From the NCBI GenBank assembly GCA_963663765.2, contig CAXXUA010000006.1, positions 320,001 to 384,000 on the forward strand: a stretch of 64,000 bases of DNA, in the 5' to 3' direction. The translations under genes and the position numbers were made by a program. The stretch is from Candidatus Poribacteria bacterium. Lineage in GTDB: Bacteria > Poribacteria > WGA-4E > WGA-3G. Below, piece after piece: positions 1-64,000 of this stretch; position 1 is the first letter of the stretch, and every line of letters begins with the position of its first letter. Below the pieces are notes generated by a model. That model was not told the origin of the DNA. It saw only the letters and a program-made list of their open reading frames with translations, and made no database searches.

Positions 1-54
1 ATGCATATCCTGAAATTTTCAACATTACAGATGGTACTGTAGGAACACAAATCC

Positions 55-411
55 TTACTGCTCCTGGACTTGGTTACTGATGTTCTGTATATCAGTATCC
101 TCATTATGAACAGAAATGTTGGTAACTACATTTCGTTGGTCTGGATGTCGTACCGGAAAATCCTTTATAGTTAAATTGATTAAATCCTTCACAACCGACT
201 TAATATTATCAAAAGGAATACATTCCAGTACAATGATTGCTGAATGTTTGGACGGTGCAACAATAAAATCCAAACCATAGCAGATTCCTATGTGCATTAA
301 CTCAGGTTCAATGTTGATTTTTATCTGTCTACGTTCATGTTCTGTAATGAAATAACTATCTACGATGAAAAGGGTGTGAATCCATGCTTCTCTTTCTTCA
401 ATGATTTTCAT
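55..411 (-). CDS. hypothetical protein (118 aa)
   Basis: ATG-initiated ORF with normal composition in non-repetitive DNA; no motif recognised. Confidence 0.55.
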   Translation of the reverse strand: MKIIEEREAWIHTLFIVDSYFITEHERRQIKINIEPELMHIGICYGLDFIVAPSKHSAIIVLECIPFDNIKSVVKDLINLTIKDFPVRHPDQRNVVTNISVHNEDTDIQNISNQVQEQ

Positions 412-641
412 AATACTACACGGTTGTAAGAACTAATGAAGATTAATTTATTAATTCGGTAATAAATAATTCTCACACGGTATGTGTGCTATGTAAACGT
501 GCTGTTGTAACTAGATGTACCAGCGCGCTTACAAAGCACCAAATCAAGAAATCAACGGTATGAATGCCTTTTGGCATTCCCCGCCTACCAGGATGGATTA
601 GATAGAATTACCTAATTTATTTATTAAACTTCATAATGCTT

Positions 642-1559
642 CTATTTAGCATTTTGAAGTTTTCTAAATAAGTCTCCAAAAATAGCATCACGGTTGACGC
701 TGGCTGCAGTACGGATAAAATGTCTACTGTTGTCAAAACTCCAAGCTGGATAATCTGTTAGAATTGGACTATGGACTAATTCTGTAGGAACCCAACTGCT
801 ATTGATGAGATACGCTGTTGCGGAAATATCCCAGATAACTTTTGACCAAGCGAAGTGGTCTTTCTGATAGTCCTTGAAGATCTTAACGAGATAATCACCA
901 ATTTTCCCATTCCCTTGTACATAACATTCCATTTCTGATACTGTTGTAAGTAGGTGTGATACCACACCGCGTGCAGGTAGATGGACTAAAGGCACTCCAG
1001 AGTTGAAAACCACTCTTGCTGCATGTATATCTTGTGCAAGATTAAATTCTCGTGTATGAGACCAATATAAAGGGTTACCACCAAGCCATACTACGACTAT
1101 ATTCTTGATTATATCGGGTTCAATCAAGATAGCTGAAGCAACATTTGTTATTGCACCAATTGCTACTACATAGAGTGGTGTTTTAGTAGATGTTGTTGCT
1201 CGTTCAATCATATCACGTGTTGCATGACTTTGTTGTGGTGTATTACCATCCGTTAAGAAAGCCTGAGAACCTTTGTAGGCAAATCCATCCGATTTGACAT
1301 CAAGATAATCCAATAGTCTAATAATTTCATCGTAACTTTTTTCCATACCATCCGCAGGGTTAGAAGAACGGTTGTTATGGAAAGGGGCAGCATAAATTGC
1401 TTCAAGGTTAAGATTTTCAGGTGAGAGAATAGCGTGTACTACTGCAAACTGGTCGTCAATTTCATTGTATGTGTCTGTATCAAGGACCATACGTACACGT
1501 CCTTCAGGAGGCTGCAGCATCTCTAAACGTCTTGATTCTGGTAGGATCGGGAAACTCAT
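642..1559 (-). CDS. nucleoside hydrolase (IU-NH family)
   Basis: N-terminal 'LDTDTYNEIDDQFA' Asp cluster, 'AIGAITNVA', 'EFNL..D..AA', 'WD' motifs; ATG at 1559 preferred over TTG at 1577. Confidence 0.9.
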   Translation of the reverse strand: MSFPILPESRRLEMLQPPEGRVRMVLDTDTYNEIDDQFAVVHAILSPENLNLEAIYAAPFHNNRSSNPADGMEKSYDEIIRLLDYLDVKSDGFAYKGSQAFLTDGNTPQQSHATRDMIERATTSTKTPLYVVAIGAITNVASAILIEPDIIKNIVVVWLGGNPLYWSHTREFNLAQDIHAARVVFNSGVPLVHLPARGVVSHLLTTVSEMECYVQGNGKIGDYLVKIFKDYQKDHFAWSKVIWDISATAYLINSSWVPTELVHSPILTDYPAWSFDNSRHFIRTAASVNRDAIFGDLFRKLQNAK

Positions 1560-1819
1560 AAGTATTGATACCTTCAAGTCTAAGTTTTCTAATTATTTTT
1601 CACATATTGTAGCATATATTTAACGTAAATTGTCAAGAAAATTGAGTTAGATTTATGGAAAGTCTTTGACAAGAAATAAGTGACAATATTGATATTAGAA
1701 ATACGGTGTTGCTAATACAACAAACGTTTTTTTACTATGATGTTTCTATAACAAACTGAATAATATCAGGAGTTGATAACGGATGTGAATTAATGTAATA
1801 ATATGTGTGAAAAATATAT

Positions 1820-1897
1820 AATGATATTGAGACTCATTTAAAACATTATTTATATTATTTGAGTCTCATTATCATTTTATATTTGATATTGAGACTC
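1820..1897. promoter_or_regulatory. Fur-box-like inverted repeats
   Basis: aatgatattgagactca (1820-1836) and tgagtctcattatcatt (1860-1876) form a 17-bp inverted repeat with 1 mismatch; a third half-site lies at 1884-1897; resembles GATAATGATAATCATTATC. Confidence 0.35.
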
Positions 1898-2309
1898 TGT
1901 ATTATTTCAACTTCATGATATTTAGTTTCAGTATCATGTAATTCACAATATATCTTCATTTACTGTATTTCCTATCACACAAGCTTTACAAGATGGGGTT
2001 ATTCAGTTTTCAATATTTTTGATAATATATTGCTATGTCGTTAATTTTATGTGATACCATCTTGTCCAGTTCTTTAGTCCCGTAGGCACGATATGTTTAT
2101 AAAAAATGTTTTCTACCCCAATAGAGTTCCGTAGGAACGACATAGAAGAAGAAACATATCGTCCCTACGGAACTAAAGAGCGATGTTCATGTTTCAATAA
2201 ACTAAAATTGATGTATAAAGTTCGGTTAGGAAAATGAACCTGGGTATTAACTTTCAGTAAATCTGAATATCAGAAAACTCTTAAAATTGAATATCCCTGA
2301 CCCCATCCC

Positions 2310-3504
2310 AGTAGGCGTGCTTTGTAAGTGCGCCGATAAACACAGGATTGGCAACGACGCGCTTACAAAGCACCAAATCAAGAAATCAACGGTATGAATG
2401 CCTTTTGGCATTCCCCGGGTATGAATGCGCGTATGGCATTCCCCGCCTGCAGGGGAGTTCGGGGTGAGTGCGGGGCGCGCTTATAAAGCACCAAATCAAC
2501 GGTATGAATGCGCGTATGGCATTCCCCGCCTGCAGGGGAGTTCGGGGTGAGTGCTGGGCGCGCTTACAAAGCACGCCTGCAGTGAGTTCCTGAGAGTGCT
2601 GGGCGCGCTTACAAAGCACGCCTGCAGTTAGGGGCGCGCTTACAAAGCACGCCTGCAATTGGGGTTCAGTTGGGTGGCGCGCTTACAAAGCACGCCTGCA
2701 ATTGGGGTTCAGTTGGGTGGCGCGCTTACAAAGCACCAAATCAACGGTATGAATGCGCGTATGGCATTCCCCGCCTGCAGGGGAGTGCAGTTGGGTGGCG
2801 CGCTTACAAAGCACCAAATCAACGGTATGAATGCGCGTATGGCATTCCCCGCCTGCAGGGGAGTGCAGTTGGGTGGCGCGCTTACAAAGCACCAAATCAA
2901 CGGTATGAATGCGCGTATGGCATTCCCCGCCTGCAGGGGAGTGCAGTTGGTAGGCGCGCTTACAAAGCACCAAATCAACGGTATGAATGCGCGTATGGCA
3001 TTCCCCGCCTGCAGGGGAGTGCGGGAGAGTGCGTGGCGCGCTTACAAAGCACCAAATCAACGGTATGAATGCGCGTATGGCATTCCCCGCCTGCAGGGGA
3101 GTGCGGGTGAGTGCGGGGCGCGCTTACTAAGCACCAAATCAACGGTATGAATGCGCGTATGGCATTCCCCGCCTGCAGGGGAGTGCGGGAGAGTGCGTGG
3201 CGCGCTTACAAAGCACCAAATCAACGGTATGAATGCGCGTATGGCATTCCCCGCCTGCAGGGGAGTGCGGGTGAGTGCGGGGCGCGCTTACTAAGCACCA
3301 AATCAACGGTATGAATGCGCGTATGGCATTCCCCGCCTGCAGGTGAGTTCGGGGTGAGTGCTGGGCGCGCTTACAAAGCACGCCTGCAGTTGAGTTCGTG
3401 TGAGTGCTGGGCACGCTTACTAAGCACCAAATCAAGAAATCAAGAAATCAACGGTATGAATGCCATTTAGGCATTCACCGCCTACCGTTTTTGCGTAAGT
3501 CCTG
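2310..3504. repeat. tandem array of GTAG-type REP (ggcgcgcttacaaagcacgcct) with nested 36-nt inserts
   Basis: Repeated ggcgcgcttacaaagcac[caaatcaacggtatgaatgcgcgtatggcattcccc]gcctgca units. Confidence 0.9.
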
Positions 3505-3607
3505 TCATGTAATTCACAATATATCTTCATTTACTGTATTTCCTATCTCACATACTTTACAAGATGTATTTCTTTCATAATCTATGAATTCATGCTAAAA
3601 TAAAATC

Positions 3608-4870
3608 ATGAAAGTCTATAGTATATTTCTGATTTTATGTGCTTTATTATTTACAAGTTGTGGCATACTGGGAACAAAACCAGTTGAACCGCAACCCCCA
3701 ATTACACCTGTTGACGCGCTTGGGACACTATATTCTGAAATAGAGGGTGTTCTGCAAGACTCACTTTTTTCAAACGCAAGTATTGGTATTAAGGTAGTTG
3801 AAGTGGAAACAGACGAGGTGATATACGAAAGGAATGCAAAGAAATTGCACCATCCTGCTTCCACCACAAAACTCTTTACTGCAGCTACTGCATTGACGAA
3901 ACTTGGATCAGATTTTAGGTTCACAACTACGTTATATACAGATGCAGATGCAGATGCGAAAGTAATTAACAACATCTATCTTAAAGGTAGTGGTGATCCG
4001 ATTCTTATGGCAGCAGATGTTGAGAATTTAGCATTAAAAGTGGTAGAATCTGGTATCTCGTCCATTGATGGAAAGATTATCGTGGATGAGTCGTATTTTG
4101 ACTCGGTTCGTGAAGGTCCAGGGTGGATGTGGGATGACCGTCCGTATTGGATAAGTGCATTGAGTATACGAAATCTTGAACCAGAATCAAGCACTGGTAG
4201 TAGAGCAATTGCATGTGGGCAGCTTCTGAAGAAAACACTGAAACAGCAAGGTGTTAAGATAGCAGGTCAAGTAATCATAGGAATTGTTCCTTCTGATTCA
4301 CGTATCATTGCTATCCATGAATCACCTCCGCTTGCAGATATTATAACGTTGATGAATAAACCGAGTGACAATTGGATTGCTGAGATGCTTTTCAAGACAC
4401 TTGGTGCTGTAGTGAAGGGTGAACCGGGGTCTTGGCAAAAGGGTAGAGAAACAATCAGTGCGTATTTAAGAGAGACTGTGGGAGAGCTTTTTCCACATCG
4501 TTTTGTAGATGGTTCTGGTCTTTCAAGATATAATCTTGTCAGTGCAGAATTACTTACACAGTTACTCGTAAGTATGTATCACAATTTTGAGTTGATGCCG
4601 GAATTTACGTCATCCCTTCCGATCGCTGGCGTTGATGGCACATTGAGAAATCGGATGAGAGGGATGTATGCTGAAAAGACATTGCGTGCGAAAACGGGGA
4701 CATTGAGTGGTGTTTCCACACTTGCTGGTTATACGCGTACAGTTGATGGAGAGGTGTTTGCGTTTGGTATTTTGATCAGTCATTATGTTGGCTCTGCAAC
4801 GACTGCACGTGTGATTCAGGATAAGATTGGGAATTTATTGACTGAGTTTAATCGGTCTATGACAAAATAA
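3608..4870 (+). CDS. dacB: D-alanyl-D-alanine carboxypeptidase/endopeptidase (PBP4, peptidase S13), lipoprotein
   Basis: SxxK 'PASTTKL', SxN 'PSDN', KTG 'AKTGTL', 'DGSGLSRYN'; lipobox FTSC. Confidence 0.93.
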   Translation: MKVYSIFLILCALLFTSCGILGTKPVEPQPPITPVDALGTLYSEIEGVLQDSLFSNASIGIKVVEVETDEVIYERNAKKLHHPASTTKLFTAATALTKLGSDFRFTTTLYTDADADAKVINNIYLKGSGDPILMAADVENLALKVVESGISSIDGKIIVDESYFDSVREGPGWMWDDRPYWISALSIRNLEPESSTGSRAIACGQLLKKTLKQQGVKIAGQVIIGIVPSDSRIIAIHESPPLADIITLMNKPSDNWIAEMLFKTLGAVVKGEPGSWQKGRETISAYLRETVGELFPHRFVDGSGLSRYNLVSAELLTQLLVSMYHNFELMPEFTSSLPIAGVDGTLRNRMRGMYAEKTLRAKTGTLSGVSTLAGYTRTVDGEVFAFGILISHYVGSATTARVIQDKIGNLLTEFNRSMTK

Positions 4871-5515
4871 CAGTATGGAACATTTCTCAATACGGTATCT
4901 CAAATTAAGAAACATATTATATTAAATGTCGCTTGTCAATTAGATTGTATCATGTCAGGACTTGCGCAGTATTCTTGATTTAGTGGTTTTCTTGCTAAGT
5001 ATTTATTATATGCAGGACTTACGCAGTTTTCATGAACCAATCAAGAATTAAGACGAAAACGATGTAATACCATTTTCATGTGATAATGTCTCATTAGCAG
5101 CGGAAATCTGGTAGGAGCGACCTCACGGTCGCGATCGGGAGGTCCCTCCTACCGAAGAGAGTAACCCCCTGCCAGTAAACAGTAGAATTCCTTAATGAGA
5201 CAAGATTTATTTGAATTGGTATAATTTTCAGCATTTTTTAGGTTTCCGGCGCGCTTACAAAGCACCAAATCAAGAAATCAACGGTATGAATGCCTTTTGG
5301 CATTCCCCGGTTATGAATGCCATTAAGGCATTCCCCGTATGGCATTTGTCGGGACTGAAGATCGTTTCAAACTATGAAGTACACCTGCAAAACGTCATGT
5401 TTATGTGAAACAATGATTAACATATAGTTTTTTAGCACAACTTGTTATTTATTGTTGATGCTTCGGTTTGAAATCTGTCTATTAACCCGTGTTAGGAAAC
5501 AACAGGAGATTCTAT

Positions 5516-6352
5516 ATGAGTAATCTAAATGGAAAGATTGCTTTAGTAACAGGAGCTGCGGGAGAGTTTGGTTTAGGTCGTGCTATTGCCGTTAGGTTAG
5601 CAAAAGATGGTGCTGATGTCGTCGTTAATGATGTTGCAGAAAAACCTTATAACTTAGATGAATCTGAATGGTTAGGGTTACAAGATGTTGTTATTGAAAT
5701 AGAATCGCTTGGTAAACGCTCCTGCGGTTTTGTTGCAGATATTACAAATTCAAATGAAGTATCTGCCATGATAGAAAAAATAGTATCTAAGTTGGGTAGA
5801 ATAGATATACTTGTTAATAATGCTGGATCTAAACCGGGCAAAGACCGAGTTCTTGCTGTTGACTTAGATGAAAAAGAATGGGATAGAGTCATAAGAATAA
5901 ATGCTAAAGGTACATTTCTTTCCTCACAAGCTGTCGCTCGTCATTTTATAGAAAGAAAAATACAAGGTAAGATAATCAATATATCTTCTGTAGTGGGAAA
6001 AGAAGCTATGCCTAAATACGCTGCGTATAGTGCTTCAAAGTTCGCTATTATAGGACTCACTCAAGCACTTGCACTTGAACTTGCTCCTTATCAGATAAAC
6101 GTCAATGCTGTCTGTCCAAGTTTAGTGGATACAGAACGGGTTACCCAGCTTGTTAATGCTCTAACAGAAGATGATGAACAGTTCAAAGATAAATATATGG
6201 AACTCATACAGAATAGATCCGGTTTAGTACCACTGGGTAGACTGGCAACAAGAACAGACGTTGCTAATATGGTATCATATCTGGCATCAGAACAATCAAA
6301 CTTTCTAACAGGGTTAGCTATACCTGTAGCAGGTGGGTCAATGGTTCATTAG
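5516..6352 (+). CDS. SDR family oxidoreductase
   Basis: 'TGAAGEFGLG' Rossmann motif, 'NNAG', catalytic YxxxK 'YSASK'; RBS aggag before ATG 5516. Confidence 0.92.
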   Translation: MSNLNGKIALVTGAAGEFGLGRAIAVRLAKDGADVVVNDVAEKPYNLDESEWLGLQDVVIEIESLGKRSCGFVADITNSNEVSAMIEKIVSKLGRIDILVNNAGSKPGKDRVLAVDLDEKEWDRVIRINAKGTFLSSQAVARHFIERKIQGKIINISSVVGKEAMPKYAAYSASKFAIIGLTQALALELAPYQINVNAVCPSLVDTERVTQLVNALTEDDEQFKDKYMELIQNRSGLVPLGRLATRTDVANMVSYLASEQSNFLTGLAIPVAGGSMVH

Positions 6353-6642
6353 AAAGGAAAGAAAACTATCGATGTGAAAACAATACCTTCTCCATTTTTG
6401 AGTGCTTCAGTTGAATGAGTATATAGTGTTGATCTACCATTGCTCTGTGATATTGTTAGGATTACATAAATAAAAATAACTTCAGGTTTTCGTTGAAGTA
6501 TTTTTATTTATCATAGCGTCTAATTTGACGATAGAATCTGACAGAATAATTTATATGCACAATCTGGAAGAATGTGCTACAACTGACCACACAATCTGGA
6601 TGAAGATTAATTTTTTAATCGGGTAATAAATATTTTTCAGAT

Positions 6643-7830
6643 GGTAGGCGTGGTTTGTAAGCGCGCTCTTGGGACTTGATGTGCCAGCGCGCTTACAAAG
6701 CACGCCTGCAGTTAGGGGCGCAGTTGAGGGGCGCGCTTACAAAGCACGCCTGCAGGTGGGGGGCGCGCTTACAAAGCACGCCTGCAGGTGGGGGGCGCGC
6801 TTACAAAGCACGCCTGCAGGTGGGGGGCGCGCTTACAAAGCACGCCTGCAGGTGGGGGGCGCGCTTACAAAGCACGCCCGCAGTTGGTGGCGCGCTTACA
6901 AAGCACGCCCGCAGTTGGTGGCGCGCTTACAAAGCACGCCCGCAGTTGGTGGCGCGCTTACAAAGCACGCCCGCAGTTGGTGGCGCGCTTACAAAGCACG
7001 CCTGCAGTCGGTGGCGCGCTTACAAAGCACGCCTGCAGTTGGTGGCGCGCTTACAAAGCACGCCCGCAGTTGGTGGCGCGCTTACAAAGCACGCCCGCAG
7101 TTGGTGGCGCGCTTACAAAGCACGCCCGCAGTTGGTGGCGCGCTTACAAAGCACGCCCGCAGTTGGTGGCGCGCTTACAAAGCACCAAATCAACGGTATG
7201 AATGCGCGTATGGCATTCCCCGCCTGCAGGTGGGTTCGTGTGAGTGCGGGGCGCGCTTACAAAGCACCAAATCAACGGTATGAATGCGCGTATGGCATTC
7301 CCCGCCTGCAGGGGAGCGCAGTTGGTAGGCGCGCTTACAAAGCACCAAATCAACGGTATGAATGCGCGTATGGCATTCCCCGCCTGCAGGTGAGTGCGGG
7401 TGAGTGCGGGGCGCGCTTACAAAGCACCAAATCAACGGTATGAATGCGCGTATGGCATTCCCCGCCTGCAGGGGAGCGCAGTTGGTAGGCGCGCTTACAA
7501 AGCACGCCTGCAGTTGGGTTCGTGTGAGTGCGGGTGAGTGCGGGTGAGTGCTGGGCGCGCTTACAAAGCACCAAATCAACGGTATGAATGCCATTTAGGC
7601 ATTCCTCGCCTACCATCGGGGGCGCGCTTACAAAGCACGACTGCAGTTGGGTTCGTGTGAGTGCATGGCGCGCTTACAAAGCACGACTGCAGTTGGGGGC
7701 GCGCTTACAAAGCACGACTGCAGTTGGGGGCGCGCTTACAAAGCACGACTGCAGTTGAGGGCGCGCGGACAAAGCACGCATGCAGTTAGGGGCACAGTCG
7801 GGGTTGAAAACCCCTCCCACAAGAGGAAAT
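6643..7830. repeat. tandem REP array (~31-bp units) with 36-nt inserts
   Basis: ggcgcgcttacaaagcacgcccgcagttggt repeated in tandem, then units carrying the caaatcaacggtatgaatg...ggcattcccc insert. Confidence 0.9.
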
Positions 7831-7837
7831 GGTATTA

Positions 7838-9793
7838 CTATTTTTCGTCAATCGTGGTTATTGCTAATTTGACGAAAGATGACTTTGATATATCTGCATT
7901 TGAAGTGGCGGTAACGATCAACATATATTTACCTGCAACAGCGATTTTATCTTTCGGGATTGTTATATCATAACTGCGCGATGTACCCGCTGGCAAAGTA
8001 GCTGTAAAGGGTCTGAGATTGGTCGGCATGTTGCCGGATGTAGCGAAGTTGATTTTGTCGTCCACATTTCCACTATTGGTCACGGTCATGGTGTAGGTAA
8101 TATGATCTGCCTTTATGTGTTCAGGACTTGTATTGACGCTCGCCGTTAGGGATACACCATAGATGTCATTTTCTGATGTAGGACGGGTTAATACTTTGAT
8201 TTCATCTTCGCTTATCGCTCTGTTATAGAGTCTGACATCATCAATCAAGCCTTGCCATGAACTTTGTGCATCCTTAACGCCTCTGCCGATGAGGAGCTTA
8301 TCTACATTTGTGATGGTTCCTGATAAAGCATCACTCATAGACGAAGGTGTATCCAGTTTGCCGTTGATATAGAGTTTCATCTGTTCGTCGCTTTTCCAAG
8401 TAAATGCAAGGTGTTGCCATTCAGTCGTTTGCACGTTGGCGGAACTCTCATAAACAAAAGTTCCATTTTCTGTTGTGAACCCCACTTTGATGATGTTCCG
8501 CTGTTTGCTGCTTGTTCCTTCTTTATCATATCGGAAAGAGAATTTTTCATCTTTTCCATTAGGTGTTCTTGGTGAAATGAAACCTTTATCCGTTCCGATG
8601 CTATCAGATTTTATCCAAAGACATAGAGAAAAAGCGTTCAGCCCATTAATCAGATTTTTGGCATCCTGTATATTCACATGACTCTTATTGGGTTTCACTT
8701 TCAATGCACCACCGATTTTTCCGTGATTTATTGTTAATGCACAATCACCAGAAACTATGCCGTAGGTGTTATTATGACTGGCATCAAAGGCGACTCGTCC
8801 ACCATCCTCATCAAAAGTCCAGTGTCCTACTAATGAGTCATCAGCATTCGTATTTTCCACCTCAATATCAATGATGTAATCCAGTTTGACATCTTTGAAA
8901 GAAATCCAGTGCTGTTTACCGCCGCCATAAACATCTTTGACAGTAAGTCTTGCGCCATTGCCTTTTGATACATAGTTGACGATGTCGTTTTCACCTTTCA
9001 ATACACGACCATCGTGCATTTGCCAACCGCCTTTGGGATCTAACGTTAGCAGCTGCGCGTGGTGAAGTCCGTCCTTATCCTCAACTTCGTAATAAGCGTT
9101 CTTGTGTGTATCGGGATAACTGAAATGAGTTATTTTCTTAATGGTAGTTTTTTCGGTAGACACATGTTTTTCGCCATCTTTTTTTTCTGGGTTGAAATAT
9201 GGGTGAACATCATACCATAAGGCTGCTGCATGCGAGATTTTGTGTTGGTTGGGACCGTAGGATAAGATGTAATGTCCACTCCTCCAGTCGTGTGGCAGTC
9301 CGAAACAGTGTCCGAGTTCATGCGCAAAAGCATTCCAGTTGAAGCAGTATCCGTAAGCATCAACCATCGCGCGTGTGCCGAAAGCCACACCACAAACCGA
9401 TACGCCTTCAAAGTCAATGAAGGTCAATAAGATATGCTTCGGATTTTTGATTTTACTGACAGCAGCAGAAACGCGGTTTGTTTTGTTTTTATAGTATGCG
9501 GTATCTTTTTCCGCAATGATATGATGCACGATCGTTTTGCCGTCTTTATCTGTCTCGAGTTGAAATGTTTTATTCCCAAATCCGTAGTTTTCCATATTGT
9601 CAGCATAGAACTTTTGTGCTTTTTTCACCCGCTGATCAATCTGGTTGTCAATATCTTTTCGCGGGGGTCGGTCATTTGGTCGGATGTAGGTGACCTTGAC
9701 ATAGTATTCTTTCGGTTTATTCTCTTGTGCAAAACTGAGTTGTAGACAGGTTAATAGCGTCGTGAAAATCACTAAGATTCTTATGTATTTCAT
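7838..9793 (-). CDS. secreted zincin metallopeptidase with LamG-like jellyroll domain
   Basis: Signal peptide; HELGHCFGLPH (HExxHxxGxxH); LamG motifs 'WTFDE', 'WQHLAFTW', 'LYINGKL', 'GLIDDVRLYNRA'; RBS aggag. Confidence 0.85.
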   Translation of the reverse strand: MKYIRILVIFTTLLTCLQLSFAQENKPKEYYVKVTYIRPNDRPPRKDIDNQIDQRVKKAQKFYADNMENYGFGNKTFQLETDKDGKTIVHHIIAEKDTAYYKNKTNRVSAAVSKIKNPKHILLTFIDFEGVSVCGVAFGTRAMVDAYGYCFNWNAFAHELGHCFGLPHDWRSGHYILSYGPNQHKISHAAALWYDVHPYFNPEKKDGEKHVSTEKTTIKKITHFSYPDTHKNAYYEVEDKDGLHHAQLLTLDPKGGWQMHDGRVLKGENDIVNYVSKGNGARLTVKDVYGGGKQHWISFKDVKLDYIIDIEVENTNADDSLVGHWTFDEDGGRVAFDASHNNTYGIVSGDCALTINHGKIGGALKVKPNKSHVNIQDAKNLINGLNAFSLCLWIKSDSIGTDKGFISPRTPNGKDEKFSFRYDKEGTSSKQRNIIKVGFTTENGTFVYESSANVQTTEWQHLAFTWKSDEQMKLYINGKLDTPSSMSDALSGTITNVDKLLIGRGVKDAQSSWQGLIDDVRLYNRAISEDEIKVLTRPTSENDIYGVSLTASVNTSPEHIKADHITYTMTVTNSGNVDDKINFATSGNMPTNLRPFTATLPAGTSRSYDITIPKDKIAVAGKYMLIVTATSNADISKSSFVKLAITTIDEK

Positions 9794-10579
9794 GGTATTT
9801 CTCCTTTCGTTTGTGCATCTTCTGGGCAAAATAATAGTTTATGCTATAAACAATGTAACATATTTTAGAGAAATCATGCAAAAGAATAATAAGGATTTCG
9901 CGGGTTGGTTTGCGGTATCGCGGATTACGCGGATTACGCGGAAGACGCGGATAATATCCCTGCGTTGGTAGGAGCGACCTCTAAATCAGGAAATCAACGG
10001 TAAGAATGCCTTTTGGCATTCCCAGGGTCAAGACCGTGAATGAATACAGTCGTGCCCGGTAAATCAACGGTATGAATGCCATTTAGGCATTCCCCGGGTC
10101 GCTCCTACCAGGGGCACCCAACACAGTCGTTGTTTGAAACCCCTCCCACAAGCGGGTCTTGTCCTCTTTTCTGAACCAGGATTTTCAGGATTAGCAGATT
10201 TCCAGGATTTACCGCATCCAGGGTTTCTGCTGATGGCAAGTGTATCTTCGGAATTGAACTTATAGGTGTCAACTTTAGAATTATTGTTTGCATTTTCTCT
10301 TGTGGGAGGGGTTTGAAACCCCGATTTGAGTGGAAATGCACTAAAAAATCGGGGTTTCAAACCCCTCCCACAAGAGGTTAAAATCCTTAAGTTGACACCT
10401 ATAGCTATCTTTGGAATTTAACGCAACTGCTTCAGACTCTAATTCTGATAATCCGATAATCCTGTAAATCCTGGTTCAGACAGACATTCGGTGTTTGTAA
10501 GCATGCCTGCAAGAGGGCGCGCTTAGAATGCACCAAATCAACGGTATGAATGCTATAAAGCATTCCCCGCCTGCATTTA

Positions 10580-11483
10580 TGTAATGTGCGCGCGTACAAG
10601 AGGAGTTCAATTTGGATTTCGTCGGGATCGGTGTCGCTGAGGGGGACTCCTTTGAATGCGAGTTCACGGGTGATGGGTCCGCGGTTCTCTATGCCAATAC
10701 GTGGCGATTCTGTCAGATAACTGACAGGAAGATTGAATTTCTGTGATGTTTCTTTGCCGTCATTGTCCCAGTAGTAGCAGGCGGCGGTGAGGCTACGAGG
10801 GGCGTTGTCTGCGAACACTTGCGTCCATTTTTCGTTGGATGCATCAAGGTCGTAGAAGACGGTGGATGTGAGTGTGATGTTGCAACGTTCGTTGGTTGCG
10901 GCGGCAGGGAGTCTATATCGGCTTGCTTTGATGCCGGGGAGGAACGCGAGGTTCTGGTTGATGTTGAGGCTGAGGTCGGTGAAGATTGTAGCGATGCCTT
11001 CTTCCTCCAGACATCCGCCCTAGTTGGGATAGAAGGTGCCGAGGTCTGCGTCTGCGGGTAGCGGGTGGTTCGCGGTGTCGGTGCTGGTGAGTGCTATTTC
11101 CAGTTATCCGGGTGTAGTTGATGCGGTGAGTTCGGTTGCAGTGGAGATGGTTTTTTTGAATGCGGTTGTTGCGTAGAATTCGGTATCGGGTATGTAGGTG
11201 GCTATGGGTGTGCCGCTGTTGATGATAACCCGCCAGAATTCGTCCATTTTTTGCGTGTAGAGTTGCATTTCGTTGATCCCGCTACTTGCCCCTCCTGTCC
11301 TTGCTGATCGCGTGTGTCTGAGCGTCTTCCATCTATCTTCTCGCTTGTCTGAAGTTCGGATTGCAGGTCTAAATCCAGTGCGGTGAACGGAAATCGGTTC
11401 TGGACGAATTTTGTGAGTGTGTCGTTGTCTGTTTGTCTGGCGATGGCGAACCATGAGTTGTCGCTGTATCTTGGATTTATCAT
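10580..11483 (-). pseudogene. decayed phage tail-tube-like gene
   Basis: Coding-like segments joined across frameshifts and stops (MINPRYSD..., EMQLYTQKMDEFW..., ...LSLNINQNL...ITLTSTVFY...FNLP...PRIGIENRGPITRELAF); family assignment by recalled similarity only. Confidence 0.45.
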
Positions 11484-12020
11484 TGTTTTGTTATCCTTGT
11501 GTGTTTGTGTTGTAAGTAGTATATCTTATGGTGTGTGTGTTTGGGGGGAATTTTGGGGTGGAGAACAATAGATATACAATAGATATGGGGTGGCTTTGTG
11601 GTTGAATCGCGGATTACGCGGGTTACACGGATTTCGCGGATGAGACCTCTACATCAACATTTATCGCGTAGGATAGGCGTTTTCTAAGGAATAGGATCTA
11701 TTGCAGGTGTCTTCTCCGCGTTCATCTGTGTAATCCGAGTAATCCGCGATTCCGTACGCACACCCTGCGTTGGTAGGAGGGACCCGGGGAATGCCATACG
11801 CGCATTCATACCGTTGATTTGCTGGTCGCGACCGTTTTCATTCACAGTCGTGACCATGATGTCGTTCCTACCGAAAAGATCGGGGTTACAAACCCCGCCC
11901 ACAAAAAACTCAAGTGACAATTGAATGCCTCTTAGTCAATTGTGCAAAAGTATTGACAGATTAGGATGTATGTGGTACCATATGAAACAACAATTTTTTT
12001 GATTACAAGGATGTTTCATA

Positions 12021-13109
12021 ATGGCAAAACAGATAGCACTATTCAATCATAAAGGTGGAGTCGGTAAAACAACAACAACTTTTAATCTTGGTTGGATGCT
12101 GGCAGAAAAAGGGAAAAAGGTCATTATCGTTGACTGTGACCCGCAGTGCAATCTCACGGGAATGGTGCTTGGGTTTAAGGGTAGCGATGATTTTGCGTCA
12201 ATGTATGCATCCGATGGTGTAACCAATATCAGAGATGGATTGGCACCCGCTTTTGAATCACAACCTGTGAACATTGCACCTGTAAAATGTGTATCAATTG
12301 ATGAACAACCGAACATGCACCTCTTGCCGGGACACATCGGTCTGGCAGAATATGAAGTTACGTTGGGAATTGCTCAGGCACTAACAGGTTCACTGATAAC
12401 GCTTCAGAATTTACCGGGGTCCTTGAATTATCTATTTAACAAAACCGCAGAAAAGTATGATGCTGATTATATTTTGATAGATATGAGTCCGAGTTTGGGA
12501 CCGATCAATCAAAATTTATTGACGACAAGTGACTATTTTATTGTTCCGATGTTTCCAGATTACTTCTCAGCGATGGCGACAGAGAGTCTCGCTTCAATCT
12601 TACCCAAATGGTCAGCGTGGGCAGAAAACGCTAAGACATTGGACATACTCAAAGATGCGATATATCCTTTTCCAGGCAAACACCCTAAATTTCTTGGAAC
12701 GATAATTCAGAATTATAACATCAGGAAAGGAAAACCTGCTGCTGCTTTTAATCAATGGATTCATGAGATACAAAAAGGTGTCCAAACAAAACTTATGCCT
12801 GCGTTAGGTGATAGCAATATGCTCCTACCGGATGAAATCTATTATGAGGCGAGTATGATTGGATCTGATGTAAAGCAGATACCTCTTTTTTTTGACGGCA
12901 TTGCAAGCCAGCCGATTCTCCAATTACCTAATTTCAATACGCTTATTCCGCTTTCCCAAAAATATAACGTTCCGATATTTAATTTAACCGATGCACAGCT
13001 TGAAAAAGAAGGGAACGTCCTTGAAAATATGAAAAAATCTATGAAGAAGTTTCGTGTTTTATTTTCTGATGGGGCAGATCGGATAATAACTCTTACCGAC
13101 AATGCTTAA
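12021..13109 (+). CDS. ParA/Soj family ATPase
   Basis: Deviant Walker A 'NHKGGVGKTT', 'VDCDPQCNLT', 'LIDMSPSLG'. Confidence 0.9.
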   Translation: MAKQIALFNHKGGVGKTTTTFNLGWMLAEKGKKVIIVDCDPQCNLTGMVLGFKGSDDFASMYASDGVTNIRDGLAPAFESQPVNIAPVKCVSIDEQPNMHLLPGHIGLAEYEVTLGIAQALTGSLITLQNLPGSLNYLFNKTAEKYDADYILIDMSPSLGPINQNLLTTSDYFIVPMFPDYFSAMATESLASILPKWSAWAENAKTLDILKDAIYPFPGKHPKFLGTIIQNYNIRKGKPAAAFNQWIHEIQKGVQTKLMPALGDSNMLLPDEIYYEASMIGSDVKQIPLFFDGIASQPILQLPNFNTLIPLSQKYNVPIFNLTDAQLEKEGNVLENMKKSMKKFRVLFSDGADRIITLTDNA

Positions 13110-13683
13110 TCCTATAGAACAATTTCGGGAGAATATAACACGAATACGTGATCTCGGTGGTGTGTATACAACTTTTAGTAATGTTACGACTGCTGTAGTT
13201 GATTTAACGGATTTGTTACGCGCACAAATCGTCATGATTGTGAGTGCACATGACCTTTATGTCCACGAGATCACAAGAGCGGGTATGTTGGAAATCTACA
13301 ATGGAAACCGACCACAAACGGATTCTTTTTTACGATTTCAGGTAACTTTAGGTACAGCAATAGATGGTATTGCCAACCCCACTGTAAGCGATTGGCTTGA
13401 TATAGAAATCCGAGAAAGACATAGTCACTTATCATTTCAGGTTTCGTCATGTGAGTTGTGGCCGTCTGTAGCGCGAGAACTTCACATTGATGTTCAAGAT
13501 GTAAAAAATCGGGTGCGTGCAATCGTCAAGCGCCGCAACCAAATTGTCCATGAGGCTGATTTAGATCCCACCTACCCAGGCACTATTATCAGAAGATCAA
13601 TCACTCCTGCAGACGTAACAAGCACAGTTGATTTTATCCAAGATGTTTGCGAAGCAATTGACACCATTTCCAGTCAAACCTAA
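13102..13683 (+). CDS. HEPN domain protein (putative RNase)
   Basis: Rx4H motif 'RRNQIVHE'; N-terminal 'DLLRAQIVMIVSAHDLYVHE' typical of RiboL-PSP-HEPN-like proteins; overlaps the ParA stop (translational coupling). Confidence 0.75.
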   Translation: MLNPIEQFRENITRIRDLGGVYTTFSNVTTAVVDLTDLLRAQIVMIVSAHDLYVHEITRAGMLEIYNGNRPQTDSFLRFQVTLGTAIDGIANPTVSDWLDIEIRERHSHLSFQVSSCELWPSVARELHIDVQDVKNRVRAIVKRRNQIVHEADLDPTYPGTIIRRSITPADVTSTVDFIQDVCEAIDTISSQT

Positions 13684-13779
13684 AATATTTTACACCGTTG
13701 ATTTGTAAATCTTGGTTCAGACAGAATTGCGGATAACACGGATTACGCGGATAAGACCTCTTGGTAGGAGCGTTTTCAA

Positions 13780-14345
13780 TCACAGTCGCGACCGGGAGGT
13801 CGCTCCTACCATTTCATTCACAGTCGCGACCGGGAGGTCGCTCCTACCAACACATTCACAGTCGCGACCGGGAGGTCGCTCCTACCATTTCATTCACAGT
13901 CGCGACCGGGAGGTCGCTCCTACCAACACATTCACAGTCGCGACCGGGAGGTCGCTCCTACCAACACATTCACAGTCGCGACCGAGAGGTCGCTCCTACC
14001 AATTCATTCACAGTCGCAACCGAGAGGTCGCTCCTACCAACACATTCACAGTCGCGACCGGGAGGTCGCTCCTACCAATTCATTCACAGTCGCGACCGGG
14101 AGGTCGCTCCTACCAACACATTCACAGTCGCGACCGGGAGGTCGCTCCTACCAACACATTCACAGTCGCGACCGGGAGGTCGCTCCTACCAACACATTCA
14201 CAGTCGCGACCGGGAGGTCGCTCCTACCAACACATTCACAGTCGCGACCGGGAGGTCGCTCCTACCAACACATTCACAGTCGCGACCGGGAGGTCGCTCC
14301 TACCAACACATTCACAGTCGCGACCGGGAGGTCGCTCCTACCAAC
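13780..14345. repeat. tandem array of ~38-bp REP unit (~15 copies)
   Basis: cacattcacagtcgcgaccgggaggtcgctcctaccaa repeated; reverse complement begins GTAG-GAGCGACC hairpin. Confidence 0.92.
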
Positions 14346-14548
14346 GTGTATCCCCTCTTGTGGGAGGTGTTTTCAACCCCGACCTTTTACGCGGCTTTGG
14401 GCACAGAATCACGGATTGCGCGGAAGAACGCGGAAAAGATCCCCATCAACATTTATCGCGTAGGATAGGCATTTTCTAAGGAATAGGATCTATTGCAGAT
14501 GTCTTCTCCGCGAACTCCGTGTAATCCGCGATTGTGAAATCGGGGTTG

Positions 14549-15244
14549 TTATCGTTTGTTTTTGATGCTTCCCCATGTGGTTGTGAGCTTGGCTTTTGGG
14601 TCTACGGGAAAACTGGAATCGCCGAAGTATTCGATTTCGCCAATTTGAAAGTATGCGCCAGTCGGGTGCAATGGGGTTTCAAAAGTAACAAACCGAAAAA
14701 AACGATATCCGGTTTTTGGCTCGTCGTAATCATCGCCTGCATCAAAACGGACGACTTGAAGTCGCTCATTCCAAAAACTATCGCCGTCGTGCGCAAAGAT
14801 GGTCGTAAAATTATCACCGTCGTTTGACCCCTGAATTTCCCATACTGAAGGGTCTCTCCCGGGATAATCGTTTGCTGAAGATACGGTGAAATGTGTCAAT
14901 AAGTATGCGTCTTCAAACTCAGCCGTCACGTGTAAACCGTCTTCTGGAACGCCGTTTGCAGGTCCGCAGCACCATTTGTCGTTGCTGGGACCAAGTCGGT
15001 TATCAAAGACGTTAAATGCGGATTCCCCGCCCCCGAATCCGGGTTCGTCGTTGGCTGTGAAAATGGCGTTGTATCCTTCATCTGTATCCGGTTGCCCGTC
15101 ATCTTCTGGGTCGGTGAGGTCGCCGCCGAGTAGTGATGCTGTCTGTGTGCCCAAGATTTCCTCTGCTTGTACTATGTCGTTGTTGTTGATAGCAAAACAG
15201 GCTATCAGCAACACAATTCCTGCGAATACCAAGATAGATTTCAT
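14549..15244 (-). CDS. secreted discoidin/F5-8C-like protein with C-terminal PKAKLTTTWGSIK motif (copy 1)
   Basis: Signal peptide; 'RDPSVWEIQGSNDG', 'YRFFRF', 'QIGEIEYFG'. Confidence 0.8.
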   Translation of the reverse strand: MKSILVFAGIVLLIACFAINNNDIVQAEEILGTQTASLLGGDLTDPEDDGQPDTDEGYNAIFTANDEPGFGGGESAFNVFDNRLGPSNDKWCCGPANGVPEDGLHVTAEFEDAYLLTHFTVSSANDYPGRDPSVWEIQGSNDGDNFTTIFAHDGDSFWNERLQVVRFDAGDDYDEPKTGYRFFRFVTFETPLHPTGAYFQIGEIEYFGDSSFPVDPKAKLTTTWGSIKNKR

Positions 15245-15559
15245 GCTATATTATCTCCTAAATGTAATGAATCTCACTTTTGCGTGAGTTTTGTGTTAAG
15301 TTTTCTGGCAGTTTGATTGCACTGCACCTATTTATTTTGTTGAGTTTGTCTGAACCAGGATTTTCAGGATTTCCAGATTTTCAGGATTTCCCCTATCCAT
15401 GTATTTATGATGTGCGTTTATGCTTACTTTTGATTAGCAGCCTAATGAGCCAAACTCATAATCCTGGTAATCTGGTAATCCTGTCCATCCTGGTTCAGAC
15501 AGAATCGCGGCGGACCCGTTACATCCAAGTCATCCGCGAAATCTGTCGGGGGTGGGTTG

Positions 15560-16258
15560 TTATTTGTTGTTTTTGATGCTTCCCCATGTGGTTGTGAGCT
15601 TGGCTTTTGGGTCTACGGGTGTCGTTCCGACTTCGCCGAAGTATTCGATTTCGCCAAGTTGAAAGTATGCCCCAGTCTCGCCCGCTGCAGTGGTCAAAGT
15701 GACAAACCGAAAGAACTTGTATGCTTCGGTTTGAGCGTCGTAATCGTCGCCTGCATCAAAACGGATGACTTGCAGCCGCTCAGTCCACAAACTATCGCCT
15801 TCGTGAGCAAAGATGGTCGTGAAATCCTCGCCATCGTTTGACCCCTGAACTTCCCAGACTATCGGGTCTCTTGCGGGTGCATCGTTTGCTGAAGATACGG
15901 TGAAATGTGTCAAGATGTATGTCTGCTCAAGCTCAGCTGTGATGTGTAGTCCATCATCTGGAATGCCGCCATTAGGTCCGCAACACCATTTTGCATTGCC
16001 GCCGCCGAGTTGGTTATCAAAGACGTTAAATGCATTTTCTCCGCCACCGAATGAGGGTTCGTCGTTGGCTGTAAATATGGCGTTGTACCCTTCATCTGCA
16101 TCAGGCTGACCGTCGTCTTCTGGGTCGGTGAGGTCGCCACCGAGTAGTGATTCTGTGCCTGTGCCTAAGACTTCTGATGCCTGTGCTATGTCGTTGTTAC
16201 TGATAACAAAACAAACTGTCATTAACACAATTCCTGTTAATGCTAACATATTTTTCAT
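15560..16258 (-). CDS. secreted discoidin/F5-8C-like protein (copy 2)
   Basis: Close paralog of 14549-15244. Confidence 0.8.
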   Translation of the reverse strand: MKNMLALTGIVLMTVCFVISNNDIAQASEVLGTGTESLLGGDLTDPEDDGQPDADEGYNAIFTANDEPSFGGGENAFNVFDNQLGGGNAKWCCGPNGGIPDDGLHITAELEQTYILTHFTVSSANDAPARDPIVWEVQGSNDGEDFTTIFAHEGDSLWTERLQVIRFDAGDDYDAQTEAYKFFRFVTLTTAAGETGAYFQLGEIEYFGEVGTTPVDPKAKLTTTWGSIKNNK

Positions 16259-16786
16259 GTTGTTTAATCTCCTAAAGATTTTGAAATGAATCTCACTTTT
16301 GCGTAAGTTTCATGTTAAGTTTTCGGGCAGTTTGAATGAACTGCATCTATTTATTTTACTAAGAGTGATTTATTATAACAAATTTTTATTAACAAAGTCA
16401 ATATCATTTTTTCTGAATCACTGAGGTCGTGATTCTGTCTGAACCAGGATTTTCAGATTAGCAGGATTAGAGTCTGAAGCAGTTGGGTTCCATTCCGAAA
16501 AATCACTTGCGATCAGCAAAAACACTTGTGTCTGTCTGAACCAGGATTTACAGGATTTTGAGTTTTTCAGGATTAGTGTCTGAAGCAGTTTGGTTCTATT
16601 CCGAAGATAGCTATAGGTTCCATTCCGAAGACAGCCTTGCGATCAGAAAAACTCTTGAAGCGGTAAATCCTGGTAATCTGGTAATCCTGTAAATCCTGGT
16701 TCAGACGAGAGGGCGCGCTTACAAAGCACCAAATCAAGAAATCAACGGTATGAATGCCATTTAGGCATTCCCCGCCTGCATTTGGG

Positions 16787-17464
16787 TTATCGTTTGTTTT
16801 TGATGCTTCCCCATGTAGTTGTAAGTTTGGATTTTGGGTCTACGGGAAAGCTTGTTTCGCCGAAGTATTCGATTTCGCCAAGTTGAAAGTTCTGTACGGT
16901 TTCAAAAGCAATAAACCGAAAAAACCGATATCCGGTTTTTGGCTCTTCGTAATCATCGCCTGCATCAAAACGGATGACTTGCAGCCGCTCAGTCCACAAA
17001 CTACCGCCGTCGTGAGAAAAGATGGTCGTGAAATCCTCGCCGTTGTTCGACCCCTGTATTTCCCAGACTGTTGGGTCCCTATTAGGAGTATCGTTCGCTG
17101 AAGATACGGTGAAATGTGTCAATGCGTATGCCTCTTCAAACTCAGCAGTTACGTGTATGCCTCCCGCCGGAAGGCTTTGAGGTCCTCAGCACCATTTTGC
17201 ATTACCGCCGCCGAGTTGGTTATCAAAGACGTTAAACGCATTTTCACCGCCGCCGAATCCGGGTTCCTCGCTAGATGTGAACGTGGCGTTGTATCCTTCA
17301 TCTGCGTCAGCAGCACCGTCGTCTTCTGGGTCGGTGAGGTCGCCGCCGAGCAGTGATGCTGTTTGTGTGCCTAAGACTTTTTCTGCATGTGCTATATCGC
17401 TCGTGTTGATAACAAAACAGGCTATCATCAACACAATTCCTGCGAATACCAAGATAGATTTCAT
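16787..17464 (-). CDS. discoidin-like protein copy 3 with in-frame TGA at 17186-17188 (selenoprotein or nonsense pseudogene)
   Basis: ORFs 17186-17464 and 16787-17122 are in the same frame; the junction reads KWC*GPQSLPAGGIHV where paralogs read KWCCGP. Confidence 0.75.
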
Positions 17465-17950
17465 GATGTTTTATCTCCTAGATGTAATGAATCTCACTTT
17501 TACGTGAGTTTCATGTTAAGTTTTTGTGCAGTTTGATTGCACTGCACGTATTTATTTTTACTAACTTGTGTTCTACCATAACATATTTTAAATAAAAAGT
17601 CAATATCATTTTTTTCTGAATCGCTGAGGTCGCGAATCTGTCTGAACCAGGATTTTCAGGATTAGCGTCTGAAGCAGTTTGGTTTCCATTCCGAAGATAG
17701 CCTTGCGATCAGGAAAATTCCTTGTGTCTGTCTGATCTAGGATTTTCAGGATCTTGAGATTAGCAGGATTAGTGTCTGAAGGAGTTTGGTTCCATTCCGA
17801 AGATACACATAGGCGTCAACTTAAGGATTTTAACCTCTTGTGGGAGGGGTTTGCAACACCGATTTTATGTGCATTTCCGCTCAAATCGGTGTTGCAAACC
17901 CCTCCCACAAGAGAAAAAGAACCCTACATCAACAGAAAAGGACAAACGAT

Positions 17951-19840
17951 CTACTTAATCTCCCACAGCAGCAACTGCCCCTTCTCATCCCGGCTTGCCA
18001 ACGTCGTGCTGAACGCAGCGAATTCCAGTTGAACAATAGTGTCATTACCACCAGTAAACGTCTGCAGCACCGCACCTATCGTGGCATCCAAGATGTTAAT
18101 CATCCCTTGAGAATACCCCACCGCGAGTTTCTCCCCATCCGGATGATACGCAATGCAACTCACAATAAGCTTCGGTTGCCCAAAATGTGCTTTGACCCTA
18201 TATGTGCTGGTGTCCAACAGATGAATGTTGCCGCGTCGGTCAGCAATTGCGAGTGTGTTCCCATCCGGACTATAGGCAACACACCTTATGTCGTTTATCT
18301 GCGGTTTGATGTCAGGTTTTCTCTCGCCAGTGTTCGCATCCCAGAAACACACCTTCCTATCATAACTGACAGTCACAAGCGTCTTCTTATCCGGACTATA
18401 GGCGACATCACTAATACCATTTGAATGTTCTATAAGTGTCCGTTTCCTCAGATGTATGTTTGCATCCCACATCTGAACAGTCTTATTCTCGCAACCCATT
18501 ACCAGCGTGTTCCCATCCGGACTATAGGCGACACTTATAACACCATCACTATTCACCTCCAGTGTCTTTCCTCTTCTAATCTTGTTGCGATCCCACAGAC
18601 GGACTGTGCCGTCACGATTCGCAGTTGCTATCGTTCTGCCATCCGGACTGAACGCAACATCATAAACTAAGGTTTGTCGTCCGCTATTGTAAGTCTTTAG
18701 TAATTTGCCGGTCGCCGTATCCCAAAGACACATGTAGCTTACCCTACTCGGAGAGACGATGGACTTGCCATCCGGACTGAAAGCGAAACAGAAAAAACCG
18801 CCAAAATGTTCTTTTTCGGTGTGCCTGTTCTTACCGGTAGCAACGTCCCACACACGCAACGTGCCATCATGACTGCCACTCGCGATGGAACGCATATCGG
18901 GACTGAACGAAATCGCTCGAATTGGCTCGCGATGTCCTTTCAGAATTTGCTTCTGTTCGGCTGTGCTTGTCTGGTAAATTACAATTGAATTGAAGTTTTG
19001 ATCCGCAGCGAAGAGACTACCTTCTGGACTGAAAGCGATGCGGCTTGAACCTCCGAACTTACCAGCAATTGTATGTGTCTGTTTCCATGTCTCCGTGTTC
19101 CAGAGACTGACGGCACTAAACATACCCGAACCCGCCAAAGTTGTGCCATCCGGACTGAACACCAGAGACATAATAAACCCCGCATCTGTTTCAAGTGTGT
19201 GCTTGTGTTCGCCAGAAAGTAGGTCCCACAACTTCACTTGTTTGTGATAAGGTCCAGTCGCAAGCAACATATCTACGGTACTGATCGCATAAGTATGCAC
19301 ACCTTCATGCAGTTCTTTAATCTTACCAATTTCCTGCAGTTTTTTACCGGTATCAAGCGACCAATGTCTGATGTATCCAGCCTTGTCTACTGTCACAAGC
19401 AATTTCGCATCGGGTGTGATACCGACGACTTGGATATTGTCTTTGTCGTCAACAAGATCTTGAAGTTCATATTGAAGGTCTCCTGTTTTGCTGTTCCATA
19501 GATTGACATTACCCCTCATGTCCAGAGCGACAAGCCGTTCACCATCCGGACTGAACACGAGTTGGTCAACAGAGGTACGGGTATTCGTCAGCAAGTGCTG
19601 CGGTTGGAATGTGACCGCGTCGTATAGCCAAATGCCGTTAGATGTTGCCACCGCCAGCTGCCTGCCGTCAACACTGTATTTGACATCGTATATAAGTCCT
19701 TTACCGAGTCGTGCTCTTGCACCATCGGGTAAGCCGAAAAAGGTGTGCGGTTCTTGCGCAAAAACTTCGGGCAGGTAGAGTGTTGAAAAGCTCAAGATGA
19801 GTATGTATATTGTGATGTGTATTCGGTTTTTGGTTTGCAT
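17951..19840 (-). CDS. secreted WD40 repeat protein (tandem copy 1)
   Basis: Many 'FSPDG..LA....D..V.LWD' repeats; signal peptide; 'GLPDGARARLGKG' N-terminus; RBS aggag. Confidence 0.92.
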   Translation of the reverse strand: MQTKNRIHITIYILILSFSTLYLPEVFAQEPHTFFGLPDGARARLGKGLIYDVKYSVDGRQLAVATSNGIWLYDAVTFQPQHLLTNTRTSVDQLVFSPDGERLVALDMRGNVNLWNSKTGDLQYELQDLVDDKDNIQVVGITPDAKLLVTVDKAGYIRHWSLDTGKKLQEIGKIKELHEGVHTYAISTVDMLLATGPYHKQVKLWDLLSGEHKHTLETDAGFIMSLVFSPDGTTLAGSGMFSAVSLWNTETWKQTHTIAGKFGGSSRIAFSPEGSLFAADQNFNSIVIYQTSTAEQKQILKGHREPIRAISFSPDMRSIASGSHDGTLRVWDVATGKNRHTEKEHFGGFFCFAFSPDGKSIVSPSRVSYMCLWDTATGKLLKTYNSGRQTLVYDVAFSPDGRTIATANRDGTVRLWDRNKIRRGKTLEVNSDGVISVAYSPDGNTLVMGCENKTVQMWDANIHLRKRTLIEHSNGISDVAYSPDKKTLVTVSYDRKVCFWDANTGERKPDIKPQINDIRCVAYSPDGNTLAIADRRGNIHLLDTSTYRVKAHFGQPKLIVSCIAYHPDGEKLAVGYSQGMINILDATIGAVLQTFTGGNDTIVQLEFAAFSTTLASRDEKGQLLLWEIK

Positions 19841-20139
19841 GTGTGTGTGCCTCCTGTGCGTTTTCTCAAGGTCGTTATATTTATTATACTCAACCTGCAG
19901 GATCATGACAAGGGGTTGTCTGAATTGCGTCCTCCGCGCTTTTGTCTGAATCAGGATTTTCAGGATTATCGGATTTCCAGGATGTCCCTTGTCAATGTTT
20001 TTTGATGTGCGTTTATGCTTACTTTTGAAATAGAATTTGATGAGAATAATCCTGGTAATCTGTCCATCCTAATTCAGACAATAAACAAGAATATCACAAG
20101 AGAAAAAGAACCCTACATGAACAGAAAAGGACAAACTAT

Positions 20140-22122
20140 TTACTCAATTTCCCACAGCAGCAACTGCCCCTGCCTATCCAGGCTTGCCAACGTCGTGCTG
20201 AACGCAGCGAATTCCAGTTGAAAAACTGAGGTGTCACCACCAGTAAACGTCTGCAGCACTGCACCTGTCGTGGCATCTAAGATGTTAATTTTCCCTTGAG
20301 AATACCCCACCGCGAGTTTCTCTCCATCCGGATGATACGCAATGCTACTCACAATAAGCTGCGGTTGCACAAAATGTGCTTTGACCATAGAGGTGCTGGT
20401 GTCCAACAGGTGAATGGTGCCGCGTTGGTCAACAATTGCGAGTGTGTTCCCATCCGGACTATAGGCAACACACATTATGTCCTTTATCTGCGGTTTGATG
20501 TCAGGTTTTCTCTCGCCAGTGTCCACATCCCAAGAACGTATCTTCCCATCATAACCGACAGTTGTAATCGTCTTGCTATTTGGACTATAGACGGCATCCT
20601 TAATACCATCATTGTCTGCCTTAAAACCATCTTTGTGTTCTCTCAGTGTCCGTTTCTTCTCTTGTATGTTTGCATCCCACACCTGAACAGTCATATCCCC
20701 GCAACCCATCGCAACCGTGTTCCCATCTGGACTATAGTCAATACACATAACACCCTTCCTATTCACCTCCAGCATTTTTCCCCTTCTAATCTTGTTGCGA
20801 TCCAACAAACGGATTGTGCCGTTCCGACTCGTCTTTGTTATCGTTCTACCATCCGGACTGAACGCAACATCAGAAACTAAGGTTTGTCGTCCTTTATTGT
20901 AAGTTTTTAGTAATTTGCCGGTCGCCGTATCCCAAAGACACATGTAGCTATCATCACTCGGAGTGACGATGAACTTGCCATCCGGACTGAGAGCGAAATA
21001 GGAAAAACCGCCAAAATGCTCTTTTTCAATATGCCTATTTTTGCCGGTAGCAATGTCCCACACACGCAACGTGCCATCACGACTGCCACTCGCCATAGAA
21101 CGCATATCGGGACTGAAAAATATTGCTTGAATGGTATCGCTATGCCCTTTCAGAATTTGCTTCTGTGCGGCTGTGCTTGTCTGATAGATTACAATTGAAT
21201 TGAAGTTTTGATCAACAGCGAACAGGCTACTTTCTGGACTGAAAGCGATGCTGCCTGAGCCACCGAACTTTCCAGCGATTGTGTGTGTCTTTTTCCACGA
21301 TTCCGTGTTCCAGAGACTGACACCACCGAAAATACCCGAACTCGCTAACGTTGTACCATCTGGACTGAACACCAACCGATCAGCAGACCACAATTCACCT
21401 ATCTCAAGCTTGTGCTTGTGTTCCCCAGAAACGAGATCCCATAACACCACTTTGTTAGCATTGTTAATAAAAGGAGTTCCAAACGCGAACAACAGATTTA
21501 CCGGACTGACGGCATAACTTCTCACACCCCGGTTCAGTTCTTTAGTCTTATCAATCTCGTGCAGTATTTTACCGGTATCAAGCGACCAATGTCTGATGTA
21601 TCCAATCCTATCTACTGTCACAAGCAATTTCGCGTCAGGCGTGATGCCGATGACTTGGACATCATTTTTGTGTAAAAGATGTTTGTGTATATGTTGATCT
21701 CGTTCTACAAGTTGGTCTTCGGCTACAAGTAGGTCTTCGGCTACAAGTTCATATTGATGCTCGCCTGTTCTGCTGTTCCACAGATTGACATTACCCCTCA
21801 TGTCCAGACCGGCAAGCCTTTCACCATCCGGACTGAACACGAGCTGGTCAACAGAGGCACGGGTATTCGTCAGTAAGTGATGCGGTTGGAAGTTGACCGC
21901 ATCGTATAGCCAAATGCCGTTAGATGTTGCCACCGCCAGCTGCCTACCATCAACACTGTATTTGACATCGTATATGATGCCTTTTCCGAGTCGTGCTCTT
22001 GCACCATCGGGTAAGCCGAAAAAGGGTTTCGGTTCTTGCGAAAAAACTTCGTGCCGGTAGAGTGTTGAAAGGGTCAAGATGAGTATGTATATTGTGATGT
22101 GTATTCGGTTTTTGGTCTGCAT
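20140..22122 (-). CDS. secreted WD40 repeat protein (tandem copy 2)
   Basis: Paralog; start at MQTKN; the upstream ORF extension is repeat DNA. Confidence 0.92.
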   Translation of the reverse strand: MQTKNRIHITIYILILTLSTLYRHEVFSQEPKPFFGLPDGARARLGKGIIYDVKYSVDGRQLAVATSNGIWLYDAVNFQPHHLLTNTRASVDQLVFSPDGERLAGLDMRGNVNLWNSRTGEHQYELVAEDLLVAEDQLVERDQHIHKHLLHKNDVQVIGITPDAKLLVTVDRIGYIRHWSLDTGKILHEIDKTKELNRGVRSYAVSPVNLLFAFGTPFINNANKVVLWDLVSGEHKHKLEIGELWSADRLVFSPDGTTLASSGIFGGVSLWNTESWKKTHTIAGKFGGSGSIAFSPESSLFAVDQNFNSIVIYQTSTAAQKQILKGHSDTIQAIFFSPDMRSMASGSRDGTLRVWDIATGKNRHIEKEHFGGFSYFALSPDGKFIVTPSDDSYMCLWDTATGKLLKTYNKGRQTLVSDVAFSPDGRTITKTSRNGTIRLLDRNKIRRGKMLEVNRKGVMCIDYSPDGNTVAMGCGDMTVQVWDANIQEKKRTLREHKDGFKADNDGIKDAVYSPNSKTITTVGYDGKIRSWDVDTGERKPDIKPQIKDIMCVAYSPDGNTLAIVDQRGTIHLLDTSTSMVKAHFVQPQLIVSSIAYHPDGEKLAVGYSQGKINILDATTGAVLQTFTGGDTSVFQLEFAAFSTTLASLDRQGQLLLWEIE

Positions 22123-22489
22123 GTGTGTGTGCCTCCTGTGCGTTTTCTCAAGGTTAATATATTTATTATACTCAACCTGCAGGAACATGGCAAGAGGATG
22201 TCTGAATTGCGTCCTCTGTGCTTTTGTCTGAACCGGGATTTTCAGGATTATCGGATTTCCAGGATGTCCCTTGTCAATGTTTTTTGATGTGCGTTTATGC
22301 TTACTTTTGAAATAGAATTTGATGAGAAAAATCCTGGTAATCTGCAAATCCCGGGGAATGCCATTGGGCGAATGCGCGTGTGGCATTCGCCATGATTCAT
22401 ACCGTTGATATGTGAATCCTGGTTCAGACAAAAAACAAGAATATCACAAGAGAAAAAGAACCCTACATCAACAGAAAAGGACAAACGAT

Positions 22490-24418
22490 CTACTCAATCT
22501 CCCACAGCAGCAACTGCCCCTGCTCATCCAGGCTTGCCAACGTCGTGCCGAACGCAGCGAATTCCAGTTGAACAATATAGTCGCCACCACCAGTAAACGT
22601 CTGCAGCACTGCACCTGTCGTGGCATCCAAGATGTTAATCATCCCTTGAAAATACCCCACCGCGAGTTTCTCCCCATCCGGATGATACGCAAGACAACTC
22701 ACAAAAAGCTGCGGTTGCCCAAAATGTGTGTCGACCATAGAGGTGCTGGTGTCTAACAGGTGAATGTTGCCGTGTCGATCAGCAATTGCGAGTGTGTTCC
22801 CATCCGGACTATAGGTAACACACCTTATGTCCTTTATCTGCGGTTTGATGTCAGGTTTTCTCTCACCAGTGTCCACATCCCAAGAACGCACCTTCCTATC
22901 ATAACCAACAGTTACAATCGTCTTGCTATTTGGACTATAGACGGCATCCTTAATACCATCATTGTCTGCCTTAATACCATCTTTGTGTTCCCTCAGTGTC
23001 CGTTTCTTCTCTTGTATGTTTGCATCCCACACCTGAACAGTATAATCCCCGCAACCCATCACAACCGTGTTCCCATCTGGACTATAGGCAATACACATAA
23101 CACCCTTCCTATTCACCTGCAGTGTCTTTCCCCTTCTGATTTTATTGCGATCCCACAAACGGACTGTGCCTTCATGACTCGCCGTTGCTATCGTTCTGCC
23201 ATCCGGACTGAACGCAACATCAGAAACCCCGTCTTGCCGTCCACTATTGTAAGTTTTTAGTAATTTGCTGGTCGCCGTATCCCAAAGACACATGTAGCTA
23301 TCACTACTCGGAGAGACGATGAACTTGCCATCCGGACTGAAAGCGAAACAGGAAAAATCGCCAAAATGTTCTTTTTCGGTGTGCCTGTTCTTACCGGTAG
23401 CAATGTCCCACACACGCAACGTACCATCAAAACTGCCACTCGCGATGGAACGCATATCGGGACTGAACGAAATCGCTTGAATTGGCTCGCGATGTCCTTT
23501 CAGAATTTGCTTCTGTTCAACTGGACGTATCTGATAGATACTAATTGTATTGAAGAGAAGATTCACAGCGAGCAGGCTACCTTCCGGACTGAAAGCGATG
23601 TCACTTGATTTTCCGAACGTGTGTATCTTTTCCCACGATTCCGTGTTCCAGAGACTGACACTACTAATAAACATCCCCGAATACGCTAACGTTGCACCAT
23701 CCGGACTGAACACCAATTGCACAGGCCACTTATTATCTACTTCAAGCATGTGCATGCGTTCCCCAGAAACCAGATCCCATAACTCCACTTTGTTGTCATT
23801 GCTTTTATTCATTCCAGTCGCAAGCAACATCTCTACTGGACTGATGGCATATCTTTTCACACGACGGCTCAGTTCTTTCGTCTTATCAATCTCGTGCAGT
23901 TTTTTACCGGTATCAAGCGACCAATGTCTGATGTATCCAGCCTTGTCTACTGTCACAAGCAATTTCGCATCAGACGTGATACCGACGACTTGGATATTGT
24001 CTTTGTCATCAATAAAATCTTGCATTTCATCTTTGTCTACAAGTTCATATTGATGCTCGCCTGTTCTGCTGTTCCATAGATTGACATTACCCCTCGTGTC
24101 CAGACTGACAAGCCGTTTACCATCCGGACTGAACACGAGTTGGTCAACAGTCGCACGGGTATTCGTCAGCAAGTGCTGCGGTTGGAATGTGACCGCATCG
24201 TATAGCCAAATGCCGTTAGTTGTTGCGACCGCCAGCTGCCTGCCGTCAACACTGTATTTGACATCGTTTATGATGCCTTTCCCGAGTCGTGCTCTTGCAC
24301 CATCAGGTAAGCCGAAAAAGGTGTGCGGTTCTTGCGCAAAAACATCGGGCAGGTAGAGTGTTGAAAGGGTTAAGATGAGTATGTATATTGTGATGTGTAT
24401 TCGGTTTTTTGTCTGCAT
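22490..24418 (-). CDS. secreted WD40 repeat protein (tandem copy 3)
   Basis: Paralog; start at MQTKN. Confidence 0.92.
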   Translation of the reverse strand: MQTKNRIHITIYILILTLSTLYLPDVFAQEPHTFFGLPDGARARLGKGIINDVKYSVDGRQLAVATTNGIWLYDAVTFQPQHLLTNTRATVDQLVFSPDGKRLVSLDTRGNVNLWNSRTGEHQYELVDKDEMQDFIDDKDNIQVVGITSDAKLLVTVDKAGYIRHWSLDTGKKLHEIDKTKELSRRVKRYAISPVEMLLATGMNKSNDNKVELWDLVSGERMHMLEVDNKWPVQLVFSPDGATLAYSGMFISSVSLWNTESWEKIHTFGKSSDIAFSPEGSLLAVNLLFNTISIYQIRPVEQKQILKGHREPIQAISFSPDMRSIASGSFDGTLRVWDIATGKNRHTEKEHFGDFSCFAFSPDGKFIVSPSSDSYMCLWDTATSKLLKTYNSGRQDGVSDVAFSPDGRTIATASHEGTVRLWDRNKIRRGKTLQVNRKGVMCIAYSPDGNTVVMGCGDYTVQVWDANIQEKKRTLREHKDGIKADNDGIKDAVYSPNSKTIVTVGYDRKVRSWDVDTGERKPDIKPQIKDIRCVTYSPDGNTLAIADRHGNIHLLDTSTSMVDTHFGQPQLFVSCLAYHPDGEKLAVGYFQGMINILDATTGAVLQTFTGGGDYIVQLEFAAFGTTLASLDEQGQLLLWEIE

Positions 24419-24505
24419 GTGTTTGTGCCTCTTGTGCGTTTTCTCAAGGTCAATATATTTATTATACTCAACCTGCAGGATCATGGCAAGGGGTTGTCTG
24501 AATTG

Positions 24506-24627
24506 CAGGGTTATTCAGTTTTAACCATTTTTTACATTTTTGTGAGAAAATCGCGACCGGGAGGTCGCTCCTACCGCGGGGTTTCTTTTTTGAAAAATCC
24601 AAAAATTAGGAAGACTGAATAACCCTG
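24506..24627. mobile_element. MITE (cagggttattcagt...actgaataaccctg) carrying a REP
   Basis: Terminal inverted repeats and 9-bp duplication tctgaattg; identical copy at ~26772-26893. Confidence 0.8.
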
Positions 24628-24746
24628 TCTGAATTGCGTCCTCCGCGCTTTTGTCTGAACCAGGATTTGTAAATCCTGGTTCAGACAATAAACAAGAATA
24701 TCACAAGAGAAAAAGAACCCTACATCAACAGAAAAGGACAAACGAT

Positions 24747-26684
24747 CTACTCAATCTCCCACAGCAGCAACTGCCCCTGCCCATCCAGGCTTGCCAACGT
24801 CGTGCCGAACGAAGCGAATTCCATTTGAATAATTGAGGTGCCACCACCAGTAAACGTCTGCAGCACCGCACCTGTCGTGGAATCTAAGATGTTAATCATC
24901 CCTTGAGAATACCCCACCGTGAGCTTCTCCCCATCCGGATGATACGCAAGGCTACTCACAGAAAGCTGCGGTTGCACAAAATGTGTGTCGACCATAGAGG
25001 TGCTGGTGTTCAACAGATGAATGGTGCCGCGTTGGTCAGCAATTGCAAGTGTGTTCCCATCCGGACTATAGGCAACACACCTTATGTCATTTATCTGCGT
25101 TTTAATGGAGGGTTTTCTCTCGCCAGTGTCCACATCCCAAAGACGTATCGTCGCACTAGCAGCAACAACCGCAAGCGTGTTCCCATTCGGATTATAGACG
25201 ACCTCCTTAATTCTATTTACATGTCCTCTAAATGTCCGTTTCTTCACTTGTATGTTTGCATCCCACACCTGAACAGTATCATCCCCGCAACCCATCGCAA
25301 CCGTGTTCCCATCTGGACTATAGGCAATACACATAACACCCTTCCTATTCACCTCCAGCATCTTTCCCCTTCTAATCTTGTTGCGATCCAACAAACGGAT
25401 TGTGCCGTTCCGACTCGTTGTTGTTATCGTTCTGCCATCCGGACTGAACGCAACATCAGAAACTAAGGTTTGTCGTCCTATATTGTAAGTTTTTAGTAAT
25501 TTGCCGGTCGCCGTATCCCAAAGACACATGTAGCTATCACTACTCGGAGAGACGATGAACTTGCCATCCGGACTGAAAGCGAAACAAGAAAAATCGCCAA
25601 AATGTTCTTTTTCGGTGTGCTTGTTCTTACCGGTAGCAATGTCCCACACACGCAACGTTCCATCACGACTGCCACTCGCGATGGAACGCATATCGGGACT
25701 GAACGAAATCGCTTGAATTCGCTCGCGATGTCCTTTCAGCATTTGCTTCTGTTCAACTGGATGTATCTGATAGATACTAATTGTATTGAAGAGAAACCCG
25801 ACGGCGAGCAGGCTACCCTCTGGACTGAAAGCGATGTCACTTGAATTGCCGATATTCGCACCGAACGTGTGTATCTTTTCCCACGATTCTGTGTTCCAGA
25901 GACTGACACCATCAAAGAGTCCAGAACTCGCAAACGTTGTACCATCTGGACTGAACACCAGCCGATCAGGTGACCATTCATCTACTTCAAGCGTGTGCAT
26001 GCGTTCCCCAGAAAGCAGATCCCACAACTCCACTGTGTTTTCATTGTTTTTATGAATACCAACCGCAAGCAACATATCCATCGGACTGATGGCATAACCT
26101 CTGTGACGACGGCTCAGTTCTTTAATCTTACCAATCTCGTGCAGTTTTTTACCGGTATCAAGCGACCAATGTTTGATGTAACCAGCACTGTCTCCTGTCA
26201 CAAGCGATTTCGCATCTTGCGTGATACCGACGACTTGGACATTGTCTTTGACTACAAGATGTTCGTGTATATGTTGATCCCCGTCTACAAGCCGAACTCG
26301 GTCTACAAGTTTATATTGATGCTCACCCGTTTTGCTGTTCCATAGATTGACATTACCCCTCTTGTCTAGACCGGCAAGCCGTTCACCATCCGGACTGAAC
26401 ACGAGTTGGTCAACAGAGGCACGGGAATTCGTCAGTAAGTGCTGCGGTTGGAATGTGACCGCATCGTATAGCCAAATGCCGTTAGATGTTGCCACCGCCA
26501 GCTGCCTGCCGTCAATACTGTATTTGACGTCGTATATAAGTCCTTTACCGAGTCGTGCTCTTGCACCATCAGGTAAGCCGAAAAAGGTGTGCGGTTCTTG
26601 CGCAAAGACTTCGGGCAGGTAGAGTGTTGAAAGGATCAAGATGAGTATGTATATTGTGATGTGTATTCGGTTTTTTGTCTGCAT
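24747..26684 (-). CDS. secreted WD40 repeat protein (tandem copy 4)
   Basis: Paralog; start at MQTKN. Confidence 0.92.
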   Translation of the reverse strand: MQTKNRIHITIYILILILSTLYLPEVFAQEPHTFFGLPDGARARLGKGLIYDVKYSIDGRQLAVATSNGIWLYDAVTFQPQHLLTNSRASVDQLVFSPDGERLAGLDKRGNVNLWNSKTGEHQYKLVDRVRLVDGDQHIHEHLVVKDNVQVVGITQDAKSLVTGDSAGYIKHWSLDTGKKLHEIGKIKELSRRHRGYAISPMDMLLAVGIHKNNENTVELWDLLSGERMHTLEVDEWSPDRLVFSPDGTTFASSGLFDGVSLWNTESWEKIHTFGANIGNSSDIAFSPEGSLLAVGFLFNTISIYQIHPVEQKQMLKGHRERIQAISFSPDMRSIASGSRDGTLRVWDIATGKNKHTEKEHFGDFSCFAFSPDGKFIVSPSSDSYMCLWDTATGKLLKTYNIGRQTLVSDVAFSPDGRTITTTSRNGTIRLLDRNKIRRGKMLEVNRKGVMCIAYSPDGNTVAMGCGDDTVQVWDANIQVKKRTFRGHVNRIKEVVYNPNGNTLAVVAASATIRLWDVDTGERKPSIKTQINDIRCVAYSPDGNTLAIADQRGTIHLLNTSTSMVDTHFVQPQLSVSSLAYHPDGEKLTVGYSQGMINILDSTTGAVLQTFTGGGTSIIQMEFASFGTTLASLDGQGQLLLWEIE

Positions 26685-27012
26685 GTGTGTGTGCCTCCTG
26701 TGCGTTTTCTCAAGGTTAATATATTTTTTATACTCAACCTGCAGGATCATGACAAGGGGTTGTCTGAATTGCAGGGTTATTCAGTTTTAACCATTTTTTA
26801 CATTTTTGTGAGAAAATCGCGACCGGGAGGTCGCTCCTACCGCGGGGTTTCTTTTTTGAAAAATCCAAAAATTAGGAAGACTGAATAACCCTGTCTGAAT
26901 TGCGTCCTCCGCGCTTTTGTCTGAACCATGATTTGAAAATCCTGGTTCAGACAATAAACAAGAATATCACAAGAGAAAAAGAACCCTACATCAACAGAAA
27001 AGGACAAACGAT

Positions 27013-28962
27013 CTACTCAATCTCCCACAGCAGCAACTGCCCCTGCCTATCCAGGCTTGCCAACGTCGTGCCGAACGCAGCGAATTCCAGTTGAAAAACT
27101 GAGGTGCCACCACCATTAAACGTCTGCAGCACTGCACCTGTCGTGGCATCCAAGATGTGAATCTTCTCTTGAGAATACCCCACCGCGAGTTTCTCCCCAT
27201 CCGGATGATACGCAAGGCTATTCACAGAAAGCTGCGGTTGTCCAAAATGTGTTTTGACCTTATAGGTGCTGGTGTCCAACAGATGAATGGTGCCGCGTTG
27301 GTCAGCAATTGCGAGTGTGTTCCCATCCGGACTATAGGCAACACACCTTATGTCATTTATCTGCGGTTTGATGTCAGGTTTTCTCTCGTCGGTTTCCGCA
27401 TCCCAGAAACGCACCTTCCTATCATAACTGACAGTCACAAGCGTCTTCTTGTCCGGACTATAGGCGACATCCCTAATACTATTATTCTGTCCCCTAATAC
27501 TCTCTTTATATTCCATAAGTGTCCGTTTCCTCTGGTGTGTGTCCGCATCCCACATCTGAACAGTATTATCCCCGCAACCCATTACCAACGTGTTCCCATC
27601 CGGACTATAGGTGACACTCCAAACCCCACCCATATCCACCAGCAGCGTCTTTCCCCTTCTGATTTTGTTGCGATCCAACAAACGGACTGTGCCGTTCCGA
27701 CTTGCAGTTACTATCGTTCTACCATCCGGACTGAACGCAACATCATCAACCCAGTCTTGTCGTTCACTATTGTAAGTTCTTAGTAATTTACCGGTCGCCG
27801 TATCCCAAAGACACATGTAGCTTTCCCTACTCGGAGAGACGATGGACTTACTATCCGGACTGAAAGCGAAACAGGAAAAACCGCCAAAATGTTCTTTTTC
27901 GGTGTGCCTGTTCTTACCGGCAGCAACGTCCCACACACGCAACGTGCCATCACGACTGCCACTGGCAATGGAACGCATATCCGGACTGAACGAAATCGCT
28001 TGAATTGGCTCTCGATGTCCTTTCAGAATTTGCTTCTGTTCGGCTGTGCTTGTCTGGTAAATTACAATTGAATTGAAGTTTTGATCCACAGCGAAGAGAC
28101 TACCTTCTGGACTGAAAGCGATGCGGATTGAACCACCGAACTTACCAGCAATTGTATGTGTCTGTTTCCATCTCTCCGTGTTCCAGATACTGACACCACT
28201 AAACATACCCAAATACGCCAACGTTGTGCCATCCGGACTGAACACCAGCCAATCAAGTGACCATTCATTTATTTCAAGCGTGTGCAAACGTTCCCCAGAA
28301 AGTAGGTCCCACAACTTCACTTGATTGTTATAAGGTCCAGTCGCAAGCAACATATCTACGGGACTGATCGCATAAGTATGCACACCTTCATGCAGTTCTT
28401 TAATCTTACCAATCTCATGTTGTTTTTTACCGGTATCAAGCGACCAATGTTTGATGTGTCCAGCATTGTCTACTGTCACAAGCAATTTCGCATTAGACGT
28501 GATACCGACGACTTGGATATTGTCTTCGACTACAAGATGTTCGTGTATATGTTGATCCCCGTCTACAAGCCGAACTCGGTCTACAAGTTTATATTGATGC
28601 TCACCCGTTTTGCTGTTCCATAGATTGACATTACCCCTCTTGTCTAGACCGGCAAGCCGTTCACCATCCGGACTGAACACGAGTTGGTCAACAGAGGCAC
28701 GGGAATTCGTCAGTAAGTGCTGCGGTTGGAATGTGACCGCATCGTATAGCCAAATGCCGTTAGATGTTGCCACCGCCAGCTGCCTGCCGTCAATACTGTA
28801 TTTGACGTCGTATATAAGTCCTTTACCGAGTCGTGCTCTTGCACCATCAGGTAAGCCGAAAAAGGTGTGTGGTTCTTGCGCAAAAACATCGGGCAGGTAG
28901 AGTGTTGAAAGGGTCAAGATGAGTATGTATATTGTGATGTGCATTCGGTTTTTGGTCTGCAT
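27013..28962 (-). CDS. secreted WD40 repeat protein (tandem copy 5)
   Basis: Paralog. Confidence 0.92.
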   Translation of the reverse strand: MQTKNRMHITIYILILTLSTLYLPDVFAQEPHTFFGLPDGARARLGKGLIYDVKYSIDGRQLAVATSNGIWLYDAVTFQPQHLLTNSRASVDQLVFSPDGERLAGLDKRGNVNLWNSKTGEHQYKLVDRVRLVDGDQHIHEHLVVEDNIQVVGITSNAKLLVTVDNAGHIKHWSLDTGKKQHEIGKIKELHEGVHTYAISPVDMLLATGPYNNQVKLWDLLSGERLHTLEINEWSLDWLVFSPDGTTLAYLGMFSGVSIWNTERWKQTHTIAGKFGGSIRIAFSPEGSLFAVDQNFNSIVIYQTSTAEQKQILKGHREPIQAISFSPDMRSIASGSRDGTLRVWDVAAGKNRHTEKEHFGGFSCFAFSPDSKSIVSPSRESYMCLWDTATGKLLRTYNSERQDWVDDVAFSPDGRTIVTASRNGTVRLLDRNKIRRGKTLLVDMGGVWSVTYSPDGNTLVMGCGDNTVQMWDADTHQRKRTLMEYKESIRGQNNSIRDVAYSPDKKTLVTVSYDRKVRFWDAETDERKPDIKPQINDIRCVAYSPDGNTLAIADQRGTIHLLDTSTYKVKTHFGQPQLSVNSLAYHPDGEKLAVGYSQEKIHILDATTGAVLQTFNGGGTSVFQLEFAAFGTTLASLDRQGQLLLWEIE

Positions 28963-29159
28963 GTGTGTGTGCCGTGCGTTTTTATTAAGTCAATATGTAT
29001 ATATATTATACCCAACCTGCCAGGATCATGACAAGGGGTTGTCTGAATTGCGTCCTCCGTGCTTTTGTCTGAACCAGGATTTACAAGATTTTCGGATTTC
29101 CAGGATTATGAGTTTGACGCGTTATCCACCTAACCAAAAGTAAGCATAAACGCGCATCA

Positions 29160-30720
29160 TATATACCTGGATGTGGGACATCTTGTCCATCCAGGTTCAG
29201 ACAATACACCCGCGGACAGTCGCGACCGGGAGGTCGCTCCTACCAAGAGGGTTTCTCCGCGTGCCTCCGCATCCTCTGGGATTTTGTCTGAACCTGGATT
29301 TTCAGGATTTTGTGATTTTCAGGATTAGTGTCTTGTGCGGTCTGATGCTATTCACAAGGAAGCCAAAACGCACACAAAAATACCTGGATGTGGGAAATCC
29401 TCTCCATCTGGTAATCCTGTACTTCCTGGTTCAGACAATACACCCGCGGACAGTCGCGACCGGGAGGTCGCTCCTACCAAGAGGGTTTCTCCGCGTGCCT
29501 CCGCATCCTCTGGGATTTTGTCTGAACCTGGATTTTCAGGATTTTGTGATTTTCAGGATTAGTGTCTTGTGCGGTCTGATGCTATTCACAAGGAAGCCAA
29601 AACGCACACAAAAATACCTGGATGTGGGAAATCCTCTCCATCTGGTAATCCTGTACTTCCTGGTTCAGACAATACACCCGCGGACAGTCGCGACCGGGAG
29701 GTCGCTCCTACCAAGAGGGCTTCTCCGCGTGCCTCCGCATCCTCTGGGATTTTGTCTGAACCTGGATTTTCAGGATTTTGTGATTTTCAGGATTAGTGTC
29801 TTGTGCGGTCTGATGCTATTCACAAGGAAGCCAAAACGCACACAAAAATACCTGGATGTGGGAAATCCTCTCCATCTGGTAATCTTGTCCATCCAAGTTC
29901 AGACAATACACCCGCGGACAGTCGCGACCGGGAGGTCGCTCCTACCAAGAGGGCTTCTCCGCGTGCCTCCGCATCCTCTGGGATTTTGTCTGAACCAGGA
30001 TTTTCAGGATTTTGTGATTTTCAGGATTAGTGTCTTGTGCGGTCTGATGCTATTCACAAGGAAGCCAAAACGCACACAAAAATACCTGGATGTGGGAAAT
30101 CCTCTCCATCTGGTAATCTTGTCCATCCAGGTTCAGACAATACACCCGCGGACAGTCGCGACCGGGAGGTCGCTCCTACCAAGAGGGTTTCTCCGCGTGC
30201 CTCCGCATCCTCTGGGATTTTGTCTGAACCTGGATTTTCAGGATTTTGTGATTTTCAGGATTAGTGTCTTGTGCGGTCTGATGCTATTCACAAGGAAGCC
30301 AAAACGCACACAAAAAATACCTGGATGTGGGAAATCCTCTCCATCTGGTAATCCTGTACTTCCTGGTTCAGACAATACACCCGTGGACAGTCGCGACCGG
30401 GAGGTCGCTCCTACCAAGAGGGCTTCTCCGCGTCCTCCGCATCCTCTGGGATTTTGTCTGAACCTGGATTTTCAGGATTTTGTGATTTTCAGGATTAGTG
30501 TCTTGTGCGGTCTGATGCTATTCACAAGGAAGCCTAAACCCACACAAAAATACCTGGATGTGGGAAATCTTGTCCATCCAGGTTCAGACAATACACCCGC
30601 GGACAGTCGCGACCGGGAGGTCGCTCCTACCAAGAGGGTTTCTCCGCGTGCCTCCGCATCCTCTGGGATTTTGTCTGAACCTGGATTTTCAGGATTTACG
30701 GATTACCAGGATTTTTCTCA
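29160..30720. repeat. 234-bp composite tandem repeat (~6.5 copies)
   Basis: Unit combines the tgtctgaacc...ggttcagaca inverted-repeat element and the gtcgcgaccgggaggtcgctcctac REP; period 234 (ORF starts at 29335, 29569, 29803, 30037). Confidence 0.92.
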
Positions 30721-30831
30721 TCTATGTTTTTTGGTGTGCGTTATACTTACTTTTGGTTAGGAGCATAACGAGCCAAACCCATAATCTTGGAAATCTGTAA
30801 ATCCTGTAAATCCTGGTTCAGACAAATAACA

Positions 30832-31893
30832 TCACTCACGCACATCCCACATGCGCACGGTGTTGTCCGAACTAGCACTGGCAAGGGCATTACCATCCGG
30901 ACTGAACGCTACGTTGTTGACATAATTCGTATGCCCTGTGAGTGTGCGGATATGTGTGCCATCACTTATGTTCCACAAACGGACGGTATCGTCACCACTG
31001 CCACTTGCGATAGTGCTCCCATCCGGACTGAACGCTACGGTGGTGACAAAAATCGTATGCCCTATGAGTGTGCGGATATGTGTGCCATCACTTGCGTTCC
31101 ACATGCGCACGGTGTTGTCACCACTGCCACTTGCGATAGTGCTCCCATCCGGACTAAACGTTACGCTGTAGACCCAATGTGTATGCCCTGTAAGGGTTTG
31201 GATATGTGTGCCATCACTTGTGTTCCACAATCGGATGGTTCTGTCAACACTGCCACTTGCGATAGTGCTCCCATCCGGACTAAACGTTACACTGTAGACC
31301 CAATCCGTATGTCCTGTGAGTGTGCGGATATGCGTGCCGTTATTTGTGTTCCACAAACGGATGGTATTGTCAACACTGGCACTTGCGATTGTGCTCCCAT
31401 CCGGACTAAACGCTACGCTGTAGACCCAATGTGTATGCCCTGTGAGTGTGCGGATATGTGTGCCGTTATTTGCGTTCCACAAACGGATGGTGTTGTCCCG
31501 ACTTCCACTTGCGATTATGCTCCCATCCGGACTAAACGCTACGTTGCGGACCCAATCTGTATGTCCTGTGAGTGTTCGGATATGTGTGCCATCATTTGCG
31601 TTCCACAAACGGATGGTGTTGTCCGAACTACAACTTGCGAGTATGCTCCCATCCGGACTAAACGCTACGCTGGTGACAAAATCAGTATGTCCTGTGAGAG
31701 TGCCGACAAAATAGACTTTTTCCGGTTCCTCCGGTTCTTCCGGTTCTTCCGGTTTGGTTCCATTCTTTTGGTTATCCATGTTGTTAGCCATCATTTGGTG
31801 GTCTTTATCTGTTGAGTCAACATTATCATCGCCGCCACACGCGACCATTATAATGCAGAGGAAAAGGCTGAGTATCACTAAACTTCTTTTCAT
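30832..31893 (-). CDS. WD40 repeat lipoprotein
   Basis: Lipobox 'MVACGG'; 7 highly regular 42-aa WD repeats; RBS aaggag. Confidence 0.92.
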   Translation of the reverse strand: MKRSLVILSLFLCIIMVACGGDDNVDSTDKDHQMMANNMDNQKNGTKPEEPEEPEEPEKVYFVGTLTGHTDFVTSVAFSPDGSILASCSSDNTIRLWNANDGTHIRTLTGHTDWVRNVAFSPDGSIIASGSRDNTIRLWNANNGTHIRTLTGHTHWVYSVAFSPDGSTIASASVDNTIRLWNTNNGTHIRTLTGHTDWVYSVTFSPDGSTIASGSVDRTIRLWNTSDGTHIQTLTGHTHWVYSVTFSPDGSTIASGSGDNTVRMWNASDGTHIRTLIGHTIFVTTVAFSPDGSTIASGSGDDTVRLWNISDGTHIRTLTGHTNYVNNVAFSPDGNALASASSDNTVRMWDVRE

Positions 31894-32034
31894 ATATAAC
31901 TCCTTGTGTATGTAATATCTTGACATATTACAACATCAACGAAAACATATCAATCTTTGTCTCACTTGAGAGGTGTGTACGATGCGTCTTGTGGTTGGGG
32001 TTTTCAACCCCGATCGTCAAAACCCATGCAGTGT

Positions 32035-33260
32035 CCTCTGTGCTTTTGTCTGAACCAGGATTTTCAGGATTTACGGATTTTAAGGATTAGTGTCTTGTGC
32101 GGTCTGATGCTATTCACAAGGAAGCCTAAACGCACACAAAAATACCTGGATGTGGGAAATCTTGTCCATCTGGTAATCCTGTACATCCAGGTTCAGACAA
32201 TACACCCGAGGACAGTCGCGACCGGGAGGTCGCTCCTACCAAGAGGGCTTCTCCGCGTGCCTCCGCGTCCTCTGTGCTTTTGTCTGAACCAGGATTTTCA
32301 GGATTTTGTGATTTTCAGGATTAGTGTCTTGTGCGGTCTGATGCTATTCACAAGGAAGCCTAAACGCACACAAAAATACCTGGATGTGGGAAATCTTGTC
32401 CATCTGGTAATCCTGTACATCCAGGTTCAGACAATACACCCGCGGACAGTCGCGACCGGGAGGTCGCTCCTACCAAGAGGGCTTCTCCGCGTGCCTCCGC
32501 GTCCTCTGTGCTTTTGTCTGAACCAGGATTTTCAGGATTTTGTGATTTTCAGGATTAGTGTCTTGTGCGGTCTGATGCTATTCACAAGGAAGCCTAAACG
32601 CACACAAAAATACCTGGATGTGGGAAATCCTCTCCATCTGGTAATCTTGTCCATCCAGGTTCAGACAATACACCCGCGGACAGTCGCGACCGGGAGGTCG
32701 CTCCTACCAAGAGGGCTTCTCCGCGTGCCTCCGCGTCCTCTGTGCTTTTGTCTGAACCAGGATTTTCAGGATTTACGGATTTTTAGGATTAGTGTCTTGT
32801 GCGGTCTGATGCTATTCACAAGGAAGCCTAAACGCACACAAAAATACCTGGATGTGGGAAATCCTATCCATCTGGTAATCCTGTACATCCTGGTTCAGAC
32901 AATACACCCGAGGACAGTCGCGACCGGGAGGTCGCTCCTACCAAGAGGGTTTCTCCGCGTGCCTCCGCATCCTCTGGGATTTTGTCTGAACCAGGATTTT
33001 CAGGATTTACGGATTTTTAGGATTAGTGTCTTGTGCGGTCTGATGCTATTCACAAGGAAGCCTAAACGCACACAAAAATACCTGGATGTGGGAAATCCTA
33101 TCCATCTGGTAATCCTGTACATCCTGGTTCAGACAATACACCCGCGGACAGTCGCGACCGGGAGGTCGCTCCTACCAAGAGGGCTTCTCCGCGTGCCTCC
33201 GCGTCCTCTGAGATTTTGACTGAACCAGGATTTTCAGGATTTTGTGATTACCAGGATTTC
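32035..33260. repeat. 234-bp composite tandem repeat (~5 copies)
   Basis: Same unit and orientation as 29160-30720. Confidence 0.92.
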
Positions 33261-33448
33261 CCACATCCAGGTATATATGATGTGCGTTTAGGCTTACTTT
33301 TAGATAGGGTCAGACTGCACCGAACTTTAATCCTGAAAATCTGGTAATCCTGTCCATCCTGGTTCAGACAATTGGAGCAACCCCCTTGCAAGAAACCTGA
33401 CAAATTTGGTATACTACACCAACAAATAACAAAAATGGAGATATACAC

Positions 33449-35317
33449 ATGCCAACAAAACACACACGTAACACAGTACACATAACACTATACCTACTGC
33501 TTTTCAGCCTATCTACCTTATTCGCGCAAACCCCCGATACCTCTGTCGATCTACCCGACGGTGCAAAAGCACAGCTCGGTAAAGGACACATACACGAAGT
33601 CAAATATAGTCCAGACGGCACGCAGCTTGTAGTCGCAACAGAACTTGGCATCTGGATATATGACGCATTCAAACATAAACCCATTCACTGGCTCACTAAA
33701 CACAACTATCCTATCCTACAAATCGTTTTTAGTCCGGATGGCAACCTGTTCGCAAGTAAGGATAATAGGTCGCATGTCCACCTATGGGACAGCAAAACAG
33801 GCGAACACAAATATAAACTTGACAATAAAGAATTTATCATAGAAATGGTTTTCACCACAGATTTAGACGCCATCATGACAGTAAACACTATCGGGCAAGT
33901 GATCTATTGGGATACTGAGACAGGTGAAAAGAAGAAAGAGATCGCACAGATAGATGAAATAAAAGAAGGTCTTTTCAGATGTATCATCAGTCCCAAAGTC
34001 TTTCTACTCGCAACCTCACATCAACACAACGTGGTAGAGTTATGGGACATATTAACAGGTGAAAACACGCATACACTTGAGGGACATGAAGCCACCCCGC
34101 TCAAACTGGCATTCAGCCCGGATGGTGCAACATTGGTCAGCTCAGGATTGGACGGGAATGCCCGAATCTGGAACACAGATACTGGCAAACAGAAACACAC
34201 CATTGGAGATCAAAACATCGCGTTTATGAGCCTCGCGTTCAGTCCCGATGGCGGTGTATTCGCCACAGGTGACTTTTTCGGTGTTATCAACATCTATCAG
34301 TCAGACAGCGGCAAACGTTTAAAGAGGCATCTAATACATCAAGATATGGTAGAAACCATAGACTTCAGCCCGGATTTACGCACCGCTGCAAGTGCCAGTT
34401 TGGACGGCACACTCAGCTTATGGAATGTCGGCTCCGGTAAAAAGATGCACACCTATGACGATCACTTAGGTGGGTTCGCCTGTTTCGCCTACAGCCCGGA
34501 TGGCAAAACCATCGTCTCTCCGAGTTTGGATCGTACCGTGTGGCTGTGGAACGCTACCACCACCAAGATAAACAGCAGCTTTCACAAAGAGGGTTACTTC
34601 AAAGTCGCTGACGTTGCGTTCAGTCCGGATGGCAAAACCATCGCCACCGCCAGTTACGGAGATTACATCATGCTGTGGGATGCGAAAACGGGTGACCGGA
34701 AGAGTAGGTTGCAGGGACATGAGTCCGATGCGTTGAGTGTGACCTTTAGTCCGGACGGCAAAACCATCGCCACTGGCAGTGCTGATAACACCGTCCGTCT
34801 CTGGGATACCGAAACAGGTCAACACAAGCACACGTTCAAAGGACATACGAACAAAGTCAATGAAGTTGTATATCATCCGGATGGTAAAACCATTATCACT
34901 GGCAGTGATGATAGGACAGTCCGCCACTGGAATGCTGACACAGGCGAACAGAACCACATGCATTTACGTGCAAATGCTATCTCCAGTCTCACCTATAGTT
35001 CTGATGGGAAAACCATCGCAATCGCAGACAGCACAAAAACCATCGTTCTATGGAATGGCAACATCAACTCAGCAAAGAAAACGCTTGTAAAACAAGAGGA
35101 AAATGTCACCAGTCTCGCTTTTAGTCCGGATGGGAAACACCTTGTGACCGGCAGTCCCACAGGCAAGGTCCGCGTATTAGAAGCGACGACAGGCAACGCA
35201 ATTCGCTTGTATGCAGGGCACCGCACCACAGTAGAGAACGTTGCGTTCGCCTCCGATGGCAAAACCTTCGCTAGCCAGTGTGAAAAAGGCATCCTCATGC
35301 TGTGGAATGCGCCGTAA
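33449..35317 (+). CDS. secreted WD40 repeat protein
   Basis: Signal peptide, 'LPDGAKAQLGKG', multiple WD repeats; distant relative of the five-gene cluster. Confidence 0.92.
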   Translation: MPTKHTRNTVHITLYLLLFSLSTLFAQTPDTSVDLPDGAKAQLGKGHIHEVKYSPDGTQLVVATELGIWIYDAFKHKPIHWLTKHNYPILQIVFSPDGNLFASKDNRSHVHLWDSKTGEHKYKLDNKEFIIEMVFTTDLDAIMTVNTIGQVIYWDTETGEKKKEIAQIDEIKEGLFRCIISPKVFLLATSHQHNVVELWDILTGENTHTLEGHEATPLKLAFSPDGATLVSSGLDGNARIWNTDTGKQKHTIGDQNIAFMSLAFSPDGGVFATGDFFGVINIYQSDSGKRLKRHLIHQDMVETIDFSPDLRTAASASLDGTLSLWNVGSGKKMHTYDDHLGGFACFAYSPDGKTIVSPSLDRTVWLWNATTTKINSSFHKEGYFKVADVAFSPDGKTIATASYGDYIMLWDAKTGDRKSRLQGHESDALSVTFSPDGKTIATGSADNTVRLWDTETGQHKHTFKGHTNKVNEVVYHPDGKTIITGSDDRTVRHWNADTGEQNHMHLRANAISSLTYSSDGKTIAIADSTKTIVLWNGNINSAKKTLVKQEENVTSLAFSPDGKHLVTGSPTGKVRVLEATTGNAIRLYAGHRTTVENVAFASDGKTFASQCEKGILMLWNAP

Positions 35318-35575
35318 TCGTCCACCCATGGTAGGCCGGGAATCATGCAGATTACCCATAGGTGTCAACTTAAGAAAAAAGTGTTGGCATATTCTCTTTT
35401 GGTAGGTGTTTTCAACCCCATAGGTGTCAACTTAAGAAAAAGTCAAGTGCTAAATACCCCATCCCGGTAGGCGTGCTTTGTAAGTGCGCCGATAAACACA
35501 CGATTGGCAACGGCGCGCTTACAAAGCACGCCTACCGTTGGGGGCGCGCTTACAAAGCACGCCTACCACTGAGGG

Positions 35576-37232
35576 CTTTCTTTTACCCATAAGTTTTCAG
35601 CTATAGTGTCTATCAAGGTTGTTTAGCTGGTATTGTTTTGTCCAGCCGCTTGAAAGAGAGCATAGGTGGCAGCAATATCAGAAAGCCTTTTCCATCCTCG
35701 CCAGATAACAGTCACCCCCGGATTGCCATCGGACTTGCGTGCTAAAAATCCACCGAGTTTAGCAATCCAGACAACGACTTCAGACACTCTCGGTATTTTT
35801 TCGGGTAAAATTTGGGTCTTATGCGTTATACAGTAAAGTGCTTGCCATTCTATCTCTGTCAACACGCTCGTGCAATCTACATCCGGTGAGTGCCGATTGA
35901 TGTGGGTCAGCCAGTAAAGTCGCCACGCAATTACACTCAGCAATGCGATATAGCGTTCAAGCCGGTCTTTGGTCTGCAAACGAACTGCCTCCGCCTTCAT
36001 CCCAGATTTGAGCACTTTAAAATAAACTTCAATGTGCCAGCGTTGGCGATACCAGCTTATCCTTTCAACCGCATCGGCGAAGTCCGACACTTCTACATTT
36101 GTTATCAGAAGCCATTCCAAGGGCGTAGCACCCTCAGGCGGGTTTTTCTCTACTACCCATACAAGATACACATCTACAGCAGGCAACTCTTGTGATCGTG
36201 ATGCTTGTGAACGATGTGGTGGGCGAAGCGTCGCTGTTGTAAAATGGACACTCAAGGTCGCCTCACGAGCAGGTTGAGACGCACGCACTGGCACTTGTGC
36301 CGTAATCTCGCCAATAACAGGTTGACTTCTCACCAAATCACTCAGTTTACCGACATCAGCAGCAACCACACGATCCTGAGCCGCGCGTATCACAAAAGGC
36401 AGTTCTTTTGCCTCTACGAAAAACTCGTAAATATCTGCTTCACGATCACACACACAAATCACCTCAACATCTGCTAATGTGTCTGAACGCAACGCTGATA
36501 ATGCCTCAATCCATTTGTAGCTCTCTTTTTCTATGAGCGGTCTGAACTTAGGGGCACTTTGAACGGAGGGTTCGCGAACCCAAACTTTATCTGTCAGACA
36601 CCCTAACGGAAGACCCGCATCACTTACAATGAGGGTCGTGTGTTTGACAAGTCCCTGAATCTGTTGAGACTTGGTGCCGATTGAACCTAAACCCTCTGTT
36701 GCTGGGTGATCAGTGTAATTAAGAAAAGTCGTATCTTGTATCGCAAAAACACGACGATTTTTACACATCCGTTCAAGTGTTCTTTCAAAATGCGGTTTGA
36801 ATATCTTTTCCGATGAGACTTTTTCATTGTCAATTAAACGATAGGCTGCTTTCACTGACGCCCAATCGCCACACGCAGCGTTGATCGCCGAACCGGGTTG
36901 TGCCTCTAAAGCCTCCGCAATGCTGAGCAGCCGTTCATTGAGACGCATATCTCCCAAATCAAGACCTTCAAACTCTTGACGGCTCCAAGATGCAGATAAC
37001 TCTTGATCGTTTTCAGGATTGTGTAAAGACATCATTCACTCCTATAGCATAAGCGTAATAAATGTTTATCGACTTTGTAAATATCACTTTTGAACATAAC
37101 ATATTTGCTTTTGCTATGCAAGGAATATTAGAACTGACTTGAAAACTATACCATCTTTACCAAAACAACAGACATAACTCAACAAAAAAGAAGATGTTTA
37201 CTCAATACATCAAACTTATGGGTAAAAGTAAG
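35576..37232 (-). mobile_element. IS4-family (IS50/Tn5-like) insertion sequence
   Basis: Terminal inverted repeats ctttcttttacccataag / cttatgggtaaaagtaag; 9-bp target duplication cactgaggg (35567-35575, 37233-37241). Confidence 0.92.
35623..37035 (-). CDS. IS4 family transposase
   Basis: 'LGDMRLNERL', 'IQDTT', 'DREADIYE', 'WYRQRWHIEVYFKVLKSG' (YREK), 'LGGFLARKSDGNPG..WRGW'. Confidence 0.95.
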   Translation of the reverse strand: MMSLHNPENDQELSASWSRQEFEGLDLGDMRLNERLLSIAEALEAQPGSAINAACGDWASVKAAYRLIDNEKVSSEKIFKPHFERTLERMCKNRRVFAIQDTTFLNYTDHPATEGLGSIGTKSQQIQGLVKHTTLIVSDAGLPLGCLTDKVWVREPSVQSAPKFRPLIEKESYKWIEALSALRSDTLADVEVICVCDREADIYEFFVEAKELPFVIRAAQDRVVAADVGKLSDLVRSQPVIGEITAQVPVRASQPAREATLSVHFTTATLRPPHRSQASRSQELPAVDVYLVWVVEKNPPEGATPLEWLLITNVEVSDFADAVERISWYRQRWHIEVYFKVLKSGMKAEAVRLQTKDRLERYIALLSVIAWRLYWLTHINRHSPDVDCTSVLTEIEWQALYCITHKTQILPEKIPRVSEVVVWIAKLGGFLARKSDGNPGVTVIWRGWKRLSDIAATYALFQAAGQNNTS

Positions 37233-37241
37233 CACTGAGGG

Positions 37242-37975
37242 AAGGGGCGCGCTTACAAAGCACGCCTACAATCGGGGGAAGGGGCGCGCTTACAAAGCAC
37301 GCCTACCGTTGGGGGAAGGGGCGCGCTTACAAAGCACGCCTACCATTGAGGGAAGGAGCGCGCTTACAAAGCACGCCTACCATTGGGGAACATTGGGGGA
37401 AGGGGCGCGCTTACAAAGCACGCCTACCATTGGGGAAGGAGCGCGCTTACAAAGCACGCCTACAATCGGGGGAAGGGGCGCGCTTACAAAGCACGCCTAC
37501 CATTGAGGGAAGGGGCGCGCTTACAAAGCACGCCTACCATTGAGGGAAGGGGCGCGCTTACAAAGCACGCCTACCATTGAAGGAAGGGGCGCGCTTACAA
37601 AGCACGCCTACCATTGAGGGAAGGGGCGCGCTTACAAAGCACGCCTACAATCGGGGGAAGGGGCGCGCTTACAAAGCACGCCTACCATTGGGGGCGCGCT
37701 TACAAAGCACGCCTACCATTGGGGGAAGGAGCGCGCTTACAAAGCACGCCTACCACTGAGGGAAGGGGCGCGCTTACAAAGCACGCCTACCATTGAGGGA
37801 AGGGGCGCGCTTACAAAGCACGCCTACAATCGGGGGAAGGGGCGCGCTTACAAAGCACGCCTACCGTTGGGGGCGCGCTTACAAAGCACGCCTACCATTG
37901 GGGGAAGGAGCGCGCTTACAAAGCACGCCTACCACTGAGGGAAGGGGCGCGCTTACAAAGCACGCCTACCGTTGG
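37242..37975. repeat. tandem REP array (ggcgcgcttacaaagcacgcctac + short G-rich linkers)
   Basis: About 20 units of ~31-37 bp. Confidence 0.9.
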
Positions 37976-38256
37976 GTGCGTAAGTTCTGTACAATTAAGT
38001 TTACACTTTTTCTGTAGGTGGGGAATGCAAATAGGCGAATGCGCGTATGGCATTCGCCATGATTCATACCGTTGAATGCGATCTCTGAATAGCGACTGAA
38101 CGTCTTGATAGTCGGGAATCGGAATTCCCTCCTACCCCTGAAAGTGTAAAAATAATTCTAAAATCCACTATAATATCAGGGTTTCTACAAAAACTTTACA
38201 CACCCGGATTTCAATCTTACATTGACAATGGTGCGTTTATGTGTCAATATTAACAG

Positions 38257-38413
38257 CAGGACTTACGCAGTTTTCATGATTTGATGAAGAATTATGAGGA
38301 AAATGGTGTAATTTTCAACATTTTTTCGGTTTCCAGCGCCAAATTAACGGTATGAATGCCTTTTGGCATTCCCCGCCTACAAAGCGCGCCTACCGTTGGG
38401 TACGTAAGTCCTG
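38257..38413. mobile_element. MITE with IS701-like ends
   Basis: caggacttacg...cgtaagtcctg ends match those of the IS at 38911-40001; 5-bp duplication aacag. Confidence 0.8.
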
Positions 38414-38464
38414 AACAGCATACGAATACTAATATTGAACTACACGCAAGGGGAAAATAATCCG

Positions 38465-38854
38465 ATGAAAAACCTTATCCATATTGATGACCAGAAAGAA
38501 TATACGCTTACAGAGTTTGCACAGATAGTAAGACGTGCGTTATCTGCTGCCGCAAATGAATGTCCGGACAACGAATATGTATATCCCGGCCGCGAGGTTT
38601 ATTTCGCTGTGTTTGACCTGCTGGGGTATGTCAATCAACGCGTGCAAGGCGAGTTTCGTCTGATACAACCGAAACATAAGGAGTATCAGATACTGTATGT
38701 GCCAGAGAAGTCTGCTCGGAACGAAGCGAATAAACCGCTGATGCATTCGCGGAAGGAAACCGCGAAATTGCTGGAACAGATGACAGGCAGACGTCCAAAT
38801 TGGGCGGACTCGCAACCGAGACGTCCGGAGGATAGTGAGATAGAAGATGGCTAA
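38465..38854 (+). CDS. hypothetical protein (possibly phage-derived)
   Basis: ATG ORF with purine-rich RBS; overlaps the start of the next (interrupted) gene. Confidence 0.6.
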   Translation: MKNLIHIDDQKEYTLTEFAQIVRRALSAAANECPDNEYVYPGREVYFAVFDLLGYVNQRVQGEFRLIQPKHKEYQILYVPEKSARNEANKPLMHSRKETAKLLEQMTGRRPNWADSQPRRPEDSEIEDG

Positions 38855-38910
38855 GAAGTACGACTTGTGCCAGTTAACCCATTGTTTTCAAAGTTATTAC
38901 ATATATTAGG

Positions 38911-40001
38911 CAGGACTTACGCAGTCTCAAAGATTATCGATGGATTTGAGAGTTGATATCGCATATAATCATCCAATAAACTTTGTTTAAGTTCATAAAT
39001 TGTTTTGCCAAGTTTACGCGCAACACGTTTCAAACAGACCCATATTTGAAAACAACAGGCAATATGATTTCTTTGGGCACGCAACTTGCGACATTGACAT
39101 TTGCCAATACCCGTGACTTGTTTGATCTCACGATGGAGTTGTTCAATCTTCCAACGCATACGACATTCTTGGTGTGCCGCATCCGCATCCGATTGAGATA
39201 AATCGTTTGTCACAATATATTCCGTGCGCCCGGTAGAGGAGGCTATCCGGAACAACTTTACTTGATACCCTTTTGGAAACTTCTTGATGTGCACGCTTTT
39301 CCCTTGCCGGATTTCTGTCCGGGTCCAAGATAGGTCTTGGACTTGTTGGTGCGGTTGCTCGCCATCCGTATCGTTTACAAGACGATTTCGTTTCAGGGGT
39401 ACGTAGTAAATCTTAGAAAGTTTTTCAATCGCTTTCATAACTTGCATGGAGGCATACCAAGTATCCATTAGCACCGTCCGAAACGGTAACTGTTTTTTAG
39501 AGTAAGCGTTGTGCAACATTTCCAGTAAATGGTCTATTTTGGTTTTACCATCATGATCTATGTCATAAATACGGTAATCAATAATCCAATACTCTTCTGT
39601 CTTTGGATTGACATAGATACACGTCACAATACCAATGCCTTTAACGACTTTTTTGTCGCTACCACTCCACTGAGAACGGAGGACCTCAATCTCTTTCGCA
39701 TAGAGTTTAGGTAGCACAACATCGTCAAAAACAATGTAGCCATCATCATCAAACTCAATGTCGTTTTTGACCGAGTTCCAAAGTTCATTCGCGGGGATGT
39801 TTTCACCGCTCAGAAACCGATTGATTTGATCGTGGCTCCACTTATCAGTATGGTCTGCCATATAGGTTTGTGTAAAGTTTGTAAAACTTGATAACAAAAA
39901 TTGACAATAATCTGAATATAAACTTTGTTTCTTTTCGGAAAGTGTAAATGTAATCATAATGGAATAGTATAGCACAAATCTATTATAGTGCGTAAGTCCT
40001 G
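38911..40001 (-). mobile_element. IS701-family insertion sequence
   Basis: Inverted repeats caggacttacgca / tgcgtaagtcctg; 5-bp duplication ttagg. Confidence 0.9.
38917..39975 (-). CDS. IS701 family transposase (DDE)
   Basis: 'YCQFLLSS', 'SHDQINRFL', 'VFDDVVLPK', 'VLMDTWYA', 'RWKIEQLHREIKQVTGI..CQCR..RAQRNHI'. Confidence 0.92.
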   Translation of the reverse strand: MLYYSIMITFTLSEKKQSLYSDYCQFLLSSFTNFTQTYMADHTDKWSHDQINRFLSGENIPANELWNSVKNDIEFDDDGYIVFDDVVLPKLYAKEIEVLRSQWSGSDKKVVKGIGIVTCIYVNPKTEEYWIIDYRIYDIDHDGKTKIDHLLEMLHNAYSKKQLPFRTVLMDTWYASMQVMKAIEKLSKIYYVPLKRNRLVNDTDGEQPHQQVQDLSWTRTEIRQGKSVHIKKFPKGYQVKLFRIASSTGRTEYIVTNDLSQSDADAAHQECRMRWKIEQLHREIKQVTGIGKCQCRKLRAQRNHIACCFQIWVCLKRVARKLGKTIYELKQSLLDDYMRYQLSNPSIIFETA

Positions 40002-40808
40002 TTAGGTTTATAATGCATACATATCGTCCCTACGGGACTAAAGAGGATGTACTATGCCGTTTTTCTATAAACATATCGTCCCTACGGGACTAAAGATCGT
40101 TTCAAACTATGAAGGACACCTGCAAAACGCCATGCTTATGTGAAACAATGATTAACGTATAGTTATTTAGCACAATTCGTTAAGAAGTATGCGAATATGC
40201 CGTTTGCACAGATCACACAGCAGGAAGCGGAGAACCTGAACAAGAATAGAGCCTCTGGGGCAACTTGAGCAGTCTTCGCATTCTTGAAGATGAACTTCAA
40301 TACGAAAAACGGTATGCTGACGACGACTATCGGTGATGATGCGATCAACTACCAGACGATTGCGAACCGGTTGGGGTATCACCGGACGATTATTCGGCGG
40401 TCAGTGCATTGGTTAAATCGGCATCAGATGGTAAATACATACTTGGACAAATTTTTGCGGGGCGTGTCCATAATGTCCTTCCTTCCCCGCAGTCACAGCA
40501 AAATGAGAAGAAAAAATAAAATGTATACTTGTATATTGTCTGAACCAGGATTTACAGGATTAGGGTTTTGAGGAATTAAATCCATCGCGTTGGTAGGAGC
40601 GACCCGGGGAATGCCTTGGGCGAATGCGCTTGGTAGATTACGCGTATGGTATTCTACATGATTCGCCATGATTCATACCTTTGATTTACCTGTCGCGATT
40701 GTCTCGGTACTTGTCCTTCGCAGGTGATGACTGACCGCTGATGGTTATTACCGTTTCTATTCCAAACTGGTGCGATTAGAAGTTTTCCTTTTTGCAGATT
40801 TGTTAAAT

Positions 40809-41135
40809 TTATTTTTTATTGGAGCTGGTTGGTATATTTTTGAAATTAATCCCGATACTAATGACTATCCCTGTTTTTACTTCAACGATGTATGTATGAT
40901 ATTCATGAATTTTACGTTCTTTTGTTTGAGTTTCATATTCAAACTGATAGGCTTTTAGTGTGAGTTCTTCATTGACCAATCGGGGTGTTGAATACTCATA
41001 TCCTTTATAGAACACTTTAACGTGATCTATATGTTGTCCTATGAAGTTATCTTGATGTGTTTTTTCAAAGACTGGGGGATTTGTGGTGCAACTGAAAAGT
41101 GTGAGTATACAGAGTATTAATATTATTTGACGCAT
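40809..41135 (-). CDS. small lipoprotein (paralog B)
   Basis: Lipobox 'LFSC'; RBS gagg; near-identical N-terminus to 41157-41495. Confidence 0.82.
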   Translation of the reverse strand: MRQIILILCILTLFSCTTNPPVFEKTHQDNFIGQHIDHVKVFYKGYEYSTPRLVNEELTLKAYQFEYETQTKERKIHEYHTYIVEVKTGIVISIGINFKNIPTSSNKK

Positions 41136-41156
41136 TTGGTTTTACCTCTATGTTGG

Positions 41157-41495
41157 TTATTTTTTATTGAAACTGGTTGGTCGGTTTTTCATTATGTTTT
41201 TGTATTCAACACCAACGGTAATGACTTTTCCTGTTTTTACTTCAACGATGTATGTATGATATTCATGAATTCTACGTTCTTTTGTTTGAGTTTCATATTC
41301 AAACAGATAGCCTTTTCGTGTGCTATCTCTATCGACCCATCGGGGTGTTGGGTGTTTATATTCTTTATAGAACTCTTTAACGTTATCTATATGTTGTCCT
41401 ATGAAGTTATTTTGGTGTCTATTTTCAAAGATTGAGGGATTTGTGGTGCAACTGAAAAGTGTGAGTATGCAGAGTATTAATATAGTTTGACGCAT
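41157..41495 (-). CDS. small lipoprotein (paralog A)
   Basis: Lipobox 'LFSC'; RBS gagg. Confidence 0.82.
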   Translation of the reverse strand: MRQTILILCILTLFSCTTNPSIFENRHQNNFIGQHIDNVKEFYKEYKHPTPRWVDRDSTRKGYLFEYETQTKERRIHEYHTYIVEVKTGKVITVGVEYKNIMKNRPTSFNKK

Positions 41496-41680
41496 TTGGT
41501 TTTACCTCTATGTTGTTATTTTCTGAGTAATTATTATAATATATTTATGCAGAACTGATTTCATATTTGTATAGGTTTGTTTCTATTCCAAACTGATTCA
41601 ATTAGATAGAAGAAAACCCCTGCCCCTCATCAAAGGGGTAAGAGCAAAAGTTTCTATTCCAAATTAGTTCGATTAGAAAG

Positions 41681-41815
41681 ACATCCAAAAACTATATTAA
41701 TATAATAACTTACCCGCTCGGTACTTGTCAAGTCAATTTTGGTTTTGCTCGGATTTTTGGGGTGTTTGCTGTCGACCTCCAATCGTGCAAAATCTCTGGG
41801 AGGTTGACAGCAGAG
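41681..41815 (-). promoter_or_regulatory. CRISPR leader/promoter of the mini-array
   Basis: Minus strand ctgctgtcaacctcccagagattttgcacgattggaggtcgacagcaaa matches main leader 56743-56792; TTGACA-N18-TATTAT promoter. Confidence 0.75.
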
Positions 41816-42469
41816 TTGTTGGATGTATACACGTATAAATGTATACACACGACTTGTGTCAGTTAACCCATTGTTTTCAAAGTTATTACATATATTAGGT
41901 TTATAATGCGCACATATCGTCCCTACCAAATCAACCCCAAATGCGCCAAATCAACGGTATGAATGCCATTAAGGCATTCCCCGTATGGCATTTGTCGGGA
42001 CTGAAGATCGTTTCAAACTATGAAGGACACCTGCAAAACGTTATGCTTATGTGAAACAATGATTAACATATAGTTATTTAGCACAACTCGTTAATATTAT
42101 ATATGAACGGGTGAGGTGTTTGGGAGGTTTTTTGGATGTTGTTTATTGGGATTTCATATAGATATACAACGGATAATCAATTGACTGGATTGTCTGAACC
42201 AGGATTTTCAGGATTATGAGTTTTGCTCGTTATGGTGCGAATCACAAGTAATACCATTTTCATGTGATAATGTCTCATTAGCAGCGGAAATCTGGTAGGA
42301 GCGACCTCACGGTCGCGACCGGGAGGTCGCTCCTACCGAAGAGAGTAACCCCCTGCCAGTATACAGTAGAATTCCTTAATGAGACAAGATTTATTTGAAT
42401 TGGTATAAGGATAAACGCACATCATATATACCTGGATTTTTTCTGAACCAGGATTTTCAAATCAAGAAA

Positions 42470-42762
42470 TCAAGAAATCAACGGTATGAATGCCATTTAG
42501 GCATTCCCCCAAATCAACGGTATGAATGCCATTTAGGCATTCCCCCAAATCAACGGTATGAATGCCATTTAGGCATTCCCCCAAATCAACGGTATGAATG
42601 CCATTTAGGCATTCCCCCAAATCAACGGTATGAATGCCATTTAGGCATTCCCCCAAATCAACGGTATGAATGCCATTTAGGCATTCCCCCAAATCAACGG
42701 TATGAATGCCATTTAGGCATTCCCCCAAATCAACGGTATGAATGCCATTTAGGCATTCCCCG
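42470..42762. repeat. tandem array of 36-bp mini-element (~8 copies)
   Basis: caaatcaacggtatgaatgccatttaggcattcccc head-to-tail. Confidence 0.92.
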
Positions 42763-43234
42763 GGTATGAATGCTATAAAGCATTCCCCCAAATCAACGCC
42801 AAATGCGCCTATGGCATTCGTCGGGTATGAATGCCTTATGGCATTCCCCGGGATTTCCAAATTTCCGGGATTATGAGTTTTGCTGTTTCTGCTGGTAATG
42901 AAAAGTGAGCATAAACGCCCATCATATATACCTGGATGTGGAAAATCCTGTTAATCTGGTAATCCTGATAAACATGGTTCAGAAAAATAAAACCCGCGAA
43001 CGGTCGCGACCAGGAGGTCGCTCCTACCAACGCGGGGAGTGTAATGCGTGTAATCCGCGATTCCGAACATATTTTCCATACCTGGATGTGGTAAATCCTG
43101 TAAATCTGGTGATCCTGTGAATCCTGGTTCAGAAAAATAAAACCCGCAAACGGTCGCGACCAGGAGGTCGCTCCTACCACTGCGGGGAGTGTAATGCGTG
43201 TAATCCGCGATTCCGAACATATTCCCCATATCAG

Positions 43235-43417
43235 GGGTGTGTAAAGTTTTGGTTACTGTGCGTAGGGGCGGGGTCTCCCCGCCCGAAAAGAGGTCTTACG
43301 CGGGCGAGGAAACCTCGCCCCTACGATGTCCACAGTTCCCTAACGTCAAGCAAGTTTTGATAGTAACTGGACGGACTTCTTTTAATATTAGAGTTCTACA
43401 AAACACTTTACACACCC
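43235..43417. mobile_element. MITE (gggtgtgtaaag...ctttacacaccc) carrying an inverted GTAG REP pair
   Basis: Terminal inverted repeats, 9-bp duplication ccatatcag; related element at ~54483-54832. Confidence 0.78.
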
Positions 43418-43498
43418 CCATATCAGAAGATACTTGACTTTTTCACCGACCTTTTGTATATTTTGGTAGCAATATTCAGAGAAAAGGAACAAACATAC

Positions 43499-45340
43499 AT
43501 GAAACATTTATTTTTTTCACTCTTGATGACCCTTGCGATAACCTTCACAAACGCACACACATCGTTTGCACAAGATTACACAATAATGAACCTGCCCGAA
43601 GGTGCGAAGGCCCGATTTGGAAAAAGTTGGGCTGGCGAAATGCAGTATTCACCTGACGGCACAAAGTTAGCGGTAGCAAGTGGCATCGGCGTATGGTTGT
43701 ACGAAACACAGCGAGGCAAAGAACTCTATCTCTACACAGGTCATACGGAGTCGGTCGGAAGCGTAGCGTTCAGTCCGGATGGAGAAACTATCGCCAGTGG
43801 GAGTAGGGACGGCTCAACACATTTATGGAACACAAACACGGGCGCACAGATAGCAATACTTTCGGGATTTACAGGCTCGGTCGGAAGCGTAGCGTTCAGT
43901 CCGGATGGAGAAACTATCGCCAGTGGAGATTATGAAGGCATGATTCATTTATGGTCAGACACAGGTGATTTTATAGAAACGTTTACAGGACATACGGATT
44001 TGGTCAGAAGCATCGCTTTTTCTCCAGATAGCAAGACACTTGCAAGTGGGGGTTGGGATAAAACGCTCCGCTTATGGAACGCAAACACAGGTGTGCATCT
44101 AAAAACACTCTCGGGACATGCGGCTCGGATCAGAAGCGTCGCGTTCAGTCCAGATGGTAAAACTGTCGCAAGTGCAAGTGATGACGACACAATTCGTTTG
44201 TGGAACGCCAACACGGGAACGCTTATGAAAAAACTCACACAACATAGGGATGAAGTCTATAGTATCGCGTTCAGTCCGGATGGCACAACACTCGCAAGCG
44301 GGGGTGATGATAATATGATCCGCATATGGAATGTGAAAACTGGAATGCATGTAAAAACACTCTCCGGACATAAGCGTTTTGTCATCAGCGTTGCGTTCAG
44401 CCCGGATGGCACAACACTTGCAAGTGGGAGTAGGGACGGAACCATCCGTTTCTGGAACGCAAACACGGACAAACTTTTGAATACAATTACAGACCATACA
44501 AATCCTATCAGAAGCGTTGCATTCAGTCCGGATGGAAATACAATTGCAAGTGGAAGTTACAAGAGCATCAAGCTATGGAACACAAACACGGGCGCGAATA
44601 TGATAACACTCTCTGGATTTACAGATTATATCTTCACCGTTGCGTTCAGTCCGGATGGCAACACACTCGCAAATGCAAGTTATGAGAACATCAAGCTATG
44701 GAACGCACACACGGGTGAGCTTCTAAACACTTTATTAGGGCATAAGATTCGTGTCGCAAGCATCGCGTTTTCTCCAGATGGCAGCACACTCGCAAGTGGG
44801 GGTTGGGATAAAACGCTCCGCTTATGGAACGCAAACACCGGTGTGCATCTAAAAACACTCTCTGGATTTCCAGATTATATCTACACCGTCGCGTTCAGTC
44901 CGGATGGAGAAACTATCGCCGGTGCGAGTAAGAACAAGGTACTTTTGTGGAACGTAGACACCGTAGCGCATGTAAAAACACTCTCCGGACATACAGCCGT
45001 TGTGAGCAGCGTTGCGTTCAGTCCAGATGGTAGCATGGTCGCCAGTGGAAGTCGGGATAAAACGCTCCGCTTATGGAACGCAAACACCGGTGCGCACATA
45101 CACACACTCTCTGGACATACGGATGAAGTCAAAACCGTAGCATTCAGTCCAGATGGAGAAATGATTGCAAGCGGGAGTATAGACAAAACCATCCGTTTGT
45201 GGAACGCAAACACCGGTGTGCATCTAAAAACACTCTCGGGACATACGGATGAAGTCTATGGTATTGCGTTCAGTCCGGATGGTAAGACAATCGCCAGTGG
45301 GAGTGATGACGGCACTGTCTTGCTGTGGACAACCCCGTAG
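43499..45340 (+). CDS. secreted WD40 repeat protein (double propeller)
   Basis: Signal peptide, 'LPEGAKARFGK', about 14 WD repeats. Confidence 0.93.
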   Translation: MKHLFFSLLMTLAITFTNAHTSFAQDYTIMNLPEGAKARFGKSWAGEMQYSPDGTKLAVASGIGVWLYETQRGKELYLYTGHTESVGSVAFSPDGETIASGSRDGSTHLWNTNTGAQIAILSGFTGSVGSVAFSPDGETIASGDYEGMIHLWSDTGDFIETFTGHTDLVRSIAFSPDSKTLASGGWDKTLRLWNANTGVHLKTLSGHAARIRSVAFSPDGKTVASASDDDTIRLWNANTGTLMKKLTQHRDEVYSIAFSPDGTTLASGGDDNMIRIWNVKTGMHVKTLSGHKRFVISVAFSPDGTTLASGSRDGTIRFWNANTDKLLNTITDHTNPIRSVAFSPDGNTIASGSYKSIKLWNTNTGANMITLSGFTDYIFTVAFSPDGNTLANASYENIKLWNAHTGELLNTLLGHKIRVASIAFSPDGSTLASGGWDKTLRLWNANTGVHLKTLSGFPDYIYTVAFSPDGETIAGASKNKVLLWNVDTVAHVKTLSGHTAVVSSVAFSPDGSMVASGSRDKTLRLWNANTGAHIHTLSGHTDEVKTVAFSPDGEMIASGSIDKTIRLWNANTGVHLKTLSGHTDEVYGIAFSPDGKTIASGSDDGTVLLWTTP

Positions 45341-46727
45341 ACGTCAATTTAAGGATATTGACATCTTGTGGGAAGGGTCGCTCCTTTTGTCTGAACCAGG
45401 ATTTTCAAATCAAGAAATCAAGAAATCAACGGTATGAATGCCATTTAGGCATTCCCCGGGTATGAATGCTATAAAGCATTCCCCCAAATCAACCCGAATG
45501 CGCCTATGGCATTCGTCGGGTATGAATGCCTTATGGCATTTCCCGGGATTTCCAGATTTCCAAGATTATGAGTTTGGCTCGTTATGGTGCTAATGAAAAG
45601 TAAGCATCAACGCGCATCATATATACCCAGATATGGAAAATCCTGGTAATCCGCTAATCCTGTGAATCCTGGTTCAGACAGAAGCACGAATGAAAAGTAA
45701 GCCTAAACGCGCACCATATATACCTGGATGTGGTAAATTCTGTTAATCTGTAAATTCTGTTAATCCTGGTTCAGAAAAATAAAACCAGGAACGGTCGCGA
45801 CCAGGAGGTCGCTCCTACCAGAACTCTGCAGCTAATGAGACATAATACAATAGAAATGGTATAAGCATCAACGCGCATCATATATACCTGGATGTGGAAA
45901 ATCCTCTTAATCTGCTAATCCTGATAATCCTGGTTCAGAAATATAAAACCCGCGAACGGTCGCGACCAGGAGGTCGCTCCTACCGAAGAGAGTAACCCCC
46001 TGCCAGTAAACAGTAGAATTCCTTAATGAGACAAGATTTATTTGAATTGGTATAAGGATAAACGCGCGTCATATATACCTGGATGTGGTAAATCCTGGTA
46101 ATCTGGTAATCCTGATAATCCTGGTTCAGAAAAAAGCGCTGAGGACGCGGATTCCTTAGAAAACCTCTATCCTTACGACTTGTGCCAGTTAACCCATTGT
46201 TTTCAAAGTTTTTACATATATTAGGTTTATAATGCACACATATCGTCCCTACCAAATCAACGCCAAATGCGCCAAATCAACGGTATGAATGCCATTAAGG
46301 CATTCCCCGTATGGCATTTGTCGGGACTAAAGAGGATGTACTATGACGTTTTTCTATAAACATATCGTCCCTACCAAATCAACGCCAAATGCGCCAAATC
46401 AAGAAATCAACGGTATGAATGCCTTTTGGCATTCCCCGTATGGCATTTGTCGGGACTGAAGATCGTTTCAAACTATGAAGGACACCTGCAAAACGCCATG
46501 CTTATGTGAAACAATGATTAACATATAGTTATTTAGCACAACTCGTTATCCTTAGTAATAGAATATTGGCGAGATGTCTTCTCCGCGGCTTACGTGGAAT
46601 ACGTGTAATCCGTGATTCCGCACGTTTGTCAGCGCAATAAGAAGTTACAAACCGCACATACTTAGGGGAATGCACTGAAGGGATACAATTTCTACTTGAC
46701 AACTCGTTCATAATATACGATACTTAA

Positions 46728-47078
46728 ATGACACCATTATCATTTTATGAGGATGAAAAAATGACTAACAAACACGATTTCATGATTGAACAAATCAAAA
46801 TATCCCCTACGAACATTGATGCCGAAGATGTTCAAGACATTGAACAAACGATATCTAAGCTTGCATGCGGTCCACAAATAGGTGAAACAGAGATAGCGGT
46901 ATTTAAGAAATTTGCATCTGCATTGGAACGGGCATTTCGGGCTGAAATATCTACGTTTACCCCACCTTCAGAAGACTATGAGCATTGGATGATGTTTATC
47001 CCGAAAGATGGTAATTTTGATGCCACTCCGTCACGCTTCTCCGTTTCATTTCACATTAAACGCGTTGAAAACAATTAG
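46728..47078 (+). CDS. hypothetical protein
   Basis: ORF downstream of a TTGACA-like promoter; true start may be ATG 46761 after gagga; co-oriented with the next gene. Confidence 0.6.
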   Translation: MTPLSFYEDEKMTNKHDFMIEQIKISPTNIDAEDVQDIEQTISKLACGPQIGETEIAVFKKFASALERAFRAEISTFTPPSEDYEHWMMFIPKDGNFDATPSRFSVSFHIKRVENN

Positions 47079-47101
47079 TTCATCCGCATCAGGAATGTAT
47101 T

Positions 47102-47887
47102 ATGTATAGTTCTTTACCCGGAATTGGTCTACCTGAAGATACAGACCTTCTGTGGAGATATATGAGTTTTGAGAAGTTCGTAAGCCTGTTGAATACGAAA
47201 AGTTTATTTTTTACAAGAGCTGATAAATTTGACGACAAGTTTGAAGGTTTTACACCGCCTTTAGTAAAGAAAGACTATGAGCGTTCCGTAGATACGAATT
47301 CCATAATAGAGTTCCAAAAAAACTTACCCAAATATGCGTTGTGTAGCTGCTGGCACCATGCTGAGGAAGAATCAATAGCGATGTGGGAGAAATATCACAT
47401 GCAGAATAGCGGTATTGCTATCAAAACAACATTCAGCAAGTTTAAAGAGTGTTTGAAAGAAGACTATCGTGTATTTCTCGGCAAAATTGAATATATCAAT
47501 CACTATGAATACCCAGTTCCGCAAAATATATCGGAAATGAGTATGTTCTATACTTGGTATTTTCATAAGCGGAAAACGTTTGAGTACGAAAGAGAATTTC
47601 GTGCTATTTTTTTTCACTTTCCAAGGCCCTTTACAAATTATATTGATGACAACGGTAATTTCATCAATCGTAGAACGCCAATAAAAGAGATTGATTTTGA
47701 AGATATTTGTAATACGGGTATGTCTCTTGAAGTAGATCTCAATAGTTTGATCTGCGAAGTCGTCATCTCACCATATATGAGAAAAGAGGAATGGATTTTA
47801 GATACAGTTAGGTCGGTCATTCACCAATACGGTTTTGATTTTGATGTTAATGCCTCACCCCTTTTGGATGAACCTGAAATGAGTTAA
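47102..47887 (+). CDS. DUF2971-like protein
   Basis: 'LWRYMSFEKF', 'FDDKFEG', 'CSCW....ESIAMWEKY....GIAI', 'KRKTFEYEREFR' motif pattern. Confidence 0.7.
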   Translation: MYSSLPGIGLPEDTDLLWRYMSFEKFVSLLNTKSLFFTRADKFDDKFEGFTPPLVKKDYERSVDTNSIIEFQKNLPKYALCSCWHHAEEESIAMWEKYHMQNSGIAIKTTFSKFKECLKEDYRVFLGKIEYINHYEYPVPQNISEMSMFYTWYFHKRKTFEYEREFRAIFFHFPRPFTNYIDDNGNFINRRTPIKEIDFEDICNTGMSLEVDLNSLICEVVISPYMRKEEWILDTVRSVIHQYGFDFDVNASPLLDEPEMS

Positions 47888-47989
47888 GATATTGAAGATT
47901 CGCAGGGTGTCCAGCCGCGGATGATGTTCTTCCCTCTTGGTAGGAGCGACCCGGGAATGCCATACGCGCATTCATACCGTTGATTTACC

Positions 47990-48372
47990 GGTCACGAACA
48001 TATTCAAACACGGACGCGAACATATTCAAACACGGACGTGACCATATTCAAACACGGACGTGACCATATTCAAACACGGACGCGAACATATTCAAATACG
48101 GACGCGAACATATTCAAATACGGACGCGAACATATTCAAACACGGACGCGAACATATTCAAACACGGACGCGACCGTCTTCCAACACGGTCACGACCATA
48201 TTCAAACACGGACGCGAACATATTCAAACACGGACGCGAACATATTCAAACACGGACGCGAACATATTCAAACACGGTCGCGACCGTCTTCCAACACGGT
48301 CACGACCATATTCAAACACGGTCGCGAACATATTCAAACACGGTCGCGACCATATTCAAACACGGTCGCGAC
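47990..48372. repeat. 22-bp tandem repeat (~17 copies)
   Basis: acacggacgcgaacatattcaa units between two REP half-elements. Confidence 0.88.
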
Positions 48373-48505
48373 CAGGAGGTCGCTCCTACCAAGAGGTTTT
48401 CTCCGCGTCTTCTGTGTAATCCGTGATTCTGCACACCCATCAGCGAAATCCGCAACCAAAGCGCAAATTATCTTTTACGGGGGGCGCGGCGTTTGAGACG
48501 TGCTT

Positions 48506-49093
48506 TCAGGTCCTCTGGCGGTTCGTGGGTATCGGTAGTGGTTCTGCCTGTCGGAAGGTTTTGCTTGCTTCTGCATCGCCTGTGAGTAGGTCCAGCTGTT
48601 CACGCAAGCTGGAAACTTCTGCTTGTAAGGTGTGGACGACAGTTTCAGGGTCGCCCGTGAGCGGCATATCCAAAGCGGTGCGGATTTTGTCTATCCATTG
48701 TTGGTCTGTCATCAGTATCTCCTGTATGACACTACGCATCTCGTGTTTTTTCTGGATGGCGGTGTCTCGGTTTGACCCGAACTCAACGAGGGAGACCTCT
48801 TTGAGATGGGCATCGTAGACGTTGTATGTGGTGGTTTGTATCCTGCCGTTGCCGTCATCGTATTGTTTTCCGGGTTTGTGTGTGCAGTATTCATCAGTGT
48901 CTGTGTTGTCCCACCAATACCAGCGACGCAACTCGCGTTGACAGAGGTTGCAGACCTCTCGCTCGCCGTAGAAACCGACTGAGATCTGATTTATCAAGCC
49001 GTATTCAATGGCGCGTATCAGTTTTTCGCTTGTGCGGAACTCGCGTCCCTGCCCCTCGTTTTCCATATTTTTGAGGATATAGAAGTCAATCAT
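48506..49093 (-). pseudogene. phage prohead-protease-like fragment
   Basis: 'QISVGF', CxxC...C..H insertion and 'LKEVSLVEFGSN' resemble caudoviral maturation proteases; N-terminus appears cut by repeats. Confidence 0.55.
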
Positions 49094-49482
49094 GAGCTCG
49101 TTTTTATCGGTGAGGACAGCATTGTTTGAACGTCCGTATCTGAAGGAACGGTAGGCGTGCTTTGTAAGCGCTCCCTCTTGTCTGAACCAGGATTTTCAGG
49201 ATTTTTAGGATTTCCACATTAGATGTTTCTGTATAGGGAAAGTGTATCTTTTCAATGGAAATCAACGACATAAAATTCATAATCCTGAAAATCTGGTAAT
49301 CCTGTAAATCATGGTTCAGACAAGAGGGAGCGCTTACAAAGCACCAAATCAAAAAATCAACGGTATGAATACCTTATGGTATTCCCCGGGTATGAATGCC
49401 ATTTAGGCATTCCCCGCCTGCAGGTAATGTTATCGTTTGTGATGTAATATGTCCAAATATTACAACACAAAAGGAGTTTTGT

Positions 49483-50511
49483 ATGAAAAGATGCTTATTG
49501 TTACTCAGTATTTTTTTCGCTATGATGCTCGTTGCGTGTGGCGGTGATGATGAGATAACTACACCTATAGAAGACGATAATATGGTGATGGATAACGGCA
49601 CACAAACGCCTATAGAACTACTACCAGAACCTGTCAGGATCTATTATTCAGGCACACTCACAGGACATTGGGATTATGTTGAATCCGTGGCGTTTAGTCC
49701 GGATGGGAGCATGCTCGCCAGTGGAAGTTGGGACAACACCGTTCGTTTGTGGAACACAAGTGACGGCACGCCTCTCCGCACACTTACAGGACATTGGCGC
49801 AGTATCTATAGCGTCGCTTTTAGTCCGGATGGCATCATCATCGCCAGTGGGAGTTCTGACAACACCATTCGTTTGTGGAACACAAGCTGCGGAACGCTTC
49901 TCCGCACACTTACAGGGCATACTCATTTTGTCAGAAGCGTAGCGTTCAGTCCGGATGGTAAGACAATTGCGAGTGGTAGTTCTGACAACACCATTCGTTT
50001 GTGGAATGTAAACGACGGCACACACATCCGCACGTTCACAGGACATACGCATATTATCAGAAGCGTAGCGTTCAGTCCAGATGGAGACACTCTCGCCAGT
50101 TGCAGTGGGGACAACACCGTCCGTTTGTGGAATATAAGTGATGGTACATACCTCAGCACGTTCACAGGACATCCGGAAACCGTCGCGTTCAGTCCGGATG
50201 GTAAAACTCTCGCCAGCAGCAGTAGAGAGGACATCCGTTTATTGAACGTAAGTGACGGCTCGCTTATCCGTACGTTCAGAGGGCATTTGAATGGTGTCTC
50301 ACAAGTAGTGTTCAGTCCGGATGGTAAAACTCTCGCTAGCAGCAGTTGGGACGCCACCGCCCGTTTGTGGAATGTAGACGACGGCACGCATCTCCGCACG
50401 TTCACAGGGTATTTGAATGTTGTTTTGAGCGTCGCGTTCAGTTCTGACGGTAATTCCCTCGCAAGTGGCAGTGGGGACAACACCGTGCGTATGTGGGATG
50501 TAAGTGAGTGA
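49483..50511 (+). CDS. WD40 repeat lipoprotein
   Basis: Lipobox 'LVACGG'; 7 WD repeats; RBS aaggag. Confidence 0.92.
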   Translation: MKRCLLLLSIFFAMMLVACGGDDEITTPIEDDNMVMDNGTQTPIELLPEPVRIYYSGTLTGHWDYVESVAFSPDGSMLASGSWDNTVRLWNTSDGTPLRTLTGHWRSIYSVAFSPDGIIIASGSSDNTIRLWNTSCGTLLRTLTGHTHFVRSVAFSPDGKTIASGSSDNTIRLWNVNDGTHIRTFTGHTHIIRSVAFSPDGDTLASCSGDNTVRLWNISDGTYLSTFTGHPETVAFSPDGKTLASSSREDIRLLNVSDGSLIRTFRGHLNGVSQVVFSPDGKTLASSSWDATARLWNVDDGTHLRTFTGYLNVVLSVAFSSDGNSLASGSGDNTVRMWDVSE

Positions 50512-50700
50512 TGCGGGTTATCTGAACAAGGATGGACAGGATTACCAGACTATCAGGATTAGAGTTTGCTGCATCTGGCTTCCATTCAAAAGAAAACATA
50601 AATGTGTATCACATACATTGAAGGCTGTCTGAACCAGGATTTTTAGGATAGGCATGGTTTGGTTAGGGTTTTTCTTGTTTTAGGATGACAAGCAAGACGG

Positions 50701-51102
50701 TTAGGTTTGCATTATTTCAAGACTCTCGGTTTTGAGTTTTGAATTGCTTTGTTCTTCAGTTAATGTAGGAGCTTTCTGATAATCAGTCTCAACACCATCT
50801 AATGGCACAATTGAAAGCCGACACCCAATAGCGTTGAGGACGGTAGTAAACATATCAATATGCAGTGCTTCTTTCCTCGTTAACACATCGGAGAGGATTT
50901 GTGGGTCAATGTCTGTTTTCTTTGCGACTTCAGCAATTCCACCCTTTGCTTCAACGATACTCTCTAAGGAAATTTGAATGACAGCGGCATTGCCATGGGT
51001 TTGATATTCTTCCATTACGGCAGAGAGGTATCCACTCATATCTTCCTCTTCGGCAAGTTGTTCAATTAGAAATGCTCTCCATGTTCCATGTGCTTTATTC
51101 AT
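50701..51102 (-). CDS. addiction-module antitoxin (HTH, HI1420-like)
   Basis: 'YLSAVMEE', 'AKGGIAEVAKKTDI', 'VLNAIGCRL'; coupled to the upstream toxin. Confidence 0.8.
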   Translation of the reverse strand: MNKAHGTWRAFLIEQLAEEEDMSGYLSAVMEEYQTHGNAAVIQISLESIVEAKGGIAEVAKKTDIDPQILSDVLTRKEALHIDMFTTVLNAIGCRLSIVPLDGVETDYQKAPTLTEEQSNSKLKTESLEIMQT

Positions 51103-51436
51103 TTTGTCTCTCCTTGTAATCTTTCCAATAGTTTTTTGCCAGGTTTATATCCCGATTTTGCGAAGACTTGTCTCCACCACAAAGCAGAAGAACGATTGTA
51201 TTGTCCACTTCACCATAATAGATACGGTAACCTGGTCCGAAGTCAAGTTTCAATTCCCAAACCCCGTCACCTACCGATCTATATTTGCCAAGGTTCCCAA
51301 TTTCGACTGAATCTACACGAGCTTGAATCCGTTCTTTTACCTTTTTATCCCGAATTGAATTGAACCAATCGGTGAATGGTATGGTTCCGTTTGGTCGTTG
51401 GTAAGTATCAATTGTTCGTGGTCGAGTGTCACGCAT
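51095..51436 (-). CDS. addiction-module toxin (RelE/ParE superfamily, HI1419-like)
   Basis: 'PFTDWFNSIRD', 'GNLGKYRSVGDGVWELKLDFGPGYRIYY', 'LLLCGGDKSSQNRDI'. Confidence 0.9.
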   Translation of the reverse strand: MRDTRPRTIDTYQRPNGTIPFTDWFNSIRDKKVKERIQARVDSVEIGNLGKYRSVGDGVWELKLDFGPGYRIYYGEVDNTIVLLLCGGDKSSQNRDINLAKNYWKDYKERQNE

Positions 51437-51675
51437 TGACGAATTTCACAGGTTATTATTCGGGAAGCGAGTAAAAAAAAGTTATCATAAACTATATTTA
51501 CATATAGTATCATAATTACTACACAAAGTCAAGATTCAAATATAGCAGTATCAGAGGTTTTCAATTGTCGAATTTCGCTCTTGTGGGAGTGGTTTTTTTA
51601 ACTCCAACTGTGTGGGGTTTATCTTGTAAGACTGTCGGGGTTGAAAACCCCTCCCACAAGAGAAACCTCACACAA

Positions 51676-52550
51676 GAGGGCGCGCTTACAAAGCACGCCT
51701 ACTGATGGCGGGGTGGGGCGCGCTTACAAAGCACGCCTACTGATGACGGGGTGGGGCGCGCTTACAAAGCACGCCTGCAAGAGGGATAAGAGGGCGCGCT
51801 TAAAAAGCACGCCTGCAAGAGGGATAAGAGGTGCGCGCTTAAAAAGCACCAAATCAACGGTATGAATCATGGAGCATGCCATACGCGCATGCTTCTTTAA
51901 GCATTCCCCGCCCGCAAGAGGGGTAAGAGGGGCGCGCTTACAAAGCACCAAATTAACGGTATGAATCATGGAGCATGCCATACGCGCATGCTTCTTTAGG
52001 CATTCCCCGCCCGCAAGCTTACTATTACCCATAAGTGGAATTGGAGGGACAAAGGCTCGACATGCTGCTGTAGGAGGAGTTTCTAACCCCGATAGAGGAC
52101 AGAAAACTGGTCATAAGAACTAAAAAACCTTGTGAAATTAGTCTAAAAGGCCTATAAAGGTATCCTACATCTAAAATATTGGTCAGTTTTCAGGCGTTTT
52201 TGAGCAACAGGCACCTACAAAAGACTTAACGGACTATACCCAAAAACTTATGGGTAATAGTAAGGCCCGCAAGAGGGGTAAGAGGGGCGCGCTTACAAAG
52301 CACGCCTACAGTTAGGGGCGCGCTTGCAAAGCACGCCTACAGTTAGGGGCGCGCTTACAAAGCACGCCTGCAAGAGGGATAAGAGGGGCGCGCTTACAAA
52401 GCACCAAATCAAAAAATCAACGGTATGAATACCTTATGGTATTCCCCGGGTATGAATGACATTTAGGCATTCCCCGCCTGCAAGAGGGATAAGAGGGGCG
52501 CGCTTACAAAGCACGCCTGCAGTTAGGGGCGCGCTTACAAAGCACGCATA
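51676..52550. repeat. REP array with inserted MITE
   Basis: ggcgcgcttacaaagcacgcct units, some with nested inserts. Confidence 0.85.
52018..52264. mobile_element. 247-bp MITE with IS4-like ends
   Basis: cttactattacccataag / cttatgggtaatagtaag inverted repeats; 9-bp duplication gcccgcaag. Confidence 0.85.
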
Positions 52551-52847
52551 CCACAAGAGGGGTGGAATCCGTGTCATTCGCGATCCTGGAGCGTTCGGAA
52601 TCGCGGAGAAGAGTTCTGCCAATCAATCATATATAAATATGCTGATCTTGCTGTTTTTTCTATATGTCAGCTGTTCCTTTTTGTGCAGCAAAAGATAATA
52701 TTTGCACCTAATGGTGCATTTCATTGTGGCTGTTCTCTGCTTTTACAAGTATTACGGGTTTCTTAAATTGGCACGCGAATTGCTTTTTTATTCATAAGTC
52801 TACCATAAATGTAATATATCCAAATATTACAACACAAGGAGTTTCTT

Positions 52848-53825
52848 ATGAGAAGAAGTTTATTGATACTCAGTATTTTCCTTGCCATGATGCTGGTTGC
52901 ATGTGGTGGTGATGATGAACCTATCATAGATCCTGACAAGACGTATTTTTCAGGCATACTCAAAGGGCATACAAAGAGTGTCTACACTGTAGCGTTTAGT
53001 CCGGATGGGAACACCCTTGCCAGTGGGGGTTATGACAAAACCATTCGTCTGTGGGACACGGACGATGGGACACAGATACGTATATTATCAGGACATAGGG
53101 GGCCTGTCAGTAGCGTAGCGTTCAGTCCGGATGGTAGCACTATCGCAAGTGGCAGTCAGGACTATACTATTCTATTATGGAACGCAAATAACGGCACGCC
53201 TCTCCGCTCCCTCACAGGGCATACGAATGAGGTCAGAAGTGTTGCGTTCAGTCCGGATGGTAGCACGGTCGCCAGTGGCAGTAATGACAGTACCATCCGT
53301 TTGTGGAACGCAAGTAACGGTACACATATCCGCACGTTCACAGGGCATAGGGGAGCTGTCCGGAGTGTTGCGTTCAATCCGGATGGTAATACCCTCGCCA
53401 GTGGGAGTGATGACGGTACCATTCGCGTGTGGAATGTAAGTGATGACAAGCTTCCTCGCACGCTCCCAGGTCATTTGCTGGGTGTCTTCACCGTAGCGTT
53501 CAATCCGGATGGTAGCACCCTCGCCAGTGGGAGTTGGGACGCAACCATCAATTTGTGGGACGCAAATGACTGCATACATCTCCACACCCTCACTGGGCAT
53601 ACAGGTTCTATCTTAAGCGTGGTGTTTAGTCCCGATGGTAGCACACTCGCAAGTGGGAGTGGTGACGATACCATACGTTTGTGGGACGCAAGTGATGGGT
53701 CGCATCTCCGCACGCTTTTATGGAATTTCTATGAGATCACAAGCGTAGCGTTTAGTCCGGATGGTAAAGCCCTTGCCGGTGCCAATGGTGACATCACCGT
53801 CCGCATGTGGGACCTCACTGAGTGA
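52848..53825 (+). CDS. WD40 repeat lipoprotein
   Basis: Lipobox 'LVACGG'; 7 WD repeats; RBS aaggag. Confidence 0.92.
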   Translation: MRRSLLILSIFLAMMLVACGGDDEPIIDPDKTYFSGILKGHTKSVYTVAFSPDGNTLASGGYDKTIRLWDTDDGTQIRILSGHRGPVSSVAFSPDGSTIASGSQDYTILLWNANNGTPLRSLTGHTNEVRSVAFSPDGSTVASGSNDSTIRLWNASNGTHIRTFTGHRGAVRSVAFNPDGNTLASGSDDGTIRVWNVSDDKLPRTLPGHLLGVFTVAFNPDGSTLASGSWDATINLWDANDCIHLHTLTGHTGSILSVVFSPDGSTLASGSGDDTIRLWDASDGSHLRTLLWNFYEITSVAFSPDGKALAGANGDITVRMWDLTE

Positions 53826-54482
53826 TGTTGGTTGTCTGAACCAGGATGGACAGGATTAGCGGATTGCCAGGATTTACCTCATCCAGGTATATATGATGCG
53901 CGTTTAGGCTTACTTTTGGTTAGGAGCAGAAAGAGACAAACTCATAATCTTGGAAATCTGGTAATCCTGTGAATCCTGGTTCAGAAAAGAGGGCGCGCTT
54001 ACAAAGCACGCCTGCAGTTAGGGGCGCGCTTACAAAGCACGCCTACAGTTAGGGGCGCGCTTACAAAGCACGCCTGCAAGAGGGATAAGAGGGCGCGCTT
54101 ACAAAGCACGCCTGCAGTTAGGGGCGCGCTTACAAAGCACGCCTACTGATGGCGGGGTGGGGCGCGCTTACAAAGCACCAAATCAAGTAATCAAGAAATC
54201 AACGGTATGAATGCCTTTTGGCATTCCCCGGGTATGAATCATGGAGCATGCCATACGCGCATGCTTCTTTAGGCATTCCCCGCCTACCATTGGAGGAAGG
54301 GGCGCGCTTTTACAAGAGGGGAACAGTCGCGACCAGGAGGTCGCTCCTACGTTGACCTGCTCTACTACCTCAGTAGTAATAAAAAGAACAGTCGCGACCA
54401 GGAGGTCGCTCCTACCAGCGCGCGGGGTAGTGTACGGAATCACGGAGGACATGGAAAAACACGGATAAGTCACCTCATCCAT

Positions 54483-55042
54483 GGGTGTGTAAAGTTTTTG
54501 CACAGAGGTACAAACTTTTGTTCTCTTTAGTCCCGTAGGGACGCAATGTTTATTGATAGGTGTAATCACCCTCTCTTGAGTTCCGTAGGAACGACATAGA
54601 AGAATAAACATATCGTCCCTACGGGACTAAAGAACTGGGAAGGGTACTTGTTTTCTATAAACATATCGTCCCTACGGGATTGAAGAGTATGGTTGATATT
54701 AACAATATTTCCTTATATTGACACCTATGGGTCTCTGTGCCCGCAATCTCTCATTTAATCAGTTGCGGCGGGGTACAGAGACCCCGCTCTACAATGGAGA
54801 ATGTGAAGTTTGTGCAAAAACTTTTCACACCCCTCATCCACAGGGTTATTTAGTTTTAAGAATTATCAGTTAATGGGTGTTACTTAAAGTTAATATCGTA
54901 GGTCGGGTAGAGCGTATGCGAAACCCGACATTTATTGATTTTGTCTATCATGTCGGGTTTCGCTCACGCTCTACCCGACCTACGATATAAAATCACGAAT
55001 GTTATAAATATCTGCCAAAATATTTATAACTGAATAACCCTG
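54483..55042. mobile_element. two adjacent MITEs sharing a cctcatcca target
   Basis: gggtgtgtaaag...cacaccc followed by cagggttatt...aataaccctg; cctcatcca occurs before, between and after them. Confidence 0.7.
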
Positions 55043-55127
55043 CCTCATCCATGGGGTTACTTGTAAGAAAACACGATTTGTGATAACCTATCATGCATAC
55101 CCTGATTTCACAAGGAGCAAACAGACA

Positions 55128-56531
55128 ATGAACCAGCCTAACATAATTCTAATGATGTGCGATGATCTCGGATATGGTGATGTGGGATTTAACGGAAACG
55201 ACACCATCAAAACCCCAAATTTGGACAATCTGGCGAACAATGGCATCCGATTTACGCGGTTTTACGCTGGCGGTCCCGTCTGCTCGCCGACACGCGGCAC
55301 CTGTCTCACCGGACGACACTATTTTCGTTATGGCGTGACTCACGCTAATCGCGGACACTTACCTGCACAGGAAATCACTCTGGCACGTATGCTAAAATCT
55401 TATGGATACGCCACGGGACATTTTGGTAAATGGCATCTTGGGACGTTGGACAGAGAGTATTCGGGCAAACCGAACCGCAATCCTGCACGGAACTACGCAC
55501 CACCGTGGGAACGGGATTACGATACCTCTTTTGCGACCGAATATGCCGTGCCGACTTGGGATCCTACTGTCGGTGTGCAAGGGAAAAACCGACGTTCAGA
55601 GCGCCCCTGGGCTTCGCCATATTATGAGAACGGAAAACTGGCTACAGAAAATCTGTCGGGATGTGATTCTCGTGTGTTGATGGATCGCGCGATTCCATTT
55701 ATTGAACAATCCGTAGATAACGGACAACCGTTCTTTACGTCAATCTGGTTTCACGCACCGCATACGCCCGTGTTTGCTGGGCCGGAATATCGTGCTATGT
55801 ATGCCGACTACAGCGAAGATGAACAGCACTATTACGGCTGCATCACCGCGATAGACGATCAGGTGAAACGATTGTATCACACATTGGCTGCTTGGGGTGT
55901 CTCCCAAAACACGATGATCTGGTTCTGTTCGGACAACGGTCCGGAAGGACGTACCGGTCAAGATGGACGTAACAGGGGGTCAACAGGTGGTTTACGTGGA
56001 CGCAAACGGTCTCTGTTTGATGGTGGTGTTGGGGTGCCAGCTCTATTGCACTGGCCGGGTCATGCGGATGCCGGACGCGTCATGGAAATGCCGTGCAGCA
56101 CGTTGGATTACTTCCCGACAATCGCTGAGGTGATGGGATATGAAATGCCCGATAACCGACCAATCGACGGCATCAGTCTGCTACCGGCGATTGGGGGTAA
56201 CATGACGGAACGTCCCACTCCGATTCCGTATCGGTTCAATAGTGGTAAAAACGGTATGTTTGGTGCACCGACCATCGCAATGACAGACAATCGCTACAAA
56301 TGTTTGACGAACTTGTCAGATGATGGCAGCGAAGATCTCTGTTTTGATATGATAAAAGACCGCGCAGAAACGACTAACTTGGCAGAGGAACAGAGCGACC
56401 GTATGGCACAAACGCGTAAGACTCTGCACGAATGGCTCCGCTCATGTGCGGTTAGCCACAACGGTGGTGATTATGACGAACCTTTTGAACCTGTTGGCAA
56501 ATTTGAAGAGGTTACGGGTCGGTGGCGGTGA
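55128..56531 (+). CDS. sulfatase (S1, Cys-type formylglycine)
   Basis: 'PNIILMMCDDLGYGD', CSPTR motif, 'GKWHLG', 'SDNGP'; RBS aaggag. Confidence 0.93.
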   Translation: MNQPNIILMMCDDLGYGDVGFNGNDTIKTPNLDNLANNGIRFTRFYAGGPVCSPTRGTCLTGRHYFRYGVTHANRGHLPAQEITLARMLKSYGYATGHFGKWHLGTLDREYSGKPNRNPARNYAPPWERDYDTSFATEYAVPTWDPTVGVQGKNRRSERPWASPYYENGKLATENLSGCDSRVLMDRAIPFIEQSVDNGQPFFTSIWFHAPHTPVFAGPEYRAMYADYSEDEQHYYGCITAIDDQVKRLYHTLAAWGVSQNTMIWFCSDNGPEGRTGQDGRNRGSTGGLRGRKRSLFDGGVGVPALLHWPGHADAGRVMEMPCSTLDYFPTIAEVMGYEMPDNRPIDGISLLPAIGGNMTERPTPIPYRFNSGKNGMFGAPTIAMTDNRYKCLTNLSDDGSEDLCFDMIKDRAETTNLAEEQSDRMAQTRKTLHEWLRSCAVSHNGGDYDEPFEPVGKFEEVTGRWR

Positions 56532-56649
56532 TGGTATGCGCGGTTCTGTTGCGTGATTCAAAATGGATGACAAAAAAGGTGATGGGTGTAGATGAGAATC
56601 CTTCTACAAACCTACTTTAGATAAGGGGTCACAGCAACTATCGTTCAAG

Positions 56650-56867
56650 TATTCTGCTGTCGACCTCCGAATTATGCGGATTTTTTTACGGACATATTTT
56701 GCGAATTATCCTCAAAATTGCGTGTAAACCCTTTCTACTTCTACTGCCGTCAGCCTCCCAGAGAATTTGCACGATTGGAGGTTGACGGCAAATCGTAAAT
56801 ATATTGAAATTTAACTTGACGATAACTGTGGGAGTTTGTTATGATGTAACTGTTGTTTTTGGGGAGC
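56650..56867 (+). promoter_or_regulatory. CRISPR leader with promoter
   Basis: Non-coding; TTGACG-N18-TATGAT (extended TG) just upstream of repeat 1; palindrome at 56743-56790. Confidence 0.75.
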
Positions 56868-59800
56868 CTTTTAATCGAACCAGTTTGGAATAGAAACATA
56901 GTCCATCCTTCCTAACCAAAAGGGGATACCTACTTTTAATCGAACCAGTTTGGAATAGAAACAGAGGAACGCTCTCACAAAATCAATCTCCAAATTGAAA
57001 TCTTTTAATCGAACCAGTTTGGAATAGAAACTCTAATTTCATTTGAAACAGCCAACCTACATGTCTGCTTTTAATCGAACCAGTTTGGAATAGAAACACT
57101 CTTTGAACTCCCACGTCTCCCACGGATTACGTGCTTTTAATCGAACCAGTTTGGAATAGAAACTGGTACGTTGAAAAAGCACCAGGACATGCAACGCAGG
57201 CTTTTAATCGAACCAGTTTGGAATAGAAACCCAATAGCAGCACCTTTGGGTCCAAAAAAACTACCGACTTTTAATCGAACCAGTTTGGAATAGAAACCTC
57301 TGTGTCCAATTCGCCCTGAAGTATGGCAGCACCCTTTTAATCGAACCAGTTTGGAATAGAAACGTCTTCTTCCTTCATAATATTCTCCCTTGTAAATGAC
57401 CTTTTAATCGAACCAGTTTGGAATAGAAACTTCAACCCATTGTTCGTCTGACTCCCCTTCACGTCTTTTAATCGAACCAGTTTGGAATAGAAACTTAGGT
57501 GTGGGTGCTTTGGTACTGTGTGTGGTTGGCTTTTAATCGAACCAGTTTGGAATAGAAACATCTCAGCAAATCCGGATTCAGTTGGTGCTTTACGAGTGCC
57601 TTTTAATCGAACCAGTTTGGAATAGAAACGGTCTAAAGGACTTTCTTTCTTATCACGGGTTGTCGCCAACTTTTAATCGAACCAGTTTGGAATAGAAACT
57701 TTTCATTTGTTCATATTTGGTGAAAGTAATAGCTATACTTTTAATCGAACCAGTTTGGAATAGAAACATCGTCCCCGCTGTCCGTGCCGTTGGCGTGGTT
57801 GCACTTTTAATCGAACCAGTTTGGAATAGAAACGATATAGATTATACACCTCAAAAGTCAAGTCTTCGCCTTTTAATCGAACCAGTTTGGAATAGAAACG
57901 AAACCGGTGATGCACTAACTTTTAAAGTGAACTTGAGACTTTTAATCGAACCAGTTTGGAATAGAAACTTAATAGAAAATCAGGCTCTTATCATTGAAAC
58001 CTACTTTTAATCGAACCAGTTTGGAATAGAAACTGACTTCCTGCAAGGATTTCCCAATTTTCCGTTGTTCTTTTAATCGAACCAGTTTGGAATAGAAACT
58101 CTGGCACATCATAATCAGATTGAAACGCAATGGACTTTTAATCGAACCAGTTTGGAATAGAAACTTTGGCATAGGATACATCGCCTGAACACGTGCTTGC
58201 CACTTTTAATCGAACCAGTTTGGAATAGAAACACCTACATCAAAAACCTATGAATGATAAAAACAAATTCTTTTAATCGAACCAGTTTGGAATAGAAACA
58301 CGGAAAGCCATTACACCCTAACGGGAAAGGATAATCTTTTAATCGAACCAGTTTGGAATAGAAACTTATGACGATTGATACGTCCCAAATACAACATGTA
58401 ATCTTTTAATCGAACCAGTTTGGAATAGAAACAATGAAGAATTAAACGCTTATACTCTTATTGATGGTGACTTTTAATCGAACCAGTTTGGAATAGAAAC
58501 GTAGTACCACCAAGCCGACCAGCCAAGTTAGTTCCCATCCTTTTAATCGAACCAGTTTGGAATAGAAACTCTGTGATATACTATATCATAGACAAATTAA
58601 CGCAAATACTTTTAATCAAACCAGTTTGGAATAGAAACAAATCTCTCCGTCATACTGAGCGACACACTCAAACTTTTAATCGAACCAGTTTGGAATAGAA
58701 ACCAGTTTTGCGATTTCACAGCAGCAATAAATTTGTGAACTTTTAATCGAACCAGTTTGGAATAGAAACTCAAGTCCTTGCGAGACTCTACCTGATGTTC
58801 CTTCCTTTTAATCGAACCAGTTTGGAATAGAAACCTTTATGAAATCTGTTAATTTCTTGGGATCGGTGCGTCTTTTAATCGAACCAGTTTGGAATAGAAA
58901 CGATAATACTACCAGTTTGCCTTTAACGTTATGACCTTGTCTTTTAATCGAACCAGTTTGGAATAGAAACGACTCCGCATTAACCTCAAACTGCTTCTTT
59001 ACATTACTTTTAATCGAACCAGTTTGGAATAGAAACTGTTTGGCAAGCTTCAACGATGCACGAATTGTTTCCTTTTAATCGAACCAGTTTGGAATAGAAA
59101 CGTGAAATTATGTGTGAGTGCCGTTGCTGCAAGGTCTATCCACCTTTTAATCGAACCAGTTTGGAATAGAAACAATGGATTACTCATTACTCTGATGTCT
59201 CCTCAAAGTCCTTTTAATCGAACCAGTTTGGAATAGAAACTCTTGACGCGCTTTATATATAACACAAAACTTTGACTTTTAATCGAACCAGTTTGGAATA
59301 GAAACGCTTTTCGGCACAAGCACAATGCGTATCATATTACTTTTAATCGAACCAGTTTGGAATAGAAACTACGCTATGACAATAGCTCTGTTTTCATCTT
59401 TTACTTTTAATCGAACCAGTTTGGAATAGAAACTCTATAACAAATCCTTATATAATTGCAGCAATTGAGACTTTTAATCGAACCAGTTTGGAATAGAAAC
59501 GGCGACATATAAAGAGGTAGGAATGTGCCGAGTGTTACTTTTAATCGAACCAGTTTGGAATAGAAACCGTCAAGTTCATCAAAAGCGACTGACAAGTTAT
59601 TGCTTTTAATCGAACCAGTTTGGAATAGAAACGCTGCCTTGCGCGCGGATTTTAGGTTGATCGCAGTTTGCTTTTAATCGAACCAGTTTGGAATAGAAAC
59701 GTGGGGTGCAAGGGTGTGGTGTGTATTCCGCACACAAACGACTTTTAATCGAACCAGTTTGGAATAGAAACTGTATTAGGGATAAATAAGGTCAACAATT

Positions 59801-62800
59801 AAAATTGACTTTTAATCGAACCAGTTTGGAATAGAAACCAATTTGGATTAGACAACTTGTGGAGAAAGCGATCATCTTTTAATCAAACCAGTTTGGAATA
59901 GAAACTCACTTCTTGATTGAGTGAAATAGTTGTAAGATAGACTTTTAATCGAACCAGTTTGGAATAGAAACACACTGCCATCAGTCCATATCTTTTGCAG
60001 TGACAACTTTTAATCGAACCAGTTTGGAATAGAAACTGTGGGAATTGCAACGTGATGTTCGCATCCGTCGGTTCACTTTTAATCGAACCAGTTTGGAATA
60101 GAAACAGGCTAACATAATTCTAACTCCTGATGTGTGAGTGGCTTTTAATCGAACCAGTTTGGAATAGAAACAGCATCTCATGCACACCAGAACTACGCCG
60201 CACGTGTTCCTTTTAATCGAACCAGTTTGGAATAGAAACGCTAACGATGTGCTTTTGATAGGTGCTGAGTATGACTTTTAATCGAACCAGTTTGGAATAG
60301 AAACGATGCTTCGATACCAACAGGATTTAGTATTTCAGGAACTTTTAATCGAACCAGTTTGGAATAGAAACAACACACTCACAGCATCATTTTTAGATTG
60401 TGCAAGGCTTTTAATCGAACCAGTTTGGAATAGAAACGTCGTCCTCGCCTAGTGTGTGTTTTTTATATGTCATGCTTTTAATCGAACCAGTTTGGAATAG
60501 AAACTCTGACGCTTTTTACGAGTAGGTTCTGATAGGTGTTACCTTTTAATCGAACCAGTTTGGAATAGAAACGTTTCCTCTGGGTCGCAGCTGAGGTTTT
60601 GCAGGCGTTCTACTTTTAATCGAACCAGTTTGGAATAGAAACTATCATTTCCTAATGTTGCCCGATACCGCAACCGACTTTTAATCGAACCAGTTTGGAA
60701 TAGAAACATTCAAGTATGTTGTGCCATCTTTATCAGACAACGCCTTCTTTTAATCGAACCAGTTTGGAATAGAAACGAGATCATAGATTGTTTTTCCAGT
60801 ATTGTTCTGAGTTCACTTTTAATCGAACCAGTTTGGAATAGAAACTAAAAGAGCCGAGCCGTATTTTTCCCTGATTTGTGGCACTTTTAATCGAACCAGT
60901 TTGGAATAGAAACATGGATTAGTTGACATTGAAAATGTTAGCGATATTATTAAACTTTTAATCGAACCAGTTTGGAATAGAAACATGACTTCTGCATATC
61001 CTACGAGATCAAGTGGCATTGCCTTTTAATCGAACCAGTTTGGAATAGAAACGGAACATCGCAATCAAATAAAAGAGGGTAATATTCACCTTTTAATCGA
61101 ACCAGTTTGGAATAGAAACACCACATTTTCAGAGATAGTGGCAGGATCACCAACGACTTTTAATCGAACCAGTTTGGAATAGAAACGTATCTTGCTGAAA
61201 TCAATATCACGCAAGAATCTACCTTTTAATCGAACCAGTTTGGAATAGAAACGAATATGCGACTAATTTTGACAATCCTGACATAGTGACTTTTAATCGA
61301 ACCAGTTTGGAATAGAAACAAGCCAGTATGGTCACGTGATTACTTTATGCAAACTTTTAATCGAACCAGTTTGGAATAGAAACCTTTTCTTTGGTTGGCG
61401 ACCATCGACAACGCAATTTTCTTTTAATCGAACCAGTTTGGAATAGAAACATTTTTGGTCCTTATACGGTCACTGCTCCGATTGTCTTTTAATCGAACTA
61501 GTTTGGAATAGAAACGCTCTCGGTTGGTGTTGTTCACAACAAACGCATGAACACGTCTTTTAATCGAACCAGTTTGGAATAGAAACGAAATTTATTATGC
61601 TGGATTACAAGACGAGGGAGGAACTTTTAATCGAACCAGTTTGGAATAGAAACTTCACGGTGTTGTAGTACTGCTTGGTGCTTGTCAGGCTTTTAATCGA
61701 ACCAGTTTGGAATAGAAACACAGACGCATCATCGTGGCAAAACTGGTAAACGACAAGCTTTTAATCGAACCAGTTTGGAATAGAAACAGAGGTGCGTGTG
61801 GGCAGAGTAAAGTCTAAATCACACTTTTAATCGAACTAGTTTGGAATAGAAACAGTATTTAGACATTCGCGTGGACATTCTCTTAATATCTTTTAATCGA
61901 ACTAGTTTGGAATAGAAACCCGTCTTGTCAGATGATCCTGTGTCTGTAATCACGCTTTTAATCGAACCAGTTTGGAATAGAAACTCATTTGGATGAAGCG
62001 TTCGGAGGTAATGTTCATTACTTTTAATCCAACCAGTTTGGAATAGAAACGTCTTATCTAAAAGTGTTTTCAGTTCCCTTAAAGCTTTTAATCGAACCAG
62101 TTTGGAATAGAAACCCTAACTGGACTCACTTTCGTATGATAGATTTTGGATCTTTTAATCGAACCAGTTTGGAATAGAAACCTGACAACGAGTGCATCAT
62201 CTGATCCGCTATTTACCTTTTAATCGAACCAGTTTGGAATAGAAACCTAAATGTAGCAGTGTCAATAGAAAGTGTTGTGCCCTTTTAATCGAACCAGTTT
62301 GGAATAGAAACATATAAGCAAAGTCATAAGGTATGTCTTTAGGTTCCTTTTAATCGAACCAGTTTGGAATAGAAACAATTGCACGCAATGGAAGAAAGAA
62401 AACAGGACGAGTTAACTTTTAATCGAACCAGTTTGGAATAGAAACATTCCTGCTAAATCAATTATTATTTTACTCTTCTTTCTTTTAATCGAACCAGTTT
62501 GGAATAGAAACGAACCATGCCTTACTGTGTCAAAATTCCATATTCTACTTTTAATCGAACCAGTTTGGAATAGAAACTTTGGTAAGAAACAACATCAAGA
62601 GGTATAACGTGACTTTTAATCGAACCAGTTTGGAATAGAAACATTGCTTCAGGTCAGACATATCCTCCAATTCCGCACTTTTAATCGAACCAGTTTGGAA
62701 TAGAAACAACTTTTTACAAGAACGGCGAGGTGGAACTCAAAAAGCTTTTAATCGAACCAGTTTGGAATAGAAACTTCACGTTCGGTTTCAGGGATGACGA

Positions 62801-64000
62801 GGAGGACTTGGACTTTTAATCGAACCAGTTTGGAATAGAAACTTAAATCTTTATCCTCAACTATTTCTGCAGTTTCTATGACTTTTAATCGAACCAGTTT
62901 GGAATAGAAACATTTACTTCTCAGGCCTCTACTGGATAAAAGCGTCGCTTTTAATCGAACCAGTTTGGAATAGAAACTTTGACGAATTATGACGAATTAT
63001 GACGAATTTTAAGGCTTTTAATCGAACCAGTTTGGAATAGAAACTTCCTTTGCGATGTATATCGCTTCTGGGTTTTGATCTTTTAATCGAACCAGTTTGG
63101 AATAGAAACTCGTATTAGCAGCAGGTCTCGCAATCCCCCAAGACGCTTTTAATCGAACCAGTTTGGAATAGAAACTTTTGATGCGACAGTACGACATGCC
63201 ACCAGAAACCTTTTAATCGAACCAGTTTGGAATAGAAACAAGCCCGCGACGACGAGAGACGACTCAACGAAGACTTTTAATCGAACCAGTTTGGAATAGA
63301 AACAACTTCCCCGTAATCCTATCAAAAAACATGCTAAACCTTTTAATCGAACCAGTTTGGAATAGAAACGTTTCGTGTCCCCCCGTCTTCAGCGTTTTGT
63401 TCCATCCTTTTAATCGAACCAGTTTGGAATAGAAACTAAGTAAAACCAGTATTTAGAAGATAATAAATTTCACTTTTAATCGAACCAGTTTGGAATAGAA
63501 ACTTAGCATAAACATCAATAAACATTATGTCTTCAGCTTTTAATCGAACCAGTTTGGAATAGAAACTTCAAAAGGTCTTTGACGTAGTGGTACCAAATCA
63601 CTTTTAATCGAACCAGTTTGGAATAGAAACTCGAGAGTACAATAGAAAGGATGAAAATAAGAAATAAACTTTTAATCGAACCAGTTTGGAATAGAAACAT
63701 CCTAATCCTAACTAAAATTGAAAATGAACTTTTACTTTTAATCGAACCAGTTTGGAATAGAAACCTGCCTATAAGCATAGAAGAACAAAGAGAGAAGGTA
63801 CTTTTAATCGAACCAGTTTGGAATAGAAACGTTGGCTCCATTATCATTACGCAACTGGGTACTTTGCTCTTTTAATCGAACCAGTTTGGAATAGAAACTC
63901 TGCTGTGGTCTCTGGGGCTGCGGCGACTCTTTTTCCCTTTTAATCGAACCAGTTTGGAATAGAAACTCAAGCACGGTGGATTTTTCGGTTGACGCATCAA
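56868..64000 (+). CRISPR. large CRISPR array, 30-bp repeat CTTTTAATCGAACCAGTTTGGAATAGAAAC, ~107 repeats, continues past window end (type I-B-like repeat)
   Basis: Near-invariant repeat with ~33-40 nt spacers; 3' GAAAC end; count estimated from the ~66-bp period. Confidence 0.98.

Follow-up and report, generated by a model that had tools for sequence, protein, structure and literature searches.

A minus-strand gene of the window (the whole stretch of 64 000 nucleotides that was analysed) is very likely to encode a selenoprotein, and we put the probability that its UGA at codon 93 is a selenocysteine (Sec, U) codon at about 0.9. This is the single in-frame TGA of the gene, in the context AKWC-U-GPQSLPAGGIHV, and with the TGA translated as Sec the frame runs on for a total of 225 residues before it is closed by TAA (Table 1); the predicted segment across codon 93 reads ...WC-U-GPQSLPAGGIHVTAEFEEAYALTHFTVSSANDTPNR. 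We propose that SelB with Sec-tRNA(Sec) would be recruited by a small intragenic hairpin 10 nt downstream of the UGA, so that codon 93 would be read as Sec and one product of 225 residues made, in which Sec would replace the second residue of an invariant vicinal Cys-Cys pair. Given its putative signal peptide, its discoidin/CBM32-like beta-sandwich and a C-terminal tag found across Poribacteria, this product probably serves as a binding module that is exported or sits at the surface.

The gene is copy 3 of a tandem array, and a whole-genome tblastn search found these three copies only. Copies 1 and 2 are 78 and 73 % identical to it, respectively, and both read WCCGP at the motif. An earlier note on this DNA, made from the sequence and its ORFs, had described an in-frame UGA within a frame intact to the C-terminus and had placed the TGA at the second Cys of the WCCGP of both paralogs, and it was right on each of these points. 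Its description of the segment after the UGA as locally rewritten holds in part: copy 3 is one codon shorter than both paralogs directly after the motif, but this is a trait of one Sec clade only, and 12 other Sec copies are full-length here.

Table 1. Positions in the window of the focal gene, its parts and neighbouring features
Feature	Position	Strand	Description and basis
Probable selenoprotein gene, complete	16787..17464	-	Putative signal peptide + discoidin/CBM32-like domain with C92-U93 + C-terminal Poribacteria tag; translation with TGA=U, Pfam, AF2, Foldseek
Probable Sec-UGA, codon 93	17186..17188	-	Aligns with second Cys of invariant KWCC
Cys92 (TGC), vicinal partner of residue 93	17189..17191	-	Sequence and alignment of 35 homologues
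bSECIS-type apical hairpin	17159..17175	-	7-bp stem GCCUUCC/GGGAGGC, GGC loop 17168-17166
Probable signal peptide, residues 1-27, MKSILVFAGIVLMIACFVINTSDIAHA|E	17384..17464	-	Inferred from sequence; model helix at residues 2-20
C-terminal tag PVDPKSKLTTTWGSIKNKR, Poribacteria-wide	16790..16846	-	Alignment; pLDDT <50 for residues 212-225
Tandem Cys paralog, copy 2 (WCCGP)	15560..16258	-	Sequence, whole-genome tblastn
Tandem Cys paralog, copy 1 (WCCGP)	14549..15244	-	Sequence; inside Sec clade on tree
Promoter-like site TTGACT-17-TATGGT, 9/12	17575..17603	-	Upstream of gene; consensus match only, 7 sites found vs 5.3 expected

Occurrence of TGA at codon 93

A six-frame search of the genus (E ≤ 1e-40) found the family in 33 of the 40 genomes; the loci were fetched and codon 93 was located in every copy, and 80 related loci were kept from public genomes. 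Full-length copies make up 117 of the 126 distinct ones. Codon 93 is TGA, and the sole in-frame stop, in 25 of the 117, and it is TGC or TGT in 91; the remaining full-length copy is a pseudogene (L082) with four stops, and its motif was not placed. The 25 intact TGA copies are spread over 22 of the 40 species genomes, with protein identities of 62-84 %. Four of these 22 genomes have Sec copies only at E ≤ 1e-40, and the other 18 also hold Cys paralogs. Stops elsewhere in the frame are present in just 3 of the 117 full-length copies, one of which is the TGG to TGA change of L041 described below; the terminal stop of the 25 Sec copies is TAA throughout, and TGA ends no full-length copy. The recurrence of TGA at codon 93 exceeds chance. 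The UGA is aligned with Cys in homologues, and TGA orthologues occur in other Sec users with a conserved downstream frame. The earlier note had suggested looking for the same TGA and hairpin in orthologues, and 21 further species genomes from this genus do have them, in place of Cys.

The family does include pseudogenes, among them L082, L041 and the frameshifted L065 and L081. L041 (1501-2193, minus strand, genome G001) is a Cys-type copy in which codon 135, for the conserved Trp of DPTxWE, has changed from TGG to TGA as a singleton; this copy is likely to be a pseudogene or an assembly error, and it shows how a chance nonsense mutation appears in this family.

When the search was extended to the phylum, the family was found in 99 of 176 genomes, and the TGA copies among the matches listed are all in the window's genus (39 further matches exist). 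The sister genus has the family in 60 of 65 genomes, with no TGA copy among the matches listed. One further CU copy lies on a metagenome contig (L173).

Exchange of Sec and Cys

In a maximum-likelihood tree of 63 full-length copies, built with the column of codon 93 removed, the focal gene falls within a clade of 14 (99 % SH-aLRT) that comprises 13 Sec copies and copy 1 of the window, a Cys copy. The tree calls for at least seven changes between Sec and Cys, five of which are forced by well-supported branches, and a tree of 114 copies gives the same number of changes. Adjacent Sec and Cys paralogs are found in five genomes (G000, which is the window genome, G017, G051, G041 and G014).

There may also be a sub-lineage that has Sec at the first Cys (UC). 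In L081 (563-991, minus strand, contig C170 of genome G015) the TGA lies at the first Cys, giving KW-U-C-GP, with the same hairpin after it and a frameshift further downstream, and five short public proteins of this sub-lineage (P0351 and P0363-P0366) end exactly in ...NAKW. The 63 motifs of the JGI metagenome loci comprise no UC, one CU and 62 CC, and the UC variant thus rests on the frameshifted L081 and the five short proteins ending in KW.

Constraint beyond the TGA, sequence reads and public gene calls

Comparison of the 25 Sec copies by the Nei-Gojobori method (299 pairs) gave a dN/dS of 0.220 for codons 29-92 and of 0.249 from codon 94 to the end, so that the region downstream of the TGA, where the earlier note had proposed that dN/dS be determined, matches the region upstream. 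Restricted to the 21 codons that follow the TGA, the ratio is 0.29 in the shorter clade (13 copies) and 0.23 in the other 12 copies, and this purifying selection excludes a restart of translation at the downstream GTG.

The TGA is found without variant in four sequencing runs, two of DNA and two of RNA libraries, from different studies. It is crossed by the DNA contigs X2 (16974-17234, 0 differences) and X6 (17097-17236), and by the RNA-library contigs X10 (16747-17236) and X7 (17093-17219), which come from two studies, in which DNA carry-over is possible and which are no strict proof of transcription. The contigs of all four runs thus have the TGA unchanged, at a site where the earlier note had allowed that reads might reveal an error or a recent nonsense allele.

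Of 116 short relatives in public collections, 62 have ...KWC as their last residues (57 of these are exactly 92 aa long) and 27 are C-terminal fragments, many of which start with MTAEF. Public gene calls cut the gene in two at the TGA. Since gene callers split the gene in this way, as the 62 fragments ending in KWC attest, selenoproteome counts for the sponge-symbiont Poribacteria are too low.

Selenocysteine machinery

The window genome (6.35 Mb in 15 contigs, 97.8 % complete) encodes SelA (620.8 bits) and SelB (361.6 bits), both above the curated cut-offs. A tRNA-Sec gene (78.5 bits, passing its curated cut-off) lies directly after selB, and selD (367.6 bits, above the curated cut-off) has an in-frame TGA of its own at the active-site position. 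The complete set of selA, selB, selC and selD, which the earlier note had singled out as something to look for in the genome and by which membership among bacterial selenoprotein genes is judged, is therefore present. Across the genus selA passes the cut-off in 37 of the 40 species genomes; the three misses are genomes that are 73, 81 and 95 % complete, and the last of these (G016, in 300 contigs) yielded no selA although it has a TGA copy of the gene.

Internal stops are absent from selA and selB, from which it follows that TGA is no general sense codon in this organism. The window genome has 19 matches to AhpC/TSA (PF00578, peroxiredoxin family), 10 of which contain one in-frame TGA, and these together with the Sec machinery argue for an active, selenoprotein-rich genome. 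The UGSC family (NF041046) had zero matches in the window genome, and likewise zero in the control genomes. The TGA-bearing peroxiredoxin-family genes are located on contigs C5, C6, C8 and C15 (for example C6:87407-88231 and C5:472289-473413); in the nine that we examined the TGA is at a conserved motif position, and several of them occur in tandem pairs.

The hairpin downstream of the UGA

The hairpin GCCUUCC-GGC-GGGAGGC begins 10 nt after the UGA and its loop lies 17 nt after it; its sequence, its position, the 17-nt distance and the G at the start of the loop are all as the earlier note had given them. In the legend to Fig. 2 of a 2026 review (PMC13188914) the bSECIS model is defined by a loop of 3-9 nt with a G within its first two positions, an upper stem of 4-16 bp, a distance of 16-37 nt from the UGA to the loop and a minimum free energy of ≤ -7.5 kcal/mol. 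The focal hairpin, with its GGC loop of 3 nt, 7 bp, 17 nt and -9.5 kcal/mol, satisfies all four constraints as published there. Its folding energy is nevertheless unexceptional, since the 48-nt stretch folds at -12.5 kcal/mol where shuffled versions average -11.16 (z -0.54); its energy is equalled or bettered in 55 of the 200 shuffles. Covariation is not significant either: the two double-sided pair changes were matched by 99 of 500 shuffles, and the covariation score was reached by 54 of 500. Taken alone the hairpin is weak evidence, not beyond chance.

Other comparisons concern the pairing of the Sec copies. Pair counting over 25 contexts found 82.4 % of cells paired, compared with 26-50 % in slid controls, and RNAalifold, run on 26 distinct Sec contexts, recovered a 4-bp core alone. 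A test of independent pairs for association between Sec and the hairpin had three usable pairs on supported branches (median p 0.5) and was underpowered. Every one of the 25 Sec copies has the core UUCC-NNN-GGRA, as do 25 of the 89 Cys copies, and the core is encoded by a conserved peptide, (L/I)P(A/E)(G/E)G. As the core is also present in that fraction of the Cys copies, the coding sequence itself partly accounts for the hairpin. The earlier note's use of the hairpin as support for a SECIS element is accordingly sound with regard to the published constraints, but the hairpin is no independent proof, being largely encoded by the peptide and shared with some Cys copies. In the 12 Sec copies outside the shorter clade the core is extended to GGC(A/U)UUCC-GGN-GGAAGGCC, and most of these add a lower ACGUG/CACGU stem.

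Third codon positions within the hairpin were counted in copies that are not phylogenetically independent, and on this footing the Pro codon ends in G in 24/25 Sec and 55/91 Cys copies, and the next codon (E/A) does so in 25/25 and 31/91. The closing Gly codon ends in C or T in 25/25 Sec and 73/91 Cys copies, and in C in 21/25 and 6/91, under the same proviso. Third positions that are fixed in the Sec copies and variable in the Cys copies would favour a constraint at the RNA level. The amino-acid changes seen in the Sec copies (E/A and G/E) are those that preserve the stem.

Of the nine TGA-bearing peroxiredoxin-family genes examined, six have hairpins of the same architecture as the focal one, with stems of 6-7 bp and 3-nt loops that start 21 nt after the UGA; the loops are AGU, GGC, GUU and AGG, and the energies range from -4.3 to -7.7 kcal/mol. 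The element in selD has its loop about 17 nt after the UGA. An Rfam scan of positions 14400-17600 (E ≤ 1) gave one chance match to a miRNA family, outside the gene.

Fold, cysteine pair and termini of the protein

The protein belongs to Pfam family PF00754 (F5/8 type C), with a score of 33.1 bits against a gathering score of 28.2 (E-value 6.7e-8); the paralogs lie just below (copy 1, 26.5) and just above (copy 2, 28.4) this cut-off. The AlphaFold2 model, made from an alignment of 35 sequences, has a mean pLDDT of 87.5, residues 212-225 falling below 50. Foldseek matched it to CBM32 modules, muskelin, APC10, neuropilin b1 and the factor VIII C2 domain (E-values from 8e-9 to 1e-5), and target-normalized TM-scores of up to 0.73 place it among the beta-sandwich (jelly-roll) proteins, so that both the Pfam match and the fold agree with the term discoidin-like used in the earlier note. 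A profile search of solved structures gave both CBM32-like modules of the GH92 mannosidase 7nsn and nothing else (E-value 1.8e-21), in an alignment that starts after the KWCC motif. A scan against NCBIfam gave no model match at E ≤ 1.

An exhaustive search of 1.84 billion representatives returned 1159 relatives at E ≤ 0.001, many of which have the domain two or three times over, in proteins as long as 2802 residues. KWCC recurs in most of the 149 distant representatives that were scanned, and C92 and C93 are invariant across the 35 aligned homologues. In the mature protein C92 and U93 are the sole Cys or Sec residues after the putative signal peptide, and with no other such residue in the mature protein the intramolecular partner of Sec can be Cys92 only. 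In seven large relatives the domain is accompanied by PA14, PKD, cadherin-like, RTX, TSP3 and C-type-lectin-like segments, domain partners that point to an extracellular binding module.

The N-terminal hydrophobic helix, an AHA-E site and the C-terminal tag suggest that the protein is probably secreted. Distant small homologues end in a classical PEP-CTERM, with VPEP, a hydrophobic stretch and RRRR; in place of this the Poribacteria copies end in PVDPKxKLTTTWGSIKNKR. The focal protein itself ends in VDPKSKLTTTWGSIKNKR and has no hydrophobic stretch there, so that it does not have the form of a PEP-CTERM/exosortase cargo. Some Poribacteria Cys copies carry the NCBI name 'PEP-CTERM sorting domain-containing protein'. 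We note that a tag of the approximate form [PS]V[ED]P..K[LA][TA]T[TS]W[GA]x[ILV]K, followed by 0-6 residues, closes 73 ORFs of the window genome.

Alternative readings of the TGA

If the TGA were a true stop, the locus would give a 92-residue peptide, signal peptide included, and, from a second start at the GTG of HVTAEF, a separate C-terminal protein about 121 residues long. Public collections do hold the 62 proteins ending in KWC and the 27 C-terminal fragments, but these are the output of gene callers and not of experiments, and we regard such a split as extremely improbable. The 10-11 codons between the TGA and the GTG are in frame, and the first 21 codons have a dN/dS of 0.23-0.29; moreover, the stop would divide one beta-sandwich fold that is modelled with confidence (mean pLDDT 87.5), it would fall always at the invariant Cys of a protein whose homologues are unsplit, and it would do so in a genome with Sec machinery and at a site followed by a bSECIS-type hairpin. 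A recent nonsense allele, a pseudogene or a sequencing error would need just one substitution, from TGC to TGA, and pseudogenes do arise in this family (L082, L041 and the frameshifted L065 and L081). The chance that one of these accounts for the TGA is nonetheless negligible, since the same TGA stands in 25 intact copies from 22 species, at 62-84 % protein identity and with a constrained downstream frame, and is unchanged in contigs of four runs from different studies; the conserved intact copies, the dN/dS values and the read contigs together refute it.

The UGA might instead be read through without Sec, either by a near-cognate tRNA that inserts Trp or Cys or by some other local recoding, and here it has to be said that the comparative data show continued translation and not the identity of the residue. 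The TGA is, however, aligned specifically with Cys, which is the classical signature of Sec/Cys exchange; the hairpin fits the SelB-type model and resembles those of the peroxiredoxin-family selenoprotein genes of the same genome; and selA and selB are without in-frame TGA, while no other TGA recurs within the family. Readthrough of this kind is thus very improbable, and we take insertion of Sec at codon 93 as the reading to be preferred.

Relation to known selenoproteins and possible role

The archetype of selenoprotein genes that depend on SelB and a bSECIS element is fdhF of E. coli. The focal gene resembles the bacterial genes of this class in having a UGA at a site aligned with Cys, both Cys and Sec homologues and a full selABCD set, and also a small intragenic hairpin with a G in the first loop positions and 16-37 nt from the UGA, the values being those of the figure legend cited above. 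It departs from the SelB/bSECIS genes known so far in its host fold, which is a lectin-type beta-sandwich and not a thioredoxin-like or other redox-enzyme fold. To our knowledge the bacterial selenoproteins described so far are, with few exceptions, redox enzymes or proteins that handle metals, and we know of no solved F5/8 type C/CBM32 member that carries Sec.

Animal thioredoxin reductase ends in GCUG. Among the proteins described in the 2026 review, SaoC, the MerB-like SaoL, HgcA, SaoB and the 2Fe-2S protein form 2 have a vicinal CU motif (PMC13188914), and the focal protein is like these, and like the reductase, in that Cys is followed directly by Sec. Those CU proteins have unrelated folds and are cytoplasmic, organometallic or redox proteins, whereas the focal CU lies inside a predicted exported discoidin module, and we claim no homology between them. 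With CBM32/discoidin proteins, such as the GH92 modules of 7nsn and the CBM32s of Clostridium perfringens, the focal protein shares the match to PF00754, the fold and, in its large relatives, the domain partners. It differs from the 7nsn modules in an N-terminal extension of approximately residues 29-102, with GGDLTDPEDDG and the invariant KWCC, that lies outside the solved structure.

By its own account, the 2026 review (PMC13188914) lists 119 prokaryotic selenoprotein families and subfamilies in its Table 1, and its main text contains no mention of discoidin, lectin, CBM, PF00754, PEP-CTERM, Poribacteria or vicinal. The main texts of BSepDB, of the deep-Sep paper and of a 2022 review contain no mention of discoidin, PEP-CTERM, Poribacteria or lectin; supplementary tables, for example BSepDB Table S2, might list the family. 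A full-text search for selenoprotein together with discoidin gave nothing on bacteria among the matches listed, and the titles and abstract openings of the literature on Poribacteria and selenocysteine do not name the family. Since the literature searched, to the extent just described, has no discoidin or lectin entry, nor, in the 2026 review, one for CBM or PF00754, we class the gene as a new family of selenoprotein that relies on the usual bacterial machinery for Sec insertion, a judgement made against main-text family descriptions.

As to chemistry, C92 and U93 being the only Cys and Sec residues of the mature protein, they most likely form a vicinal selenenylsulfide; alternatively, thiol and selenol could be free, and the pair could bind a soft metal or take part in thiol exchange. 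A Cys-Sec pair would make the invariant Cys-Cys site more reactive. We speculate that the Cys paralogs carried by 18 of the 22 genomes with Sec copies serve as a selenium-dependent backup. A broader proposal, which we advance tentatively and with some doubt, is that this is an extracellular lectin-like module of sponge-symbiont Poribacteria in which the Cys-Cys pair acts as a strained disulfide switch, or as a site for soft metals or thiol exchange, at the binding face, and that within one genus the pair has been upgraded to a Cys-Sec selenenylsulfide more than once. If so, this would be a selenoprotein built on a discoidin-type binding fold, with selenium employed outside the cell in binding or adhesion and not in classical redox catalysis. 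A conserved Sec in a predicted exported discoidin/CBM32-like module would widen the settings in which selenium is used, and it suggests that the invariant Cys-Cys has a chemical function in a large, uncharacterized family of surface domains (1159 representatives).

Flanking sequences

Between a ParA-like gene and the discoidin array, at window positions 13780-14345, there is a tandem repeat of a 38-bp unit (14.9 copies, 96 % matches) that creates long artefactual ORFs in two frames. Another repeat concerns 16700-16790 and the other spacers between the paralogs: at 16713-16787, just downstream of the focal gene, the summed depth of contigs is very high and joints are numerous in each of the four runs, and on these grounds the stretch is a dispersed repeat of these genomes.

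Follow-up and report, generated by a model that had tools for sequence, protein, structure and literature searches.

Two ORFan lipoprotein genes at a spacer position of a putative decaying CRISPR array

Interrupted and orphan CRISPR arrays, in which insertion sequences (IS), MITEs or cyanobacterial Tn7-like elements are found, hold non-spacer DNA in an array remote from cas genes. In the part of PMC11837452 on which we rely, the array-targeting Tn7-like family is described as cargo-free, and the element sits in the spacer between the last two repeats in 36% of placeable cases. Regulatory mini-arrays (CreA of CreTA, and CreR) are of type I-B and combine two drifted repeats with one spacer of normal length while keeping the handle part. 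As far as the sections of Shmakov et al. 2023 (PMC10120712) used here go, these mini-arrays are typically leaderless, are found within the cas operon or adjoin it and carry a spacer with partial complementarity to a promoter close by. Solitary repeat units, RNA anti-CRISPRs and virus-borne mini-arrays place repeats, as potential binding sites for Cas proteins, outside a normal array; they are borne by phages or plasmids in the excerpt of PMC10651486 considered here.

We analysed a 64,000-nucleotide stretch of DNA (the window, to which all coordinates refer), in which a minus-strand locus runs from a leader homologue through a repeat (R1), a 41-nt "spacer" (S1), a second repeat (R2) and tandem paralogous lipoprotein genes to a third repeat (R3). 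As in interrupted arrays, non-spacer DNA lies in an array remote from cas genes, and other arrays of this genome have been hit by MITEs and an IS. In contrast to Tn7-like elements and IS, the insert has no transposase, terminal inverted repeats or target duplication, its cargo consists of two ORFan lipoprotein genes, and both flanking repeats are complete. With the regulatory mini-arrays the locus shares type I-B, the two drifted repeats, the single spacer of normal length and the preserved handle part, but it has a leader homologue, lies ~42 kb from cas, carries a self-structured S1 without a target above chance and shows a third repeat 826 nt further on. Like solitary repeat units and RNA anti-CRISPRs, it offers repeat copies outside a normal array, whereas no phage or plasmid hallmarks surround the cassette, and its leader and trailer are chromosomal paralogues. 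In an earlier, sequence-only reading of the window, the two genes were proposed to form a giant protein-coding "spacer" that is transcribed from the CRISPR leader and processed by Cas6. In synthetic biology, sites for the Cas6-family enzyme Csy4 flank open reading frames (ORFs) to insulate mRNAs; this design and the proposed model both have an endoribonuclease site on either side of a coding sequence, the former being engineered and the model for this locus a proposal. We know of no natural example of Cas6-type sites insulating an mRNA. Protein-coding genes at a CRISPR spacer position are not described in the literature listings searched; the rare mini-arrays with at least three repeats tabulated with PMC10120712 might hold a parallel. 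New here are the trailer behind R3, the outlying hairpin of S1, the ORFan status of the genes, sister arrays broken by mobile DNA and the conservation of the 3' halves of the repeats, all in a locus that is a single instance. Its features, and those of the array used for comparison, are as follows.

41849..42000, strand not assigned: multi-copy repeat element that removes the upstream part of the leader
41681..41815, minus strand: retained part of the CRISPR leader, from alignment with the leaders of three other arrays in this genome
41650..41679, minus strand: R1 (TTTCTAATCGAACTAATTTGGAATAGAAAC), from the core scan and gap-free alignment with other leaders
41609..41649, minus strand: S1, the 41-nt "spacer", a 12-pair hairpin followed by UUUUCUUC, terminator-like
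41579..41608, minus strand: R2 (TATCTAATTGAATCAGTTTGGAATAGAAAC), from the core scan and comparison with the consensus
41496..41578, minus strand: AT-rich stretch between R2 and gene 1, 83 nt, 23% GC, with weak promoter-like hexamers and a ribosome-binding site
41157..41495, minus strand: gene 1 (P0001), 112-aa predicted lipoprotein, ORFan
40809..41135, minus strand: gene 2 (P0002), 108-aa paralogue, ORFan, tandem duplicate including the ribosome-binding site
40753..40782, minus strand: R3 (CTTCTAATCGCACCAGTTTGGAATAGAAAC), from the core scan and comparison with the consensus
40721..40752, minus strand: ancestral trailer (oldest spacer), common to other array ends
56640..56867, plus strand: leader of the main array (array 1), used as comparison
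56868..64000, plus strand: main type I-B array (array 1), 116 repeats in total, extending 570 bases beyond the end of the window

All the parts that the sequence-only reading had described (leader homologue, three repeats, S1 and two lipoprotein genes) were found where it had placed them. When the window was scanned for the 15-nt repeat core GTTTGGAATAGAAAC, we obtained 111 matches at ≤2 mismatches, as against 0.24 expected; 107 of these lie in the main plus-strand array from 56868 and three on the minus strand at 40753, 41579 and 41650. An extra match at 1742, with 2 mismatches, is probably due to chance. R1 had been given as 31 nt long; its presence is confirmed, but gap-free alignment with the other leaders gives 30 nt, the last base of the leader having been counted in. 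It shows the changes C1>T and C14>T, both in the 5' half, and its A16 is also found in the modal repeat of the array on contig C4. R2 has four changes relative to the array 2 consensus, all within positions 1–13, and R3 has two mismatches to the array 1 consensus, one to that of array 2 and none to the repeat of a congener (L016). With 26/30, 25/30 and 28/30 positions in common with the array 1 consensus, R1, R2 and R3, respectively, belong to the repeat family used by the resident cas operon, and R2 and R3 differ from each other at 5/30 positions. Pooled changes amount to 7/45 in the 5' halves and 0–1/45 in the 3' halves (Fisher P 0.006–0.03), in agreement with the earlier remark that the 3' handle is kept while the 5' part drifts; the 311 repeats of the live arrays are biased likewise (11 versus 2). 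The 3' halves of R1–R3 thus look more conserved than drift would predict, in a comparison that rests on very few substitutions. While the R1–R2 spacing is regular, the R2–R3 interval of 796 nt, with its two genes, falls outside the 32–42 nt of the genome's spacers.

Leader homology spans from ~41815 to R1 and is lost upstream of ~41815; the element at 41849–42000 recurs elsewhere in the genome in at least 10 copies of 94–98% identity over ~152 nt. The leader stretch, which shares 86% identity along 168 nt with the array leader on contig C4, contains a palindrome at 41767–41812, with 14-nt arms (41767–41780 and 41799–41812) that are 93% complementary and 18 nt apart, and a promoter-like site, TTGACA-18-TATTAT, that scores 11/12 in a promoter scan (-35 at 41731–41726, -10 at 41707–41702). 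Both hexamers are intact relative to the other leaders, although the sequence between them has diverged. Alignment with three leaders thus upholds the claim of a leader homologous to that of the main array, palindrome and promoter included. At the opposite end, the trailer at 40721–40752 is, in register, identical to the end of array 2 at 21/32 positions and to that of a remnant array at 18/32; the former value was reached by 0/20000 shuffles (maximum 18). R3 together with the trailer also matches arrays of another congener (G092). Since R3 is followed by an ancestral trailer known from two other array ends, the locus appears to be a complete but collapsed paralogous array shell and, judged by these alignments, both ends of the shell are homologous to those of real arrays. 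The trailer has diverged by a third, and the adjoining R3 is an exact congener consensus.

Bacterial lipoproteins are marked by a signal peptide at the N-terminus that closes with a lipobox and its Cys at +1. Both predicted proteins show MRQ, a hydrophobic stretch and LFSC at residues 1–16, with a lipobox assigned by eye to residues 13–16, and in each gene GAGG lies 9 nt ahead of the ATG. The proteins are 74% identical and both ORFs are intact, as expected from the description of two intact, co-oriented paralogous lipoprotein genes with ribosome-binding sites. Over 367 nt, the two copies of the duplicated unit are 85% identical, with dS of 0.19 and dN/dS of 0.69. R3 had also been noted close behind the genes, and the stop of gene 2 is indeed 26 nt ahead of it. 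No stable hairpin was found between gene 2 and R3 (third fold, z 0.00), so R3 could define the 3' end of an mRNA. On the other side of the genes, the best promoter-like site of the AT-rich stretch 41496–41578, ATGAAA-17-TATTAT, scores 9/12, no better than shuffles. The GC content of the cassette is 31.4%, as against 44.5% for the window and 40–44% for the contigs, and no DNA paralogue was found elsewhere in the genome. The cassette is therefore compositionally foreign and unique. Among ORFs of at least 60 aa, the insert holds the two lipoprotein genes and antisense frames alone, with no transposase; no terminal inverted repeats pair the insert borders, and a search for a target duplication gave a short direct repeat at the flanks that is non-significant (P 0.44). 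None of these three results points to an insertion mechanism.

We found no relatives of P0001 or P0002 in the 175 other genomes of the phylum, in 5.8 billion proteins (word search), in 1.84 billion representative proteins (HMMER) or in metagenome, viral, phage and plasmid collections. The lipoprotein genes are true ORFans. Searches for families in Pfam, PHROGs, NCBIfam and PADLOC gave nothing significant. A protein atlas gave unnamed clusters at 0.92 and offered a BamE lead at 0.88, to a cluster with 11% BamE members; this BamE/SmpA_OmlA-like lead has no Pfam match at E up to 10. The AlphaFold model of the lipoprotein is poor (pLDDT 52), and the best hit of a wide structural search, a designed cystatin-fold protein at Z 6.7, is within the tool's stated noise range. 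A family or fold assignment was rejected on these grounds, BamE remaining a lead. Spacers from the 176 genomes of the phylum match the cassette at chance level alone (E 0.001 or more), with none of the matches in a known array, and no Rfam family reaches its gathering threshold in the window. The gene arrangement is seen in 1/176 genomes of the phylum. In the 11/11 congener arrays read from the leader, the first 21–22 spacings are regular (61–72 nt) and nothing similar was found.

S1 folds with -16.2 kcal/mol, and none of the genome's 307 real spacers matches this stability (mean -3.7, minimum -13.3); every spacer of this comparison set measures 32–42 nt. S1 is no ordinary spacer, and its structure is beyond what would be expected of captured DNA. 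Such an outlier suggests selection on something. A scan flags a terminator-like site within S1 at 41636–41617, and hairpins of its strength occur in this genome at 59/900 positions after long ORFs versus 16/900 inside genes. A stricter but crude hairpin-plus-U rule, less informative than this test of hairpin strength, does not call S1, and under it canonical terminators are not enriched behind long ORFs (60 co-oriented versus 82 anti-oriented of 3062), so the label "terminator" is uncertain for S1. The hairpin with its U-rich tail could nevertheless halt leader transcripts upstream of R2, a barrier that the sequence-only reading had missed. Spacers of CreTA/CreR-type mini-arrays partly pair with the promoter of a cas, toxin or cargo gene beside a PAM. 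As for targets in the genome, the best ungapped match of S1 is 26/41, compared with 26–28 for 10 shuffles, and seed-only matches of ~11 nt are indistinguishable from chance.

The locus was also sought in public sequencing runs. Run contigs from two studies carry its sequence, and in 3/4 runs compared, contigs of 393–440 nt run from the start of gene 1 through R2, S1 and R1 into the leader, with 0 differences. Among the runs listed for the locus, none is an RNA run. Some run contigs show joints that skip 792–983 nt between repeats, with short sides (20–30 nt) inside CRISPR repeats. These were rejected as evidence for a gene-less allele, since repeat-spacer contigs of the other arrays would all produce such joints. 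Repeats are classic misjoin sites and, among the run contigs listed, none bridges the gene 2–R3 junction with 31 nt on both sides; even so, an assembly artefact that joined an unrelated segment via CRISPR repeats is scarcely credible. R2 and R3 are unique variants, the gene 1–leader part is bridged without differences in runs from two studies, and the contig, 521 kb long, holds arrays of >100 repeats intact.

A complete type I-B operon, cas6-cas8b-cas7-cas5-cas3-cas4-cas1-cas2, lies on the same contig, with Cas8b named by PADLOC (E 1.4e-11) and Cas6 encoded at 402223–402975 in the numbering of contig C6; the locus is ~42 kb from cas6 in opposite orientation. It has 3 repeats, as against 79–116 in the live arrays. 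Transposases are encoded nearby, at 35623–37035 and 38917–39975. The remnant array has a MITE inside a repeat, array 2 is split by a 2-kb block with CAATACCTTCGCC inverted ends, and the same type of element ends array 1. Arrays in this repeat-ridden genome are thus often interrupted by mobile DNA.

The best reading, to which we give a rough probability of 0.55, is that foreign genes were captured in a decaying orphan array. A gene cassette in a decaying array had been the fallback of the sequence-only reading, and the evidence on the shell, its decay and the foreign cassette favours it. The locus would be an old collapsed paralogue of the type I-B arrays that has lost its ordinary spacers but kept the leader with two drifted repeats next to it and, at the far end, one repeat with the ancestral trailer. 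The interior would be filled by an AT-rich cassette, gained by horizontal transfer, with one lipoprotein gene at first that was later duplicated in place; the cassette may have entered by recombination or by insertion at the spacer position. The two genes would form a bicistronic operon encoding two exported lipoproteins. Its expression would come mainly from the AT-rich stretch that follows R2, since transcripts from the leader promoter would be damped by the S1 hairpin. The flanking repeats would be historical baggage, and any cutting by Cas6 a side effect rather than the reason for the arrangement. Decay is at odds with the conservation of the 3' halves, with an R3 that equals a congener consensus beside a diverged trailer and with the intact promoter hexamers, the selection that the outlying S1 suggests also speaks against this reading, and capture is at odds with an insert that takes up precisely one spacer position, with a complete repeat on either side.

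Some of these points would be explained by a functional coupling, in which the operon is transcribed from the CRISPR leader as a pre-crRNA-like RNA, Cas6 cuts R2 and R3 to free a defined mRNA, and lipoprotein output follows CRISPR expression. The "giant spacer" proposal on which this builds gains some support from the hexamers, which are intact and conserved relative to the other leaders, from repeat 3' halves, including the 8-nt handle region, that are kept while the 5' halves drift, and from the lack of a hairpin behind gene 2, ahead of R3. The sequence of R3 is perfectly preserved next to a diverged trailer, Cas6 is encoded with a complete type I-B operon ~42 kb away, and both ORFs have stayed intact after a dS of 0.19. 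However, we consider this coupling unlikely: the S1 hairpin and its U-rich tail sit as an obstacle between promoter and R2, the genes have no relatives that could co-occur with repeats, the arrangement occurs in 1/176 genomes with 0/11 congener arrays similar, and few substitutions underlie the 3'-half conservation. A further version makes S1 a Cas-sensitive attenuator and strikes us as very improbable. Leader transcripts would normally stop at S1; Cas6 and Cascade subunits would seize the nascent R1 handle and coat S1, the blocked hairpin would permit read-through of R2 into the operon, and Cas6 would trim the mRNA at R2 and R3. If this were true, the amount of the two surface lipoproteins made would reflect the CRISPR-Cas state or hinge on it, and the locus would be a naturally occurring protein-coding "spacer" with Cas proteins as its gate.

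Alternatively, R1–S1–R2 could encode a cr-like small RNA, as a CreA/CreR-type regulatory mini-array or as a Cas decoy, with its own promoter and a hairpin end, the lipoprotein genes being neighbours or regulated cargo. Its two repeat-like units enclose a 41-nt spacer, within the 20–60 bp range of mini-arrays in the sections of PMC10120712 drawn on here, it has a promoter of its own, a short RNA would be brought to an end by the structured S1 and its U-tail, and the handle-coding repeat halves are conserved. Yet S1 matches the genome no better than chance, which leaves the earlier analogy with CreTA/CreR without support, the locus lies ~42 kb from the cas operon and not inside it, a self-folding guide would be atypical, and R3 is left unexplained; we therefore regard such a gene as quite improbable. 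The position of the insert, exactly one spacer between complete repeats, with no transposon ends and with cas1, cas2 and cas4 present in the genome, would also fit a fragment of several hundred bp that Cas4-Cas1-Cas2 mis-integrated as an oversized spacer, with internal duplication later. This is extremely improbable, given that 307/307 real spacers are 32–42 nt long, that the insert is away from the leader-proximal position and that R2 and R3 are not identical (5/30 positions). We know of no in vivo precedent for Cas1-Cas2 integrating DNA at the kilobase scale.

Even a purely historical arrangement, as in the favoured reading of gene capture by a decaying array, would show that CRISPR arrays are duplicated as entire modules, from leader to trailer, that they can collapse, and that foreign ORFan genes which land in them can persist and become duplicated. 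Were the repeats still in use, we would know of no earlier natural case of a CRISPR leader and Cas6 sites framing an mRNA, and the non-immune regulatory roles of CRISPR parts would widen from small RNAs to protein-coding cargo.

Three minor observations complete the picture. A 14-nt perfect complement exists between the leader (41689–41702) and the start of gene 1 (41475–41488); it was set aside, since roughly one half is located ahead of the predicted transcription start. A separate repeat-like trio sits between cas6 and cas8b, and the two spacers of this mini-array have no genomic target above chance. Finally, a remnant of the 3' end of cas2 lies at 56550–56637, directly upstream of the array 1 leader.

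The window covers positions 320001-384000 of C6, a contig of 521 kb; the genome has 15 contigs totaling 6.35 Mb. With up to two mismatches allowed, the repeat core has 111 matches in the window against 0.24 expected; three of these are minus-strand copies (40753, 41579, and 41650). When this strand was read in order, all the mini-array elements listed by the sequence-only reading were borne out, and its observation is confirmed and refined as follows.

Elements of the mini-array, in minus-strand order
~41815 to R1, minus, leader-like stretch
41650-41679, minus, repeat R1
41609-41649, minus, S1, the 41-nt "spacer"
41579-41608, minus, repeat R2
AT-rich stretch of 83 nt
41157-41495, minus, gene 1, predicted lipoprotein
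40809-41135, minus, gene 2, its predicted paralog
intervening 26 nt
40753-40782, minus, repeat R3
40721-40752, minus, trailer

The main array (array 1), whose repeat is CTTTTAATCGAACCAGTTTGGAATAGAAAC, runs on the plus strand from 56868 to the window end and is one of several CRISPR loci in the genome.

Other CRISPR loci of the genome
C6 376868-384570, array 1, 116 repeats
C6 413336-420786, array 2, 112 repeats, with 4 more at 422788-423020
Contig C4, C4 array, 79 repeats
C6 400893/401404, remnant array, two repeats
C6 403319-403480 (L001:19319-19480, L001 being the stretch of C6 beyond the window end), mini-array between cas6 and cas8b, three repeat-like units with spacers of 34 and 35 nt

Between the remnant array and array 2 lie cas6 and then cas8b-cas7-cas5-cas3-cas4-cas1-cas2, with Cas8b named by PADLOC (E 1.4e-11); the resident system is type I-B. 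Our mini-array is ~42 kb from cas6 and in opposite orientation. In the cas6-cas8b mini-array, copies span 403319-403412, and a third, more degenerate one, extending to ~403480, was identified by eye. Regulatory mini-arrays (CreA/CreR type) typically occupy this interval in type I-B loci. The two spacers found here match the genome no better than chance, and immediately upstream is a small antitoxin-like ORF (…DEYDFSEGIRGKY…).

We aligned the mini-array leader with the array-1, array-2, and C4-array leaders. Homology extends from ~41815 to R1, taking in a palindrome and both promoter hexamers (-35 and -10); the nearest leader is that of C4 (86% over 168 nt). The distal leader is lost, because the sequence upstream of 41849 is a multicopy element (at least 10 copies, 94-98% identity). 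On the trailer side, the 32 nt past R3 are identical in register at 21/32 positions to the sequence following the last repeat of array 2, and at 18/32 to the remnant array; none of 20,000 shuffles reached 21 (maximum 18). R3 and the trailer also match arrays of a congener, G092. Since both leader and trailer match, both ends of an ancestral array module survive, and the mini-array is a collapsed paralog of a whole array. A similar trace is seen at 56550-56637, where the remnant of a cas2 3' end and a leader start separates the array-1 leader from a sulfatase gene; it agrees with the real cas2-leader junction in 67 of 89 aligned columns. Array 1 therefore arose by duplication of a cas2-leader-array module, a history that it shares with the mini-array. 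Among the matches listed, the palindrome (41767-41812) and promoter recur at 70-80% identity in 20 of 39 congeneric genomes (loci L007-L017). Because the palindrome lies upstream of the -35 box, a DNA site for protein binding is a likelier role for it than an RNA structure.

The two tandem genes have 112 and 108 codons, each with GAGG ahead of its ATG, and encode proteins that are 74% identical. Both begin with MRQ, a hydrophobic stretch, and LFSC, which we take to be a lipoprotein signal by the lipobox rule. The R2-R3 interval (796 nt) has 31.4% GC (44.5% in the window, 40-44% in the contigs), and no DNA paralog of it was found elsewhere in the genome. No protein relatives were found in 175 other genomes of the phylum (six-frame search), among 5.8 billion proteins (word search) or 1.84 billion representatives (HMMER profile search), on metagenomic or viral contigs, or among phage and plasmid records, and family models matched neither protein. 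A weak structure model (pLDDT 52) shows a single helix plus a sheet of four strands after the signal peptide, and its top structural hit (Z 6.7) falls inside the tool's stated noise range. A protein atlas returned only unnamed small proteins (0.92) and a lead to BamE (0.88). Gene 1 and gene 2 are foreign ORFans. A tandem duplication produced the two copies; its units, ribosome-binding site included, are 85% identical over 367 nt, with dS 0.19 and dN/dS 0.69. That both frames are open in 31%-GC DNA and differ by one in-frame 12-nt indel speaks for probably real genes under weak or patchy constraint.

S1 is no ordinary spacer. It forms a hairpin of 12 pairs (-16.2 kcal/mol) and ends in UUUUCUUC; none of the 307 spacers extracted from the four arrays, 32-42 nt long, is as stable (mean -3.7, lowest -13.3 kcal/mol). 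R1-S1-R2 fold jointly better than 200/200 shuffles (z -3.9), and the best genomic match to S1, 26/41, does not exceed chance (26-28 for shuffles). A sequence scan flagged a terminator-like site here, and in this genome comparably strong hairpins are commoner downstream of long ORFs (59/900) than inside genes (16/900). "Terminator-like" is a cautious label, since a stricter hairpin-plus-U rule does not call S1 and shows no enrichment at long ORFs (60 co-oriented vs. 82 anti-oriented of 3,062). The leader promoter, TTGACA-18-TATTAT, scored 11/12 in a promoter scan. Just past its -10 box, 41689-41702 forms a perfect 14-nt inverted match with 41475-41488 (gene 1 codons 3-7), and gene 2 has a 12/14 copy at the equivalent place (41115-41128); about half of the leader arm is upstream of the predicted transcription start.

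How might two genes have come to occupy a spacer position? Mobile DNA abounds in the genome and has struck the arrays repeatedly. A MITE/IS family with inverted ends CAATACCTTCGCC lies in or beside CRISPR repeats at three places (C6 384614-385189, 420833-422787, and 400869); array 2 is interrupted by a 2-kb block with these ends, and array 1 stops at an element of this type. The family is not CRISPR-specific, because its ~190 ends genome-wide land in AT-rich sites, and it sits at repeats apparently because they hold its AT-rich TTAA-like target. One full copy carries a DDE_5 transposase (L001:15065-16786). A different MITE, with ends CCATAGGTGTCAAC and the genome's GCGCGCTTACAAAGCAC-type short repeats, is inside a remnant-array repeat (C6 400960-401405; L001:16960-17405). 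Two transposase genes lie near the mini-array in the window:

35623-37035, transposase gene
38917-39975, transposase gene

In 11/11 congener arrays read from the leader side, repeats keep a regular spacing of 61-72 nt across the first 21-22 intervals, and the cassette is present in 1 of 176 genomes. We count these observations as evidence for an accident. Our preferred reading, with a probability of about 0.55, is that a duplicate array decayed and captured a foreign lipoprotein gene that later duplicated, and that the S1 hairpin would insulate the genes from the leader promoter. This agrees with the fallback of the sequence-only reading, a gene cassette integrated at CRISPR repeats.

Several features keep functional readings alive. 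Compared with the closest consensus, R1-R3 have 7 substitutions at 45 positions in their 5' halves and 0-1 at 45 in their 3' halves (Fisher P 0.006-0.03), a bias shared by sporadic variants in 311 live-array repeats (11 vs. 2). R3 is identical to a congener repeat (L016) and the adjacent trailer a third diverged; the promoter hexamers are kept and the 18 nt between them changed; and the insert fills exactly one spacer position with complete repeats on either side, its borders showing no transposase, inverted ends, or significant flank repeat. This evidence of ongoing selection rests on few substitutions. The sequence-only reading proposed that the genes form a giant spacer transcribed from the leader and processed by Cas6. 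It overlooked that S1 lies between promoter and genes, and such expression appears unlikely. The mini-array might instead be a cr-like small-RNA gene, which we consider quite improbable. Integration of an oversized spacer would fit the exact occupancy and the lack of transposon ends; we hold it very unlikely. An assembly artifact is scarcely credible. The stretch occurs in five public runs from two studies, none of them recorded as RNA, and four of these runs were examined as contigs: contigs of 393-440 nt span gene 1-R2-S1-R1-leader with 0 differences in 3/4, and pieces covering the genes are present in 4/4. Among the pieces listed, none bridges the gene 2/R3 junction with 31 nt on both sides.

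Mini-arrays that guide Cascade to promoters, each with two repeat-like units around a 20-60 bp spacer, are widespread across type I loci, and those of type I-B group around cas6, usually without a leader (PMC10120712). Our locus shares the two-repeat unit with them but has a leader and trailer, lies at a distance from cas, and shows no detectable target. Transposons homing into arrays carry transposition genes and no cargo (PMC11837452), whereas this insert lacks a transposase and its cargo is two lipoprotein genes. RNA anti-CRISPRs are repeat copies on phages (PMC10651486). No report of protein-coding genes at a spacer position was among the papers listed by our literature search. The locus is a variant, in a single instance, of an already known kind, the interrupted or orphan array.

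Elsewhere in the window, a ParA-like AAA_31 ATPase gene and a RiboL-PSP HEPN-domain gene overlap directly (12021-13683) and may form a two-gene defense or addiction module. There are also many WD40-repeat protein genes (17951-28962, 43454-45340, 49396-50511, and 52848-53825), including five tandem paralogs of 649-763 aa, with long tandem DNA repeats between them (periods 22, 36, 37, 126, and 234 nt).
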